DNA from: Asterias rubens
Taxonomy: Eukaryota
Assembly: GCF_902459465.1 (NCBI RefSeq)
Contig: NC_047079.1
Coordinates: 2,480,001 to 2,544,000 of the forward strand
DNA: 64,000 nt
Reading direction: 5' to 3'
In this document: in pieces, positions 1-64,000 of the stretch
Layout of the letters: each line of letters begins with the position of its first letter
Position numbering within the stretch: position 1 is the stretch's first letter
Notes under the pieces: generated by a model
What the model was told of the DNA's origin: nothing
The model's input: only the letters and a program-made list of their open reading frames with translations
Database searches by the model: none
Made by a program: the position numbers and the translations under genes

Positions 1-2431
1 AGTGGACTATTCATTATTGACGGGGAAAAAAGGTCCACATAAGAACAGTAAGTTTGATCATGTTTATTACATAGGTATAAGTAAGATTTTAAACTTTGCA
101 TGGTGGAAGTATAACTTCTCTGTTCTTTCTTTATGGACCTCCCCTACTATTATTTAGTTCTGCTAAGTAGTTTTTTTTTACATTGTACATGCACTACCCA
201 ATGGTACGGAAAATAAACCTGAACCTGAACTGAAAGAGGTTGCGGTAACACCATGTGGTATCTCTCCAGTATGCTCTGACCGACTTCATCAGAGCATACT
301 GTTTCGAAACGTTGAGTGGTTAACCAGTGGTTCTTTTCAGAACCAAGTTACATCACTAAGTTAAAGGAACCAATTTGCCTCGACATTGCGTGCTTTCTCT
401 TTTACCTCGTCGACTATCACGGTCGGCCATTAATTATTATTTGACTCCCATAAATTGCCGACCGTGTTAGTTCGCAAAGCAAAAGGAAACCACGCAATTT
501 CGAGGCAAATTTGTGTGTATCATTTTATTCTACTTTTAAAACATCTTTCCAACCATATGCATTTTATAACAAACGGTTACAAACGGTTTTTAAAGACCAA
601 CTCGTCTGATCCAAGGCAATGTTTCCTTCAACTTTTAGGCAGAAGAGCATCACGTGACGAACGCTCCAATCTCTTTTCTACTGTTTATAATTATATAGTT
701 TATGATAAAGGAGTTAGTGCCTGGACGCTTCAGAGCTTTACGGGTCTGTCCGTATCCTAAACCGATGATGACGTCACACACTAAGGCTCGCCGATCTCGC
801 ATTCATTTCGCAGTCAAATTCTACGTACACGTATACATACAAAACATGCATGTGCACGATGTAATAAGTACATGTTGTATCCAATTATATCACTGGTTCT
901 GTAATAACCAATACATGTCTTTATCCTTGCCAATAAAGACAGGGGACCAGTTTAGTCTGGTCACTAGTGCAGCAGTGGGGCGCCCACTCGTGAAGATGTG
1001 CATGTTTATTGGTTCATTCTCGTTTTATTGCGGCAGAATGAGAGAAAAAATAACGTTTATAAACAAAAACTAAGTGAAGTGCCAATGGTTTCTTATGCTG
1101 TTCGTGTGAAAGAATAAATTCAGGACTGGTATAATACGAAGGTATCTTTTCGAAGCATCTGTTGTTAACTTACCCAACGCAGTGAGCTGCCGACAATACC
1201 CACTCCGGGTGAACAAGGGTACCACCACACACCTGACCTGCGGCATCGTTAATAATGCTAATAATATTGCTACCTGGTACGGGCGACTATTCATCGGGGA
1301 CTCCACTCCTCCAACGATCAGAGTCTGGGAACCGAGGAGACGGCTCGGTGAAAACCCTGATTGATTAAAACAAAAACAAATCGAAGTACAGTTTATTATA
1401 TTTAAAGAAAGGCTCATCATTTCCCCTGGGCCAAAACGACCACAAAAGGAAGAAGAAGAAGAAAAAAAACGACGGGCCAGATAATTGCGATGAAAAGAAA
1501 ACGAATATTAAAAAGGTTCGACCCCCCCCCAGAAAAAAAATAAAAAAAAAAATAGAAAAAAAAAATAAATATGCGACTAAAAATATGCAGAAAGAAACCC
1601 TGGAAAAGGCAAGGTGGACCAATACAATAATTCCAATATTTTTGCAGTGGGGCCTACCGTTTTAAGCAGTAACCGTAAAATTTACGGGTGTTTTACCAAA
1701 AGTCAGCAAAACCTACAGACCTACTCAATAGAGTCAATAGCCAGGAAACTTACTCTCAGGAAGAGCAATAACACAAGCTAAATGGCATTGGGCTGGAGAC
1801 ACTAGCCCGAGGAAATGACAACATATGGACAACAAGAATTATGGATTGGCAACCAAGGACAGGGAAAAGGAAAAGAGGTAGACATAGAAGAAGATGGAGA
1901 GATGACATCTGGGTTGATGGAGAAACAACATGGACCAGCAGCCGATTCCACGAGACGCTAGGATTAATCCTTTCACGAGTTAGGACGAGTAACCCGTTCT
2001 TACTTAGGATGGCTTCAATGCGTCCTAAGTATTTAGAAACGGAACTTAACTCGTCTTATAAGTTCTAAGATTAATCCTAAGTTAAGAAGACTTTGGTGAA
2101 ATCGACGGCTGAACTGCAAGAAACACAAACGAATGGCGTTCACATGAAGAGGACTACATCCAATATTGAACTCACAGTCTTAATGATGATGATGGAATCG
2201 GGAGTGAAAATTTAAATAACAAACATTTTGTTACTTCAAACCTCTAACTTTGTTAGCATTAGGAGGCCTACCTACTGTCATGACTTTCCGACTATTTAAT
2301 CCACCCCAAACTGAGAGTAAAATTATATACAACTGACAATCTTCCATTGAGTTATCTCAAACCTCCTCATCTTACTGTCTGTACTCACCTAAAGCCATGG
2401 AGAGGCTGGCGAGAAACACTGTGACTCTCAT
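1..2431 (-). pseudogene. Trypsin-like serine protease paralog A, frameshifted; exon1 2431-2389, exon2 1356-1174, exon3 begins at 6 and leaves the window
   Basis: Exon1 reads MRVTVFLASLSMALG|GTGAG. Exon2 encodes [15 protein letters not shown] and in another frame [17 protein letters not shown]. It is 183 nt versus 178 nt in paralogs B and C (net +5 at gcaatattattagcattatt), which shifts the frame before His57. Confidence 0.85.
1725..2192 (+). mobile_element. RTE-clade non-LTR 3' relic in intron 1 of protease A (orthologous relics ~9190-9655 in B and ~58620-58790 in C)
   Basis: MDWQPRTGKRKRGRHRRRWRDDI followed by a (TGA)n tail at ~2182-2192. Interrupted by a palindromic MITE at ~1935-2112. Confidence 0.7.
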
Positions 2432-3034
2432 TGTGCTAGTTTGATGAGAGGAAACTCAACGGCTGACCAGTGTAGATTGTCCAGCGATGACTTAGAAAAC
2501 AACGCAAATGTTCTCCTTTTTAAAGCCCCCATGGCAACGGATGGAAATGTTGAGATATCTGAATTAGGTGATTTGAACAGCTGGAGTGACATCTATTGGT
2601 AAAAAACTTAGATATCGTTCTTGATTATATAACTAAGAATACAATTTTTGTTTTAACGCGTATCATTATACTTGAGAAAAAACACCTTAATGTGGCTGTT
2701 CTTAAAACCAATTTGTACGCGTTATCGACTGTTTGTGTCTCTATAAACAAGTTAACAAAAACATGATTTATTGAAGTGAGGTCTTCGAACTTTATCGCGA
2801 ACTTGGCTGACTTGTGCGGTGCGGTCATATTGGTCAATATTCCAAATATTAATGGTGAGAAGAACTGCAGCTGTTTACAGTTTACCGCTAATTTGAGAAA
2901 TAATCTCCTCCGAAAAAAACAAGGTTGGGGTTATTACTCTTCCAAAAAACAATTGAACTTGAGAATTAATGCACGAATCGGTTCTTATAAATTATAGTCA
3001 GTTGGCTTTAATAAGGGGTCATTCATAATAGTCA

Positions 3035-3487
3035 ATGTTAAAAAAAATCGTCTTTCCTCACTGTGGAAATGAATCACCTCGGAGCAATACGTGGAAAGTC
3101 CTAAACAACTATGGTGGCATGGTGACTCCACCCCCTAGTGACCCAATTCCAAACAGTTACCATACTTACTTTGACATTAAGTCCATGTCATGTTTGCTTG
3201 ACAGTTTCAGTTTATGTACCAAATAGTGCCCGTCCCTGTCTTCTGCTGATCATCTTAATTGTGACCTTTGTCCAAACCAAATGCTATTTTCTGCGACTGC
3301 CCGTGATAGGCACTCCCTGATTTGTCACAAGACATCCACAAGAAAGAGACAAAGTGACGGACACATCTGCACTTTTGAAGGGTGCGACTCATCGTTTTTC
3401 AGCGCATATCAACTGGTGAAAGACAGGAAAGCAGATGGGCACATTGGCAATCGAGGAAGACCTGTAGTGTCCGCTCGCCGTCACTGA
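3035..3487 (+). pseudogene. Decayed Cys/His zinc-finger-bearing coding fragment, probably a transposase C-terminus
   Basis: ORFs 3035 and 3281 share a frame, separated by one TAG. Motifs CDLC-x13-HSLICH and CTFEGC-x12-D-x5-H. Confidence 0.4.
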
Positions 3488-4039
3488 ACAATTAACTAAA
3501 CTAGTCCTAACTCTTTGTGAAATCCACCCCAGGGGTGGATTTCACAAAGATTTCGGACTAGTCTTATCTAGAGATAGGACCAGTTACTCGTCCTAACTTA
3601 GGACTATATATGCAATTTGTATATCTCCTAGGACTAGTCCTAACTCTTTGTGAAATCCACCCCTGGGTCATAAGGGTCTTAAGGGTCATATCAAACTTAG
3701 AACTGTTGTACATGTGTTATGTGCTGGTCAATTTCATTTCTGATTATAACTACAAAGTTGTTTGTTTAAGCCAGGAACAGCTATTAAACACTACCTTCTG
3801 GAGAGCCCCCTGGATTCGATGTTTTAAGTTCTTTTGTCATTAAACAGGCATTCACTAGCTATGCCGCTGGCTGAAATCAAAGTGTTTAACAGCTGGAATA
3901 TTTCCCGATAGTTTAAAATTAGCCCAGGTAATACCGATATAGAAAAAAAAAGTTGTAAGAACAAATTTACTAATTAGAGACCTATCTCAGTCTTGTCCGC
4001 GTTTTCGAAACTATTTAAAAAGCTTATTTAGAATTTATT

Positions 4040-4860
4040 ATCTTTCATTGATGAACATAACATTATTTCTGAGTCGCAATTTGGGTTCAGAGAAATCGCT
4101 CAACTGAAATGGCGACATTGTATGTTATTAGTAAATTATATAATGCGATTGTTCATAATAATTTCTCCATAGGTATATTTTTTGACTAATCAAAAGCATT
4201 TGCTACTGTAAATCACGACATACGTGTCAGAAAATTGGAGCACTATGGAGTAAGAGCACCAGCCCTTGACTTACTCAAAAGTTACTCGTGCAACAGAAAG
4301 CAATATGTATCATTTGACTCTGAAAGTTCCAGGCGTGACATAACGTGTGGCGTACCCCAGGGATCTGTGTTGGGCCCCTTTGCTCTTCATTCTTTATATT
4401 AATGAGAAATGTAATACTTCAGACAAATTAACGTTTTGTTTATTTGCTGATGACACAAGCCAACTGTATACTCACAATAATGTTGATGAGGCTATTCGAA
4501 ACCTTAATATGGAACTTGTAAAACTCTGTAAATGGCTGTTAGCAAACAAACTATGTATTAATGTACTTAAATCCAATTATATTATTGTTTGTGCCTACCA
4601 ATTTAAGTACACACAATCTGTTCCGCTGATATTGAATAATGCAATGCTCAGTCAGGTAAAACAAAAAACTCTGGGTACAACTATTAATGAAAATCTTTCT
4701 TGGAAAAATCATATTGACGAAGTAGCTACTAAAATATCCAAGAATATTGGCATAATGAATCGCTCAAAAAATAACCTGCCTAACAGTATTTTATTATTAT
4801 AAGTTTTTCTAAGTGTAACAAATTACTTGCCTTACAAAAACAAGTGGTTCGTGTAATTTC
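4040..4860 (+). mobile_element. Degraded non-LTR retrotransposon RT fragment (CR1/L2-like)
   Basis: Frameshifted motifs SQFGFR, KAFATVNH, KLEHYG, GVPQGSVLGP, LFADDT and WLLANKL. Confidence 0.8.
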
Positions 4861-6771
4861 GCATGCTTGCTACCGTGAGCATTCAGGTCCATTGTTTGCA
4901 GAATTAAACATACTTAAATGTCATGACTTACACCACCTTAATTTGGGTAAAGTCAGGTAGAAATGTATGCAACACCTTCTTCCTCCCTGTCTTAACACTT
5001 GTTTTACATTAACTTCAAATATTCATGCATATAATACTCGTTGTAGCGCTATTGTCTTGTCCGCTTCCTTTGTCTGATGTCACGGTTCCGTGCATGGTTT
5101 TATGTTTGTGGTCCATAGTTAACTTACAGGGTTTACAGAAGGCAATGGTGAAAGACTTCTCTTGAAGTATTATTCTATGAAATGCTTTACTTTTTGAAAA
5201 CATTAAAACAATATCAATTCTCGATATCGAGAATTACGGAGTTAATTTAAACACATGTCTTGACACGGCGAAACGTGCGGAAACAAGGTGGGGTTTTCCC
5301 GTTATTTTCTCCCGACTCTGATGACCGATTGTGCCTAAATTTTCACAGGTTTGTTATTTTAAATAGAACTTGTAATACACGAAGTGTGGGCCTTGGACAA
5401 TACTGTTTACAGAAAGTGTCCAATGGCTTTAAGGCCGGTCACTACTCAACAACGTCAGTGCAACTTACATTTTACGTCATATTGTAGGTCACATAACGTT
5501 CGCTTTCTAGGTAACGCCAGTGTTTAGTCAAGCGGACAATGCACGCAATGTGCGCTGGGCAGATCGTTTGTCAATCGTCTTATTCAAGAACCAGTGATGA
5601 ATCTGGTAACTTATCAAGGCAATTTCAGTGCAGCTTTAAACGTAATATGTCATATTATCAGTCAAACGTTCGCTTAGGGAGCGTTTCATGCTAGGAACTA
5701 TTCATGCTAACGTATGACGTCTGCACGTACGTACCTGACGTGGAAAATTGTAACTTCACGTATGCTGTATTAAAACGTAAGATTTTAGCCACACAATTAT
5801 TTTTCTGACGTTCACGCTAACGTTTTAAGTCGCACAACGTGCAGCTAAACGTATGACTCAAATTCGGTTTCCAGTTGACATGAAACTGTGTCAAAATTAC
5901 GCAGAATACGAGTCAGAAACGTGGTTAGCTCTGGTCCGGTTGTTTGGAGTGTACTATGTGTACGATTTTCGGCTTTGGAAGTAGTTTGCATCTAATATCC
6001 ATAACCAGACCAGCATTCACAATTAGCAGTATATCTGTGTTCAATTTCAAGGAGCGGTATAAAGGAACTGAACACTATTGGTAACGTATTTAAAACTAGC
6101 ATAAATAAATAAACATTGGTAACGAGTAATGGAGAGCTGTTGATATATAATTGAACATTGTGAAGTAACGTAGTTTTTGAGAAAGAGGTGTTTTTTCTGG
6201 GATTAAAAAAAGCTTCAGGCCCGAAGCCTTTATTGGGAATCTAAAAGCACACAAAGTAATCGTCCAACAAGGATATTTTTTCCTTCATTACTCTCTTGCA
6301 ACCGATTGAGTCAAAATTTCCACAGATTTGTTAATTATTTGTGCATGTTGGGATAAATCAAGAATACTGGTCTTTGACAATTACCAAACAGGTCCAGTCT
6401 CGTTTAAGCATTAGTGCTAAACAGTTTTTACTGCAGAGCAGTGTCTTAAGCAAACAGAAAAAAAAAAACGATCACGGTATTTTCACCAAAACGTCGCATC
6501 CATGTTTTATATAATATTGAGGTGACAGCAGGTACCAACCACATTTCTGGATGCAACATTCACAAACAGATACCATACCTCAGATATAATTATGAGGAAA
6601 CAATTCATGTTATAGTTTTACCCATACACCGATGTATAGGCATGGTTTTAGTTTGATATTATCAAAATCATAATGATCAAAAAATTGTTCTCAAAATTGT
6701 TTTGAGAAAATATAATTAGCTGTTGCAATCAATTTTGACCAACCAAAAGGATGGTATGAGTGAACAAATTA

Positions 6772-7110
6772 AAAGCCTGACGTTCCGACCCTAGCAGAGT
6801 CTTTCTTTAGCAGAGTCTTTCTTAAAGGTAAAAAAATAACAATACAACAAAGATGAATAAGTAAAGTGTAACATAAGCAGTGAAGTGGAAATAAATTTGA
6901 ATAGATAGTCAGTAAGCACAAAGAAAAGGGAAGGGGTGAACAAGTAGTAAAGGGTTTGTTTGGCCACCTGCAAGAATTGAATGACAAAATCAAATGTTGG
7001 AAGAGGGAGAAAAGTTAATTAATTAGTGAATGGGGCAGGCTAAAAAAAAAGAGGATAACTGTGGGGAAAGGTGAGGCAAAGACAAAGGGTTATTCACAAA
7101 AAGTAATAGT
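6772..7110 (-). mobile_element. Decayed solo Penelope-type pLTR with a broken hammerhead
   Basis: Minus strand reads tttaagaaagactctgcta-aagaaagactctgctagggtcGGAAcgtcaggc. Both core boxes are mutated and there is an internal duplication. Confidence 0.45.
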
Positions 7111-8775
7111 TTGGGGTCAGTAATTTAAAGTTATTACAAATTTATGGCGCTACCTTTATGTGAAGTAGGTCGGGTTTGTGATAAGTTCGCGCTTCAATAA
7201 TTCTATACGAAAATCTACTCTTTCAGGGGGGGGGGGGGGTTTCAGAGGAAAACCAATTGACGTTTGTTGTCTTAATGATATGCGTAAACGTACTATACTA
7301 GTTTCATAATCAGGCAATCTGATAAGTTTCTCACCAATAACATACAGCCAAGCTGTTCAGGTCACCTAAGGATATCTCTGAAAGTTTGAAGACCGCGTGC
7401 ACTTTGAGAATTTTTTACGAAATCTTTCTTGTTTTAGTTTGTTAAGATGAACCAACAATGATAACTGATACATATTGAATATATATTATAGCAAAACAGT
7501 CAAAATTACGTGTGTTGTCTTGTTGATGTAAACGTACTAAACGTACGCATTGATAAGTTTCACACCATAATCAGGCATTGATATTTTACACACCTGGTAT
7601 TATTGATTCTAGCTGTTCAAATCGCTTGAGATTAGATTTTGAGGCCTCAAAATCAAGCATCTTAAAGCACACAACTTCGTAAGACAAGGGTGTTTTTTTT
7701 TTTCATTATTATCTCGCAACTTCGATGACCAATTAAGCTCAAATTTTCGCAGGTTTGTTATGCATTATGTGAGATCCACCAATTGTGAGAAGACTGGTCT
7801 TTGACACTTAGCAATAGTGTCCAGTGTATTTAAGAACAAAAACAACGTCATTGGCCTTGTTGACAACCTTTCAGTCAAGTAAGTCAAGTTCGTGATAAAG
7901 TTCGAAGACCGCACGTCAATCATTCTACGCAATTTTTCATGTATTGGGTTGTTAAGAACTGACAAACAATTGATATAATGATACGATTAAAAAGAACGGC
8001 CAAAATGCCGTGTGTTGTCTTTATGATAGTCATATTAACGTACCAATATTAGTGTCACCTTCAGGCGATAAGTTTCACACCAATTAAAGGCATTCCAGCT
8101 GTTCGAATCACATATGAAAGATGCAGCTGATTGCAGTGTGTATTTGCTGAGAGTGACAGCGGGTACCAACCAGGTTTGAATGCCCTTTGATGAAATTGAA
8201 TGCATCAAGAGCTAAGAAGAAACCCTAAAAGGAAAATGCATGAACTTGAATGAATGAAATTGAATTATTTTTTTGTTTTCTGAAATTGGCCGGGAAACCC
8301 TTTAGGCCTCGTGCCAAAAATGGTGCTTTTGTCCACCGAGTATTAACGGTGTCCTTGATATTTTACACTAAAGCCAACTGACCAAGTAACCGATTCGTGC
8401 ATTCATTCTTAACTTAAATTTTTGTTGGAATAATAATTACTCAAACCTTATTTTTTTCGGAGGGGAATTATTTCTCAAATTGGCGGTAAACTGTAAACAG
8501 CTGCAGTTCCTCTCACCAAGTAATGAATATTTTGAATATTTATCAATATGACCGTACCTTTCACTCAAGTCAGCCAAGTTCGCGATAAAGTTCGAAGACC
8601 TCACTTTAATAAATATTTTTTTTGTTAACTTGTTTAGAAAAACAAACAATCGATAACAAATACAAACTGGTTATAACAGCAGCCAAATTGACTGTGATTT
8701 CTTAAGTATTATGATAACCGGTATAATTCTTTTATTCTTAGTTTCATAATCAAGAATAATATCTAAGTTTATTCA

Positions 8776-8797
8776 CCAATAGAATTAACTCCAGCTG
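8776..8797 (+). promoter_or_regulatory. Conserved proximal CCAAT-N11-CAGCTG module of protease B (same module at 2578-2599 in A and 59159-59180 in C)
   Basis: Motifs and spacing are identical in all three paralogs, 140-170 nt upstream of the ATG, while the flanks diverge. Confidence 0.55.
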
Positions 8798-8962
8798 TTC
8801 AAATCACCTAATTCGGATATTTCAATATTTTCCTCCAAAATGTGCGATAGGGCTTTAAAAAGGAGAACATTTGCGTTGTTTTTTCAGTCATCGTTGGACA
8901 ATCATCGTTGGAAAATCTGCACTGGTCAGCCGCTGAGTTTCTCGATTAAAACTTCTAGCACT

Positions 8963-11900
8963 ATGAGAGTCGTAGTGTTTCTCGCCAGCCTCTCCCTGGC
9001 TTTAGGTAAGTACAGACAGTAAGATGAAGAGGTTTGAGGTAACTGACAATGGAATATTGTCAGTTGCATATTATTTTCACTCTCGATTTGTGGTTGATAT
9101 AGTCGGAACGTCATGATAGGTAGGCCTTCAAGTGCTAACCAAGTTAAGAGGTTTGTGTTTTAGGTATGTAAATTTTCACTCTTGATTTCATCATTATCAT
9201 TTAGACTGTGAATTTAATATTGGATGTAGCCCTCCTCATGTGAACGATATTCGTTTGTGTTTCTTGCAGTTCAGCCGTCGATTTCACTAAACTCTTCCTA
9301 ACTTAGGATTAATCTTAGAACTAAAGACAAACTAAGTTCCATTTCCAAATACTTAGGACGCATTGAAGCCATCCTAAGTAAGAACGGGTTACTCGTCCTA
9401 ACTCGAGATAGGATTAATCCTAGCGTTTCGTGGAATCGGCTGCTGGTCCATGTTGTTTATGCATAAACCCAGATGTCATCTCTCCATCTTCTAACCTCAT
9501 TTCCTTTTCTCTGTTCTTGGTTGCCAATCCATAATTCTTGCTGTCCATTATGTTGTCATTTCTTCGGGCTAGTGTCTCCAGCCCAATGCCATTTAGCTTG
9601 TTTTATTGTTCCTCCTGAGAGTATTATTTCCTGGCTATTGACTCTATTGTGTAGGCTTATAGGTATTGCTGAGTTTTGGTAAAACACCCGTAGATTTTAC
9701 GGTTACTGCTTAAAATTGGTAGGCCCTACTGCAAAAATATATTTCTGCGTCGCATGTTTTTAATTTCTTAGTTTCGCATTTTATTTTCCCGTTCATCTTT
9801 TAGTTCGAAGGTTAAGATATTTCGTGCATATTTGTATTATTGTTATTATTATTTTTATTTTATTTTATTTTTAATTTTTTTTTTTTTTGGGGGGTCGAAC
9901 TTTTTTAATAAACGTTTTCTTTTTATCGAGATTATCTTTCCCGTCGCTTGTTCTCTTCCTCTTCCTTTTGTGATCGTCCTGGTCAAAGAGGAAATGATGA
10001 GCCTTTCTTTATCTTTTAATAAACTCTACTTCGATTTGTTTTTGTTTTAATCAATCAGGGTTTTCACCGAGCCGTCTCTTGGATTCCCAGACTCTGATCG
10101 TTGGAGGAGTGGAGTCCCCGATGAATAGTCGCCCGTACCAGGTAGCAATTCTTGCCCTTAACGATGCCGCAGGTCAGGTGTGCGGTGGTACCCTTGTTCA
10201 CCCGGAATGGGTATTGTCGGCAGCTCACTGCGTTGGGTAAGTGAAATACAGCAGATGCTTTCAACAGATACCTTCGTATATCAGTCCTGAATTTCCTTTT
10301 TTTTTTCTCACGAACAGCATAAGAAACTAGTCACACTTCACTTTTTTTTTTAAACGTGATTTTTTTTTCTCTCATCCTGCCGCGATCTAACAGAGATAAA
10401 ACGAGAATGAAACAATCAAAATGCACATCTTCACGAGAGGGCGCTAGACAGGTTCCATGGCTTTATCGGCGAGGATAAAGATATGTATTGGTTTTACAGA
10501 ATCAGTGATATGATTGGATACAACTTGTACTTATTTCATCATGCACGTGATCATGTGTTATATGTATACGTATACGTAGAATTTGACTGCAAAATGAATG
10601 CGAGATCAAGGAGCCTCAAAGTGTGACGTCAGAGGTTCAGGATACGGCCAGACCCGTAAAGCTCTGAAGCGTCCAGGCACTAACTCCTTTATCATAAACT
10701 ATATAGAATTATAAACAGTAGAAAAGGGATTGGAACGTTCGGCAAATAATTTGCTATCTGTATGCCTTAAAGTTAACTCAGTGATATGTTTGGTACCATG
10801 TGAATATTTCTTTTTTAATAGTAATGTTGGTTCTGAAATGAACCAGTGGTTAACCACTCAACGTTTCGAAACAGTATGCTCTGATGAAGACGACCAGAGC
10901 ATACTGGAGAGATACCACATGGTGTTATCGCAACCTCTTTCAGTTCAGCTTCAGGTTTATTTTCCGTACCATTGGGTAGTGTGCATGTACAATGTAAAAA
11001 AAAACTACTTAGCAGAACTTGATAATAGTAGGGGAGGTCCATAAAGAAAGGACAGAGAAGTTAAACTTCCACTGTGCAAAGTTTTAAAATCTCGCTTCTA
11101 CCTAAGTTACCAAACATGATCAAACTTACTGTTATTCTTATGTGGACTTTTTTTCCCGTCATTAATAAATAGTCCACTAAATGATGTGTGGGTAGGTGTT
11201 GGCTTCCACGACCTACGCGACACGGCGGCAGATGGCGCTACTATCATCACAGGCCAATGGATAAAACATGACAAATTTGACCCAACGGGAACTGGAGACC
11301 ACGATATCGCGCTCATCAAGCTGGACCAACCTGTAGTGCTCTCAAACAGGGTGCAGCCCATTCCTATTGTGAGTGCTGACAGTGATGTTGCGTGGGGAAC
11401 CGATATATTGATCAGCGGCTGGGGAAAACTTAGTCGTAAGTGTTAACTGGACCAATTTAGTTTAGCTTAAAGACACTGGACACGTTTGGGGAAAAAACAT
11501 GTCAAAGACCAGTATTTTCACTTTGGTGTATTACAACATTAAACAAAAAATAAAAAGTCTGTAAACATTTGGAATAAATTGGTCAACCGAAGTTGCAAGA
11601 GAATAATGAAAGGAAAAAACACCTTTTTGCACAAATTAATTTGTATTTTAATAAAAGTGAGATTAACCGCTTTTCTCACTAACTACGTTACTTCAAAGGG
11701 AGCCGATTCTCACAATGGTTTATTCTATTAAAGGCAGTGGACACTACTCGGTAATTACCCAAAATAATTATTATTATAAAACCTTTCTTGGTAACGAGTA
11801 ATAGGGAGAAGTTGGTAGTATAAAACATTGTGAGAAACAGCTCCCTCTGAAGTGATGTAGTTTTTGAGAAAGAAGCAATTTTCCACGAATTTGATTTCGA

Positions 11901-13537
11901 GACCTCAGATTTAGAATTCGAGGTCTCGGTATCAAGCATCTGAAAGCACACAACTTCGTTTGACAATGGTGTTTTTTCTTTCATTAATATCTCGCATCTT
12001 CGACGACCGATTGAGCTTAAATTTTCACAGGTTTGTTATTTAAAGTATATGTTGAGATACACCAACTATGAAGACTAGTATTTGACAATTACCAATAGTG
12101 GCCAGTGTCTTTAACGGCTCTCCGTTGCTCGTTTAGTTGTTATGCTACGATTAAATACCAATAGTGTCCACAGTGCCTTTAAGCACAACCATGACAAACT
12201 ATATAAATTGTACTATTTAAATTAAGATTACAAGCAGACAAATTTTTCTCGATTGTTCATCCGCAAGGTGAGCAGCAACTCATGGCACTGGAATAATCTG
12301 ATGCGCACGTTTGGCAGGTATAATTCGTGAAGTTTTTAGTCCTCCTTAAAATGTTTATGATCAAAATTTGACAGCCAGCCAAACTCCAGTAAGCGAAAGC
12401 AGTTTCGTAGCAATATTTCTGTCCTTGTTTTAAGGTTTCCATAATAAATCCGTCACTGACATTCAGGCACAAGGTTAAGACACCATGATCAATGTTGTCT
12501 TTATGTTGCAGCGGACGACGCCCTCCCATCTAAGGTTCTACGACAGGTTGTTGTAACGGCCGTTAGAAGAAAGCATTGTAAGAATGTTTATACGCCCATT
12601 GGTGCTCCGGTTTCCGGTAACATGTTCTGTGCTGCAGCGCCAGGTAAAGACAGCTGCGCGGTAAGTACTGTCAAATGGTGTATTATACAACTAAAACCTT
12701 TTCACACGAGAGCAATTTAGCAAGGGTCCCTCAATTTTCTCGTATAAAAGGGGAACAAATTGTAGTCACCAAGGTCCCTTGAAATCTTGACCAACAATGC
12801 CACATTTATTTTTGCCGACAAAAAACTTCCTCAAGCCAAAGTTTTGATCAAGGACGTCCGCGAAATCATCGTGTGAATATGGAGTATAAAATGTCGGGAG
12901 CCACTTGGCCATTTTTGTTTTGCTCTTATTCAATTGCTTAATTGGGGGCGGACTTTTCTTCTTTTCAAATCTTAAGGTGGGGCGAACACAATTCAATTTA
13001 ATTCAATTAATCTTTATATTAAGATCCCAAAAAGGATAATTCAAATTAATGCTCGCATACAGTAAAAAAGTTGACACATTTAAAACAAAACAGTTCTTTA
13101 TAAGGGCTGTCTACAATACACCCCACCCCAGGTATAAACGGGTCTGGTTTTATTTCCTAATAATGTTAGTTCATGGATGCATTGTCTGGAAAGTTTTGAC
13201 TTTCAAAATGACACTGAAGTAACTAATATTCTTATTTATTAATACAAACAAAATGACCAGCATGCAACAGTAGCTGAAAGGGTCACTTAAACAGTTGTAA
13301 AAGCTACTGTTTAAATAATTGAATAAGTTTCTTGTGTTTTGTTTGCAGCATGATAGCGGTGGCCCTGCCGTCATTGGTTATAACGAGAATATGCACGTGA
13401 ATGGAGTGACCTTAGCAGGGATCGTAAGCTGGGGCTTTGGATGTGCAGACCCCGTCTACCCAGGCGTCTACACCCGCATATCAAAGTACTGTGATTGGAT
13501 AAGTAACATGTCGGAAGGTGACGTCTCTTGCTCTTAA
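8963..13537 (+). CDS. Secreted trypsin-like (S1A) serine protease B, 5 exons (8963-9005, 10059-10236, 11173-11435, 12512-12660, 13349-13537), 273 aa
   Basis: All introns are GT-AG, phases match and the total is 822 nt. It has a signal peptide, IVGG, LSAAHC (His57), DIALIKL (Asp102), GKDSCA|HDSGGP (Asp189, Ser195), SWGFGC and YPGVYT. Confidence 0.93.
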
Positions 13538-13657
13538 ACCTATCTCCTTTTTCTTCAATAAGTCATCCGGGTTCCTTTTTGAAGACGACTTTGACTTTAG
13601 GTACCTCCAGTAAAAGCGTGTGCTTTTGTCAGACGGAGCCTAGCCCGGAGTCGACGC

Positions 13658-14022
13658 TTAAAGGCAGTGGACACTATTGGTAATTACTCAAAATAATTGT
13701 TAGCATAAAACCTTACTTGAGTAATGGGGAGAAATGGATAGTATAAAACAATGTGAGGAACGGCTCCCTCTGAAGTAACGTAGTTTTTTAAAAAGAAGTA
13801 ATTTGCCTCGAATTTGATTTCGAATTTGAGGTCTCGAAATCTAGAATCTGAAAGCACGCAACTTCCTGTGACAACGGTGTTTTTTCTTTCATTATTGTCT
13901 CATAAATTCGACGACCGATTGAGGGCAAATTTTCACAAGTTTGTTATTTTATGCATATGTTGAGATACACCGAGTGAGAAGACTGCTCTTTGACAATTAC
14001 CGATAGTGTCCGGTGTCTTTAA
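13658..14022. mobile_element. TTAA-flanked MITE family B (TTAAAGGCAGTGGACAC...GTGTCCAGTGTCTTTAA), T2/Kolobok-like; other copies ~6060-6405, 7650-7830, 11728-12114, 33554-33931, 36978-37356, 53724-54104, 54775-55666 (split), 56320-56699, 59986-60272
   Basis: A ~370-bp sequence recurs about ten times with short TIRs and TTAA ends. This copy is absent from the homologous 3' flank of paralog C. Confidence 0.85.
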
Positions 14023-16489
14023 ACCGTGATTTGGAAAATGAACAAGGAATCGCGTGTAATTTTACTGGAACTGCGTTTTGTTATGCGCTCTCGAACAGGC
14101 TGGTCCTGGAGAGAGCACAATATAAGTTCAACAAATTATCATAATAATTTATGGGTAAAAGACAAAATTAACAATCTGATCAGTTAAATTGACTATATTG
14201 GTTAATCACTGGTCAAAGACCAAAACTGTCACATTACGACCGCCAAAACGCACCCAGACTGATGGTTACGCTATTAGGTTACAATGAATTAACAGTATCA
14301 TGTCATATAAGTTTAGAGGTATACACCCTACATACAATCAATGGGTTAAAATACTGTATATGGCGCTGTCCGTACACGTCTACTAAGAGTGACGTCACAA
14401 CCACGACCATTTGGACGTGCAAGGGAAATTTAGCCAACGAGCAAAAGCGTTCGCATGACCTTTGTTGCAGGTACTTGTTACTGACAATGAATGAGAAACA
14501 AGTTGTAAATTGTTTGTGATTTTACCATTAAGAATAGACATTCAAAAGAATCGCCACAGTCAGTAAAATGCCCAAATTAGTATGAAGACGGATGAGGTTG
14601 GATACAATTGTTCTGTATACAGTAATATGAATGGGGGACTTTAAGACGCTTGGTGGCAGCAGACTTACCAGGTGAAAACCATTGTTCTTGGTAATGTGTG
14701 CGTCATGGTAGCTTAGTTAAAAAAGCCTTAACATCTGACGGCACACGTCGTGAATAACGCCAGAGAGTGGCCTCTAGCCTAGGACAATCCCGGTCCATTG
14801 GCACCTTTTACGTAGATTCATAAGAAGACGACCGCAAGTGCAGCTGGAAAAATATGTCAACCCGGACCAATACAAAAAAACAGATATGGAGAGATTACGT
14901 CACATGCACGTGTTTATCCAATGAAATCATTGTATCCAATGAAATCACTGGTTCTGAAAAACCTGCATTTCTTTATCCTTATTGCGGATGTGACATCATT
15001 TAATAAATAATGGGTCGTGTAATAGACTTCTGAGGAGTCAGCTATGTTTTAACATCAATCTGAAATAATGAAGACAATCAAAGTACAGTTAGACGGCTGG
15101 CTGTCTTCATTGAAATTATGGAAAAACTTAAACACTTAACAATACATCTTATCAAAGTTACTCAAAGTAAATGACTGTACGAGAGCAAATAAATAATCAA
15201 AACACTTCCTTTAAGAAAACGACTTAAATACGTTAGCGGTTCCCGCCACGGCTTTCTGTGCCGCGCCATCTTGAAATACTATTTACATCGGCAATGATAA
15301 TTATTTACAAAACGAAAACCAAACTAGAGCATAATGGCAGATTCTAAAGACATCAATTTATCAAACTCATGTCTTATGAAAAACCAGCTTAGATAATACA
15401 CTTAAACAACTTTAGAAATAGAAATATATAACACAATAAGGGGAAATTTACCTGCAATAATGAAGAAAATCAAAGTACAGTTAGACGGCTGTCTGTCTTC
15501 ATTGGAATAATGGGAGCACCCGAAAACCTGACGTTGAGGGCGCTCGATTAAAAAAAAATTAGTCAAAGGAGGAAAACAAAGTTGATTAAACCAACAAAAT
15601 AACGGGGGCATGTTTTATACCTGTCACATTGCCCCCTCTGTTGAAAAAATGTCGTCCTCGACATTTCCTTTGGCATCTTCCAAATATACACATTATTTAC
15701 AATAATAGCTTTTATACATTGAAAATTTTTCTGATGCACAAAACTCTTAATGCATTCAACCAAAATACACTTACTCTTTAAATAAACGAACGTGACCGGC
15801 GCCTGGCCTCGACATGTAATCAAAGAGTGAAACAGTATAAAGACAGGGGCCCAGTCTACGTAATGGAAATATACCTTGTAAGTCTGCTGCCACCTAGCGT
15901 TCCAAAGTCTCCCGTTAAATAAACGCAACATTTGTTAAAATATATTTACTGTTAAATTAACGTTACATTACTGTAAATCTTGACTTGAAATAAAATTGTG
16001 AACAGAATTCAACGATCGTCTCCAAGCTGTTGTTGTTGTTGTTGTTTTTGCTTTGTTTTTATAAAGTATTCTTAGACATTTGCTTCAACTCCGGAATCAA
16101 CGATTTCTTATTCAACAATGCTTTAAAATGCCTAGCCTGAACATCTGACGTCACACTTCGAGGCTCGTGAATAACGCCAGAGACTGGCATCAAAAACTGG
16201 CGTGCGGTTTAACATTTAACCTCATTAATTTCACATAGGGTGAGTTTGTTTACCTTCCATGGGTCGACCCCGGTCTGCCCCAGTATGTTCGAATAGCTTT
16301 GACGGGGCTCACCCGGGTCAGCCCCAGTGCCCTGCTTGTGGAGTGGGTCACATGGGGTGACCTGAGGTGCATGTCACCACGAGAGGGCGGGTGTTATCGT
16401 TCCATTAGCTCTTGTCAGGGGCTCACCCGAGTGAGCACTGCGAGGTCGACCTGGTGAAGCTTAGCCTAGTATACTTAGCACTACTTATA

Positions 16490-17100
16490 AATAACACCAC
16501 TGATACTAACACTATAAAAATTACAGTATTTAGCATTCCACTATAATATTTGAGTTCGCCCATTCATCTTATTGACAAATTATTATAGCTTCCAATGGAT
16601 CTGTATACAATAGTATTGTATACAGAATCATATTACATGTATATTATAACCCAGAGTATCAAATACTTATCACTACCTCTAAAAAAACGCCACTGATAAT
16701 GATAATATAAAAACTAAGTATTTACCATTCTATATTCGAGTTTGCCTATTTGTCTTCAACAAATAGCTTCTCTTGAATCCGAGGAAAACATTGTACAGAG
16801 TGTCCAACACTTATTACACGTGTAAATGATACCACTGATATTATTACTATTACAAACTTATAGCCTAGTATTTAGCATTCTTTATTTGAGCTCGCCAATT
16901 CATCGAAATAAACAAATAATATATACCTTCACTTGAATCTGTGCAAAACATAACCAAGAGTGTTCAAGACGTATTACTATTTCTTTATGATACCACTGAC
17001 TAAAAACCATCACTGACTAAAAACCATCGACTTCCAAATTATACCACCAATATCGAAAATAAAAACTATTAGTACTGTTTATTTTGCGCTCACCCATTTA
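16490..17100. repeat. Degenerate tandem repeat (~140-190-bp units) downstream of the NLR stop
   Basis: taccactgat..., agtatttagcattc and atttgagttcgcc recur at ~16495, 16689, 16831 and 16990. Confidence 0.6.
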
Positions 17101-17589
17101 TCTCAATCGAGAAATGATTATAGTTTCATATTACTGACGAATCCCAACCTATTATTATTGACCAACCTCAAACGCGCGTAACTGTCTGTCACACACGTGC
17201 ATGTAGGCCCGAGCGGAGGAGAACCTGAACAACCGATTCTTTGTCACACTTGGCATTAATTTTGGCTTTCAAATTGCACGTATACAGTCTACCAGGTTAC
17301 CATGACTGTTGGTAACTACCTAAACCAATCAAATCTGAAATGTCTTGGCTCGACAAAAGCTCAGTGATACTTGGTGCAGCTTTCTTGCGTTTTCTTCTTT
17401 CTTTCAAATGAATGCAGATTGTGCTTACCGTGTGATTTCAGGTTAATAGCGCTGCTGCTCAAGTGGGCAAAGTCGTGCATTGCAGGCGATAGCAATATTG
17501 AACACATCCGATTCACAATGCGCAAGCTGTGCTCTTAATTTTCCTTGCTCTATGGGAGAGGCTCGCACTTTAGCAAATTGCTTGTTGAA

Positions 17590-20500
17590 CTAAACAGGAA
17601 ACAAATTTAACAATTCAAGCAGCTCTTCGAAAGTGGGTGGTGGTATATAAAGAACGGAACCCCTAATAAGCATATTCAGGAACTCTGCATACGCCTTCAA
17701 GTCTTCATTCTGCAGACCACAATCATACAAACTCAAGAACTTCAACGAAGAAACAGGAGTTATCTGGTTTCCCTTAATACCACGTAGATTATTTCCATTG
17801 AGCCAAACCTTATGTATGCTCCCTGCAGCAGCTACTGTGGTAAGAAGTGGATTCATATCATCACTCTGTAGAGAACACTTCACTAGAAACAGTTGCATCA
17901 AGGAAGAAACAGGAGTTATCTGGTCCGCCTTAAAACCATGGAGATTGTTTTCAATTAGACCAAGTGTCGTTACACTACCTGCAGCAGCCACGATGGAGAA
18001 AACTGGTCCAATATCATCCCTTTGTATTCCACACGAGTGTAGATGCAATTCCTTCAAGGAAGAAACTAGAGTTATCTGGTCCCCTTTAATACCATGGATA
18101 TTGTTATCCTTTAGAGCAAGTGTCGTTACACTACCTGCAGCAGCCACGATGGAGAAAACTGGTTCAATATCATCACTTTGTAAACCACACGTGTATAGGT
18201 GCAATTCCTTCAAGGAAGAAACAGGAGTTATCTGGTCCGCCTTAATACCATGGATATTGTTATCCTTGAGAGCAAGTGTCGTAACATTACCTGCAGCAGC
18301 CACGATGGAGAAAACTGGTTCAATATCATCACTTTGTAAACCACACGAGTATAGATGCAATTCCTTCAAGGAAGAAACAGGAGTTATCTGGTCCGCCTTA
18401 ATACCATGGAGATTGTTTTTCATTAGAAAAAGTGTCATTACACCACCTGCAGCAGCCAAGATGGAGAAAACCGGTCCAATGTCATCGCTCTTGATACTAC
18501 ACGCACAGAGACGTAAATCCGTCAAGGAAGAAACAGGAGTTATCTGGTCCCCCTTAATACCATGGAGATCGTTATCCTCTAGAAGAAGTGTCGTTACACT
18601 ACCTGCAGCAGCCACGATGGTGAAAACCGTTTCAATATCATCACTTTGTAAACCACACGAGTGTAGATACAATTCCTTTAAGGAAGAAACAGAAGTTATC
18701 TGGTCCGCCTTAATACCATGGAGATTGTTATCCTTTAGAGCAAGTTTCGTTACACTACCTGCAGCAGCCACGATGGAGAAAACTGGTCCAATATCATCCC
18801 TTTGTATTCCACACGAGTATAGATGCAATTCCTTCAAGGAAGAAACTAGAGTTATCTGGTCCGCCTTAATACCATGGAGATCGTTATCCTTTACAACAAG
18901 TGTCGTTACCCTACCTGCAGCAGCCACGATGGAGAAAACTGAACCAATATCATCACTCTTGATACTACACGCACAGAGATGTAATTCCTTCAAGGAAGAA
19001 ACAGGAGTTATCTGGTCCGCCTTAATACCATGGAGATTGTTATCCATTACAAAAAGTGTCGTTACACTACCTGCAGCAGCCACGATGGAGAAAACTGAAC
19101 CAATGTCATCACTCTTGATACTACACGCACAGAGATGCAATTCCTTCAAGGAAGAAACAGGAGTTATCTGATCCCCTTTAATACCATGGATATTGTTATC
19201 CTTTAGAGCAAGTCTCGTTACACTACCTGCAGCAGCCACGATGGAGAAAACTGACCCTATATCATCACTCCGTATACCACACGAGTATAGATGCAATTCC
19301 TTCAAGGAAGAAACAGGAGTTATCTGGTCCGCCTTAATACCATGGAGATTGTTATCCATTACAAAAAGTGTCGTTACACTACCTGCAGCAGCCACGATGG
19401 AGAAAACTGAACCAATATCATCACTCTTGATACTACACGCACAGAGATGTAATTCCTTCAAGGAAGAAACAGGAGTTATCTGGTCCGCCTTAATACCATG
19501 GAGATTGTTATCCTTTACAACAAGTGTCGTTACACTACCTGCAGCAGCCACGATGGAGAAAACTGGTCCAATATCATCACTCTTGATACTACACGCACAG
19601 AGATATAATTCCGTCAAGGAAGAAACAGGAGTTATCTGGTCCGCCTTAATACCACGGAGATCGTTTTCGTTTAGAACAAGTCTCGTTACATTACCTGCAG
19701 CAGCCACGATGGAGAAAACTGGTCCAATATCATCCCTTTGTATTCCACACGAGTGTAGATGCAATTCCTTCAAGGAAGAAACTAGAGTTATCTGGTCCGC
19801 CTTAATACCACGGAGATCGTTTTCGTTTAGAACAAGTCTCGTTACATTACCTGCAGCAGCCACGATGGAGAAAACTGGTCCAATATCATCCCTTTGTATT
19901 CCACACGAGTATAGATGTAATTCCTTCAAGGAAGAAACAGGAGTTATCTGGTCCGCCTTAATACCATGGAGATTGTTATCCTTTACAACAAGTGTCGTTA
20001 CCCTACCTGCAGCAGCCACGATGGAGAAAACTGAACCAATGTCATCACTCTTGATACTACACGCACAGAGATGTAATTCCTTCAAGGAAGAAACAGGAGT
20101 TATCTGGTCCGCCTTAATACCATGGAGATTGTTATCCATTACAAAAAGTGTCGTTACACTACCTGCAGCAGCCACGATGGAGAAAACTGAACCAATATCA
20201 TCACTCTTGATACTACACGCACAGAGATGTAATTCCTTCAAGGAAGAAACAGGAGTTATCTGGTCCGCCTTAATACCATGGAGATTGTTATCCATTACAA
20301 AAAGTGTCGTTACACTACCTGCAGCAGCCACGATGGAGAAAACTGAACCAATATCATCACTCTTGATACTACACGCACAGAGATGTAATTCCTTCAAGGA
20401 AGAAACAGGAGTTATCTGGTCCGCCTTAATACCATGGATATTGTTATCCTTTAGAACAAGTCTCGTTACACTACCTGCAGCAGCCACGATGGAGAAAACT

Positions 20501-23500
20501 GAACCAATATCATCACCCTTGATACTACACGCACAGAGATGTAATTCCTTCAAGGAAGAAACAGGAGTTATCTGGTCCGCCTTAATACCATGGAGATTGT
20601 TATCCATTACAAAAAGTGTCGTTACACTACCTGCAGCAGCCACGATGGAGAAAACTGAACCAATATCATCACTCTTGATACTACACGCACAGAGATGTAA
20701 TTCCTTCAAGGAAGAAACAGGAGTTATCTGGTCCGCCTTAATACCATGGAGATTGTTATCCATTACAAAAAGTGTCGTTACACTACCTGCAGCAGCCACG
20801 ATGGAGAAAACTGAACCAATATCATCACTCTTGATACTACACGCACAGAGATGTAATTCCTTCAAGGAAGAAACAGGAGTTATCTGGTCCGCCTTAATAC
20901 CATGGAGATTGTTATCCTTTACAACAAGTGTCGTTACACTACCTGCAGCAGCCACGATGGAGAAAACTGGTCCAATGTCATCACTCTTGATACTACACGC
21001 ACAGAGATGTAATTCCGTCAAGGAAGAAACAGGAGTTATCTGGTCCGCCTTAATACCACGGAGATCGTTTTCGTTTAGAACAAGTCTCGTTACATTACCT
21101 GCAGCAGCCACGATGGAGAAAACTGGTCCAATATCATCCCTTTGTATTCCACACGAGTATAGATGCAATTCCTTCAAGGAAGAAACTAGAGTTATCTGGT
21201 CCGCCTTAACACCATGGATATTGTTTTCCTTTACAACAAGTGTCGTTACACTACCTGCAGCAGCCACGATGGAGAAAACTGAACCAATATCATCACTCTT
21301 GATACTACACGCACAGAGATGTAATTCCTTCAAGGAAGAAACAGGAGTTATCTGGTCCGCCTTAATACCATGGAGATTGTTATCCATTACAATAAGTGTC
21401 GTTACACTACCTGCAGCAGCCACGATGGAGAAAACTGAACCAATATCATCACTCTTGATACTACACGCACAGAGATGTAATTCCTTCAAGGAAGAAACAG
21501 GAGTTATCTGGTCCGCCTTAATACCACGGAGATCGTTTTCGTTTAGAACAAGTCTCGTTACATTACCTGCAGCAGCCACGATGGAGAAAACTGGTCCAAT
21601 ATCATCACTCTTGATACTACACGCACAGAGATATAATTCCGTCAAGGAAGAAACAGGAGTTATCTGGTCCGCCTTAATACCACGGAGATCGTTTTCGTTT
21701 AGAACAAGTCTCGTTACATTACCTGCAGCAGCCACGATGGAGAAAACTGGTCCAATATCATCCCTTTGTATTCCACACGAGTATAGATGCAATTCCTTCA
21801 AGGAAGAAACAGGAGTTATCTGGTCCGCCTTAACACCATGGATATTGTTATCCATTACAAAAAGTGTCGTTACACTACCTGCAGCAGCCACGATGGAGAA
21901 AACTGAACCAATATCATCACTCTTGATACTACACGCACAGAGATGTAATTCCTTCAAGAAAGAAACAGGAGTTATCTGGTCCGCCTTAATACCATGGAGA
22001 TTGTTATCCTTTACAACAAGTGTCGTTACACTACCTGCAGCAGCCACGATGGAGAAAACTGGTCCAATATCATCACTCTTGATACTACACGCACAGAGAT
22101 ATAATTCCGTCAAGGAAGAAACAGGAGTTATCTGGTCCGCCTTAATACCACGGAGATCGTTTTCGTTTAGAACAAGTCTCGTTACATTACCTGCAGCAGC
22201 CACGATGGAGAAAACTGGTCCAATATCATCCCTTTGTATTCCACACGAGTGTAGATGCAATTCCTTCAAGGAAGAAACTAGAGTTATCTGGTCCGCCTTA
22301 ACACCATGGATATTGTTATCCATTACAAAAAGTGTCGTTACACTACCTGCAGCAGCCACGATGGAGAAAACTGAACCAATATCATCACTCTTGATACTAC
22401 ACGCACAGAGATGTAATTCCTTCAAGGAAGAAACAGGAGTTATCTGGTCCGCCTTAATACCACGGAGATCGTTTTCGTTTAGAACAAGTCTCGTTACATT
22501 ACCTGCAGCAGCCACGATGGAGAAAACTGGTCCAATATCATCACTCTTGATACTACACGCACAGAGATATAATTCCGTCAAGGAAGAAACAGGAGTTATC
22601 TGGTCCGCCTTAATACCACGGAGATCGTTTTCGTTTAGAACAAGTCTCGTTACATTACCTGCAGCAGCCACGATGGAGAAAACTGGTCCAATATCATCCC
22701 TTTGTATTCCACACGAGTATAGATGCAATTCCTTCAAGGAAGAAACTAGAGTTATCTGGTCCGCCTTAATACCATGGAGATCGTTATCCTTTACAACAAG
22801 TGTCGTTACCCTACCTGCAGCAGCCACGATGGAGAAAACTGAACCAATATCATCACTCTTGATACTACACGCACAGAGATGTAATTCCTTCAAGGAAGAA
22901 ACAGGAGTTATCTGGTCCGCCTTAATACCATGGAGATTGTTATCCATTACAAAAAGTGTCGTTACACTACCTGCAGCAGCCACGACGGAGAAAACTGGTC
23001 CAATATCATCACTTTGTATACCACACGAGTATAGATGCAATTCCTTCAAGGAAGAAACTGGAGTTATCTGGTCCGCCTTAATATCATGGAGATCGTTTTC
23101 GTTTAGAACAAGTCTCGTTACACTACCTGCAGCAGCCACGACGGAGAAAACTGGTCCAATATCATCACTCTGTATACCACACGAGTGTAGATGCAATTCC
23201 TTCAAGGAAGAAACAGGAGTTATCTGATCCCCTTTAATACCAGGGAGATCGTTATCATATAGAACAAGTTTCGTTACACTACCTGAAGCAGCCACGACAG
23301 AGAAAACTGGTTCAATATCATCACTTTGTAAACCACACGAGTATAGATGCAATTCCTTCAAGGAAGAAACAGGAGTTATCTGGTCCCCCTTAATACCATG
23401 GAGATCGTTATCCTCTAGAACAAGTTTCGTTACACTACTGGAAGCAGCCACGACGGAGAAAACTGGTCCAATATCATCACTTTGTAAACCACACGTGTTT

Positions 23501-23931
23501 AGGTGCAATTCCTTCAAGGAAGAAACAGGTGTTAACTGATCCCCTTTAATACCATGGAGATCGTTGTTCATTAGAACAAGTTTCGTTACACTTCCTGCAG
23601 CAGCCACAATGGAGAAAACTGACCCAATATCATCCTTTGTCAGCTTACATCCAATTAGTACCAACATCTTCAATGAAGAAATACAAGGTATTTGCTCTGA
23701 TTTTATACCGTGCAAATTGTTTCTACTCAAACCAACTGTCTGTAATTTGGTAGCTGATTGAAATAACCTGAAAAGTTCAGGGACAGAGAAACAGTCTAAC
23801 TGACAATCTCTTAACCTAAGTGATGTTACAAATGTAGAAATGTTTCTGAGTTCATGTATCTTGTTGTTCATGTTGATCCCAACTACTTCTAATGATAAAT
23901 CACACCTCATTCTAGCCATTATTTGTTCCAT
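17590..23931 (-). CDS. Giant leucine-rich-repeat ORF (2113 aa), C-terminal part of the NLR
   Basis: 34 aa + 39 x 52 aa + 51 aa = 2113. Each unit is a 28-aa Cys-type LRR (LKELHLxxCxI) plus a 24-aa Asn-type LRR (VTxLxLxxNxL). The frame stays open upstream to 24048. Confidence 0.92.
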   Translation of the reverse strand: MEQIMARMRCDLSLEVVGINMNNKIHELRNISTFVTSLRLRDCQLDCFSVPELFRLFQSATKLQTVGLSRNNLHGIKSEQIPCISSLKMLVLIGCKLTKDDIGSVFSIVAAAGSVTKLVLMNNDLHGIKGDQLTPVSSLKELHLNTCGLQSDDIGPVFSVVAASSSVTKLVLEDNDLHGIKGDQITPVSSLKELHLYSCGLQSDDIEPVFSVVAASGSVTKLVLYDNDLPGIKGDQITPVSSLKELHLHSCGIQSDDIGPVFSVVAAAGSVTRLVLNENDLHDIKADQITPVSSLKELHLYSCGIQSDDIGPVFSVVAAAGSVTTLFVMDNNLHGIKADQITPVSSLKELHLCACSIKSDDIGSVFSIVAAAGRVTTLVVKDNDLHGIKADQITLVSSLKELHLYSCGIQRDDIGPVFSIVAAAGNVTRLVLNENDLRGIKADQITPVSSLTELYLCACSIKSDDIGPVFSIVAAAGNVTRLVLNENDLRGIKADQITPVSSLKELHLCACSIKSDDIGSVFSIVAAAGSVTTLFVMDNNIHGVKADQITLVSSLKELHLHSCGIQRDDIGPVFSIVAAAGNVTRLVLNENDLRGIKADQITPVSSLTELYLCACSIKSDDIGPVFSIVAAAGSVTTLVVKDNNLHGIKADQITPVSFLKELHLCACSIKSDDIGSVFSIVAAAGSVTTLFVMDNNIHGVKADQITPVSSLKELHLYSCGIQRDDIGPVFSIVAAAGNVTRLVLNENDLRGIKADQITPVSSLTELYLCACSIKSDDIGPVFSIVAAAGNVTRLVLNENDLRGIKADQITPVSSLKELHLCACSIKSDDIGSVFSIVAAAGSVTTLIVMDNNLHGIKADQITPVSSLKELHLCACSIKSDDIGSVFSIVAAAGSVTTLVVKENNIHGVKADQITLVSSLKELHLYSCGIQRDDIGPVFSIVAAAGNVTRLVLNENDLRGIKADQITPVSSLTELHLCACSIKSDDIGPVFSIVAAAGSVTTLVVKDNNLHGIKADQITPVSSLKELHLCACSIKSDDIGSVFSIVAAAGSVTTLFVMDNNLHGIKADQITPVSSLKELHLCACSIKSDDIGSVFSIVAAAGSVTTLFVMDNNLHGIKADQITPVSSLKELHLCACSIKGDDIGSVFSIVAAAGSVTRLVLKDNNIHGIKADQITPVSSLKELHLCACSIKSDDIGSVFSIVAAAGSVTTLFVMDNNLHGIKADQITPVSSLKELHLCACSIKSDDIGSVFSIVAAAGSVTTLFVMDNNLHGIKADQITPVSSLKELHLCACSIKSDDIGSVFSIVAAAGRVTTLVVKDNNLHGIKADQITPVSSLKELHLYSCGIQRDDIGPVFSIVAAAGNVTRLVLNENDLRGIKADQITLVSSLKELHLHSCGIQRDDIGPVFSIVAAAGNVTRLVLNENDLRGIKADQITPVSSLTELYLCACSIKSDDIGPVFSIVAAAGSVTTLVVKDNNLHGIKADQITPVSSLKELHLCACSIKSDDIGSVFSIVAAAGSVTTLFVMDNNLHGIKADQITPVSSLKELHLYSCGIRSDDIGSVFSIVAAAGSVTRLALKDNNIHGIKGDQITPVSSLKELHLCACSIKSDDIGSVFSIVAAAGSVTTLFVMDNNLHGIKADQITPVSSLKELHLCACSIKSDDIGSVFSIVAAAGRVTTLVVKDNDLHGIKADQITLVSSLKELHLYSCGIQRDDIGPVFSIVAAAGSVTKLALKDNNLHGIKADQITSVSSLKELYLHSCGLQSDDIETVFTIVAAAGSVTTLLLEDNDLHGIKGDQITPVSSLTDLRLCACSIKSDDIGPVFSILAAAGGVMTLFLMKNNLHGIKADQITPVSSLKELHLYSCGLQSDDIEPVFSIVAAAGNVTTLALKDNNIHGIKADQITPVSSLKELHLYTCGLQSDDIEPVFSIVAAAGSVTTLALKDNNIHGIKGDQITLVSSLKELHLHSCGIQRDDIGPVFSIVAAAGSVTTLGLIENNLHGFKADQITPVSSLMQLFLVKCSLQSDDMNPLLTTVAAAGSIHKVWLNGNNLRGIKGNQITPVSSLKFLSLYDCGLQNEDLKAYAEFLNMLIRGSVLYIPPPTFEELLELLNLFPV
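17680..23830 (-). repeat. Coding tandem repeat, 156-bp unit, about 39 copies
   Basis: ttccttcaaggaagaaac recurs at 19141 and 19297 (156 bp apart) and throughout the array. Confidence 0.95.
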
Positions 23932-23989
23932 GAGGTCTAAATCGGTTTGTCCTTGACACGTAATCGTTAAATGTGAAACACAATGCGGA

Positions 23990-25657
23990 CTAGATCGTGT
24001 TGGTAGGTTTTGAATGAAATAAGTGTGCAGCCAAGAGGTCTTCTCCTTTCAGATCATATGGGAATCTTACCCACTCATCCATCGCGAGGGGTTTTACAGC
24101 CGAACCGAGCTTGGCTTCAAACAAAGACAACATTATTATCCTGTGTAAACAGATATACCTCTGAAGTCCAACAGGAGAGATGTTATTGGAAACTGAAAGG
24201 CGTTTTTTTATCAGGTGTATAACGAATTCTGCTGCTTTTTTGGTTCTCCCGCTGCAGAAACGGAGTAAGTATTCGATTCTTTCTACGTCGCCGTCTAACA
24301 ATTTTGACATGTGATCATTAAATTTGTCTGGATTTGACTCTGCCATACCAGAAAGGTACACGGAACAACAAAACTGCATGAATATCATGTGGTAGAAATG
24401 GACTTGTTCAACCTCTTCTATACCGTGCATGAATTGAACTCGGGTCAGCAAGCCAACTTCACATCCCAAACTGACAAGGTCTTCTGAATCAAACTCTGAA
24501 ACCGTGAAGGAATTTTGTGCATGGCTTTTTTTCATTAAACTCTCAAGTGCAACCTGCCCAAGTTTTGCAACCAGCTCATTAAACGCTTTTTCTGTAAGCT
24601 TCTCGGAGGGCTTGGATGTGCAGTATTTGCTCATCTTTTGCTTATGGATTATGTTGACTGCGTCACTGAGCAGTTCTGTAATCCTGTCTGGTAGTCGACT
24701 TCCGGCCTGTGTTAAAGACGAACACATCAGCCAAAGAAACAGAGGAATCTCCCCTAAACTGCGCAGTGTTTCCGACTTACTTATTTCAGAAAGTACATAA
24801 TCGTGATATTGGGGATCAAAGTTGCTGAAATAGTTGCGGATATATTCTTTCTTATTTTTTTCATCGAATCCAACTATATTTACTCTTGTGAAATCTGGGT
24901 TGCAAGTCAGTAACTTAAGGGCCGTAGACTGACGACTTGTTACAATTACCTTACAGCGTTTAAGCGACTTGAATGAGAGGACATTGTTAACACTGAAGTC
25001 TTCGTTTGCCATTTGTAGTCTCTCGAATGGGATTTCGTCTGCTCCATCAAGAAGGATGAGAACTTTCTCTGGGTTTTGTGTCATATAATTCTCAACACTC
25101 TTTTTCCCAAAATCATTGTGAGGCAATATTTGAGAATATATTTCATCTGTAATATTGAACTTTGCCTTCATTTGGTTTATTTCCAACAAAAAGACGAGCT
25201 CGTACTTTGACAGAGGCGACTCTCGTTTTTGTTGAGTCACGTGAGTATCCCTCTGTAAAACAGCCCAGTCATAAGCTATCTTCTTTAAAAGCGTTGATTT
25301 ACCATACCCACTTTCAGCAGTGATTAAGATTCTGTTCTTATCAAAGCTTAACATGTCTTCGTATGACTTGAGGGGAATTTTCTTATACTCTGTTCGGGTT
25401 TTATCGGTCTCGTTTTCGCCGTTTAATGTCAATGTGTACTGTGTGATCGGTTTCATGTTTTCCTTTAACTAAACTTGACTGCAATATGAGTGGCTTATCA
25501 GGTTGGTTTGTTTCTTGCAAAAGTTCTAAACTTACATAAAGTTGATCCATATCACGAGCTAGATGCTTAGCTGTAGGATGTGTGTTCACTTTCATTGTTT
25601 CCTTGTAATGACTCACCAAAGTCTCAACCAGCGCTTTGCAGTGCAGATCCATCTCAC
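23990..25657 (-). pseudogene. NLR NACHT/winged-helix/HD2 region, 5' part of the large terminal exon, with two +1 frameshifts
   Basis: Phase-1 acceptor gtacag|GT at 25657. Walker A ITAESGYGKST, Walker B LILLDGADE, sensor-1 VIVTSR, IPLFLWLMC and FYHMIFMQF. Frame changes fall in windows 25404-25468 and 23993-24048. Confidence 0.9.
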
Positions 25658-26624
25658 CTGTACGAAACATATTGAGCAATTCTGGGTTAAAACAAAGGAA
25701 CAATTTGAACCTAATTTGAACCTACATGTACATCCTCCGGCGCTCCACCAAGTCCTCAATCTAGCTCTTTAAGGAACACGTTGCCTTGGATCGGACGAGT
25801 TGGTCTATAAAAAGCGTTTGAAACCGTTTGTTATGAAATGCATATGGTTAGAAAGATGTTTTAAAAGTAGAATATAATTATCCAGACAAGTATCACTTAA
25901 AATTGCACGGTTTTCCTTTTACGTAGCGAACTAACACGGTCGGCCATTATGGGAGTCAAAAATTTGACTTCTACTTTTACAACATCTTTCTACCCATATG
26001 CATTTTATAACAAACGGTTACAGAACGCTTTCCAAAGACCAACTCGACCGATCCAAGGCACCGTGTTCCTTTAAACGCTTGCGGTCTCGCTACTTTGTTA
26101 GTATTTTTTTATGCAATTCACCAGACACACAAGGCCTGAAGGCCACTTCAAGGTGTGGGCTACAATTGTTGTTCTTCCAGGGGCCGTTGCCACCTACTCC
26201 GGGGGCTGAAACAGGGATACCCATTTATTTACAGTCATCAGAAGCAATAGGCCTACAGCCTGAACTGCCGCGAAGCCAATGATTTTACGAATCAACCCAT
26301 GAACCACCAGGAAAGGGATCACTTTATCGACCTGCAAGGTTTTACACGGCAGTTTACGAACGAGTCACTACCTTTTTATTAGGTGTTGGGGCCAACAGCC
26401 TGGAAAAACCTCTTATTTTTGTTCGTTTTGATGACTTCATCCAATCTTGAGTTATGAAAACTCTGGATCTACACAATGGATTCTTACAATCAATACATCA
26501 TCGGAAAGGTCATTACAAACTCTGTAAACGCCTCACAGACATGACCCCATTTTGACCTTGTCTTCCGGGTCAAAATCGAGGTTGAAATATTCCACCAGTG
26601 GCCGTGCGTAAAGATTTTACACGT

Positions 26625-28776
26625 GGGTCATTCCATGTCAGACCAACGCACTTTTTCACCTCATGTCTTCCGATTTTGATAAAAATCGCTGTGATTGTAG
26701 GTCCTTATGAGCAATGAATGCTCAGCAATTTTATGCCCGATCGGACTTACCATGTGGTCAGGGCAGAAACCAATAAAATCTGACATTTTTAGGATAAAAT
26801 ACCACCTATTTGGTAAAAATATGTCATAACCATGTCAAATCTCATCACATATATGCAAGTTGGTATCAAAATGATGAGAGTTGCATGCTCAAATCAGTTC
26901 TTTTGTCAAAAATAAATTTTCTGAAATGTAGGTCACTGTAATCTTTAATATGTTATCGTGACCTTTAACCCAGTTTTTGAAATAATGTTTCATTCCAAAA
27001 ATCAATGAAATAAAAATCTCTTGATAGAGCATGTCTTCCTTTATCAGAATCCACTAAGAAACAGTTGGGCTCTTAAAAGCTAAACAACTTTATGACTATT
27101 TTTGTACAAGTACCGTGATCTTTAATATGTTATCGTGACCTTTGACCCAATTTGTGAAACAATGCACCATTCAAAAAATCAACAAAAGAAAAATCACTTG
27201 ATAGAACATGTTTTTCTCTATCACAACCAACCAAGAAACAACTGGGCTCTTCAAAATTTACAATTTTATTACAATTTGTGTACAGTTGTTAGATCACAAA
27301 CTAGTCAATTTATATACTTAACATAATAAATCCACCAACAAACCTCACTCTTCTGTTTCTAAAATTACTTAAAGTGTTCACGATTTGCGATTTGTTTCTT
27401 GTTGAGGGTTGATGTGGTTTAACCAGAATCAGAATTCTGGGGTGGGCCATATTTTCCCCAAAAATTTCTTTCGAAGATTGTAAAACAAAAATCAAAACAA
27501 ATCAAACAAACAAATTGAATACCTTGGATCAATCCCCCAGACCCATCGTACCCCACCCCCTCCCCCTTTCGGGTGCACCACTGAGATTATTAGTGATCCC
27601 AGTTAGAGATTACATCAAGGTTGAGATGGAGAAGCTGTCTGCCTTCCTTCAGTAGATCACAAACTTATGCAGTCTTACTTTAACCCCCTGTGATGAATCT
27701 TGAACAACAAATTAATGCATAGTAACTTTCTGAGAAATCCTCAAGAACAATTTGTTCACCATGCTGCAACTCTGACTTCAGTGCCCATTTTAATAGAGCT
27801 GCTCAGCAGCAGATTTTGTGCTAACTGTGCGATTTCCATTTAACCGTACAGCACACGAAAAGGCATGCTAACTTTCCGATGAAGTCAGAGTTGCAGCATG
27901 GTGGCATTTGTTGTTTACCATCTTGGATAAAAATTTGGCTTCGAAAAAAAGCTTCCCCCCCCCCACCCACAACCCAAATTAAGTCTCGGGTGCGTCACTG
28001 CTGGTATTTTAAAGTATGATTCTGGTTAGACCACATCCGCCCTTAACATGAAAAATCCCAAACCAATAACAATTTTAGTAACTTTGGACAGTTTTTTATT
28101 TTTATTTATTTTAGTAAAGTACATGTATAAATTGATTAATTTGTAACCTACTAACTGTACAAAAATAGTCTTTAAGTTGTAAATTTTGAAGAGCCGAGTT
28201 GTTTCTTAGTGGATTCTGATAGAGGACGACATGCTCTATCAAGTGATTTTCATTTCATTGACTTTTGGAATGATGCGTTATTTCAAAAATTGGGTCAAAG
28301 GTCACGATAACATATTAAAGATCATAGTGACTTGTACAAAAATAGTCTTGTAAATTTTGTAGAACCCAACTGTTTCTTAGCGGATTCTGAAAGAGGAAGA
28401 CATGCCCTATCAAATGATTTTTATTTCGTCGATTTTTGGAATGATACATTATTTCAAAAAAGGGGTCAAAGGTCACGATAACATATTACAGAGTACAGTG
28501 ACCTAAATTTCAGAAAAAAATGTTTTTGAAGAAAGAATTGATTTTTACAAGCAATTCTCATCAATTTGATACCAAATTTGCATATGTGATAAACATTTAC
28601 ATGGTTATGACATATTTTTACCAAAGAAGGTGGTCTGCCCTGACCACATGGAAAGTCCGATCGGGCTAAAAATTGCTGTGCATTCATTGCTCATTAGGAC
28701 CTACAAGCACAGCAATTTTTATCAAAATTGGAAGACATGAGGTAAAAAAGTGGGTTGGTCTGACATGGAATGACCC
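26625..28776. mobile_element. Non-autonomous long-TIR DNA transposon (~650-700-bp inverted arms, GGG...CCC ends, ACGT on both flanks), Sola2-like
   Basis: gggtcattccatgtcagaccaac at 26625 mirrors gttggtctgacatggaatgaccc ending at 28776. Arms ~26625-27330 and ~28130-28776 are diverged inverted copies. The superfamily call is inference. Confidence 0.6.
27757..27903. mobile_element. Small MITE with perfect 24-bp TIRs nested in the long-TIR element
   Basis: caccatgctgcaactctgacttca / tgaagtcagagttgcagcatggtg. Confidence 0.7.
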
Positions 28777-30185
28777 ACGTACAACACGTGTTGAGTCACG
28801 CTTCAGTGCTCATCCATAGAGCGCAATGCTTCTTCGTTCAAGGCGTTTTTAACATACAGTTCCCTTACGATTACTACTAGTCTGTACTGTACAGTCGTCA
28901 ATATTTCATAAGTTCATATTTCCCAAACCACAGAAGCTATTTTGACAATCTATACATCATATTGAAGGGCTCTACGTACTTTACAAAAACGGATATGTTG
29001 GTGACCTTCTCGTGACCTTTTGACCTGTCTAAACCAGCAGTACCTGTAATATACTTTGAAAAGACGTCATGTAATGGCTTTTGGGTTGATACATACACCT
29101 TTTCATGCTTTACCATTACAGAATACAACTCTGGCAAAGGTCTGGTTTAAACAAATAATACCGATTATGTCACCAAATGTAAGAGCGCCCTCTAGCGGCA
29201 GATTAAAAACATCTCAACATATACTTCTACTATGTCTGTGGTAGAGTTTTTGATAATTGTTTCAAAATTGGCACATAATCTCCCTCACAATAGCAACTTA
29301 TATGTGGAGTCTTAGCTTGATGACGTCATCATTGCTTTAAAGGTGCACTTTTGCAAAGCTGAGTGTATGCCAAACCAAAAGTTCGACTGAGGTGAAACTT
29401 GTTGTATTGTTAGTCAAGGACATTAACTTCTTGAACCCGAAAAGACGTCATGATGACGTCATCGTGTTGTTTCGACATGTTTTGTTAGTTACAAATCTTG
29501 AGACGAAGCAAGTTGCAATATTTGTTTTTTACACCAGGCTTTTTACTCCCGGAAACCGAACACCTAGAGTTTGTTCACAAACTCTCAATGTCTAGTTCCT
29601 ATTCATAAATGTCTTTTTGGTTAAAATGCGTAATAAACGAAGAAACTCTGTGAAACTTATCCGTTTACCACGTGCTTGAGCTCTGTACGTCCGTGTGTTG
29701 CATTGTTATGACTTGAGGCGACAGTTTTCGGATCCAATAGGAGACTTTCTGGGATGATAGAGGGCAGCAGACTTACCGGGTAAATCCATTGTTCTCAGAA
29801 TTATGCGCATGTTCAGAACTACGTAAACAATGGAAATTTACCCGGTATGTCTGCTGCCACCTAGCGTTGGAAAGTCTCCTATTGTGCACGTAGTCTTGGT
29901 GCAGGACGATTCTCGTTTTCCTTTCACACACAGCGCGAGCAACTCACCGACAGCGCCCGCATCGCCCTTCAACGAGAAACGTCTTGCACCAAGATTAGCG
30001 CGTAGTATGCATCTCAACGTATCCAAAAACAACCGGTTATAAACAGCTCCAACTGGTCTTTATCAACCGTTCAAACACTCCAACATGAAGCGCTCTCCAC
30101 CAATAAAGGAATAGCGAAACTGTCTGAGGTATTTTTGAATATATAAGTAAAATGGAAACTTTCTGGTTTTTAAAATAAAGCATAC

Positions 30186-30512
30186 CTAATTCTCTGACAA
30201 TGTCAGTACGACCAATTTCTTTAAGTGCCTTCTTCAGCCCGTCCTCAGCCGTCTCTTGGTTTGGTTGCCTTCTAAACCAACCCAGTAGCATCTGGAAGAT
30301 TTGTTCGTTGAGGTCATTTTGGTAATCGCTTTGATATGCGTAAATCTGTTCAGTTTCAAAACCTAAAAAAGTGCCGAGTTTCTTCCAATCTTTTCCAATC
30401 TTTCCGGCTACGACTCGTAACATCTTTTCATCAACACCTGATACTTTTGTTATTGACTGATGTTCTGATGACTGCCTGTTGTGAACTTTGTCTAGGGATG
30501 TGCGTGCATAAC
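30186..30512 (-). CDS. NLR exon: death domain 2 (phase 1-1, 327 nt)
   Basis: VDEKMLRVVAGKIGKDWKKLGTFLGFETEQIYAYQSDYQNDLNEQIFQMLLGWFRRQ...LKKALKEIGRTDIV fits the death-domain pattern. Flanked by ttatag| and |gtatg. Confidence 0.85.
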
Positions 30513-30832
30513 CTATAAGGAGAAAAGCAACCGAAAATTGCGTTGTATTCATTGTATTAATAAAATAATATATCTGGATATATTTCTATAAAGTTTTGCT
30601 GACATAATTTGTTTTGAAGCAAAGGTGAACATGTCGCTAACAACTTTGCTAGTAAAGTTGAGCCAATACTTCTCTCTTAATACTTATGCATGACGTCATA
30701 ATTCTTACCCAAAATGAGGCTATGGGCGCACTTCCCCCATCACTTGCAGTGGCTGCGCCCATCGCCTCGTTTTGAGTTAGCTTTGCGACGTACCTCATGC
30801 ATAAATATTAAGAGAGGCGTATGGGAACCAAC

Positions 30833-31041
30833 GATATCCTTTGGCGTCATTTGGATGGTAAATTGAGTATGTGTCAGTCTGTGCAGCTTTAATGCCTAAA
30901 GAAGTGCCAAGTTGCTTCCAATCTTTTCAATATTCCAATCTACGACTCCTAACATCTCATTAATACCTGATGTATCGGATGTTGACTGATGTTCCAGTGA
31001 CTGCCTCTTGCTACCTGCTCTTGGGGATGTGGGTACATAAC
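30833..31041 (-). pseudogene. Degenerate duplicate death-domain exon, truncated by a palindromic MITE (~30657-30832)
   Basis: TAG|GTTATG acceptor matches the 30512 exon. Reads GYVPTSPRAGSKRQSLEHQSTSDTSGINEMLGVV.., then after a frameshift KDWKQLGTSLGIK. Confidence 0.75.
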
Positions 31042-31845
31042 CTATATAAGAAGAATTACAACCACACAAAGGGTTTTATCTTAAAATCGTGTTAAAGGGT
31101 CTATGTACTTTTTCCTAACACAAAACACAATGCCCACAGATTTACTATAAACTTACACAGTTTGAAGATTACGATAGTAGAAAGCTACCCTTGAAATTTT
31201 ACTTACTGAGGTGCTGTAGTTTTTGAGAAATGAGTAAAACAAATAGTTGTCGTCTCACTTTTGGCATGTAAAAACGTATTAACCAGTTATGCTATGATTA
31301 TGGTGTATAACCATACTAGTTAATGGAATTTTACATGCTAAAATAATGTTCGACTCATGTTAGAGGCAAATTAGTTTGTGACTTGTTTTACTCATTTCTC
31401 AAAAAATATAGAACCTCAGTTAGTAATATTTGAAGGAAAGCTTTCCACTATCATTGTCTTCAAACCCTGTAAGTTTAATGTAAACCTGTGGACATTTTGA
31501 AAAAGAACCCAAATCTTTTAATAAAATAATTTGCCTGATGCAACTGATCTGGTTCCAACATATTGCTGAAATAATTCATGTTACCTTTCGAAAGGTTTAC
31601 CTGTAAAGGTAAGTGCCAAATCAGTCTTGTCTAGCATTATAAGTCAACTGTCGTTTTCAATACCCAAAACGACCAACCTGTGAGGTCATCAATTATTTAT
31701 ACATTTACAGGCAACTGAATGAATGACAGAATAATTTTGTCAAACATTATTCGGCTCAAGTTGACATTGACAAATCAAAAGAAACTGTGATAAAAAAAGC
31801 AATTTGTATGCAAGTGTCATTATAAACCCAAATAATTCAACCAAC

Positions 31846-32159
31846 CTGGGATCCTTGCAGATAAATCCCGCCGACTTATTTGAACCAATGCACTTCTCAA
31901 CCATTCCCTCGCTTGTTCCTTACTATCAGATTGCTTGCTCCACCAAGAAACTAGCATCTGATGAGCCTGTTCTTCTGGGTTGCTCTCAGCGAGACGTTCA
32001 AACTTGCCAATCTCTGCTTGTGTGAACTTAAGCTTGATTGCGAGTTGCTTCCAGTCCTTGCAGAGGTTTGCCGCTAAAGTCCGTAGGAATGTCTCGTCAA
32101 CTGTACTTCCAACAAAACGTTTTTAAAGCTGACTTTATTTTGCCGGGAATTGGCTCCAT
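31846..32159 (-). pseudogene. NLR exon: death domain 1 (first coding exon), with a +1 frameshift near 32120-32124
   Basis: Hand translation, absent from the ORF track: MEPIPGKIKSALK/RFVGSTVDETFLRTLAANLCKDWKQLAIKLKFTQAEIGKFERLAESNPEEQAHQMLVSWWSKQSDSKEQAREWLRSALVQISRRDLSARIP. Acceptor at 32180-32179 and phase-1 donor at 31845. Confidence 0.8.
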
Positions 32160-32450
32160 TTTAAGTATATAGGAACTTCTGATAAATAGCTTGCATAACA
32201 ATTTAAGAATATTTACCATATTACACCCAAAGTTCATCCAAATATCATTCAAATGTCCATCATCAGTTTCATACAAAATACAAACTGTGTTAATGATTTG
32301 GATTGTGTACAGTGTGTTTCAACAAAACCTGCTATGGTCCCACGTTTTACCGTACGCAATCTTTTATAATGAATTACCACATGCAGCTTTTTTTTTCTTA
32401 AATTGCATTTATTGATGTTCACTTGAAGAAGTCATTACAAAGTCACATTT

Positions 32451-32789
32451 CAATAGGAGACTTTTGGGACGTTTGGTTGCAGCAGACTTACCAGGTAAAG
32501 TCATACAGCTATATATGGGTGCGTTCGATTAGCTTCCCCGGGTCGACCCCGGTGTGTGGCGGTTTTTTTTTTCCAGGACGAACGTGTGCAGATAATTACT
32601 CACATTCGTCCTGGAAAAAAAAATCGCCACACACCGGGGTCGAACCAGGGAAGCTAAACGAACGCACCCAACATAGCTCTATAGGTAAATCCATTGTTCT
32701 CGGTAATGTGCGCATGCTCAGAACTACGTAAACAATGGAAATTTACCTGGTAAGTCTGCTGCCGCCTAGCGTTCCAAAGTCTCCCATTG
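32451..32789. mobile_element. Palindromic MITE family E (caatrggagactt...gcagcagacttacc) with a nested palindromic MITE at 32517-32669; other copies 29735-29884, ~41155-41325, ~57046-57342 (nested insert ~57115-57258)
   Basis: Near-perfect inverted arms. The nested element gggtgcgttcg...cgaacgcaccc recurs at ~51769-51898. Confidence 0.75.
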
Positions 32790-32963
32790 AGTGAGTGGAA
32801 GAGAACACTGCTACACAGATTGGCGACTTTGGCTACAGCTACGGCTAGATCAGCGCGTCTGTCAGTGTTGAAGAATAGCAGACGCGCGCGCCCTAGCCGT
32901 AGCTGTAGCCGAAGTCGCCAATTCGGACATGGCCTAAATAGTGAAGAATCCATTATTTACTCA

Positions 32964-33080
32964 CGTGTCGGGGCGCCACCAAGCAAACCTTCTGCTAGTG
33001 TTAGATCAATGTTTGTCTCCGGTTTAATGCCAAGATCAACAAGAGTCAAAGCGTCACACAACTGGGAAAATAATTGACAG
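32964..33080 (-). other. Possible non-coding 5' exon of the NLR gene
   Basis: Strong donor cac|GTGAGT near 32963 lies upstream of the acceptor at 32179 that precedes the ATG at 32159. The upstream boundary is a guess. Confidence 0.3.
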
Positions 33081-33913
33081 AAAAACTTTACCCCCAAAAA
33101 TTCTCGCATTCATGTTTGGATTATTAACCATTGTCCTATGGATTTAATAAAATGTGGCCGATTTTTTTTTATATCTGTGCCTCTGTGCGACATTTGTATT
33201 CCATTGGACATAATAAGAAATACGTTGTTTCTTCTCATTCAATTATGCTCAACTTTGGGGAACTATAATGTGCGGCGGTAGTGTATAGGCAGCTAGATGT
33301 GCGCAGGGCTATATTCTGAGTGAGCCACTGACATGAGCTAATCGAATGCCAAGGTCTCCCAGCATTAACACACCGATGCATCTTCGAACAGCTGACCTGT
33401 GTGTATACGTTCGCAACTTCTCCTGGATTCACGATGATCGTAAAATAGTTATTCCCAAGATAAACTTACAATACCAAATTATTTTACAAGCCCACGTTGA
33501 TACCAAAGTACACGTCTTCAAACAAAAATTATTATTGCTCACAAAATGCTATTGTAAAGGCAGTGGACACTATTGGTAATTACTCAAAATAATTATTAGC
33601 ATAAACCTTTCTTGGTGACGAATAAAGGGGAGAGGTTGATGGTATAAAACATTGTGCGAAACGGCTCCCTCTTAAGTGCCATAATTTACGAGAAAGAAGT
33701 AATTTTCCGCGAATTTGATTTCGAGACCTCAGATTTAGAACTTGAGGTCTCGATATCAACCATCTAAACGCACACAACTTCGTGTGACAAGGGTGGTATT
33801 TTCTTTCATTATTATCTCGCAACTTCGATGACCGATTGAGCTCAAAGTTTCACAGGTTTGTTATTTTATGCATATGTTGAGATACACCAACTGTGAAGGC
33901 TAGTCTTTGACAA

Positions 33914-34126
33914 TTACCAATAGTGTCCACTAGGGTTGGTATGCGTGTGTAAATTGTGTGGATGTACCTTGAACCTTTTGTTGTTTGTGTACAGATTCTG
34001 CAATGCGGGACGAATTGCCAACTTCCTGTGAATGATGTCTTTCAGGTCGGAGACGGTTGTTTTATGATCGAGTCGTAGACAGAGGGTTTGGGGGTCGATG
34101 GGCGTCTTTATAAAGATCTGTATCAT
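33914..34126 (-). pseudogene. Truncated ubiquitin-like domain ORF
   Basis: MIQIFIKT..QTLCLRLDHKTTVSDLKDIIHRKLAIRPALQNLY aligns by eye to ubiquitin residues ~1-47. It runs into a family-B MITE. Confidence 0.55.
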
Positions 34127-34250
34127 GTGATGTGTGTCCTTGCTTCTATTCGATGCTGACTCGTCTCTGTATAGATACGATTGGATGTTTTAATGACAAT
34201 ACCTTAAATTACTTCTGCTAGTAGACAATAGAGATATTTTGGTCGTATTA

Positions 34251-34630
34251 TTAAAGGAACACGTTGCCTTGGATCGGCCGAGTTGGTCTTTGCATAGCGT
34301 TTGTAATCGTTGATAAAATGCATATGAGTAGAAAAATGATGTAAAAATAGAATACAATGATTCACACAAACATGCACGGTTTTTCTATTGCATCGTCGAC
34401 TAACACAGTCGGCCATTTATGGGAGTCAAATTTGACTCCCATAAATGGCCGACCGTGTTAGTTCGCAAAGTAACCGGGAAAACCACACAATTTCGAGGCA
34501 AATTTGTGTGGATCATTGTAATCTACTTTTAAAACATCTTTCTAACCATTGTGCATTGTATAACAAACGGTTACAAATAGTTTGTATAGACCAACTCGTC
34601 CAATTCAAGGCAACGTACGTGTTCCTTTAA
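34251..34630. mobile_element. TTAA-flanked palindromic MITE family A (TTAAAGGAACACGTTGCC...); other copies 361-631, 25769-26074, 62062-62476
   Basis: Long internal palindrome centred on gggagtcaaatttgactccc, with TIRs ttaaaggaacacgttgccttggatcgg. Confidence 0.85.
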
Positions 34631-36285
34631 CAATGGAATATAAATCATTGTCAGACAAAAATTGTGTTGCATAAAAACAATCGTCTTATCAGTACCCTTT
34701 AGAAAATGATGACTAGGGTATTGGGCATCGTAAATAAATCCCACGTCAGTGTGATTTTCTGCCTCGGCGTTAAACTCTTTGGAAACTCCATAGTAGGTAG
34801 GCTAAAGCCTCCCTTGACATTCTGTTTAAGTTTATGTACAAAGTATACGGTACCTTTTTGCTTGTGCTCCGCATTGTTCTTTGCCCAATGATGAATCTGA
34901 CGTGATCGTCTTGGTGTCTTGATGCTGTCCCGATGGCTTTGTCCTCTCTGCTAATGCAGATTTGAAAGCCGCCTGTCTACTCTTCTTGATTTTGTTCTTC
35001 CTCTCTACTGGTTTTGCCCTTGAATGATCATAGACGACCCTTAACCTCTTCCGGTCTTCATACCACTGTTTTAGAGATGGCTGAGACATGTTGGTGACGC
35101 TTTGGGGTGTAATCATTGAAGAAAAATCATTGGTTAATATTTTAAGTTTGGAACTAAGTAAATGCATCATTAATTTGCATGAACTTACCTGCATTAAATC
35201 TGAAGCCCGGGGCACTTTACGTGTTGATTTCTTGTGGTTTCGACAATTTACATGCTATACTGTAAACATATTACTACCACACACGTGGACACATGCAGAC
35301 GACCGAAAGTAAGCTTTCTATGTCTGTGTTTTGATTGGTCGTCCGGGGTGACCAATCAAAACAAACACAGCTAAGGTTGCTTTTAGTCAATGCATTTATC
35401 CAATGGTATCGTTGTATCCAATGGAATCACTGGATCTAAATAGCAGGTACCTGTCTTTATCCTTGCGGATAAAGCAAGGACCCAGTCTAGCACTATCGTT
35501 TGCGAGCTTGCTAGGACTAGACTGTGTTGTTAAATGGGAATATTTAATACCATTAACAACACATACAAAGTACCGGTAAGTAGTTTTGGGGCCAACAAAA
35601 ATGCACAGCACACAGAACCCCAATACACACATTCAATGGGAGTTGCTGACCCCCTGGTGACAACAACGTTTAGTTACAAACGTAAGAGGCGCGTTTCCAC
35701 CTGTTTTGTGTAGATTTGGGTGTCATCCATCAAACGGCCTTTAATATACAACATTAGACTTCAAGCCAGGCTTCTTTTGTTTATATGAAATGACAGGCTA
35801 ATACTGGAAACAACAGAAGCCATACCATGATATCAACATTTCCATTGGCATGTAAAGAGACAAACTGCTTGTGTTTATCTGTTTCCATAGTGACACTTTA
35901 CCTGGCTGATGACGACGCTTTACTATGAAACCATTATTATGTTTGTTCCCATCTCAAGTTTGGATTGACAGACTTTAGGGTCACAGGGTTTAAGTACTCT
36001 TTTGTTAATCCTGGCCAGCTTGAAATGGATTGTCTCTGTCCCTAGTTCCCTGCTCCTCTCCCAATTTCCACCCTGTTTTCCTGTCCTATCCCAATCTACC
36101 CTACCCTTTTTCACATTTTTCTTGTTGTATCCAAACCTTATGTCAGTCATCATCATTTAGGACCAGTGTTTTAGTTGCCATTATTTAGCATGTATGCCTT
36201 TATGTAGTTCTGTTCAACATATGTTTTTGTTTTGCTTTTCCTATTACTATCTTATTTGCAATTACATGTATTGTTATTTTTCTTT

Positions 36286-36530
36286 NNNNNNNNNNNNNNN
36301 NNNNNNNNNNNNNNNNNNNNNNNNNNNNNNNNNNNNNNNNNNNNNNNNNNNNNNNNNNNNNNNNNNNNNNNNNNNNNNNNNNNNNNNNNNNNNNNNNNNN
36401 NNNNNNNNNNNNNNNNNNNNNNNNNNNNNNNNNNNNNNNNNNNNNNNNNNNNNNNNNNNNNNNNNNNNNNNNNNNNNNNNNNNNNNNNNNNNNNNNNNNN
36501 NNNNNNNNNNNNNNNNNNNNNNNNNNNNNT
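36286..36530. other. Assembly gap (N run)
   Basis: 245 N. Confidence 1.
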
Positions 36531-37351
36531 TTGTCCGTCCACACGTTGACTATAATGTGGCTATATACTGGAGTCGGAAGAAATGCAGTGACGATTTTTG
36601 TGGAGGTATTTTAAAAGGGATACACGTCGTCCGTATAAAGCAAATTTGCGACTAGTGTATTCCTTTCTGGTAGGCTTACTTCTCTGTGAGCTTTGGAAAA
36701 CTATTTTCCAATATGTTAAATAGGCCAAACATCTCGCATCGAGATGAGAGAAAGAAAATAACCAAGTTCTGTCAGCTTGCCAAAATATAAATATCTGATG
36801 GAACAAAGTCTATTTTGGAAAAATAAAATGTGGTGAAAACCAAATTAAAGGGTGTCTTTTGTTCTCTCCTCTGAGTCGAAATGTATCTGATTCTTAGAAA
36901 CATGCGCGATTCTGTAGTCGCAGCGCTGTAGCCAAGGTGGAAGGGCGGAAATCCTTGACCCAATTCCATAAAGCTCTTAAAGGCACTGGCTGGACACTCA
37001 CTTGGTAATTACTCAACATAATTTGTTAGCATAACAACTTAATTGGCAACAAGCAAAGGAGAGGTTTTGATAGTACAAAACATTGTGAGAAACGGCTCCC
37101 TCTGCAGTAACGTAGTTTTCGAGAAAGAAGTAATTTTCCGCGAATTTGATTTCGAGACCTCAGGATTAGATTTTGAGGTCCCCAAATCTGCCTCTGAAAG
37201 CACACAATTCCGCGTGAGAAAGGTGTTTTTTCTTTCATTATTATCTCGCAACTTCTACGACCAATTGAGTTCAAATTTTCACAGGTTTGTTATTTTGTGC
37301 ATATGTTGCAATACACCAAGTCTTTGACAATTACCAAAGGTGTCCAGTGTC

Positions 37352-37716
37352 TTAAAGCCATTGGACCCTTTCGGTAAACAGTATTGTCCGAGGCCACACT
37401 TCGTGTATCACAACTTCTATATCAAAAACCTGTGAAAATTTGGGCTTAATCGGTCATCGGAGTCGGGAGAAAATAACAGGAAAACCCACCCTTGTATCCG
37501 CGCGTTTCGCCGTGTCATGACATGTGTTTAAATTAAATCCATAATTCTCGTTAACGAGATTTGATATTGTTTTACTGTTTTCTCAAAAAGTAAAGCATTT
37601 CATGGACTAATATTTCAAGAGAAGTATTACACAACTAGCTTCTGTAAACCCTGTAAGTTATTTGTAAATCTGTGAACTTTTTTTTCTGTACCGAAATGGT
37701 CCAATGTGTTTAAAGC
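37352..37716. mobile_element. TTAA-flanked MITE family D (TTAAAGCCATTGGAC...); inverted partial copy ~5125-5432
   Basis: It shares its left TTAA with the adjacent family-B copy and ends gtccaatgtgtttaa. Confidence 0.65.
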
Positions 37717-39299
37717 AGAAAATACCGCTTTTCAAATATATTTGCTAAAGTGTGGTGATCCCAATCATTAGGTTGGCATGAGATTTACCATAACCCCCCC
37801 CCCCACCCCACAACACACACACGCACACCGTACGGTAGTAAAAGTGTGGTAGGCGGGGAAATTGCCGAGAACATTGTGTACGGGTTTAGTTTGGGAACAA
37901 TGCAACCTAGCCAAAGCTGTAAAATAAAACATAATGTCCGTCGCCATGGCAGCGAGGTTAACTGTAGGGCGCAGGAGCGTTACCATGGAGAAACAGGTCA
38001 ACACAACCGAACTCTCTTTGTTCGTTCCATCGATTCCTCTGTGCATCTATAGTTGCATTTTGGTGTCGCGCCTAGAGTAATGTATGTAATATTTTAGAAT
38101 TTGCGCTTTTTATATCACATTATTTAGGGAATAACAGTGTTCGTACCCGGTCTTCACTGCGTGGTAATGACCGGGTTGGTGGCTGGCGCTGCTGTTAACG
38201 GACCGAGCCCGGCTCGTTAACAGTGCCAGCCACCAACCCGGTCACTACCTCGCAGTGAAGACCGGGTACGAACACTGTTATTCCCTAATTAATTAATTAT
38301 ATCAAATTATGGAATAATTATTAACTGTCATCCAGTGGTAAGCCTTCCATTTCATTCATTTCATTCATTCAATGGTTTATTAAAATTAATTATATGTCAT
38401 TCTAACAATATAAAAGTTAGCTTTTCTGTTATGTGTGTTGAATAAGGCCGTATTAACATCAAGACGGATAAAAAAAAAATACACAAAATTATCAATATTG
38501 TCTGGCTTACAAAAACAGATCATATATCTCCGAAAAATGAATCAAATTTTTACTTGTGCCTTGGACAATTACACGAATAACATGTAAGCTACAGTTAGAT
38601 AGATAGATAGTCGATAAATGATTGATACTGGGAACATGACAATTTCATGGGTTTTTAAGCTTCTATTAAATTTATCAAATAAACGATTTAATTGGTTTGT
38701 TGTATTAACAAAGAACTTGACTGTCTTATTTACCGTTATGCACAAATCTGAAAAGCGTAACTGCAGTGACGCTTCTATGTGTACTCCCATTAGGGATTAT
38801 TCTTTATGTAGGGACATTATTCGCTCAGATATCTCAAAATCGTGAACAATTTTTGAAATGAAATTTTCACACTATTCGTTTATATAAGATTAAAACAATC
38901 GAACGGTTCCCAAAACCAGAGGTAGGCATTTGCTCTGCTGTTAACAAGTACAATCGTCACAAAAAGGTAAATAACTTGATGGCGATTGAGCCTTTCCGTA
39001 TATAAAGTGTATTCATGAGAATGTCACCTACCTGCGAGGAGTCAAAACTCCCGTTGAAACTGACTGACACCAGTCGTACAGCTGGTGAAGAAATGCATGT
39101 ATACGGCCCTTCTCTGAATCGGCATCTGGTAATGATTCTGACAAGAAAGGAGAGGTGTTCTTCTCTATATACTGAATCAACCTTGCAGGCTCAAATGTTG
39201 CCATACTGCTGTCTAGCTAGTCTGACGATGGTTGGAATCTGTCTCACTGTGGTTAGACTTGGTTTCAAGTCTTTGATCGAGGCTTTTTAGTCGTCCTGA

Positions 39300-39960
39300 T
39301 AGCCGCTACAAACAGCGCCCTCTTGTGATCTTTCTTCGTCCTTTAGCCTACGATTAGATGCGCGTGATAGCTAATAATGTGGGGCGTTGTTCGTGGCTGG
39401 GATGCAAAAGAATAACCGCAATCTAAGACTTGAATCAAGTCTACACTGTGGTTTGCTTGTCATTCTGAGCCCCACTCTTGGCTCTGTGCCAAAAGGTGTG
39501 GTCTGCGTCTAGTTACCTACTTCAAACGTTACACTGATTAATGCGGTGTTGGGTAAACATTGAGGCGCCAGGCTTTTCAAAGGGTTGCGCATTTGTCTAA
39601 AATGGATTCGTTTAAAGTAGGTCTGCTGTACAATGGCTAAGCCCATTAAAGTTATTTTTTTGAAGCTTTTTAATATGCCATTCCTCCGAAAATAGTAGTA
39701 GATATTCGCCGTGGTTTATACCTTGATGAAAGAAACACTATTTCATTTCAAGGGACCACCATTACTTGCCAATTTTCATGCTTTTATTCTGTGAGGATTG
39801 GTCAATTGTTAACAACATATTTTTATTAGAAACACTGCAACATTCTTTTCTTATTTCATGGATTAATTTATTTATTTGATTCTTTCAGCTGCAGGTATTT
39901 CTCATGCAATTATCCACATTTTCCTTTACAGGGTCTTAATTATTTAAATAATTGTTTAAT
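39300..39960 (-). mobile_element. Possible heavily decayed L1/Tx1-like endonuclease fragment
   Basis: Scattered motif-like peptides (NVAVFL, NNFNG, TFW..CRLD) among many stops; weak support. Confidence 0.25.
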
Positions 39961-41995
39961 GCTAGGTCAGCTCGGAGAAAAATAACAAAAAAGTATTATT
40001 GGCAAAGATCTTTTTGTTGAAAAGCTTACTGGTGGTTAAGTTCACATTTGAACTATTTTTTTCTGTCTCTGAAATGAAGTTTGTTAATATCAAGAACTAC
40101 ATGAATGAAAACGTCTCATCAGCATCTGAGCAAAAAGTACCTAACATTGTTACAAAAAAATTACCTGAAAGGTCCTATCTAGATTGTTTTGTTTTTCTAG
40201 TATAGCCAGGTTCAAATCTCCTGCGAATGTGAATGCGATACGAATGTTGATATCAAAAGTTCACAAATAATTTGCAGAGGTTGAATTGTGCGAATATTGC
40301 ATTGTGCGAATATCGCAGCGAAAACAGAGTTGTGATGTAAAATTCAAGTAAAATCCGTATCGAATTCACATTCGCAGGAAGTATGAACCAGGCTTGAGGC
40401 TTTCAATTTTAAATTTAAAAAATATTCAGAAAGATAAATTCACAAGCATGCAAAAGTTTCAACTCAATTCGGGGTCTGTTAGCTTGAGAAAAAAACCTTT
40501 CATTTAGTACGAGGTACTCAAGTATCTTGTAAGAAGGTACGAAGTGTCAAAGGTACGAAGGTTATAAATCTTCGTTAGATTGTCGAGAAGGCTACTTACC
40601 CCACCATGTTGGTCTAACTCGGACGGAAATTTACTTCCAATCGGTTTCAAGGAGCAGTGTCGGAACGCTCGCATTTTCACGCGAAATCTCGAAGGGGTCC
40701 GAGGCCAGCTCTCGCTGCAAATGAAATCGAGCTCTACGCTTCATTATCGAGCACGGAGCGCACGGACTGTATCCTGATGATCCTCTTGGTAATAAGTCAT
40801 GACATTAATTTTTGAGAGGGAATGTGGTGCAATGAATATTCATGTACCTACTTTGCATATCATTTGTTTACACTGTGCCTCTGTTTCCAAAACGTCCTCA
40901 CTTAATTCCGATAAGAACGTGGCAATTTTTTAGGGTTTGTGTACTTTTTGTTAACACAAAACACAATGTCCAAAGATTTACATTAAACTTACACCGTTTG
41001 AAGAAAGCTTCCCTTGGGGTGATGTTTTATCAGACAGGTGAACTTCGATATCTCGCGTATTGTTGTTTTCGTCAGTTGTTGGTTTTGGTGTTTGATTTCC
41101 TAGTTTATAGCGGTGCCCAATTTTGTGTGATTTAGTAAAAGCATTGTGTAATAACAATGGGAGAATTTGAGGCGCTAGACGGCAGCAGACTTACCAGGTA
41201 AAACTCCATTGTTTACGTAGTTCTGAGCATGCGCACATTATCGAGAGCAATGTATTTTACCCATAGAGTCTATGGTTTTACCTGGTAAGTATGCTGCCAC
41301 CAAGCGCCCTGAAAGTCTCCCATTAATAGTTGTAACAAGTTTTGAAGAAATCAATATAAACCACAAGTTTTTAAGAATTTTAATCAATTGGAGAGACGGA
41401 CACAGACAGTTCGAAAAATTCTTGTCATAATTTTATTTCAATTCAGGACGTACTTAACAGTAATTTTAAATGAATTGTGGCATGTTTATTTGATTCACAT
41501 TACAATACAGGTTTAATTTTATCCCACCCCATCCGTCTTCATAAACTTGTCCATGTTACATTTAAGTTTTGAGTGCTTTTTGGCGGTCGTATAAACCAAT
41601 AACTGTTTCGGTCATTGACCAGTGATTTACCAATGGTCAATTCAACTGAAAACAGTTACTTTTGGTACGACCCCAAAGCGCCCAACCTGTTGTGCGTCAC
41701 TTCATGCGTCTGAAAACCTATAAAACCCTTGGGCTTGTAATACATCATGCCTGTAATAGGGGAACAGAGTGTTGAAATCCAAATTAATTACACAGTTTTC
41801 GAAGAAACATACGCGGGACCATGGTCATTTTCAAAATCATAGCTTAGTATAAGCTTTGACTGCGGATTAGGCTCCGTCTCCCAACAGCAAACGTTTTTAA
41901 AACGACTGGAAGGAGAGTAGTATGTAAGGCGTATATGACCTCCTTTTTATAAGGAGGGTCATGACCCTCAGTCATGAGGGTCTTCGATCTACCCT

Positions 41996-42793
41996 ATGAA
42001 GCACAAATCATTCGTCTTGGATCGTCTCACTGATATAAAAATGGAGTCGAAGCGTCTAAACACTTTGCTTTGACCAGTACAGGTAAAGGTTTCGTGTCCG
42101 ATTTGTGGGAAGAGCTTTTCGCGTAGCGACAATATGAAACGACACCGACAGACACACAAGCACCCCAGTATCGGAAGCCAATCGAAAGCTTGTCCTATTT
42201 GTGATAAGGTGTTTTCCACTTCAAACAATTTGAAGAAACATCTTCAAAATCATAAGGAGGAGGAGGAGGAGGACCTCCTCGAAGGTGATAGTGGCGAGTC
42301 CACAGAAGGGGAGGATTTTGAAGATGAGGAAGTGGAGTGGGAGGAGCTTCATGAAGACGATAGTGATGAATCGACAGATGATGATGATTTTGAAAATGAA
42401 GACGTGATGGAGGAAGGGGACTACCGTGAAGATGATGATAGTGATGGACTAACAGATGATGATGATGGCCATGAAAATGAAGGAGATGAGGAGAAGGAGG
42501 AGTTCCTTGAAGACGATAGTGGTTAATCGGCACATGATAAGACTTATGAAAGCGAAGAATTGGAGGAGGAGGAGGAGGAGGAGGAGGGATTATGTGAAGA
42601 CGATCGTGATGAATCAACTGATGATGACGATTTTGAAGATGAAGAGGAGGAGGAGGAGGAGGAATTTCAAGAAGACGATAGCGATCTATCAACAGACGAA
42701 AGTGCTTATGAGAATGAAGAGGAAGAGAGCGGGAGACGTGCAACGAAAATACTGAATTTTTCGATAAAGAATGCTAAACTTATGTTGAAATGA
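41996..42793 (+). pseudogene. Two C2H2 zinc fingers plus a long Asp/Glu repeat tail; one frame with two premature stops (Polinton cargo)
   Basis: CPICGKSFSRSDNMKRHRQTH and CPICDKVFSTSNNLKKHLQNH. In-frame TGA at 42071-42073 and TAA at 42524-42526, the latter where the repeat consensus has GAA. Track ORFs 42134 and 42560 share this frame. Confidence 0.8.
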
Positions 42794-45700
42794 TGAAAGG
42801 TTTTTCAATCCTACACCCCAAGATTGTATTGTTTGATTTGGTGTAACCCTGACCCAAATGAGGTCTCAGGTTACAGTATATTTTGTGTTTTACAAAATAT
42901 GATCTTTATTTCATTGTGTAATTTTGATTTCCCTTTTTTTCATTGCTCATGTGTTTATTCCACATGTGCATTTTCAATTTGCCATGGTTGTGCATTTTCT
43001 CTGGTCATGGTGTCCCTTTGTTTATTGTGTTTACCAGCCATGCTATTCAAATGGTGTTTTAACTCATGCTCTTTGATCTTCACCTATCTATTCAACTATG
43101 CTTATAATCTTTACCTTCTTGGAGGAAGTGGAGATACACCTTTTGTTTCCTTCTGGGAATGGCCAGTACCCTTTTTCTTTAATCCATGACCACGAACCCA
43201 AGCTGTGAAGTCGTAAAGATTTATCTTTACTTCACTCCCTCTATTTCAAATGGACCAATCAACTTTAGAGCCATAAGTGATATTTTTCAAACCATCCAAT
43301 GAGAGTAAACAGCTGACCTAAGCTGAGGCATGGTCGGAGGCCTGGCTTGGCCCAAAATTCTGGTCAGACCAAGCACTCCACCATTTGCCATCGCTCCAGC
43401 TGGATGTGTGTCCGCACATGCCTCTACGACTATCTTTTCTTCAAGTGCTTGTTAAATCATTTCTCCAAGCAACTTTCTTATTCTGGAGTGAAGACAACTT
43501 CTACTTTTAAATGAATGTTGGCTCTCTATAATAGGTGAGTTTTAGTATTTAAGTAATATTTGTAACTTGTTATTTGGATGTTTCCAGTAAGGTCTCTGTT
43601 GAAGTTAGAATTTGATTTATGATTTTTGAATTTCACAGACAACCTTTAAACTTTCATTTTTATTAAATGTATTTCCTTAAATTCTCTTAAGCACTTTTGT
43701 TTTATATTTAATTCTATGATGAAAGATCTATCATGCTATTATCTGAATTGGAGAAACAGATCTTTATGCTTTTAAGCATGTATGTTTTAAGTTCTTTAAA
43801 AAGATTTGTTGCAACTTTTTTTGATTTATTGAGGAGAGACCTACATGCATTTGCTTTTGCCGATTTCTCATTTTGTATTCTTGATAAGAACTAACAGAAT
43901 AGTCATGATATTTACCACCAGCTGATTCAGTTGATGTATTGTGGTAAGTCATGCTATTCGTGCAGTCCTCATTACTTGGACTGGTTCTGAATACTATCAA
44001 GATATATTTTAGGTCTGCTGTGTTTTAAGTTTTACAATGTACATGTATATACTTTATATTTTAATGGCAATCCCGCATAAGACTTAAAGACACAAAGTGT
44101 TGTCTAGTGATAGAGTTTTGCATAAAAGCCAGATTGTGCTTTTGTACCCGAGGGTACTTCATACCTTATTTTATGTATTTTGCACTTGCTTAGATTTTAG
44201 AGAATGTGCTGTTTGATGTAACACTTTTAGCTCATTTAAGCTTGGACTATTTTAAGTTTGCTAAGCTGTCTTAATGAGACAGATGACAATTTTGATATGC
44301 TACATGAGGGAGTAATTTTCTCCTTGTAGCCAGATAGCCAAAAGTATTGGCTTATCTTTATTTAACTTATTGGCTTGTGGAGTTTTTTAACAAGTATTTG
44401 ATATAATACTATATTTCCCGAGCGTTCCATCAGTTAGCTGACTGGATATTTTATATTCCTTGAGAGGATTGTATTGTAATATGGCATGGACCATTATCGC
44501 TCTCTATAATAGGTACAGAAGACGGAATGTGGTGATGAGGAAGATTGACTGGCCCTCTAGATAACTTCCGTCCATTTCATCTGTGACCTATCGCAAGTAT
44601 AACAGTTTTTAACATTCTTGCATTTGCAAGCTTACATGTATACCGACAACGTCCTTCCGTGATAAGAGGAACTCACTGGATCGTCTCCCAACTGATGTTT
44701 GGACCTCGCCCGTAGGACGCGAACCGCGGTTTAGGATCTATTTTAGATTTGGCGCCCGAGCTCATTTTTGTATTATTTAAATATTACAGGATCCTTTAAT
44801 TGTAAAGTTTATATTCTGTATTTCTTTTATTGGTGATTTATTGTTCAAATAAATCAGAGTTTCTGTTATTGTGCATCATATCTCGAATTCTCTAAACTTG
44901 GTTTTATTTCAAAAAGGGAGTTGTAAATTCATTTTCGGTTCCCGCTATTTTTGTTGGCGAACCCAGGGTTACATTTGTAACAATACAGAACAGTATTATC
45001 AACGGAAATTTGTTAAAGCATAACAATCTATCAACTGTAAACACTATGAGGGTTTTAATAAGTGAACTCGCCACACATAAAAATAAAAGAAATAACAATA
45101 ATAATATTAACAATAATAAGATGAGTACAAATAAATTAATATATAAAATATACACAAAACAAAAAACAAAACCATGAAAACGATTATGTCTTTGCTCTAG
45201 TTTCCAACAATCTCAACCCATCCACCTTATCTCCTTAATAGGCAGGCCGGGGTCGCTGGGGTCCAATCAATCACCTACATGCGAACGCAGATTTCAAAGT
45301 TCTTGTCATAATGGGGGGGGGTCTTCGTCATTTATAATTGTTTTAAGTATTGTGGAGGTTTTAAGTAGATGTTATTGTTAATGGAGTGTTATATACCGAA
45401 TAAAGTTTTTGGTTAACGTATATCTTGTTTTTCCGTGTATACTCGTTTTCTCTGCAGCCCCTTTTTGCAAAGGTAAACACAAACATAATACCGTGTCCGA
45501 GTGATTGTGGTACATGATGTGGGCTTGGAGTTATAGAAAACAAAGACAGCTCCACTGTATATGGGGAACAAGAACTGACACGTTTGGCTGGTAGACCAAT
45601 CAGTTGTGACGTCATCTTTTAACTACCAGATAAGGCTCAGTGATCAAGGGTCATTGAGGTTTTCACGTAAACCATGCACCGGTCTTTTTGTTTGTACACG

Positions 45701-46248
45701 AAGTGAAGGCCACTGGCAATTACAGATTAGGCTAGTAATTATTAGATTCTATTATGACACCATAACTCTATTTAACGTTTAATCTTTTTAGAGAACGATG
45801 GAAATAATATGATCGTTTGCAGAAACATATCCTGGATATGCACCGTAAGTTTATAAGTCCGTACATAAACGTACGCATAGAAAACTATCTGTTGTATTGC
45901 AAACTGCTTAGGCCTACCAAAACAAAAAAAAAAGAAAGGGGGGGCGTGTAAATGCAAACAAACTAAACATTTATTCTTTTTTGTTTCCGATGGCTAACTC
46001 GGTTGTACCCACACTTTGGGGCTCTTATTTATTCAAAGTAGTGTAGATTACCGGTGTTGTCGTCAAAAGTTTAAATCATTGTATGTGTAATACAAAAAAA
46101 AAACACGACCTTGTTTATATATCGTCGGTCTTTGATTGCAACGCTATATTGCTTTTGTAAGATCGGTACCCTTTCTTCGTATTTTCCATAAAGTATTTAA
46201 TTATATTCAATTATGATACTATTACTGTAATGTACACAGTATTTAAAC

Positions 46249-46284
<36 letters not shown>

Positions 46285-46900
46285 GTATTATTATTGTTTT
46301 TTTTTATTATTACCATTATTGGTTTATTAAAAATGCAAACATGGTTGTCAAAATAGCCGAATTGTGGATGGATATTATACAAAGAGTAAAAAGAAAAAAA
46401 AAAAGAAAAAAATTATTAGACGTTATATTTAAATAATGGTTCGTGGCGGCATTCCAACAGAGCCGTTTTATTTTTGAACAAAGGAATCAATTAGTGCACC
46501 GCAATACAGAAATGTATACGCCACGTCCGTTTAATTGGGCCTTCCGCTCGGTTGTCGGTCAGGCAACTGAGAGCAAGTTCAAACGACCAAAAGAACTAGC
46601 GGACACGTCAATCTTGACCGAGGGGTGATTCTTAAACGAGTTATTTGCATCGAGAAATGGCCCATGTTCTTCATGTTTTTCTTGTAACCATTGTTAGGTG
46701 ATTCAATTATGTAACAACAAAAACAACAACAACAACAAACGAACATTTAGAGCAGGTTCAGACACGATCAAAACTTGGTAGACGACATCAAAATTATCGG
46801 CCCGTACACTCATGAAGGGGTGTGTTACTAACGACGGTTGTTTGCATCGAACAATGTCTCTTTAATTTCCTTAAACTAATCATGCCAGTTGATACAAGCT

Positions 46901-47050
46901 NNNNNNNNNNNNNNNNNNNNNNNNNNNNNNNNNNNNNNNNNNNNNNNNNNNNNNNNNNNNNNNNNNNNNNNNNNNNNNNNNNNNNNNNNNNNNNNNNNNN
47001 NNNNNNNNNNNNNNNNNNNNNNNNNNNNNNNNNNNNNNNNNNNNNNNNNA
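46901..47050. other. Assembly gap (N run) inside the Polinton-like element
   Basis: 150 N. Confidence 1.
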
Positions 47051-47246
47051 CACCCCTTACACATCAATCGAGCAACCCGGTCCAAAGTCTGCTAGGGTAG
47101 ATCGAAGACCCTCATGACTGAGGGTCATGACCCTCCTTATAAAAAGGAGGTCATATACGCCTTACATACTACTAAGGAGCCTGAAGCCGCAGTTGTCTTC
47201 AAAAAGGGCCTGGACGACTTATTAAAAGAAAAAACGGTCAATTGTT

Positions 47247-50200
47247 TTAGGAGCAAGTGACGTCACCTGATGTCTTGTTATCTATCCAATCACAGTACTG
47301 TGATATACGTGTGTAGACGCCTGGGTAGGCGGGGTCTGCACATCCTATACCCCAGCTTACGATCCCTGTTAATGTTACACCATTTACGTGCATATTCTCG
47401 TCAAAACCAGTCACGATGGGGCCACCGCTATCTTGCTGCAGAAATTGTAAAAAAAAAATCATTCAATGAAATACATAAGAGACTTTTTTAAAGTTATACT
47501 ATTCTACAGAGTGCATCCATGTGTATAGTTTTATTATTTTGTATTGTTCTCTTGAATTATACACCAAGTCTTGATTGGCTCGAACGGGCTGGGCAAGTCA
47601 ACTAATCTGGATCCAAATTGGTTCGTTCTGAACAAGATTGCTGTTTGTTTGTTACAGATGTCTCTTCTCCGAAACTGGTATTCAGTAAAGTACTTTTTCA
47701 AATTAAAATAAATATTATGATAAAAAAAAAATATATTATATATATAAATTAATCTAGTTTAAAGTTGTTTTTATAAATTCATCACTGTAACTATCTGATG
47801 TAAGTAACCCCCCCCCCCTTTTTTTCCACAGGTCCCTCATACCTATTTTTAAAATCATCATACCTTTGATTTTGCTATTCTTATTAATTGACCATTGTTA
47901 GTTGCATCATGATGCAACTTGCTCTCTAATCCTACCCTTTCATGTCTCCCTGCATTGTTGTCGAACAATACATTTACCACTTTTATGGTCCAGTAACCCA
48001 TCCTTTCATTCTAAACATCCTTTGTCCTCGCCACTTCACTCCTATTGGTTCATAGCCACCAATATTGTCTCTGAAATAGAAACTTTGATTGGCTGTTATT
48101 TTTCCCGCTTCTTTCTGGATCCTTTCCTTAATCCCTTTCCCCCTCTCTTTTTCTATAAATGGATATGTATTTGTTTGTACTTTGTTTTATGCCTCTGAAG
48201 AAGGTCCGGATTGGATCGAAAGCTAAGGCCATCTACCCTATTCATTATATATATACATAAGGAAGGGTAACTGGACCATAAAAGTGGTAAATGTATTGTT
48301 CGACAACAATACAGGGAGACATGAAAGGGTAGGATTAGAGAGCAAGTTGCATCATGATGCAACTAACAATGGTCAATTAATAAGAATAGCAAGATCAAAG
48401 GTATGATGATTTTAAAAATAGGTATGAGGGACCTGTGGAAAAAAGGGGGGTTACTTACATCAGATAGTTACAGTGATGAATTTATAAAAACAACTTTAAA
48501 CTAGGTTAATTTATACTTTATGTACAGAATATATACAACATATAAGTTCTTAGGCAGAAGTGAAGTGGAGGGTAATGAGAAGTTATTTAACACCAGTGTT
48601 TATGTTAAGTCCAAAGGGTTTGACTGTCTTGAGTTGGTGAATCCAGTGTGATTCTCTATTCTTGCGGTGTGTGTCATCACCATTGCAAGCTTCAATCACC
48701 AGAAGTTAAACATCAATGACACTATGATTGGGGCTGTTGAAGTGGATAGAGACTGGGTACGGTTTCTTAGTCTTTATGGAAGAGACATGATTCGCAAAGC
48801 GAAGACTAAGTTTGGTCTTAGTCTCTCCCACATATTGTAGCCCACATCTCTTACATGATATGACATAGACTACATTAGACGTGCTGCATTCAGAGTCGGT
48901 CTTGATGTTGTATGAAGAGCCAGTGGTATGACTCTTCACCTTAAGTGAGGGCTTAATGTGCAGACACGTTTTGCATTTGGAACGGGTACATTTGTGACAG
49001 CCCAGTATATCTGTCGGGGTTTGTGTTTGGACTGTACCTGGGGGAAGTTTGGCCCTGACTAGTATGTCACCAAGGTTCTTAGGGCGGCGGAATGCAACCA
49101 TGGGAACCTCAGTGATTGCTGAGTGTAACCTGCTGGAGGAGTGAAGTATAGGCATGTTATTATTGAGAATTGAGGGAAGTTTGGGTAGTTTGGGGTGGAA
49201 GGTGGTGACCAAAGCAACTCTATTGGTAGGAGCTTTTTTAGCTCCCGTGTTAGTCAACAGAGTATGACGAGGTACGTTGAGAGCCCTGTTGATAGCAAGT
49301 TGGACCCTACGTTCGCTGTTTCCCCTAGATACAAGGTGTTTCCTTAGCTCTGATGAGCGCCTCTTGTACAGGGTATCTGTGGAACAGATACGCCTGATAC
49401 GTAAGGCCTGACTGTAAGCAATTGCCTTCTTACAGTGACTAGGGTGACAGCTATTGGAGAGAAGGTACTGGTGGGTGTCGGTGGGTTTACTGTAAACATC
49501 TGTGACAAGGCCATTAGGAGACTTGGTTATTGTCACATCTAGAAAGTTCACACTGGTGAGAGATTGTTCGGTAGTGAACTTAATGGTGGGGTGAAATGAG
49601 TTGATATGGTCAATAAACTCATCCAAGCTGTCTTGGTCACCACACCAGATGGAGAAAATATCATCACTAAATCTCCACCAAACTAGTGGTCGGTTGGGGG
49701 CGGAGGACAGGAGTCTGTCCTCCAACTGAGACATGAATAGGTTAGCATATGAGGGTGCCATTTTGGTACCCATGGCAGTACCCTGTACCTGTAGAAAATG
49801 CCTGTCAGAAAATGTGAAATTATTCTTCTTTAATAGAATGTGGCTCATGAGTTCCTTAATATGACTCACTGAGGGGCGGGACTGATTACTAGCATTGAGG
49901 GCAGAGACACATGCACTCATGCCTTCATGATGGGGTATGTTAGTATACAGTGATGAAACATCAAAAGTAACCAAAATAGCAGAGTCAGGTATTTGGTGCT
50001 TGACCTCATCTAGTTTGTGGAGAAAGTCTTTGGTATCCTTGATGAAGGAAGGAATACGGCAGACTAAGGGTTTGAGGAAGCTATCGACAAACTCAGAAAT
50101 GCGCTCTGTGGGGCTACCATTCCCAGATACAATAGGTCTCCCCGAGTTATTGGGCTTGTGTATCTTAGGTAGAAGGTAGAACCTTGCTGTACAGGGGTCA

Positions 50201-50751
50201 TGTGGGAGGAGATAGTTAAATGTATCTTTCTCAATATCATTGGCATTATAAATCTTAACCAGGGTGTCACTGATATCTTGGGAGAAAGATTCAGTGGGAT
50301 CAGAAGCACATTCAATGTAATGATCAGTGTTACTGAGCTGTCTAAGGCCCTCAGCAATGTAGTCATGTGTGTTCATGACTACAACTGCGGACCCCTTGTC
50401 AGCCCGTTTAATCACTATGTCTGGTGATTGGCGGAGTTGTGTAAGGGCGTGACGCTCATCTTGGGGGAGGTTGTTGGGAGTAGGGGTACTGGGGGCCTTA
50501 AGAACCTCGGAGTTAACCGAATTGATGTATGTCTCTAGAGACACATCTCGGTTCTTAGGGGGTACCCAAGTACTCTTTTCCCTGAAGCGGTTGCGGGGAA
50601 TAGGTTGGGTCTCCATTCTCTCTGAGTGCCCGGCCCCGAGCCGGCGGGTCGGGCCTCGCACCAATTTAAAGTTTGAGAATAGGTTGAGGTCGTTTCGGCT
50701 CCAAGGCCTCTTATCATTCGCTTTACCGGATGCAACTGCAACTACCGGGCG

Positions 50752-50794
<43 letters not shown>

Positions 50795-53700
50795 CGGCTC
50801 GATTAGTCTTTCGCCCCTATACCCAAGTCGGACGATCGATTTGCACGTCAGAATCGCTGCGGACCTCCACCAGAGTTTCCTCTGGCTTCGTCCTGCTCGG
50901 GCATAGTTCACCATCTTTCGGGTCTTACATATATATACATATATATAATAATATAAATAAATAAACAATATAACGACAGAAGTCTTGTTTGGATAGTTTG
51001 GATACCTTGCGTGCTTGTGTCGATGTCATGAAAGTTTTTGTGGTTTGATCCCACCATGAATAAAAATTTCCTTCATGATTGATCCCAAAAGGAAGTTGGT
51101 TCAAAAGAGGGCGCTATATCTCAGACAAAGTTGCTACTCGTACGGGGGACAGATTCTGCCGTTGTCTTTATAGGGAAATCGGTCCGCCGGCGATATTTCT
51201 GGGAAATTAGCATTGGTGAAGGAGGATGATTCAAAAGAGGGCCGGCGCTATCAGAAAAAGTTTGACCACAGTTGGCCGTATGAGGAACAAATGCTCCGGG
51301 GGACAGAATCTTCGTCACACCGTTGTCCCGGGAAATTCTGTCCGCCGGAATGAAAAATAGCGAGCTTTCTCATGACGACGGTAGGCACACACGGCGGAGA
51401 GTGGTATAGCACAGTAGTCCCTATGCTCACACTCGAGTGCTCCCGTTCTGTATGTGTGGACCGCCCGGTGACGTAGAATTGATTCAAGTCCCAGTACCGT
51501 GAGGGTCCTTTTTTTTTGCAGTCCCATCGCCTAACCATCAGACAACTTTTGCGCGGTTGGCACCCGCAACCTAGCCCCATGTGCCTGGCCGAGTCTATCA
51601 CAAGGCTCCCCCACCATACAATGTGTACAAACGACATCACTCCGTTGTCGTACAGACCGGACGTTGTTTCACCAAAATAGCGTTCCCAATCTCTACACGA
51701 TAGAGACTACTTCAATTTGGCGCATGCGTCGATCGATGTTTCTGCTCCCTTACACTGATCTCTATTATGGGTACGTTCGTTTAGCTTCCCTGGGTCGACC
51801 CCGTCGTGTGGCGTTTGTCCTTTCCAGGACGAACGTTCGTCCTGGGAAAAAAACGCCAAACACCGGGATAGACCCAGGGCAGCTAAACGAACGCACCCTA
51901 TATACAATCAGTAATCCCTTATAGCGTATTTTTTTCCCCAGGAAAGATGAGGCCACTAAGCATGGGCGAAACCAACCAAGCGTGTCTAGAGTTCCCTCTA
52001 TACACGTGTGTACTTGTATTGCATAACCATGCGAACTCCATGCGGTAACATGTAGCGTCCTCCGTCTTTCCGTTTCGGGACGGTAAGGCCATGGAGTTTT
52101 CCTCCATATAAGGCACACGTTTTTATTGTAGCCTCTTCTTCCCTGGGAAAAAAAACACGCTTAGAATTTGTTACCGTCCTGTGTACTACCGTCCCGAAAA
52201 ACGAAAGGTCGCTAATAGCATGGGCTGAAGGAGGATGATTAAAAAGAGGGCGCTACATAGTTCGACGCATGGGCCGGGGAACATAATCTCCGGGGGACAG
52301 GATCTCCGGGGGACAGGATCTCCTGTCTGCCCCCTATGTGGAACTTTAAAACGTGGGCTGAGGGAGGGTGTTTAAAAAGAGGCCGCTATCAGGAGTACAT
52401 TAGTTGTTTTACATATAAATCGGGTTCTTTATGTTTGTGGTTTGTACACAGTTTGCTCCCGACATGTTAATATTATCAAACAACTTTTTACATGATACTT
52501 ACCGTGCAGCTATCTTTACCAGGAGCTTTGGCACAGAACATGTTAGTATTAATCGGAAAGCCATCGGTCGCATAACTATTCTTGCAAGTACTTCTGCTTA
52601 CGCCCTTTACAACAACTTGTCGTAGAACCTTGGATAAGTCGCCACCATCTGCAACAGAAAGACCATAATGATTATGGATTATTCTAGCGACTTGCCGCCT
52701 GAATGTCAGAACGGAGTTTTATCATGGAAACCACACAAACAAGGGGAGAAGTATTATTATTTTTTTTTTTCTTGGGCGCGTTTCTATGTCTGGCTGTCTC
52801 GTAGTTTAAATTGTGCCTTTATTTTCGTTACTTACCTGTAGATAAAATGAATCGGTCCTTATTTTAACTTACCTTCTTACAAACTTAATGGAATAGTCTT
52901 ATTAATAGCATAACCCAAACTAGTTTAGATTTGTGCGTATACTGTCAACTATGTGGTATGTTCCTTTTCGGTTGGAACCAGCCTTTGTTGCACACACACA
53001 GTGCTTGTTGTACCATTAGTTACTTTGTTCATATGGCGGAATGTTTCTTTAAAACTTTAACTTGGATTTCATTAGGCTTAATGTAGCATGTAGAAGTGAC
53101 AATAAAAGCGTAGCCTAAACAACCGGCTACAAAAATTTTATTGTAAGTGTCCCTTTATTTTCAGTTAGTGGTAGAATATAGAATAGTACAAGAATACCAA
53201 GAATAAGTAGTTAGGGTGGGGCAAAGAGAGTGGGTGAGAAAGGATATTATGTGAAAATGCTGTGCGAAGGCAGTTGACTTCAAAAGCTGAGAGTGAGAGC
53301 ACGTGTGAGGTTCTGCGATATAGCCACCAACCAGTGCATGTAGCTAAACGGACTTGTGCATCAGTTGGCATACAATTTTTTATGCCGAAGCCAAAGCTCA
53401 GTAAAATTAGCCACTGAGGCAAGTCATTAAAAGTTTAACTCGGTATTGCCGCAAGCCAGCGGAAACATTGTATGATGGCCAGCAGACCTAACCAGCACAA
53501 CCCAAGAATACTACGCATTGAGAAACCATGGCATTGAGTGAGGATTGGAGATTAAACGGAAGAACTGAGAATGATATTGATGACTGAAATTGCCAGGACT
53601 GTTACGGGGCTACCTACTGAAGCCAGGGTATACAGAGTCCACAGAAGACAGGGAAACGTCTGAAGGGCCAGTGGTCTGAATTGCCTGTTACTAATTTTGA

Positions 53701-56700
53701 ATGTAAAATAAAACGTGTACAGTTTAAAGGCAGTGGACACTATTGGTAATTACTCAAAATAATTATCATCAAACCTTTCTTGATTACAAGTAATGGGGAG
53801 AGGTTGATAGTATAAAACATTGTGAGAAACAGCTCCCTCTGAAGTGACGTAGTTTTCGAGAAAGGAGTAATTTTCCACGAATTTGATTTCGAGACCTCAA
53901 GTTTAGAATTTAAGGTCTCGAAATCAAGCATATAAAAGCACACAACTTCGTGTGACAAGGGTGTTTTTTCTTTCACTATTATCTCGCAAATTCGACAACC
54001 AATTGAGCTCAAATTTTCACAGGTTTGTTATTTTATGCATATGTTGAGATTCATCAACTGAAGACTAGTCTTTGACAATTACCAATAATGTCCAGTGTCT
54101 TTAAGTGAATAAGATAATCAAAGGATTCTGGTTTCAGGACTTATTTCTGTTTGTTTGAGAACTCGGTTCTGACACTGGCTTTTGGGGAAAAGTATCTTCT
54201 TAAGCTTAAGATGTCAGCTGAACTTTAGACAAAAATAGACTTTCAGCGGTTATCCTGAGTTACGTGCAGAAATGACGGTCTGGAGAGAACCAGCAGTAGA
54301 AGTGCCACCACAACTATTCAATAATACGACTGGAAAATCCCCATGGGTTTTTCTATTTCGCAGGTTGTACCTTTAAATCAAAACTAATAAAATAATGCTT
54401 GTATTTTGTACATGGCATATACGTCGTTTGTGCCAAAGCAATGCGTTTACACGATATGCAAACAAGCGCCATAAGCCTATTATATCAAGAACTCATAGAG
54501 CTGCTCTTAACTTGCCGATTTGTTTTCTCATTTTTCCTTCTTTTTATGTCTGCTGAGCGAAACACAAGCAGGGCACTTTTTTAACTTGGAATTCGACAGT
54601 TAACAAGACTTTGTTACACACAACGTGTTTTTGCGAAGTGAGTGCCATAGTCTATAAAAAGATTTCATACTCGCTAAGTTGTCTTCCAAGCGATAAGCAA
54701 AAATATAAGCGGGATATAAAGAAAGTACCAGGTGGTTGTCTAACTGGTCACCTCATCTGGTAAGGGAAATGTTGGCACTATTGGTAATTGTCAAAGACCA
54801 TTCGTCTCACTTGGTGTATCTCAACGTATGCATAAAATAACAAACCTGTAAAAATTTGAGCCCTGGTGGTCGAAGATGCGAGATAATAATGGGAAAAAAA
54901 ACACCCTTGTCACACGAAGTTGTGTTCTTTCAGATGCTTGATTTTGAGACCTCGAAATTCTAAATCTGAGGTCTCGAAATCAAATTCATGGAAAATTACT
55001 TCTTTCTCGAAAACTACGTCACTTCCTGTTTCTCACAATGTATATTCTCACAATGTATAATGTTATATTATATAACACCCAAGCAGATCCTTGCCATTTG
55101 ATTGGAGGATTGTCCGTCACGTGATAGCAAATAAAAGTACCATTGCACGCTGAGTCACTCACCGTGCTTTTTCGTTCCATCCGAAAAGTACCATTGCACG
55201 CTGGCAGCGTGCAATGGTACTTTTCGGATGGAACGAAAAAGCTGAGTAAAAACATCACTGCGTGCGCGTGTCTTTGGTAACGCAGCAGGTGTTACTGCAA
55301 GAAGGCATAGTAAAATTACTAGCATTCGGCTTCTACAGTTGAAATTGTTTGTTTTGAAAGTTGTATCTTTCAATCAAAATGACAAAGATCTACTTGGATG
55401 TTATATAAAACAAATAATGAATGTTTTTCATTCGTGCAATGGTACGAATATGTTCATTCGTTGAAAGCTGGAATGTTCCATTCAACTCGGCTCCGCCTCG
55501 TTGAATAGAACATTCCATCTTTCAACTCATGAACATATTCGCACCATTGCACTCATAAACATTCATTATGTGTAAACTATCAACCTCTCCCCATTACTTG
55601 TAATCAAGTGAGGTTTTATGATAATAATTATTTTGAGTTATTACCAATAGTGTCCACTGCCTTTAAGCTATCATGACATTGGGTCCAGTTCTTCACACCT
55701 ACCTTTAACTCTTCCCCAGCCGCTGACCAACAGACTGGTTCCCGACGCAACATCACTGTTAGCACTCACGATAGGAATAGTCTGCACCTGGTTGGAGAGC
55801 ACCACAGCGTTATCCAATTTGATGAGTGCGATATCGCTGTCTATTGTCGCGGGGTCAAATTTGTCATGCTTTATCCATTTGCCTTTGATGATAGTAGCGC
55901 CATCTGCCGCCGTGTCGCGTAGATCGTGGAAGCCAACACCTACCCACACATCAACTGGACTATTTAAATAGAAAACAAATAACACCAGCTCGAAAGTTTT
56001 ATCATTTTAATAAGGATTGTGTTTCGTAATTTAGACATACAAATATTTACAAGTATGCGTAAACTTTACTGCATAGCTAAACGGGGCTGGCCACTACTGC
56101 AGCAGTGTGGCGCCCTCGCGTGAAGCTGTGCATTTTCATTGTTTCAACATGGCGGCAGGATGACGTCATTGAATAAGGTCCGTGATAAGCCTAGATTTGA
56201 CAATGCAAGAATGATCCTTTGTAAAACAAAACAAAAAAGTGAAGTGCGAAATGTTTCTTGGTTTGACATGCGGATAGTGAGAAAGACGGAAGTCAAGTCT
56301 GGAATGAAGGTATCTTCGTAAAGGTAGTGGACACAATTGGTAATCACTCAAAATAGTTGTAAGCATAAAAACTTACTTGTTAACGATCAATGGAGAGCTG
56401 TTATATTGTGAAAAAAAACGGCTCCCTCTGAAGTAACGTAGTTTTCGAGAAAGAAGTAATTTTCCACGAACTTGATTTCTAGACCTCGGAAATAGATTTT
56501 GAGGTATCGAAATCAAGCACCTGAAAGCACACAATTCTTGTGACAGGGGTGTTTTTGTCTTTCATTATTATCTCGCAACTTCGCCGACCAATTGAGCTCC
56601 AATTTTCACAGGTTTGTTATTTTATGCATATTATGTTGAGATACACCAAGTAAGAAGACTGGTCTTTGACAATTTACCAAGATTGTCCAGTGTCTTTAAA

Positions 56701-59020
56701 GCATCATGCTGTATGCCACTTACCCAACACAGTGAGCTGCCGACAATACCCACTGTGGGTGAACAAGGGTACCACCACAGAATTGATCTTCACCATCGTT
56801 ACTGCCAAGAATTGATACCTGGTACGGGCGACTTTCCAACGGGGCCTCCACTCCCCCGACGATCAGACTCCGGGAATCGATAAGATGGCTTGATGAAAAC
56901 CCTGAATTATTGTAAAAAGTACAGTGTCTTTTATATTTTAAGTATCACATTTTGTTCGAGCATTAACACAGACTAAAAAAAGGGCGGCGCAAAAAAAATT
57001 GTAAAAAGTATATATTAAAATTTCGACTAAAAAAATCCCACAACAATAGGAGACTTTTGCACGCTAGGTGGCAGCAGACTTACCAGGAAAAACAAAAAAG
57101 TTCATTGTTTACTGTGGCCCTTTTCGAAACCACGGCTTCGGCTTTGGATTCGGCTTCAGCCCGTCTGAAGCCCAGAGCACGTATACGCTCAATGTCAAAA
57201 CAGTCAATCTAGCCTAAGCCGAATCTGGAGCCGAAGCCGTGGTTTCGAAAAATGGCCGTAGTTCTGAGCACGACATTACCGAAAACAATGAATTTCACCT
57301 GGTAAGTCTGCTGCCACCAAGCGTTCCAAAAGTACCCTACTGTAAAGGAAAAATTGTATAGATAGATAGATAACTAGATAAACAAATAAAGATAACAATA
57401 ATGCGACGGAAAGCAGACCTACCAAGTCTCACGCATTAGGCGTGAGACTCACGCATTTGGGCTCTGTCTCACGCTCACACGCACAGCAACCATTTTCTGA
57501 CGCATTGGGGCCAGACCGGGACAAAAATAAAAAATAACGACAATGCATTGCCAAATCGCGCTCGTGTGTACAAAAAACGCAATCTACAATGTAGATTGCA
57601 CGCAGTTTATCAGAATCATCAACTTGCTGCCGTACAAATAGAGCGCAAATTTGCAGATTGCGCACGCTTTTGCTCTCCCAGCAGGTTCAGCTTAAATTCG
57701 GCAGAGCGCAAAACGCTTATTGCGCACAAGTTTTCCCCGGTTCGTTTAGCAAATTCGTTAAATGCGCTCCACTAGCGAAGACACAACAGGCAGAAGAAGT
57801 GAGCGGACGATTTTGGACATCATTTTTAGTCGATTTTTTATTTTGGGGGGAACTAATCTGACACAATCGTACCTCCACATTAACCATCAACATCTCCTGT
57901 GTACCTCATGTGAGTTTTAATTATTCTGAACAGGTTTTTTTATGCATATAAAAAAAAAGTTGGGCGGCGATTTCGAAAGGCCTTCTAAATCTGACGATTT
58001 TTTTTTCCGGGGGGAGGGGTGGTGGTGAGCTTTGAAAAATCTCACGCAAAGCTGGCCTCTGGACTTGGCATCTCTGGGAAAGAGATGCCACGCTTAGAAA
58101 AAAACTAAAATTAGAAAATAATTAACAGAATCTACGATAATATTTATTCTAGTGACCGGTTCGATCAATGCTTAACTTTGCTCCCAAACTGTGGTAGCTA
58201 TTTCCTAGAAAGTGGCTTTTACCAGGATTTTGCCGGTGTTACGATACGAAAGTGATGAAAAGAACGACAAAATTTCATGGCAATTATTTCGTGTGTTATT
58301 CTTCTAGTGTGTAAGACACCAACAAGTTGTCTGTTACGCACCCTCTCAACTGTAAACCGGTCATCACAGTGCGATTACCGGTTAACAGTAGGAACGAATT
58401 GTTCTCCTATGTAGGCCTGATGCGTTGTCTATCTCTCTCATTCCATTGCTCTTTGCACTGTGTGGAGTTTATGCACTCAATCGTGAACAAAACTAGACAA
58501 TGTACACGTGGAGAGAGAGACAAATGCTACATATCTCCTTTTTAGGGACACGATTAAGCGCACAGAAATACGAAACAAATCTGGAGCAAGAGGCACCAGT
58601 AGACAATTCATAAAAACAAGCTTTTAAAGCCCTTGGCACACTTGGTAACCAGGACAGGTGAGAAGATGGAGAGATGACATCAGGGTATGTTATACAGGAA
58701 CAACATGGACAAGAAGTGCAAGAAACAAAAACAAACGGCATAGGGCGACATCCTACACTGGGTAAACACAGCCTGAACGATGATGATAAAATCGAGAGTG
58801 AAGAATATGCAAATAAATATTTGGTTACCTCAAACCCCTTCACTTTGTTTCCATTTGAAAAATCATGACTTTTTGACTATTTGATCAACCCCAAATCGAG
58901 AGGGAAAATAATATGCAACTACCGTCAATCTTCCATTGAGTTATCTCAAACCTCTTCACATTACTGTCTGTACTTACCTAAAGCCAGGGAGAGGCTGACA
59001 AGAAACACTGCGACTCTCAT
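47247..59020 (-). CDS. Secreted trypsin-like (S1A) serine protease C, 5 exons (59020-58978, 56901-56724, 55959-55703, 52648-52503, 47435-47247), 270 aa
   Basis: GT-AG introns in the same phases as gene B, total 813 nt. It has IVGG, LSAAHC, DIALIKL, GKDSCT|QDSGGP, SWGIGC and YPGVYT. Confidence 0.92.
47735..48245 (+). mobile_element. Inverted copy of the Penelope 3' end (pLTR), tail-to-tail with the element
   Basis: ~47735-47997 is the near-exact reverse complement of ~48266-48512. The copy extends a further ~240 bp to a hammerhead motif and is bounded by (TA)n tracts. Confidence 0.8.
48191..48229 (+). ncRNA. Minimal type-I hammerhead ribozyme of the Penelope pLTR type
   Basis: gcct-CTGAAGA-a-ggtcc(ggatt)ggatc-GAAA-gcta-aggc: intact core, stem II, stem I (gcct/aggc) and a palindromic AGCT in place of stem III. 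Confidence 0.75.
48583..50616 (-). mobile_element. Penelope-like element ORF (RT + Cys-rich linker + GIY-YIG endonuclease), 5'-truncated and inactive
   Basis: [47 protein letters not shown] (usually Y/FIDD) and NVVY..YVGET. A premature TAA at 48706-48708 precedes the in-frame tail [26 protein letters not shown], which ends at 48583. Confidence 0.93.
50613..50924 (-). pseudogene. Dispersed 28S rRNA fragment (domain II, including the GTPase-associated centre) fused to the Penelope ORF
   Basis: Minus strand reads GACCCGAAAGATGGTGAACTATGC...TAGTAGCTGGTTCCCTCCGAAGTTTCCCTCAGGATAGC...AACCTATTCTCAAACTTTAAA. The LR5 primer sequence TCCTGAGGGAAACTTCG is at 50759-50775 on +. Confidence 0.95.
57414..58076. 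mobile_element. Non-autonomous DNA transposon with CAG...CTG ends and a 6-bp TSD (GGAAAG), hAT-like
   Basis: cagacctaccaagtc versus the reverse complement cagagatgccaagtc. GGAAAG is immediately outside both ends. Confidence 0.55.
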
Positions 59021-60712
59021 GGTGCTAGTTTGATGAGAGGAATCTCAACGGCTGTACCACATGTAGATTGTCCAGCGATGACTTAGAAAACAACACAAAT
59101 TCTACTTGTATAGCCTCGTGTAATCTTATCACCGCATATGGAGGGAAAGTAATTTGAACAGCTGAAATGAATGCTATTGGTGAAAAACCTACATATATGC
59201 CCGATTATGAAACTATATCATGATAAAACGTTACAGCGTCCGAGTATCATATCAGTAAGGCAAACACACGTCAACTTGGGTGTACTTATTTCCATTTTTA
59301 TCAGTTATCAACAATCGTTGTTCCTCTGAACAAACTTTAAAAAAAAAAGGAGATTTCCCAATACAAATGTAATATTGAAGCGGGGTCATCGAACTGTGTC
59401 ATTAACTTAACCTTTGTTAAAGGTGTGACTATTATTACTTTCCTTCAAATTTCAGTTGGTGAATAATTGAAGAGCACTGCAGCTGTTGGTGGGAGGTTTC
59501 TTAAAAGCAAATAATTTTCCAGTTAAATATACTTCATCCAAAAAAAAAATCTGAATTTTTTGTTATACATGCCTGAATTGTTTCTCCTGTCCGGTCTTGA
59601 ATGCTGTAGCCAGAGATGCTATACATATCACCAAGCTTCCTGTTTTTTGCCATTTCCCGCGGTTCTCTTTTCGTATCGTTCTATAAGTAGTTGGTTTTAC
59701 CATTAGTTTGTGTAGCTTCGTACATTGAAGAAACATGAATAAAATCCCCCCCCCCCCTAAAAAAAAAAAAAAAAAAGAGATGCGGTTGGTACCCGCTCTC
59801 ATCTCACTAAATGTAGGCGAATACGACGTTCGTTTGCAAATACCGGGACCCCTTGTTGCTGTTTTCTCAACAATTTAACCGTGTTTTCACCTGTAACTTC
59901 CACATACAATTGTTATGATATCCCTCTTTTTAATTTTACCTATGACTACGACTACGTTGACAACGACCAAACCACAACGATATATTTAAAGGCAGTGGAC
60001 ACTATTGGTAATGACTCAAAATAAGTATTAGCATAAAACCGTTCTTGGTAACAAGTAATGGGGAGAGGTTTATAATATAAAACATTGTGAGAAACGGCTC
60101 CCTCTAAAGTAATGTAGTTTTCGAGAAAGAAGCAATTTTCCGTGCACGAATTTGATTTCGAGACCTCAGATTTAGAATTTGAGGACTCGAAATCAAGCAT
60201 CTGAAAGCATACAACTTCGTGTGACAAGGACATTTTTCTTTGACAATTACCATTAGTTTCCAGTGTCTTTAATTCTTCGGCATTAAAGGCACTGGACGCC
60301 GTTGGTTTGTCATCAATGTCCAATTTCTCACTTGGTGTTTCCCAACATATGCATTAAATAACAAATCTGTGAAAATTTTGACTAAATTGTTCATCGAAGT
60401 TGCAAGAGAATAATGAAAGAAAAACACCCTTGTTGCACAAAATGTGTGGGCTTTCAGAAATGAAATGCCTGAAATATTGTAATATGTTTTAATATTTTAA
60501 GAATGTTACTTCAGAGGGAGCCGTTAACTCCTCTACACTTTTTAATATACCACGTACGATTTTAGGCTAACATTTATTTTGAGTAATAACCAATTATTAT
60601 TTAGTGCCGTATAATCTCAAACACCGGTCATACATTATGCAAACTTGACACGTTCCCCATCTCCAGTTGTCCCATTGGTCAACACATTATCAAGTCCTTT
60701 CGATAAGAGTTA

Positions 60713-60903
60713 AGCCCGGTTCCTACTTCATGCGAATGCGAATGCGAAGCGAATTTGACGTAAATTTGACGTCACAACCCTCCTTTCGCAGCAATATTCG
60801 CAAGTGAGTTGAGCAGAGGGCAACTGCTGCGAATTGTTCGTTGCGAATTTGTGACGTCAACATTCGTATCGCATTCGCATTCGCAGGAAGTATGAACCGG
60901 GCT
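60713..60903. mobile_element. Palindromic MITE (agcccggttc..cgaatgcg...cgcattcgcaggaagtatgaaccgggct); second copy ~40203-40395
   Basis: Inverted arms shared by two dispersed copies. Confidence 0.7.
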
Positions 60904-61299
60904 TAATAGTTCTCTGTACTGCAAGGCAATGCCACGTACAAATCTAATCAACATGTATCATAATATGTTGATTTAATTAGTGAGAAAAAAATATGCTGAT
61001 CTTCCCATTGTAATATCATTATTGCAGTGACATTGATTATCATGTAAAAGAAGAGTCCAAATTCCGGCTTGGTTTAAATTATAGTTTAAACCCGTTCATC
61101 TCTATTCAAATTGTATTAATTGTACAATGCCAACCTGGGGCCATTGACCAATACACTCAATGAACCGTGTTGCGATAGTGAGACGTCAGACGTGGATGCT
61201 ACCGTACACGACCATTGTTTTAAACGTGCAAGAGAAACAAATATTGTGCACAAGACTCTCAAAGCCCGGGTAATGACAATTAAAGAATTTGGGTAGCTT

Positions 61300-61717
61300 T
61301 TCAAAATGTCTACAGATTTACATTAAACTTACAGGGTTTGAAGATATGATAGTGGAAAGCTTCCCTTCGAATATTACTAACTGTATGAGGTTGTGTAGTT
61401 GAGAAATGAGTAAAACAAGTCAGAAAATCATTTTGGTCTCATGAGACCAAAATTATTTGAGCATGTAACATCCCCTTAACCAGTTATGATATTATACCAA
61501 AACCATAGCATAACTGGTTAATACGTTTTTACATGCTAAAACTGAGACGAAAATTATTACTTTTACTCATTTCTCAAAAACTACAGCACCTCAGTAAGTA
61601 AAATTTCAAAGGGAAGCTTAAATTCTACTATCATAATCTTCAAACTGTGTAAGTTTAATGTAAAACTGTGGACAATGTGTTTTTTGTTAGGAAAAAGTAC
61701 ATAAGTATACCCTTTAA
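61300..61717. mobile_element. TTAA-flanked MITE family C (TTAAAGGG..ATGTACTTTTT); other copies ~31094-31510, ~40925-41030
   Basis: Shared internal sequence (gatagtggaaagcttccc, ttttactcatttctc) and terminus aaaaagtacat...ccctttaa. Confidence 0.6.
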
Positions 61718-62626
61718 CAGAGAACAAGTTTGTCTGTAATGTTCGGACCATCAAGAATTGACTTTCAAAACAATCACCGTGGTCATTAGGTCAGCCAAGC
61801 CCAAGCTCTTTGTTATATGTCCAATATGAAGACGGGTGAATTTGTTTCTGTTACAGTCATGTTTTTAAATGAAATAAATGCAACATTAGATTGCCATTGC
61901 TCTTTTAACTTACTGGAAATCCTGACAAGAATTCATCGACTGGTCGTCAGTGTATGTCTCCAAGCTGTTGTTTGTGTAAATGATGCTTCTTACTCATTTT
62001 GTTTCAAACTCGACAGACAAGATTTAAGGCCCGCCGTCGATTTCACAAAACTCTTCCTAACTTAAAGGAACACGTTGCCTTCGATCGGACGAGTTGGTCT
62101 ATAAAAAGCGTCTGTAACCGTTTTTTATAATTAATGCATATGGTTGGAAACATGTTTTAGAAGTACAATGATCCACACAAGTTTGCCTTGAAATTGCGTG
62201 GTTTTTCTTTTACTGTGCGAACTAACAAGGTCGGCCATTTATGGGAGTCAAAAATTTGACTCACATAAATGTGAGTCAAAAATTTGACTCCCATAAATGG
62301 CCGACCGTGTTAGTCGACGAGGTAAAAGGAAAACCGTGCAATAACGAGGCATGTTTGTGTGGATCATTGTATTCTACCTTTACAACATCTTTCTACCCAC
62401 ATGCATTTTATAACAAACGGTTACAAACGCTTTTTATATACCAACTCGACCGATCCAAGGCAACGTGTTCCTTTAAGACTAATATTAGGACTTAGGACGA
62501 GTCCCAACCCTGCACTGTAGCATGCGGACCTTAAGATTAATCCTAAGTTAAGACGAGTTACTCGTCCTAACTCGAGATAAGACGAGTCCTAACTCTTTGT
62601 GAAATCGACCCCTGGTCACACAGTTA

Positions 62627-62797
62627 GGCCCCGATAACGAGAACGAGAACGAAAACGAGAACGAGAACGATAAAAATGCACGCCCTCGATTGGTTGAATT
62701 GCTCCATGCAGAATACGCCCACGCTTAAAAATCAACGAATCAAACGTTTTTTTGTTTTTGTTTTCGTTCTCGTTTTCGTTCTCGTTATCGGGGCCTG
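62627..62797. mobile_element. Palindromic MITE with (GAGAAC)n arms; related copy ~63010-63205
   Basis: aggccccgataacgagaacgag...ctcgttctcgttatcggggcct. Confidence 0.65.
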
Positions 62798-63230
62798 CGT
62801 GGCCGGACCTTTATTGTTCTGCTTGTTAATTCAATGATATTGAAAGTGTTGACAATAGTGATATTTACTTTGCTCTCATTTTCCTCGGCAGTCGGCATAA
62901 TGTTAAGAGGTCCGTGGAACAATTATTAAGGTCTACTTTAAATTAAATCATACCGCACAAATCCATGTTTCATCGAAAAACATTATTGCCAAAGATGTCA
63001 GTTCCCTTAAGGTACAGACTTTCACGTTATCGTTTTCGTCGTGTGATGATAGCGAAAACGATAACGACGTAAAGAGGAACGCATTATACTGGTTGAATTG
63101 CTCCGCGCAGAATACGCGCACGCTTATTCCACCAATCGGGGGCGTGTATGTTAACGTTTTCGTTTACGTTCGGCGTTTTCGTTCTCGTTATCGAGCTAGC
63201 CGGGCCTTTAAGAGCATAGAGGAAAAAACT

Positions 63231-64000
63231 TTAAGATGGAAGAATGCGTCTTGCGTACAGTTTGTCGTAAAAGGGCTGAGCCACGGCCACCATTTCCTTC
63301 ACTATTTCAGGTGTCTCCTTTATTGACTCGTTGCTGGGTGTTTGATGACCCTTGTTGAAGCATCGACTTTCAAGTACAGTGCTCATCCAGTGAAATTCCT
63401 CCTCGGCCTCTCTAACTGACTTCGGCACGATCCAGTTGCTCGGCATTCCTGGCTCCCAAGTTAAGATGGATTCGGAGAAAGGCAGTCCTAGTGCGGAGCA
63501 ATACTTCTGCAGCATGGTAGCTGGGTGGTTTAAGATGTCGTCTGCGTCTATAATCACGAGCTGTTGGCCCAGGTCTTTCTCTACGTAGTCTGCCATCTCT
63601 GCCAGCTCACCGTAGCTGAACCCTTTCTGAGGCAACCATCCCCGGAGGCTTGCGTCCCCCTCATCGCCGGACATTTTCTTGAACAGTCGGTAGTAAGACA
63701 TGAATGACTTCATGGGCTGTCGGATCAGGAACGAGTGACGGTAGCCCTTTGGGAGGTACTGAAGCCTCCCCATGACGGCGTATGCTAAGTCCTTTATGAT
63801 GACTGATTGATGACCTTGAAAGTCCTCCTCCAACTTGTTTTTGACCCATGCGTGAGTGTAGTCTACCTCTGGGGGCACCTCGTCTGGCGGTTTCAGGAGA
63901 CCGTCTGGACCGAAGTGTTCAGCAGTGCCGTAAGGTTCCATCCATGCAACCGAGCCCTCTATGGTGCTGAGGCACTTCATGAAAGCTGTCGACAGCGAAC
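63231..64000 (-). CDS. Sulfotransferase-family P-loop protein (type often annotated 'BCAT-like protein 2' N-domain), 5' end outside the window
   Basis: Open frame from the window edge: RSLSTAFMKCL..EPY..IIKDLAY..HSFLIRQP..SYYRL..YGEL..VIIDADDILNHP..LQKYCSALGLPF..ILTW. Confidence 0.75.
   Translation of the reverse strand, partial: SLSTAFMKCLSTIEGSVAWMEPYGTAEHFGPDGLLKPPDEVPPEVDYTHAWVKNKLEEDFQGHQSVIIKDLAYAVMGRLQYLPKGYRHSFLIRQPMKSFMSYYRLFKKMSGDEGDASLRGWLPQKGFSYGELAEMADYVEKDLGQQLVIIDADDILNHPATMLQKYCSALGLPFSESILTWEPGMPSNWIVPKSVREAEEEFHWMSTVLESRCFNKGHQTPSNESIKETPEIVKEMVAVAQPFYDKLYARRILPS

What the first reader, a model, noticed from the sequence alone, without database searches (positions are those of the whole stretch)
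17590..23931. Intron-less array of about 79 LRRs: an exceptionally long NLR sensor built from one 156-bp two-LRR module
Seen: 39 contiguous 52-aa units plus a terminal half-unit, with no stop or indel over 6.3 kb, all in one exon with the NACHT. Units strictly alternate a 28-aa Cys-type and a 24-aa Asn-type LRR. Known: ribonuclease-inhibitor-type LRRs alternate Cys/Asn repeats of 28/29 aa, typical NLRs have roughly 10-30 LRRs, and vertebrate NLR LRRs are usually split over many small exons. Inference: the 28/24 pairing would give a multi-turn solenoid whose length can change by unequal crossover, making it a copy-number-variable immune receptor.
Basis: partly seen in the sequence, partly recalled or inferred. 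Interest (0 to 1): 0.8.

Follow-up and report, generated by a model that had tools for sequence, protein, structure and literature searches.

The report
Giant 79-repeat starfish NLR gene
A starfish (Asterias rubens) gene for an intracellular immune-type sensor ends in about 79 leucine-rich repeats built from 39 near-identical double units. It is the longest member found here of a starfish gene family whose repeat arrays grow, shrink and vary on their predicted binding face.

Summary
The repeat array is real. There are 39 in-register 52-residue units plus a half unit, about 79 LRRs, on the minus strand at 23838-17590, with no indel. Each unit pairs a 28-residue Cys-type LRR with a 24-residue Asn-type LRR. 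The array is the 3' part of an 8.07-kb last exon of a gene with ubiquitin-like, Death, NACHT and LRR parts (35089-17590).

In the window the NACHT part is out of frame with the LRRs. However, contigs of four other public runs all lack one base at each of the two frame breaks in that exon. These breaks are therefore assembly errors or private variants. One spliced RNA contig enters the exon.

The array is not unique. Annotated but undescribed Asterias paralogs carry 11-34 such units, and Acanthaster and other relatives carry 4-5. This is the longest seen here.

Units resemble each other more than units of other genes. Variation concentrates on concave-face positions (pN/pS 1.38 against 0.45). 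Orthologs differ by exact 52-residue indels. This matches the published "high internal conservation" NLR pattern, here with LRRs in an animal.

Unit number by spanning reads, length polymorphism and multi-turn geometry remain untested. The scan had already noted this same stretch twice (s1-178733, s1-178777).

The parts
17590..25658 (-). Last exon, 8.07 kb: pre-NACHT linker, NACHT, helical region, whole LRR array, C-terminal tail and stop (TAG 17592-17590). It has 2688 codons once the two single-base excesses are left out.
   Evidence: tblastn of P0018/P0024 runs 25658 to 17590 in three frames. The acceptor AG is at 25659-25658. RNA-type runs X1 and X13 have zero depth at 25660-25734, and X1 contig record 8 continues 1132 nt elsewhere.
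17755..23838 (-). 39 in-register 156-bp (52-aa) two-LRR units. The first unit (23838-23683) is degenerate, and the last full unit (17910-17755) is divergent.
17593..17754 (-). Terminal half unit (one 28-aa-type LRR) and a short C-terminal tail.
   Evidence: row 38; partial HMM hit and 34-residue tail; tails of similar length in paralogs
23993..25468 (-). NACHT NTPase and following helical region (Walker A GYGKST, Walker B LLDGADE). In the window its frame differs from that of the LRRs.
   Evidence: Pfam NACHT E 1.9e-19; translation; 79% identity to A. amurensis P0017/P0018
24017..24023 (-). Frame break 1: one base too many in the window (CACTTATTTC).
   Evidence: Homologs read ...AAHYF... through it. 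Most or all of the contig depth in X1, X6, X9 and X13 leaves out 1 base at 24020 or 24023.
25419..25432 (-). Frame break 2: one base too many in the window.
   Evidence: P0018 reads HIDIKGEHETDKT across it. All contig depth in X1, X6, X9 and X13 leaves out 1 base at 25419 or 25421.
30142..30531 (-). Death-domain exon.
   Evidence: Pfam Death E 1.6e-13; tblastn
30840..31042 (-). Death-domain exon piece with frame break 3 at 30927-30928. By comparison with paralogs, one base appears to be missing from a Gly codon. Not tested with reads.
31841..32104 (-). Death-domain exon.
   Evidence: Pfam Death E 3.7e-10
32966..33064 (-). Second half of the ubiquitin-like domain.
   Evidence: tblastn 82-94% identity to P0018/P0009
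33965..34168 (-). First half of the ubiquitin-like domain.
   Evidence: Pfam ubiquitin E 3.6e-4; tblastn
34853..35089 (-). First coding exon (79 aa, no known domain).
   Evidence: tblastn 89-95% identity to residues 1-79 of P0018, P0024 and P0009

Best explanation
This is a transcribed Asterias rubens NLR gene with the architecture ubiquitin-like, Death domains, NACHT, LRR. Its sensor domain is a tandem array of 39.5 copies of a 52-residue two-LRR module, about 79 LRRs. The 28-residue repeat is a strand plus a helix, and the 24-residue repeat is a strand plus a loop. Together they stack into one continuous solenoid. By analogy with other NLRs (inferred), the LRR solenoid holds the NACHT ATPase inactive and binds a ligand. 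Binding would allow NACHT oligomerisation, and the Death domains would recruit downstream partners. The array behaves like the 'high internal conservation' (HIC) repeats of fungal NLRs. Unequal crossover and gene conversion between misaligned units keep the units alike within the gene and change their number in whole units. Amino-acid differences accumulate at the solvent-exposed positions of the beta-strands on the concave face. Shown here: the anatomy, the family, the transcription of the exon's ends, the whole-unit indels between orthologs and the position-specific variation. Inferred: ligand binding, immune role, solenoid geometry beyond local fold, and present-day length polymorphism.
For: Array anatomy. 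Domains: NACHT, LRR, Death and ubiquitin. Gene model with seven coding exons. Reads: all four runs lack the extra base at both frame breaks of the last exon. X1 contigs match at 97.7-100%, against about 84% for the nearest paralog DNA. One 1502-nt X1 contig ends at the acceptor and continues into other sequence, which indicates splicing. The 3' end 17250-17760 is held by small, probably RNA, runs at shares of 0.47-0.69. Family unit matches (unit-HMM hits, most counts including a terminal partial hit): 40 here; 34, 32, 20, 13 and 11 in A. amurensis; 22 and 19 in A. rubens paralogs; 5 in Acanthaster; 4 in other relatives. Concerted evolution: 34 of 38 units have their nearest neighbour in the same array. 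Mosaic structure: exact internal repeats are at most 417 bp, at lags of 3, 4, 6, 9, 16 and 25 units. Selection pattern: pN/pS is 1.38 at 12 concave x positions against 0.45 elsewhere, and there are 0 indels. Orthologs: the NACHT region is 94% identical but the LRR arrays only 80-81%, with three exact 52-residue indels. Fold: pLDDT 92.3 and pTM 0.87 for 12 units; pLDDT 90.0 and pTM 0.63 for 23 units, with an unbroken strand-helix/strand-loop pattern. The HIC concept and its link to length polymorphism come from PMC13449251.
Against: No read spans the array, so the unit number rests on one long-read assembly. The same assembly shows a 2.37-kb, 98.4%-identical tandem duplication and a 1.35-kb insert inside the paralog's array, so these loci may be hard to assemble. 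A third frame break at 30927-30928 in a Death exon was not tested. The run kinds are guesses ('?'), short-read contigs break inside the array, and transcription of the array's interior is not shown. The among-unit pN/pS is not a formal test, because units are not independent lineages. No functional or protein-level evidence exists.
Confidence: 0.75

Rival explanations
1. Pseudogene: a decaying NLR copy whose array expanded without constraint, like a 156-bp satellite that merely stays open because its unit has no stop.
For: There are three frame breaks in the assembled sequence. Openness is only marginally unexpected (P about 0.04), and an antisense frame is nearly open too. The window gene has a long NACHT branch and no 1:1 ortholog was retrieved.
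Against: Two of the three breaks are absent from all four other data sets. There are 0 indels in 5.7 kb at 90% identity. The scaffold positions show pN/pS 0.45. A spliced RNA contig and the 3' end are present in small, RNA-like runs.
Confidence: 0.1
2. Assembly over-expansion or mis-order: the true array is shorter or arranged differently, and the 39.5 units are partly an artefact of assembling near-identical repeats.
For: There is no spanning-read check. The assembly carries at least two single-base errors in this very exon. It also shows an odd duplication in the paralog locus.
Against: The longest exact internal repeat is 417 bp, and the longest stretch at or above 98.7% identity is 619 bp. 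Any read of a few kb is therefore placed uniquely. There are 28 distinct DNA units among 38. An independent assembly of A. amurensis has arrays of 32 and 34 units in the nearest relatives.
Confidence: 0.12
3. A real protein with a non-immune role, for example a structural or scaffolding LRR protein. On this view the repeat variation would be neutral drift plus conversion.
For: No expression or challenge data were examined. [quoted passage not shown]
Against: The Death-NACHT-LRR architecture is the standard invertebrate NLR design. Variation is focused on concave-face positions. LRR divergence between orthologs is about three times that of the NACHT region, 19-20% against 6%.
Confidence: 0.05

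Closest known systems
Asterias ubiquitin-Death-NACHT-LRR paralogs (A. amurensis 2842- and 2865-aa 'uncharacterized proteins' P0017 and P0018; A. rubens LOC117302773 and LOC117289125)
   Same: They share the domain order, the 52-residue 28+24 module and the C-terminal tail. The NACHT region is 70-79% identical.
   Different: The window's array is longer: 40 HMM hits against 34, 32, 22 and 19. No unit sequence is shared exactly. The window gene is a separate branch without a retrieved 1:1 ortholog. None of these proteins is described in the papers searched.
Fungal NLRs with high internal conservation (HIC) repeats, e.g. Podospora HNWD/het-e family (PMC13449251)
   Same: Both have a NACHT plus a C-terminal array of near-identical repeats. 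Both show concerted evolution within the gene, hypervariable positions on the binding surface and gain or loss of whole repeats.
   Different: The repeats are LRRs rather than WD40, ANK or TPR. The organism is an animal and the effector is Death domains. The array is far longer. Length polymorphism within the species is not yet shown.
Human NLRC5
   Same: It is a NACHT-LRR protein noted for an unusually long LRR domain, and database names for starfish relatives are 'NLRC5-like'.
   Different: NLRC5 has 27-38 divergent LRRs in 1866 aa (PMC11755879). From general knowledge, not tested here, its LRRs are split over many exons. Here there are about 79 near-identical LRRs in one exon, and the N-terminal domains differ.
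Ribonuclease inhibitor (RI-like LRR class)
   Same: Both alternate two repeat types. The 28-residue repeat has a strand and a convex-side helix. RI is the top Foldseek match by E-value and gives VIA Z 22.4.
   Different: RI alternates 28 and 29 residues, both with helices. Here the second repeat has 24 residues and no helix. Superposition is poor (rmsd 8.6 A over 399 residues, TM 0.25-0.36), so the curvature differs.
Other long internally conserved LRR arrays
   Same: These are Patiria miniata NLRC5-like XP_038052801 (about 24 double units), an unnamed ENA protein P0054 (at least 28 units of 57 aa) and Protochlamydia LGR proteins (5-18 concatenated 28-mers, PMC2216083). All grew by tandem concatenation of near-identical LRR modules.
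   Different: Their unit lengths and sequences differ. The bacterial proteins lack a NACHT domain. All have fewer repeats than the window's array.

Membership tests
Metazoan NLR (NACHT-LRR STAND ATPase) | NACHT NTPase domain with Walker A and Walker B motifs | tested here: met
   Pfam NACHT E 1.9e-19, 70.6 bits against a cut-off of 26.7. GYGKST and LLDGADE are visible in the translation.
Metazoan NLR (NACHT-LRR STAND ATPase) | C-terminal leucine-rich repeat domain on the same polypeptide | tested here: met
   LRR_8 E 1.3e-33. There is no intron, and homologs read through. An X1 contig of 784 nt crosses the NACHT-LRR junction and lacks the extra base. As assembled, the window itself is out of frame.
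Metazoan NLR (NACHT-LRR STAND ATPase) | N-terminal death-fold effector domain | tested here: met
   Death-domain exons score E 3.7e-10 and 1.6e-13. Full-length relatives have three Death domains.
Metazoan NLR (NACHT-LRR STAND ATPase) | Ligand-triggered oligomerisation and immune signalling | not testable with these tools
   No functional data are available.
RI-like LRR class | Alternating 28- and 29-residue repeats, each a strand plus a helix | tested here: not met
   The repeats are 28 and 24 residues. DSSP on the models shows a helix only in the 28-residue repeat.
RI-like LRR class | RI horseshoe curvature | tested here: not met
   rmsd 8.3-8.7 A over about 400 residues (VIA). Foldseek TM is 0.23-0.42.
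HIC (high internal conservation) NLRs | Repeats at least about 70% similar to their consensus | tested here: met
   Mean column identity is 85% over 38 units. Mean pairwise nucleotide identity is 0.88. T-REKS Psim itself was not computed.
HIC (high internal conservation) NLRs | Concerted evolution within the gene | tested here: met
   34 of 38 units have their nearest neighbour in the same array.
HIC (high internal conservation) NLRs | A few hypervariable positions on the binding surface | tested here: met
   Entropy peaks at unit positions 5, 8, 10, 11, 13, 15, 16 and 31, 34, 36, 38, 39, 41, 43. pN/pS is 1.38 at the concave x positions against 0.45 elsewhere. This is an informal test.
HIC (high internal conservation) NLRs | Repeat-number polymorphism among alleles of one species | not tested
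   Only between-species and between-paralog differences were seen: three 52-residue indels, and 11, 32 and 34 unit matches in close paralogs. Spanning reads were not available.

The most novel reading that the evidence does not exclude
Forcipulate starfish may run an LRR-based counterpart of the fungal HIC-NLR system. On this reading, giant single-exon arrays of up to about 79 LRRs are length-polymorphic between individuals, reshuffle a small alphabet of unit variants on the concave face, and fold into a superhelix of roughly three turns. Such a superhelix would offer many binding sites in series, for example for polymeric or repetitive microbial ligands.
Probability: 0.3. Interest if true: 0.7.

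Novelty: new member of a known kind. Interest (0 to 1): 0.45.

Why it matters
Animal NLRs are usually described with one to three dozen divergent LRRs, and diversity is thought to come from gene number. This family shows a second route in an animal without adaptive immunity. A single exon carries dozens of near-identical LRR modules that change in number and vary at the predicted contact positions, as already shown for fungal NLR repeats. It gives a concrete locus with defined unit variants where length polymorphism, selection and ligand binding can be tested. It may also be the longest uninterrupted LRR solenoid so far tied to a NACHT domain. In addition, it is a practical warning. The public assembly has single-base errors that hide this gene from annotation, and related loci look hard to assemble.

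Tried and rejected
1. A short intron between NACHT and LRR (a GTAAG at about 24069 looked like a donor) was rejected. Homologs are collinear through the region, and other runs simply lack one base.
2. Using the 6.3-kb open frame as proof of coding was rejected as weak (P about 0.04, and the antisense frame is nearly open).
3. Filing the repeats as RI-type was rejected (28/24 instead of 28/29, one helix per unit, poor superposition).
4. Measuring the superhelix pitch failed. The structure tool returns no coordinates, and PDB matches (TLR3 Z 22.9 at about 10 A rmsd) say nothing firm about curvature.
5. Checking unit number with reads was not possible.
6. Literature searches for a description of starfish NLRs with long LRR arrays found none.
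7. Looking for a 1:1 A. amurensis ortholog retrieved none.
8. Using the RefSeq paralog as an independent check that NACHT and array share one exon was inconclusive. That locus is interrupted by a duplication and an insert.
Full report
**Observation**

On the minus strand, Tandem Repeats Finder reports one array at 17898-23634 with period 156, 36.8 copies, 90% matches and no indels. The frame is open for 2152 codons from 24048 to 17593. The listed ORF 23931-17590 (2113 aa) merely starts at the first ATG.

Printing the translation on a VSxL anchor gives 38 anchors, all exactly 52 residues apart. A profile built from the units finds 39 near-full copies and one partial copy, with no off-register spacing. 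This equals 39 units plus a terminal half unit, about 79 LRRs.

Each unit holds an LxxLxLxxCxI repeat of 28 residues and an LxxLxLxxNxL repeat of 24 residues. Thirteen columns are invariant, and mean column identity is 85%.

The long open frame is weaker evidence than it looks. Only 126 distinct variant states exist and 2.6% of single changes to the consensus would make a stop. The chance of seeing no stop is therefore about 0.04. One antisense frame has just 3 stops, which explains the long plus-strand ORFs.

The NACHT ORF (25468-23993; Pfam NACHT E 1.9e-19) is in a different frame and ends in TAG at 23992-23990. Relatives read straight through this point, so there is no intron. The window has one base too many near 24020.

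A second frame change of the same kind lies near 25420. A third lies at 30927-30928 in a Death-domain exon. There, by comparison with paralogs, a base seems to be missing from a Gly codon.

I laid contigs of four public runs on 23560-25800. Most or all of the contig depth in every run leaves out one base at 24020/24023, and all of it leaves out one base at 25419/25421. The X1 contigs are 97.7-100% identical to the window, whereas the nearest paralog's DNA is about 84% identical. They therefore come from this locus.

One 1502-nt X1 contig matches 25289-25659 with two mismatches and continues for 1132 nt into other sequence. Depth in X1 and X13 is zero just upstream of the AG at 25659-25658. This is a spliced message entering the last exon.

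The 3' end (17250-17760) is also held by small runs that are probably RNA. The two breaks in the last exon are thus assembly errors or private variants. The exon 25658-17590 encodes 2688 residues in one piece, covering NACHT, the helical region and all LRRs. The third break is untested.

**Gene and organism**

tblastn with full-length relatives places seven coding exons from 35089 to 17590. They comprise an N-terminal exon, a ubiquitin-like domain in two exons, Death-domain exons and the large last exon. Pfam confirms ubiquitin, Death (three in the relatives) and NACHT.

The window's own protein sits on a 12,862,124-bp contig. The paralog LOC117302773 sits on a contig of the same length, which is chromosome LR699109.1 of the Asterias rubens assembly GCA_902459465.3.

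**The family**

A search with the LRR frame finds Asterias proteins of 1715-2865 residues with the same architecture. All are named 'uncharacterized protein'.

Unit matches from the profile (most counts include a terminal partial hit) are as follows:

| Source | Unit matches |
|---|---|
| This window | 40 |
| A. amurensis proteins | 34, 32, 20, 13, 11 |
| A. rubens paralogs | 22, 19 |
| Acanthaster protein | 5 |
| More distant relatives with complete C-termini | 4 |

A scan of 1.84 billion representative proteins with the unit profile gives only 84 hits at E <= 0.001. Nearly all strong hits are starfish proteins or unnamed fragments. They include a Patiria 'NLRC5-like' protein with about 24 double units, and an unnamed protein with at least 28 near-identical 57-residue units.

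The array is therefore the longest member found here of an existing but undescribed family. It is not a singular object.

**How the array evolves**

- Among the 38 full units there are 28 distinct DNA versions and 27 distinct protein versions.
- Thirty-four of the 38 units have their closest relative inside the same array, and no unit is shared exactly with another gene.
- Exact internal repeats are short (at most 417 bp) and occur at lags of 3, 4, 6, 9, 16 and 25 units. Stretches at or above 98.7% identity reach at most 619 bp. This is a mosaic expected from repeated unequal exchange and conversion, not from a few block duplications.
- In a NACHT tree the window is sister, with moderate support, to three A. 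amurensis paralogs that carry 34, 32 and 11 unit matches.
- In two A. rubens/A. amurensis ortholog pairs the NACHT region is 94% identical while the collinear LRR arrays are only 80-81% identical. One pair differs by three indels of exactly 52 residues.
- Variation among units peaks at positions 5, 8, 10, 11, 13, 15, 16 of the 28-residue repeat and 31, 34, 36, 38, 39, 41, 43 of the 24-residue repeat.
- At the twelve x positions of the two LxxLxLxxN/C strands pN/pS is 1.38, against 0.45 for the other forty codons.

**Structure**

AlphaFold2 on 12 units gives pLDDT 92.3 and pTM 0.87. On 23 units it gives pLDDT 90.0 and pTM 0.63. Both show an unbroken pattern of strand-helix (28 residues) and strand-loop (24 residues) and no low-confidence segment.

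Fold searches return only generic LRR solenoids:

| Match | Z | rmsd | Residues aligned |
|---|---|---|---|
| TLR3 | 22.9 | about 10 A | 578 |
| Ribonuclease inhibitor | 22.4 | 8.6 A | 399 |
| NLRP3 LRR | 22.1 | 5.4 A | 320 |

The fold is thus confirmed, but the curvature matches no solved structure over its length. The multi-turn shape remains an inference. For comparison, the 25 LRRs of BRI1 make one superhelical turn (PMC4030839).

**Comparison with what is known**

The behaviour matches 'high internal conservation' NLR repeats, defined in fungi. These are near-identical repeats with a few hypervariable surface positions, concerted evolution and repeat-number polymorphism. A 2026 survey states that such NLRs also occur in animals, plants and bacteria (PMC13449251).

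[quoted passage not shown] The papers searched describe no starfish NLR with long LRR arrays.

I therefore file this as a new, extreme member of a known kind. It is an animal HIC-type NLR with LRRs, with the family already present but unnamed in public annotation.

**Caveats**

- No read spans the array.
- The same assembly has single-base errors in this exon.
- In the paralog locus, the assembly shows a 98.4%-identical 2.37-kb tandem duplication of the NACHT end plus the first units, and a 1.35-kb insert within the array.
- Against over-expansion of the window's array stand the short internal identities and the independent 32- and 34-unit arrays in A. amurensis.
- Length polymorphism within the species, transcription of the array's interior and any immune function are untested.

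**Earlier notes**

Earlier scan notes on this same stretch reported the unit alphabet with variation on the binding strand (s1-178733). My analysis agrees with that.

They also reported three single-base repairs (s1-178777). I confirm two of these as excess bases that are absent from reads. I read the third as a missing base rather than an excess one.

Noticed in passing
L001:9408-14145 and L001:14866-16215 (A. rubens LOC117302773, same chromosome): The paralog's locus has a tandem 2.37-kb duplication (98.4% identity) of the NACHT C-terminal part plus the first six LRR units. It also has a unique 1.35-kb insert inside the array. The RefSeq model must splice around both. This is either a real rearrangement or a misassembly.
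   Followed up: partly
window 26621-28780: A foldback-like structure lies in the 4.5-kb intron before the last exon. Its inverted arms are 80-93% complementary (26621-27330 against 28110-28780), each with internal 171-177-bp direct repeats. It is probably a transposable element.
   Followed up: no
window 25735-25800: Summed contig depth jumps to 4.7e4-1.8e6 in all four runs just upstream of the last exon, with many unlike loose ends at 25766-25768. This is the edge of a very high-copy repeat.
   Followed up: no
window 17798-19171 and 19193-23227 (+ strand): The long antisense ORFs (457 and 1344 aa) over the array are by-products of a repeat unit whose antisense frame lacks stops. They are not genes.
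   Followed up: yes
window 30840-31042: This Death-domain exon piece has a frame break at 30927-30928 and diverges from paralogs after ...HPNDAK. It may be a decayed or skipped exon, and its use in the mRNA is unknown.
   Followed up: partly
protein P0054 (ENA, 110,914-bp contig, organism unknown): This 1859-residue protein has at least 28 near-identical 57-residue double LRR units and is cut off within the array. It shows another lineage with very long internally conserved LRR arrays.
   Followed up: no
   Followed up: no

What the first reader, a model, noticed from the sequence alone, without database searches (positions are those of the whole stretch)
41910..47179. Miniature Polinton/Maverick-like element: perfect ends, short TIRs, no visible viral core genes
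Seen: 81-bp perfect TIRs beginning AGTAGT, a perfect 6-bp TSD (AAGGAG) and 5258 bp as assembled. The TIR is packed with overlapping palindromes (gggtcatgaccc; gaccctca-gtca-tgagggtc; gacctcctt..aaggagggtc). No pPolB, integrase, ATPase, protease or capsid ORF is recognisable. Known: (AGT)n termini and 6-bp TSDs are hallmarks of Polintons, which are usually 15-20 kb with TIRs of hundreds of bp. Inference: a non-autonomous satellite mobilised in trans. Its ends are pristine although its cargo ORF has two stops, suggesting it moved after the cargo decayed. Caveat: a 150-N gap 42 bp inside the right TIR could hide more sequence.
Basis: partly seen in the sequence, partly recalled or inferred. Interest (0 to 1): 0.78.

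Follow-up and report, generated by a model that had tools for sequence, protein, structure and literature searches.

The report
Short Polinton-ended transposon carrying zinc-finger pseudogene
A 5.3-kb insertion in an echinoderm-type genome has the end signature of Polinton/Maverick virus-like transposons but none of their genes in the readable part, so it is most likely a defective passenger copy; this kind is already catalogued, and one unread gap leaves its true size open.

Summary
There are perfect 81-nt inverted ends (41916-41996 and 47093-47173), a perfect 6-bp duplication (AAGGAG), termini reading 5'-AGTAGT...ACTACT-3', and 5258 bp as assembled. This is the end motif published for Mavericks/Polintons: (AGT)2//(ACT)2, 6-bp duplication, TIRs of 46-1447 bp (PMC8097293).

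None of 140 stop-free pieces (24 aa or longer, six frames) of the readable 5109 nt matches a Polinton core gene. The only domain hit is a pair of classical C2H2 zinc fingers. They head an acidic-repeat ORF (42041-42793) that is broken by two in-frame stops.

Two related metagenome contigs carry the same zinc-finger unit without these ends, and with a piece of the element's interior inverted upstream. The cargo is therefore not tied to the termini.

The insertion lies 67 nt past the stop codon of a trypsin-like protease gene.

Several things are untested. I found no sister copy bearing the ends, I did not look for a partner element, and the 149-N stretch 43 nt inside the right end could hide more sequence.

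Verdict: probably a non-autonomous Polinton-type element, a new member of a known kind (Repbase already names such families). Interest is moderate.

The parts
41910..41915 (.). Left copy of the 6-bp target-site duplication (AAGGAG)
   Evidence: identical hexamer at 47174-47179
41916..41996 (+). Left terminal inverted repeat, 81 nt, begins AGTAGT; two adjacent hairpins at 41935-41962 and 41963-41982
42041..42793 (+). Cargo ORF: two classical C2H2 zinc fingers followed by an acidic repeat tail. Broken by two in-frame stops; no frameshift seen. Starts 44 nt inside the left TIR and reads inward
42092..42262 (+). Zinc-finger domain (two fingers) of the cargo ORF
   Evidence: zf-C2H2 8.9e-16, residues 7-28 and 39-60 of window:42074-42523:+; 59 codons compared with L001 give 3 synonymous and 0 non-synonymous differences
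42255..42736 (+). Tandem repeats of 72-87 nt encoding the D/E-rich tail
44974..45457 (+). Interior segment that lies upstream of the zinc-finger unit, in the opposite orientation, in related contigs L001 and L002
   Evidence: 74-88% identity
46253..46282 (+). Run of 30 A inside an AT-rich, ORF-free interior
46901..47049 (.). 149 N (assembly gap or masked stretch); content and true length unknown
47050..47092 (+). 43 nt of unique sequence between the N stretch and the right TIR. It shows that the TIR ends at 81 nt and is not cut by the gap
47093..47173 (-). Right terminal inverted repeat, 81 nt, ends ACTACT
47174..47179 (.). Right copy of the 6-bp target-site duplication (AAGGAG)
47247..47462 (-). 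Neighbour: last coding exon and stop codon of a trypsin-like serine protease gene. The insertion is 67 nt downstream of its stop, in the 3' UTR or flank
   Evidence: Trypsin 3.8e-12, profile 179-220 of 220

Best explanation
This is a short, non-autonomous element with Polinton/Maverick-type ends. It sits in the 3' flank of a trypsin-like protease gene, in a genome record that I believe, from memory only, is the starfish Asterias rubens.

Shown: 81-nt perfect inverted ends that start with a doubled AGT, a 6-bp duplication of the target, and no Polinton gene in the 5109 readable nt. The only coding remnant is a two-finger C2H2/acidic-tail ORF with two in-frame stops. That ORF also occurs elsewhere without these ends.

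Inferred: a retrovirus-type (RVE) integrase encoded by a full-length Polinton elsewhere recognised the ends and joined them to target cuts staggered by 6 bp. The extrachromosomal copy would have been made by that partner's protein-primed polymerase. The doubled terminal trinucleotide fits the jump-back start known from adenovirus and phi29-type replication (established knowledge; an analogy here, not tested).

The interior is passenger DNA: pieces of a zinc-finger gene locus, rearranged, plus AT-rich non-coding sequence. One possibility is that the family once had TIRs of about 2 kb, and that this copy keeps the right arm (44974-47173) but only 81 nt of the left arm. That would explain why the related contigs show the inverted 44974-45457 segment upstream of the zinc-finger unit. 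This is conjecture.
For: Ends and duplication. Published Maverick signature, (AGT)2//(ACT)2 with 6-bp duplication and TIRs of 46-1447 bp: PMC8097293. 6 bp as the characteristic Polinton duplication: PMC10045372. No core gene in 140 stop-free pieces. No core gene in 103 pieces of 75 aa or more elsewhere in the window. Cargo domain. Cargo without the ends in L001 and L002; the TIR shows no significant similarity to their upstream sequence. Non-autonomous Polinton families are catalogued (Polinton-1N1_DR in PMC9341505; Polinton-N1A_NV in PMC11296320). Polintons occur in an echinoderm (Strongylocentrotus purpuratus, PMC4028283). Base composition matches the surroundings.
Against: There is only one copy, so neither the family nor the constancy of the 6-bp duplication could be checked. 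No element with the same ends was found in the window, IMG/VR, the JGI metagenomes, or among 5.8 billion proteins through an ORF that reads out of the TIR. None of these collections is known to hold this genome's repeats. The partner was not looked for. The published end motif comes from vertebrates, not echinoderms. The N stretch inside the element may hide sequence; a break within a transposon is itself a hint of something hard to assemble.
Confidence: 0.55

Rival explanations
1. A full-length, or much longer, Polinton whose core genes lie under the N stretch. The readable 5 kb would then be an accessory region.
For: The N stretch sits 43 nt inside the right end and its real length is unknown. 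Vertebrate Mavericks carry accessory regions with diverse ORFs (PMC8097293). Assemblies tend to break inside long, repeated elements (general knowledge).
Against: The 4904 nt next to the left end hold no core gene and almost no ORF, which is unlike the dense gene modules described for intact Mavericks. The stretch is written as 149 N. The window's other N run is 244 N, so the lengths are not one fixed placeholder, but this proves nothing about size.
Confidence: 0.2
2. A cut-and-paste DNA transposon of another, perhaps undescribed, superfamily that also makes 6-bp duplications. The zinc-finger ORF would be the remnant of its own DNA-binding protein, left after an internal deletion.
For: The ORF starts 44 nt inside the left TIR and reads inward, as transposase genes often do. 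The fingers also score on zf-BED (2.8e-6), the N-terminal domain of hAT transposases. In the zinc-finger part, the differences from the sister copies are all or nearly all synonymous (3 synonymous and 0 non-synonymous against L001; 3 and 1 against L002).
Against: The known 6-bp families have other termini: IS3EU/GingerRoot have TA..TA or TG..CA, and Ginger2 has TGTNR. hAT makes 8-bp duplications (my knowledge). There is no small-RNA gene at the site, as Dada would need. The zinc-finger unit occurs without the TIR in L001 and L002. No DDE domain appears in any piece.
Confidence: 0.15
3. Not a mobile element: a chance inverted repeat or an assembly artefact around the gap.
For: One arm lies in the 124 nt between the N stretch and the flank.
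Against: An 81-nt perfect match is expected 0 times in shuffles. The matching 6-bp duplication has a 1/4096 chance. The right flank runs on into a protease exon. The arms are 5 kb apart, which is not the fold-back pattern of a chimeric read.
Confidence: 0.03

Closest known systems
Maverick/Polinton elements with the 5'-(AGT)2//(ACT)2-3' end motif (vertebrate set of PMC8097293)
   Same: Identical 6-nt end motif, a perfect 6-bp duplication, and a TIR length inside the reported 46-1447 bp range.
   Different: Those elements are 12.7-24.6 kb with eight conserved genes. This one is 5.3 kb as assembled with none, and the host is an echinoderm-type genome, not a vertebrate.
Repbase non-autonomous Polinton families (named in papers: Polinton-1N1_DR, Polinton-N1A_NV)
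   Same: Polinton ends without the full gene set.
   Different: I could not see their sequences. At least Polinton-N1A_NV still has a capsid gene, whereas no Polinton-derived coding sequence is detectable here.
Gene-fragment-carrying non-autonomous DNA transposons (Pack-MULE type; my knowledge)
   Same: Transposon ends enclosing a host-like gene piece that also exists elsewhere without the ends.
   Different: Different superfamily and duplication length. Here it is not settled whether the zinc-finger unit is a host gene or belongs to another repeat.
Adenovirus-type inverted terminal repeats with a repeated terminal trinucleotide (my knowledge)
   Same: A doubled trinucleotide at the very end, the feature used for jump-back in protein-primed initiation.
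   Different: No polymerase or terminal protein here; the element is integrated with a target duplication.

Membership tests
Polinton/Maverick (as a non-autonomous derivative) | 6-bp target-site duplication | tested here: met
   AAGGAG on both sides; cannot be lengthened.
Polinton/Maverick (as a non-autonomous derivative) | End motif 5'-(AGT)2//(ACT)2-3' or (AG)3//(CT)3 | tested here: met
   AGTAGT...ACTACT; motif as given in PMC8097293.
Polinton/Maverick (as a non-autonomous derivative) | Terminal inverted repeats of tens to about 1500 bp | tested here: met
   81 nt, 100%; published range 46-1447 bp.
Polinton/Maverick (autonomous) | Encodes pPolB, RVE integrase, protease, ATPase, and major and minor capsid proteins | tested here: not met
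   No hit in 140 stop-free pieces of the readable 5109 nt; 149 N remain unread.
Polinton/Maverick (as a non-autonomous derivative) | Ends shared with a full-length Polinton of the same genome | not tested
   Left out; see referred steps. There is none in the window.
Polinton/Maverick (as a non-autonomous derivative) | Several copies, each with its own 6-bp duplication | not testable with these tools
   No other copy of the ends in the window or the reachable collections. The element's ORFs are not among the gene calls on record for this assembly.
IS3EU/GingerRoot | TA..TA (or TG..CA) termini with a 6-bp duplication | tested here: not met
   The termini are AG..CT; family features from PMC10045372.
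Ginger2/TDD | TGTNR termini; 4-5 bp duplication | tested here: not met
   against PMC2836005 and PMC10045372.
Dada | Insertion into small-RNA or tRNA genes | tested here: not met
   No Rfam family at gathering score and no tRNA at the site. The family feature is from my knowledge.
hAT | 8-bp duplication, short TIRs, BED-finger transposase with a DDE domain | tested here: not met
   The duplication is 6 bp and there is no DDE. The zf-BED score (2.8e-6) is far below the zf-C2H2 score (8.9e-16). Family features are from my knowledge.

The most novel reading that the evidence does not exclude
An 81-nt end bearing the doubled AGT may be all that Polinton machinery needs in cis. If so, this element would be a minimal hitch-hiker that has picked up a zinc-finger gene from elsewhere in the genome, evidence that Polinton-type elements can shuttle cellular genes in an echinoderm.
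Probability: 0.25. Interest if true: 0.6.

Novelty: new member of a known kind. Interest (0 to 1): 0.4.

Why it matters
Little is written about what Polintons/Mavericks need in cis. A clean 5-kb copy with only 81-nt ends, if its size is confirmed and sister copies exist, would bound that requirement. It would also show that these ends can carry unrelated DNA. Locally, the insertion sits 67 nt after the stop codon of a trypsin-like protease gene and may alter its 3' UTR. As it stands, this is one copy of a catalogued kind with an unread stretch inside it, so its value is modest.

Tried and rejected
1. Sister copies by DNA. Two TIR patterns found nothing in the JGI metagenome contigs or in IMG/VR. 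I meant these scans to find copies of the element itself. I later judged that such scans could also pull in a full Polinton of an animal, so I ran no more of them.

2. Sister copies by protein. An ORF reading outward through the TIR found no candidate.

3. Exact look-ups of element ORFs and neighbouring ORFs: none is on record. The record's gene calls are sparse. The look-up probably could not work, because the ORF starts with TTG.

4. Zinc-finger ORF in IMG/VR: only generic fingers in two giant-virus bins (L003, L004). I did not read them further.

5. Homology between the TIR and the sequence upstream of the zinc-finger unit in L001 and L002. MAFFT suggested a little, but shuffling showed none.

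6. A second, inverted zinc-finger copy next to 44974: not found.

7. The large representative-protein search was not run. Poly-zinc-finger proteins would crowd the top 150 hits, close copies would collapse into one cluster, and the operators asked for restraint.

8. Structure prediction was not run; the domain is unambiguous.

9. Kapitonov and Jurka 2006 and Krupovic and Koonin 2015 are not held in the library.

10. I rejected gap length as evidence. The 149 and 244 N runs are not a fixed placeholder, but I cannot tell how they were set.

That is more than the added rule allows. None of it is in the notes, the script output or this report.
Full report
**What is there**

The window holds one pair of perfect 81-nt inverted repeats, 41916-41996 and 47093-47173. 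A 25-nt probe from the end occurs nowhere else in the 64 kb, against 0 expected by chance. A blastn of the element against the window finds only itself. Both ends are flanked by AAGGAG. Neither the inverted repeat nor the duplication can be extended, so the duplication is exactly 6 bp; the chance of that identity is 1/4096. The termini read 5'-AGTAGT...ACTACT-3', and the element is 5258 bp as assembled. The TIR folds into two adjacent hairpins (41935-41962 and 41963-41982), -16.5 kcal/mol, z = -4.4.

**The gap, tested first**

The N run is 46901-47049, 149 letters. Between it and the right TIR lie 43 nt of unique sequence. The TIR therefore really ends at 81 nt and is not a longer repeat cut by the gap.

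- No ORF or domain reaches either edge. ORFs listed across the gap are made of X, so the question of frame does not arise.
- The edges share no overlap or repeat.
- The matching duplication ties both sides to one insertion.

Continuity and true length cannot be settled from the window.

**Coding content**

I scanned every stop-free piece of the element in six frames against Pfam, each piece on its own: 57 pieces of 40 aa or more (A1) and 83 pieces of 24-39 aa (A2).

- Only window:42074-42523:+ hits anything: two classical C2H2 zinc fingers (zf-C2H2, 8.9e-16).
- Everything else is noise (best E-value 0.016).
- Solved structures return only generic DNA-binding fingers such as Zif268, CTCF and ZBTB.

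The ORF runs from 42041 to 42793. It starts 44 nt inside the left TIR and continues into 72-87-nt tandem repeats that encode a D/E-rich tail. It is broken by two in-frame stops, and I saw no frameshift. The rest of the interior is AT-rich, with a 30-A run (46253-46282) and no recognisable RNA family or tRNA. Base composition matches the surroundings.

**Surroundings**

The window's NACHT ORF is on record in NCBI GCA_902459465.3, record LR699109.1. By my arithmetic the window is about 2479998-2543997 of that record. From memory only, this assembly is the starfish Asterias rubens; the taxonomy tool confirms only that the name exists.

The neighbours are:
- An NLR-type gene: Death domain, NACHT domain and a 2113-aa LRR ORF.
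- A Penelope-like retroelement with RT and GIY-YIG domains, 48709-50664.
- Trypsin-like protease genes.

window:47250-47462:- encodes the last 42 profile positions of a Trypsin domain, with its stop at 47247-47249. The element therefore lies 67 nt downstream of that stop, in the gene's 3' UTR or flank. No Polinton core gene appears in 103 further pieces of 75 aa or more from the rest of the window.

**Relatives of the cargo**

A word search with the finger region found two close proteins, P0001 (96% identity) and P0002. Both come from short ENA metagenome contigs of unknown organism.

- Their DNA matches the window from about the inner edge of the left TIR onward: 41979/41984-42352 for L001 and to 42172/42188 for L002.
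- Upstream they share about 100 nt with each other that the window lacks. The TIR shows no significant similarity to that sequence.
- Further upstream each carries a piece of the element's own interior in the opposite orientation: 45457-45288 in L001 and 45199-44974 in L002.
- Downstream, each departs from the window at a different point.

The zinc-finger unit therefore exists without these ends and in other arrangements. In the finger part, 59 codons compared with L001 differ at 3 codons, all synonymous. Against L002, 33 codons give 3 synonymous and 1 non-synonymous difference. The non-coding segment is only 74-88% identical. The counts are too small to be significant, but they suggest the fingers were under constraint until recently.

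**What it most likely is**

PMC8097293 reports for Mavericks:
- conserved 6-nt end motifs, the commonest being 5'-(AGT)2//(ACT)2-3';
- perfect 6-bp duplications;
- TIRs of 46-1447 bp;
- sizes of 12.7-24.6 kb with eight conserved genes.

PMC10045372 gives 6 bp as the characteristic Polinton duplication. It also shows that the other 6-bp families, IS3EU and GingerRoot, end in TA..TA or TG..CA. Ginger2 ends in TGTNR. The ends here match the Polinton signature in all three features and match no other family I could check.

Polintons are known from an echinoderm. Non-autonomous Polinton families carry Repbase names in papers.

My best reading, at 0.55, is a non-autonomous element with Polinton-type ends. 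It would have been inserted by a partner's integrase (inferred from the duplication and ends), and copied by a partner's protein-primed polymerase. The doubled terminal trinucleotide fits jump-back initiation, but that is an analogy from established knowledge and is untested. The cargo is rearranged zinc-finger-locus DNA.

A family ancestor with TIRs of about 2 kb, of which this copy keeps the right arm and only 81 nt of the left arm, would account for the inverted segment in L001 and L002. That is conjecture.

**Rivals**

- The N stretch hides the core genes (0.2). A break inside a transposon is a warning sign, and Mavericks do carry accessory regions. However, about 4.9 kb next to one end with no core gene is unlike the dense modules described for intact elements.
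- Another superfamily, with the ORF as a remnant of its own DNA-binding protein (0.15). The inward-reading ORF and a zf-BED score fit this. The termini, the copies without TIRs, and the absence of any DDE domain argue against it.
- Chance or artefact (0.03).

**Limits**

- There is one copy only.
- 'Pristine' ends say little: with 0 differences in 81 nt, the 95% upper bound on arm divergence is 3.6%.
- The reachable collections are not known to hold this genome's repeats, so the empty searches do not show that the element is unique.
- I did not look for or fetch a full-length partner, and I did not read the gap elsewhere (see referred steps).

**Novelty**

This is a new member of a known kind. 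The gene-carrying aspect and the short ends would be of some interest if the size and a family are confirmed.

Noticed in passing
window 47743-48005 and 48259-48515: A roughly 263-nt inverted repeat (97-99% identical arms, about 250 nt apart) lies just below the 3' end of the Penelope-like element, inside the intron of the trypsin-like gene. It may be an inverted partial copy of the kind Penelope elements often carry.
   Followed up: partly
window 41140-41330: A MITE-like palindrome, with arms around 41150-41200 and 41270-41320, about 600 nt left of the insertion site. Seen by eye.
   Followed up: no
window 17590-25456 and 30037-30552, minus strand: Death, NACHT and a 2113-aa ORF of very regular leucine-rich repeats form an NLR-type gene. 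The repeat array is so regular that the opposite strand stays open for 1344 aa (19193-23227 +). The LRR ORF is not among the gene calls on record.
   Followed up: partly
window about 1202 (-), 10208-13430 (+), 47250-56752 (-): Three trypsin-like serine protease genes or fragments in mixed orientation, found by their His and Ser motif exons.
   Followed up: partly
window 41936-41982 (and the mirror in the right TIR): The TIR palindromes are built from RGGTCA-like half-sites, for example the 12-nt palindrome at 41956-41967. This resembles palindromic nuclear-receptor response elements and may be a binding site for a dimeric protein. Speculative.
   Followed up: no
window 41951-41956: The target hexamer AAGGAG also occurs inside the TIR. 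The chance of this is a few per cent, so it is probably coincidence.
   Followed up: no
window 36286-36529: A second N run of 244 letters lies 10 kb to the left, in unremarkable AT-rich sequence.
   Followed up: no
L001 219-273: A hairpin with arms of about 24 nt sits about 90 nt upstream of the zinc-finger unit in L001. L002 has only part of it. Its meaning is unknown.
   Followed up: no
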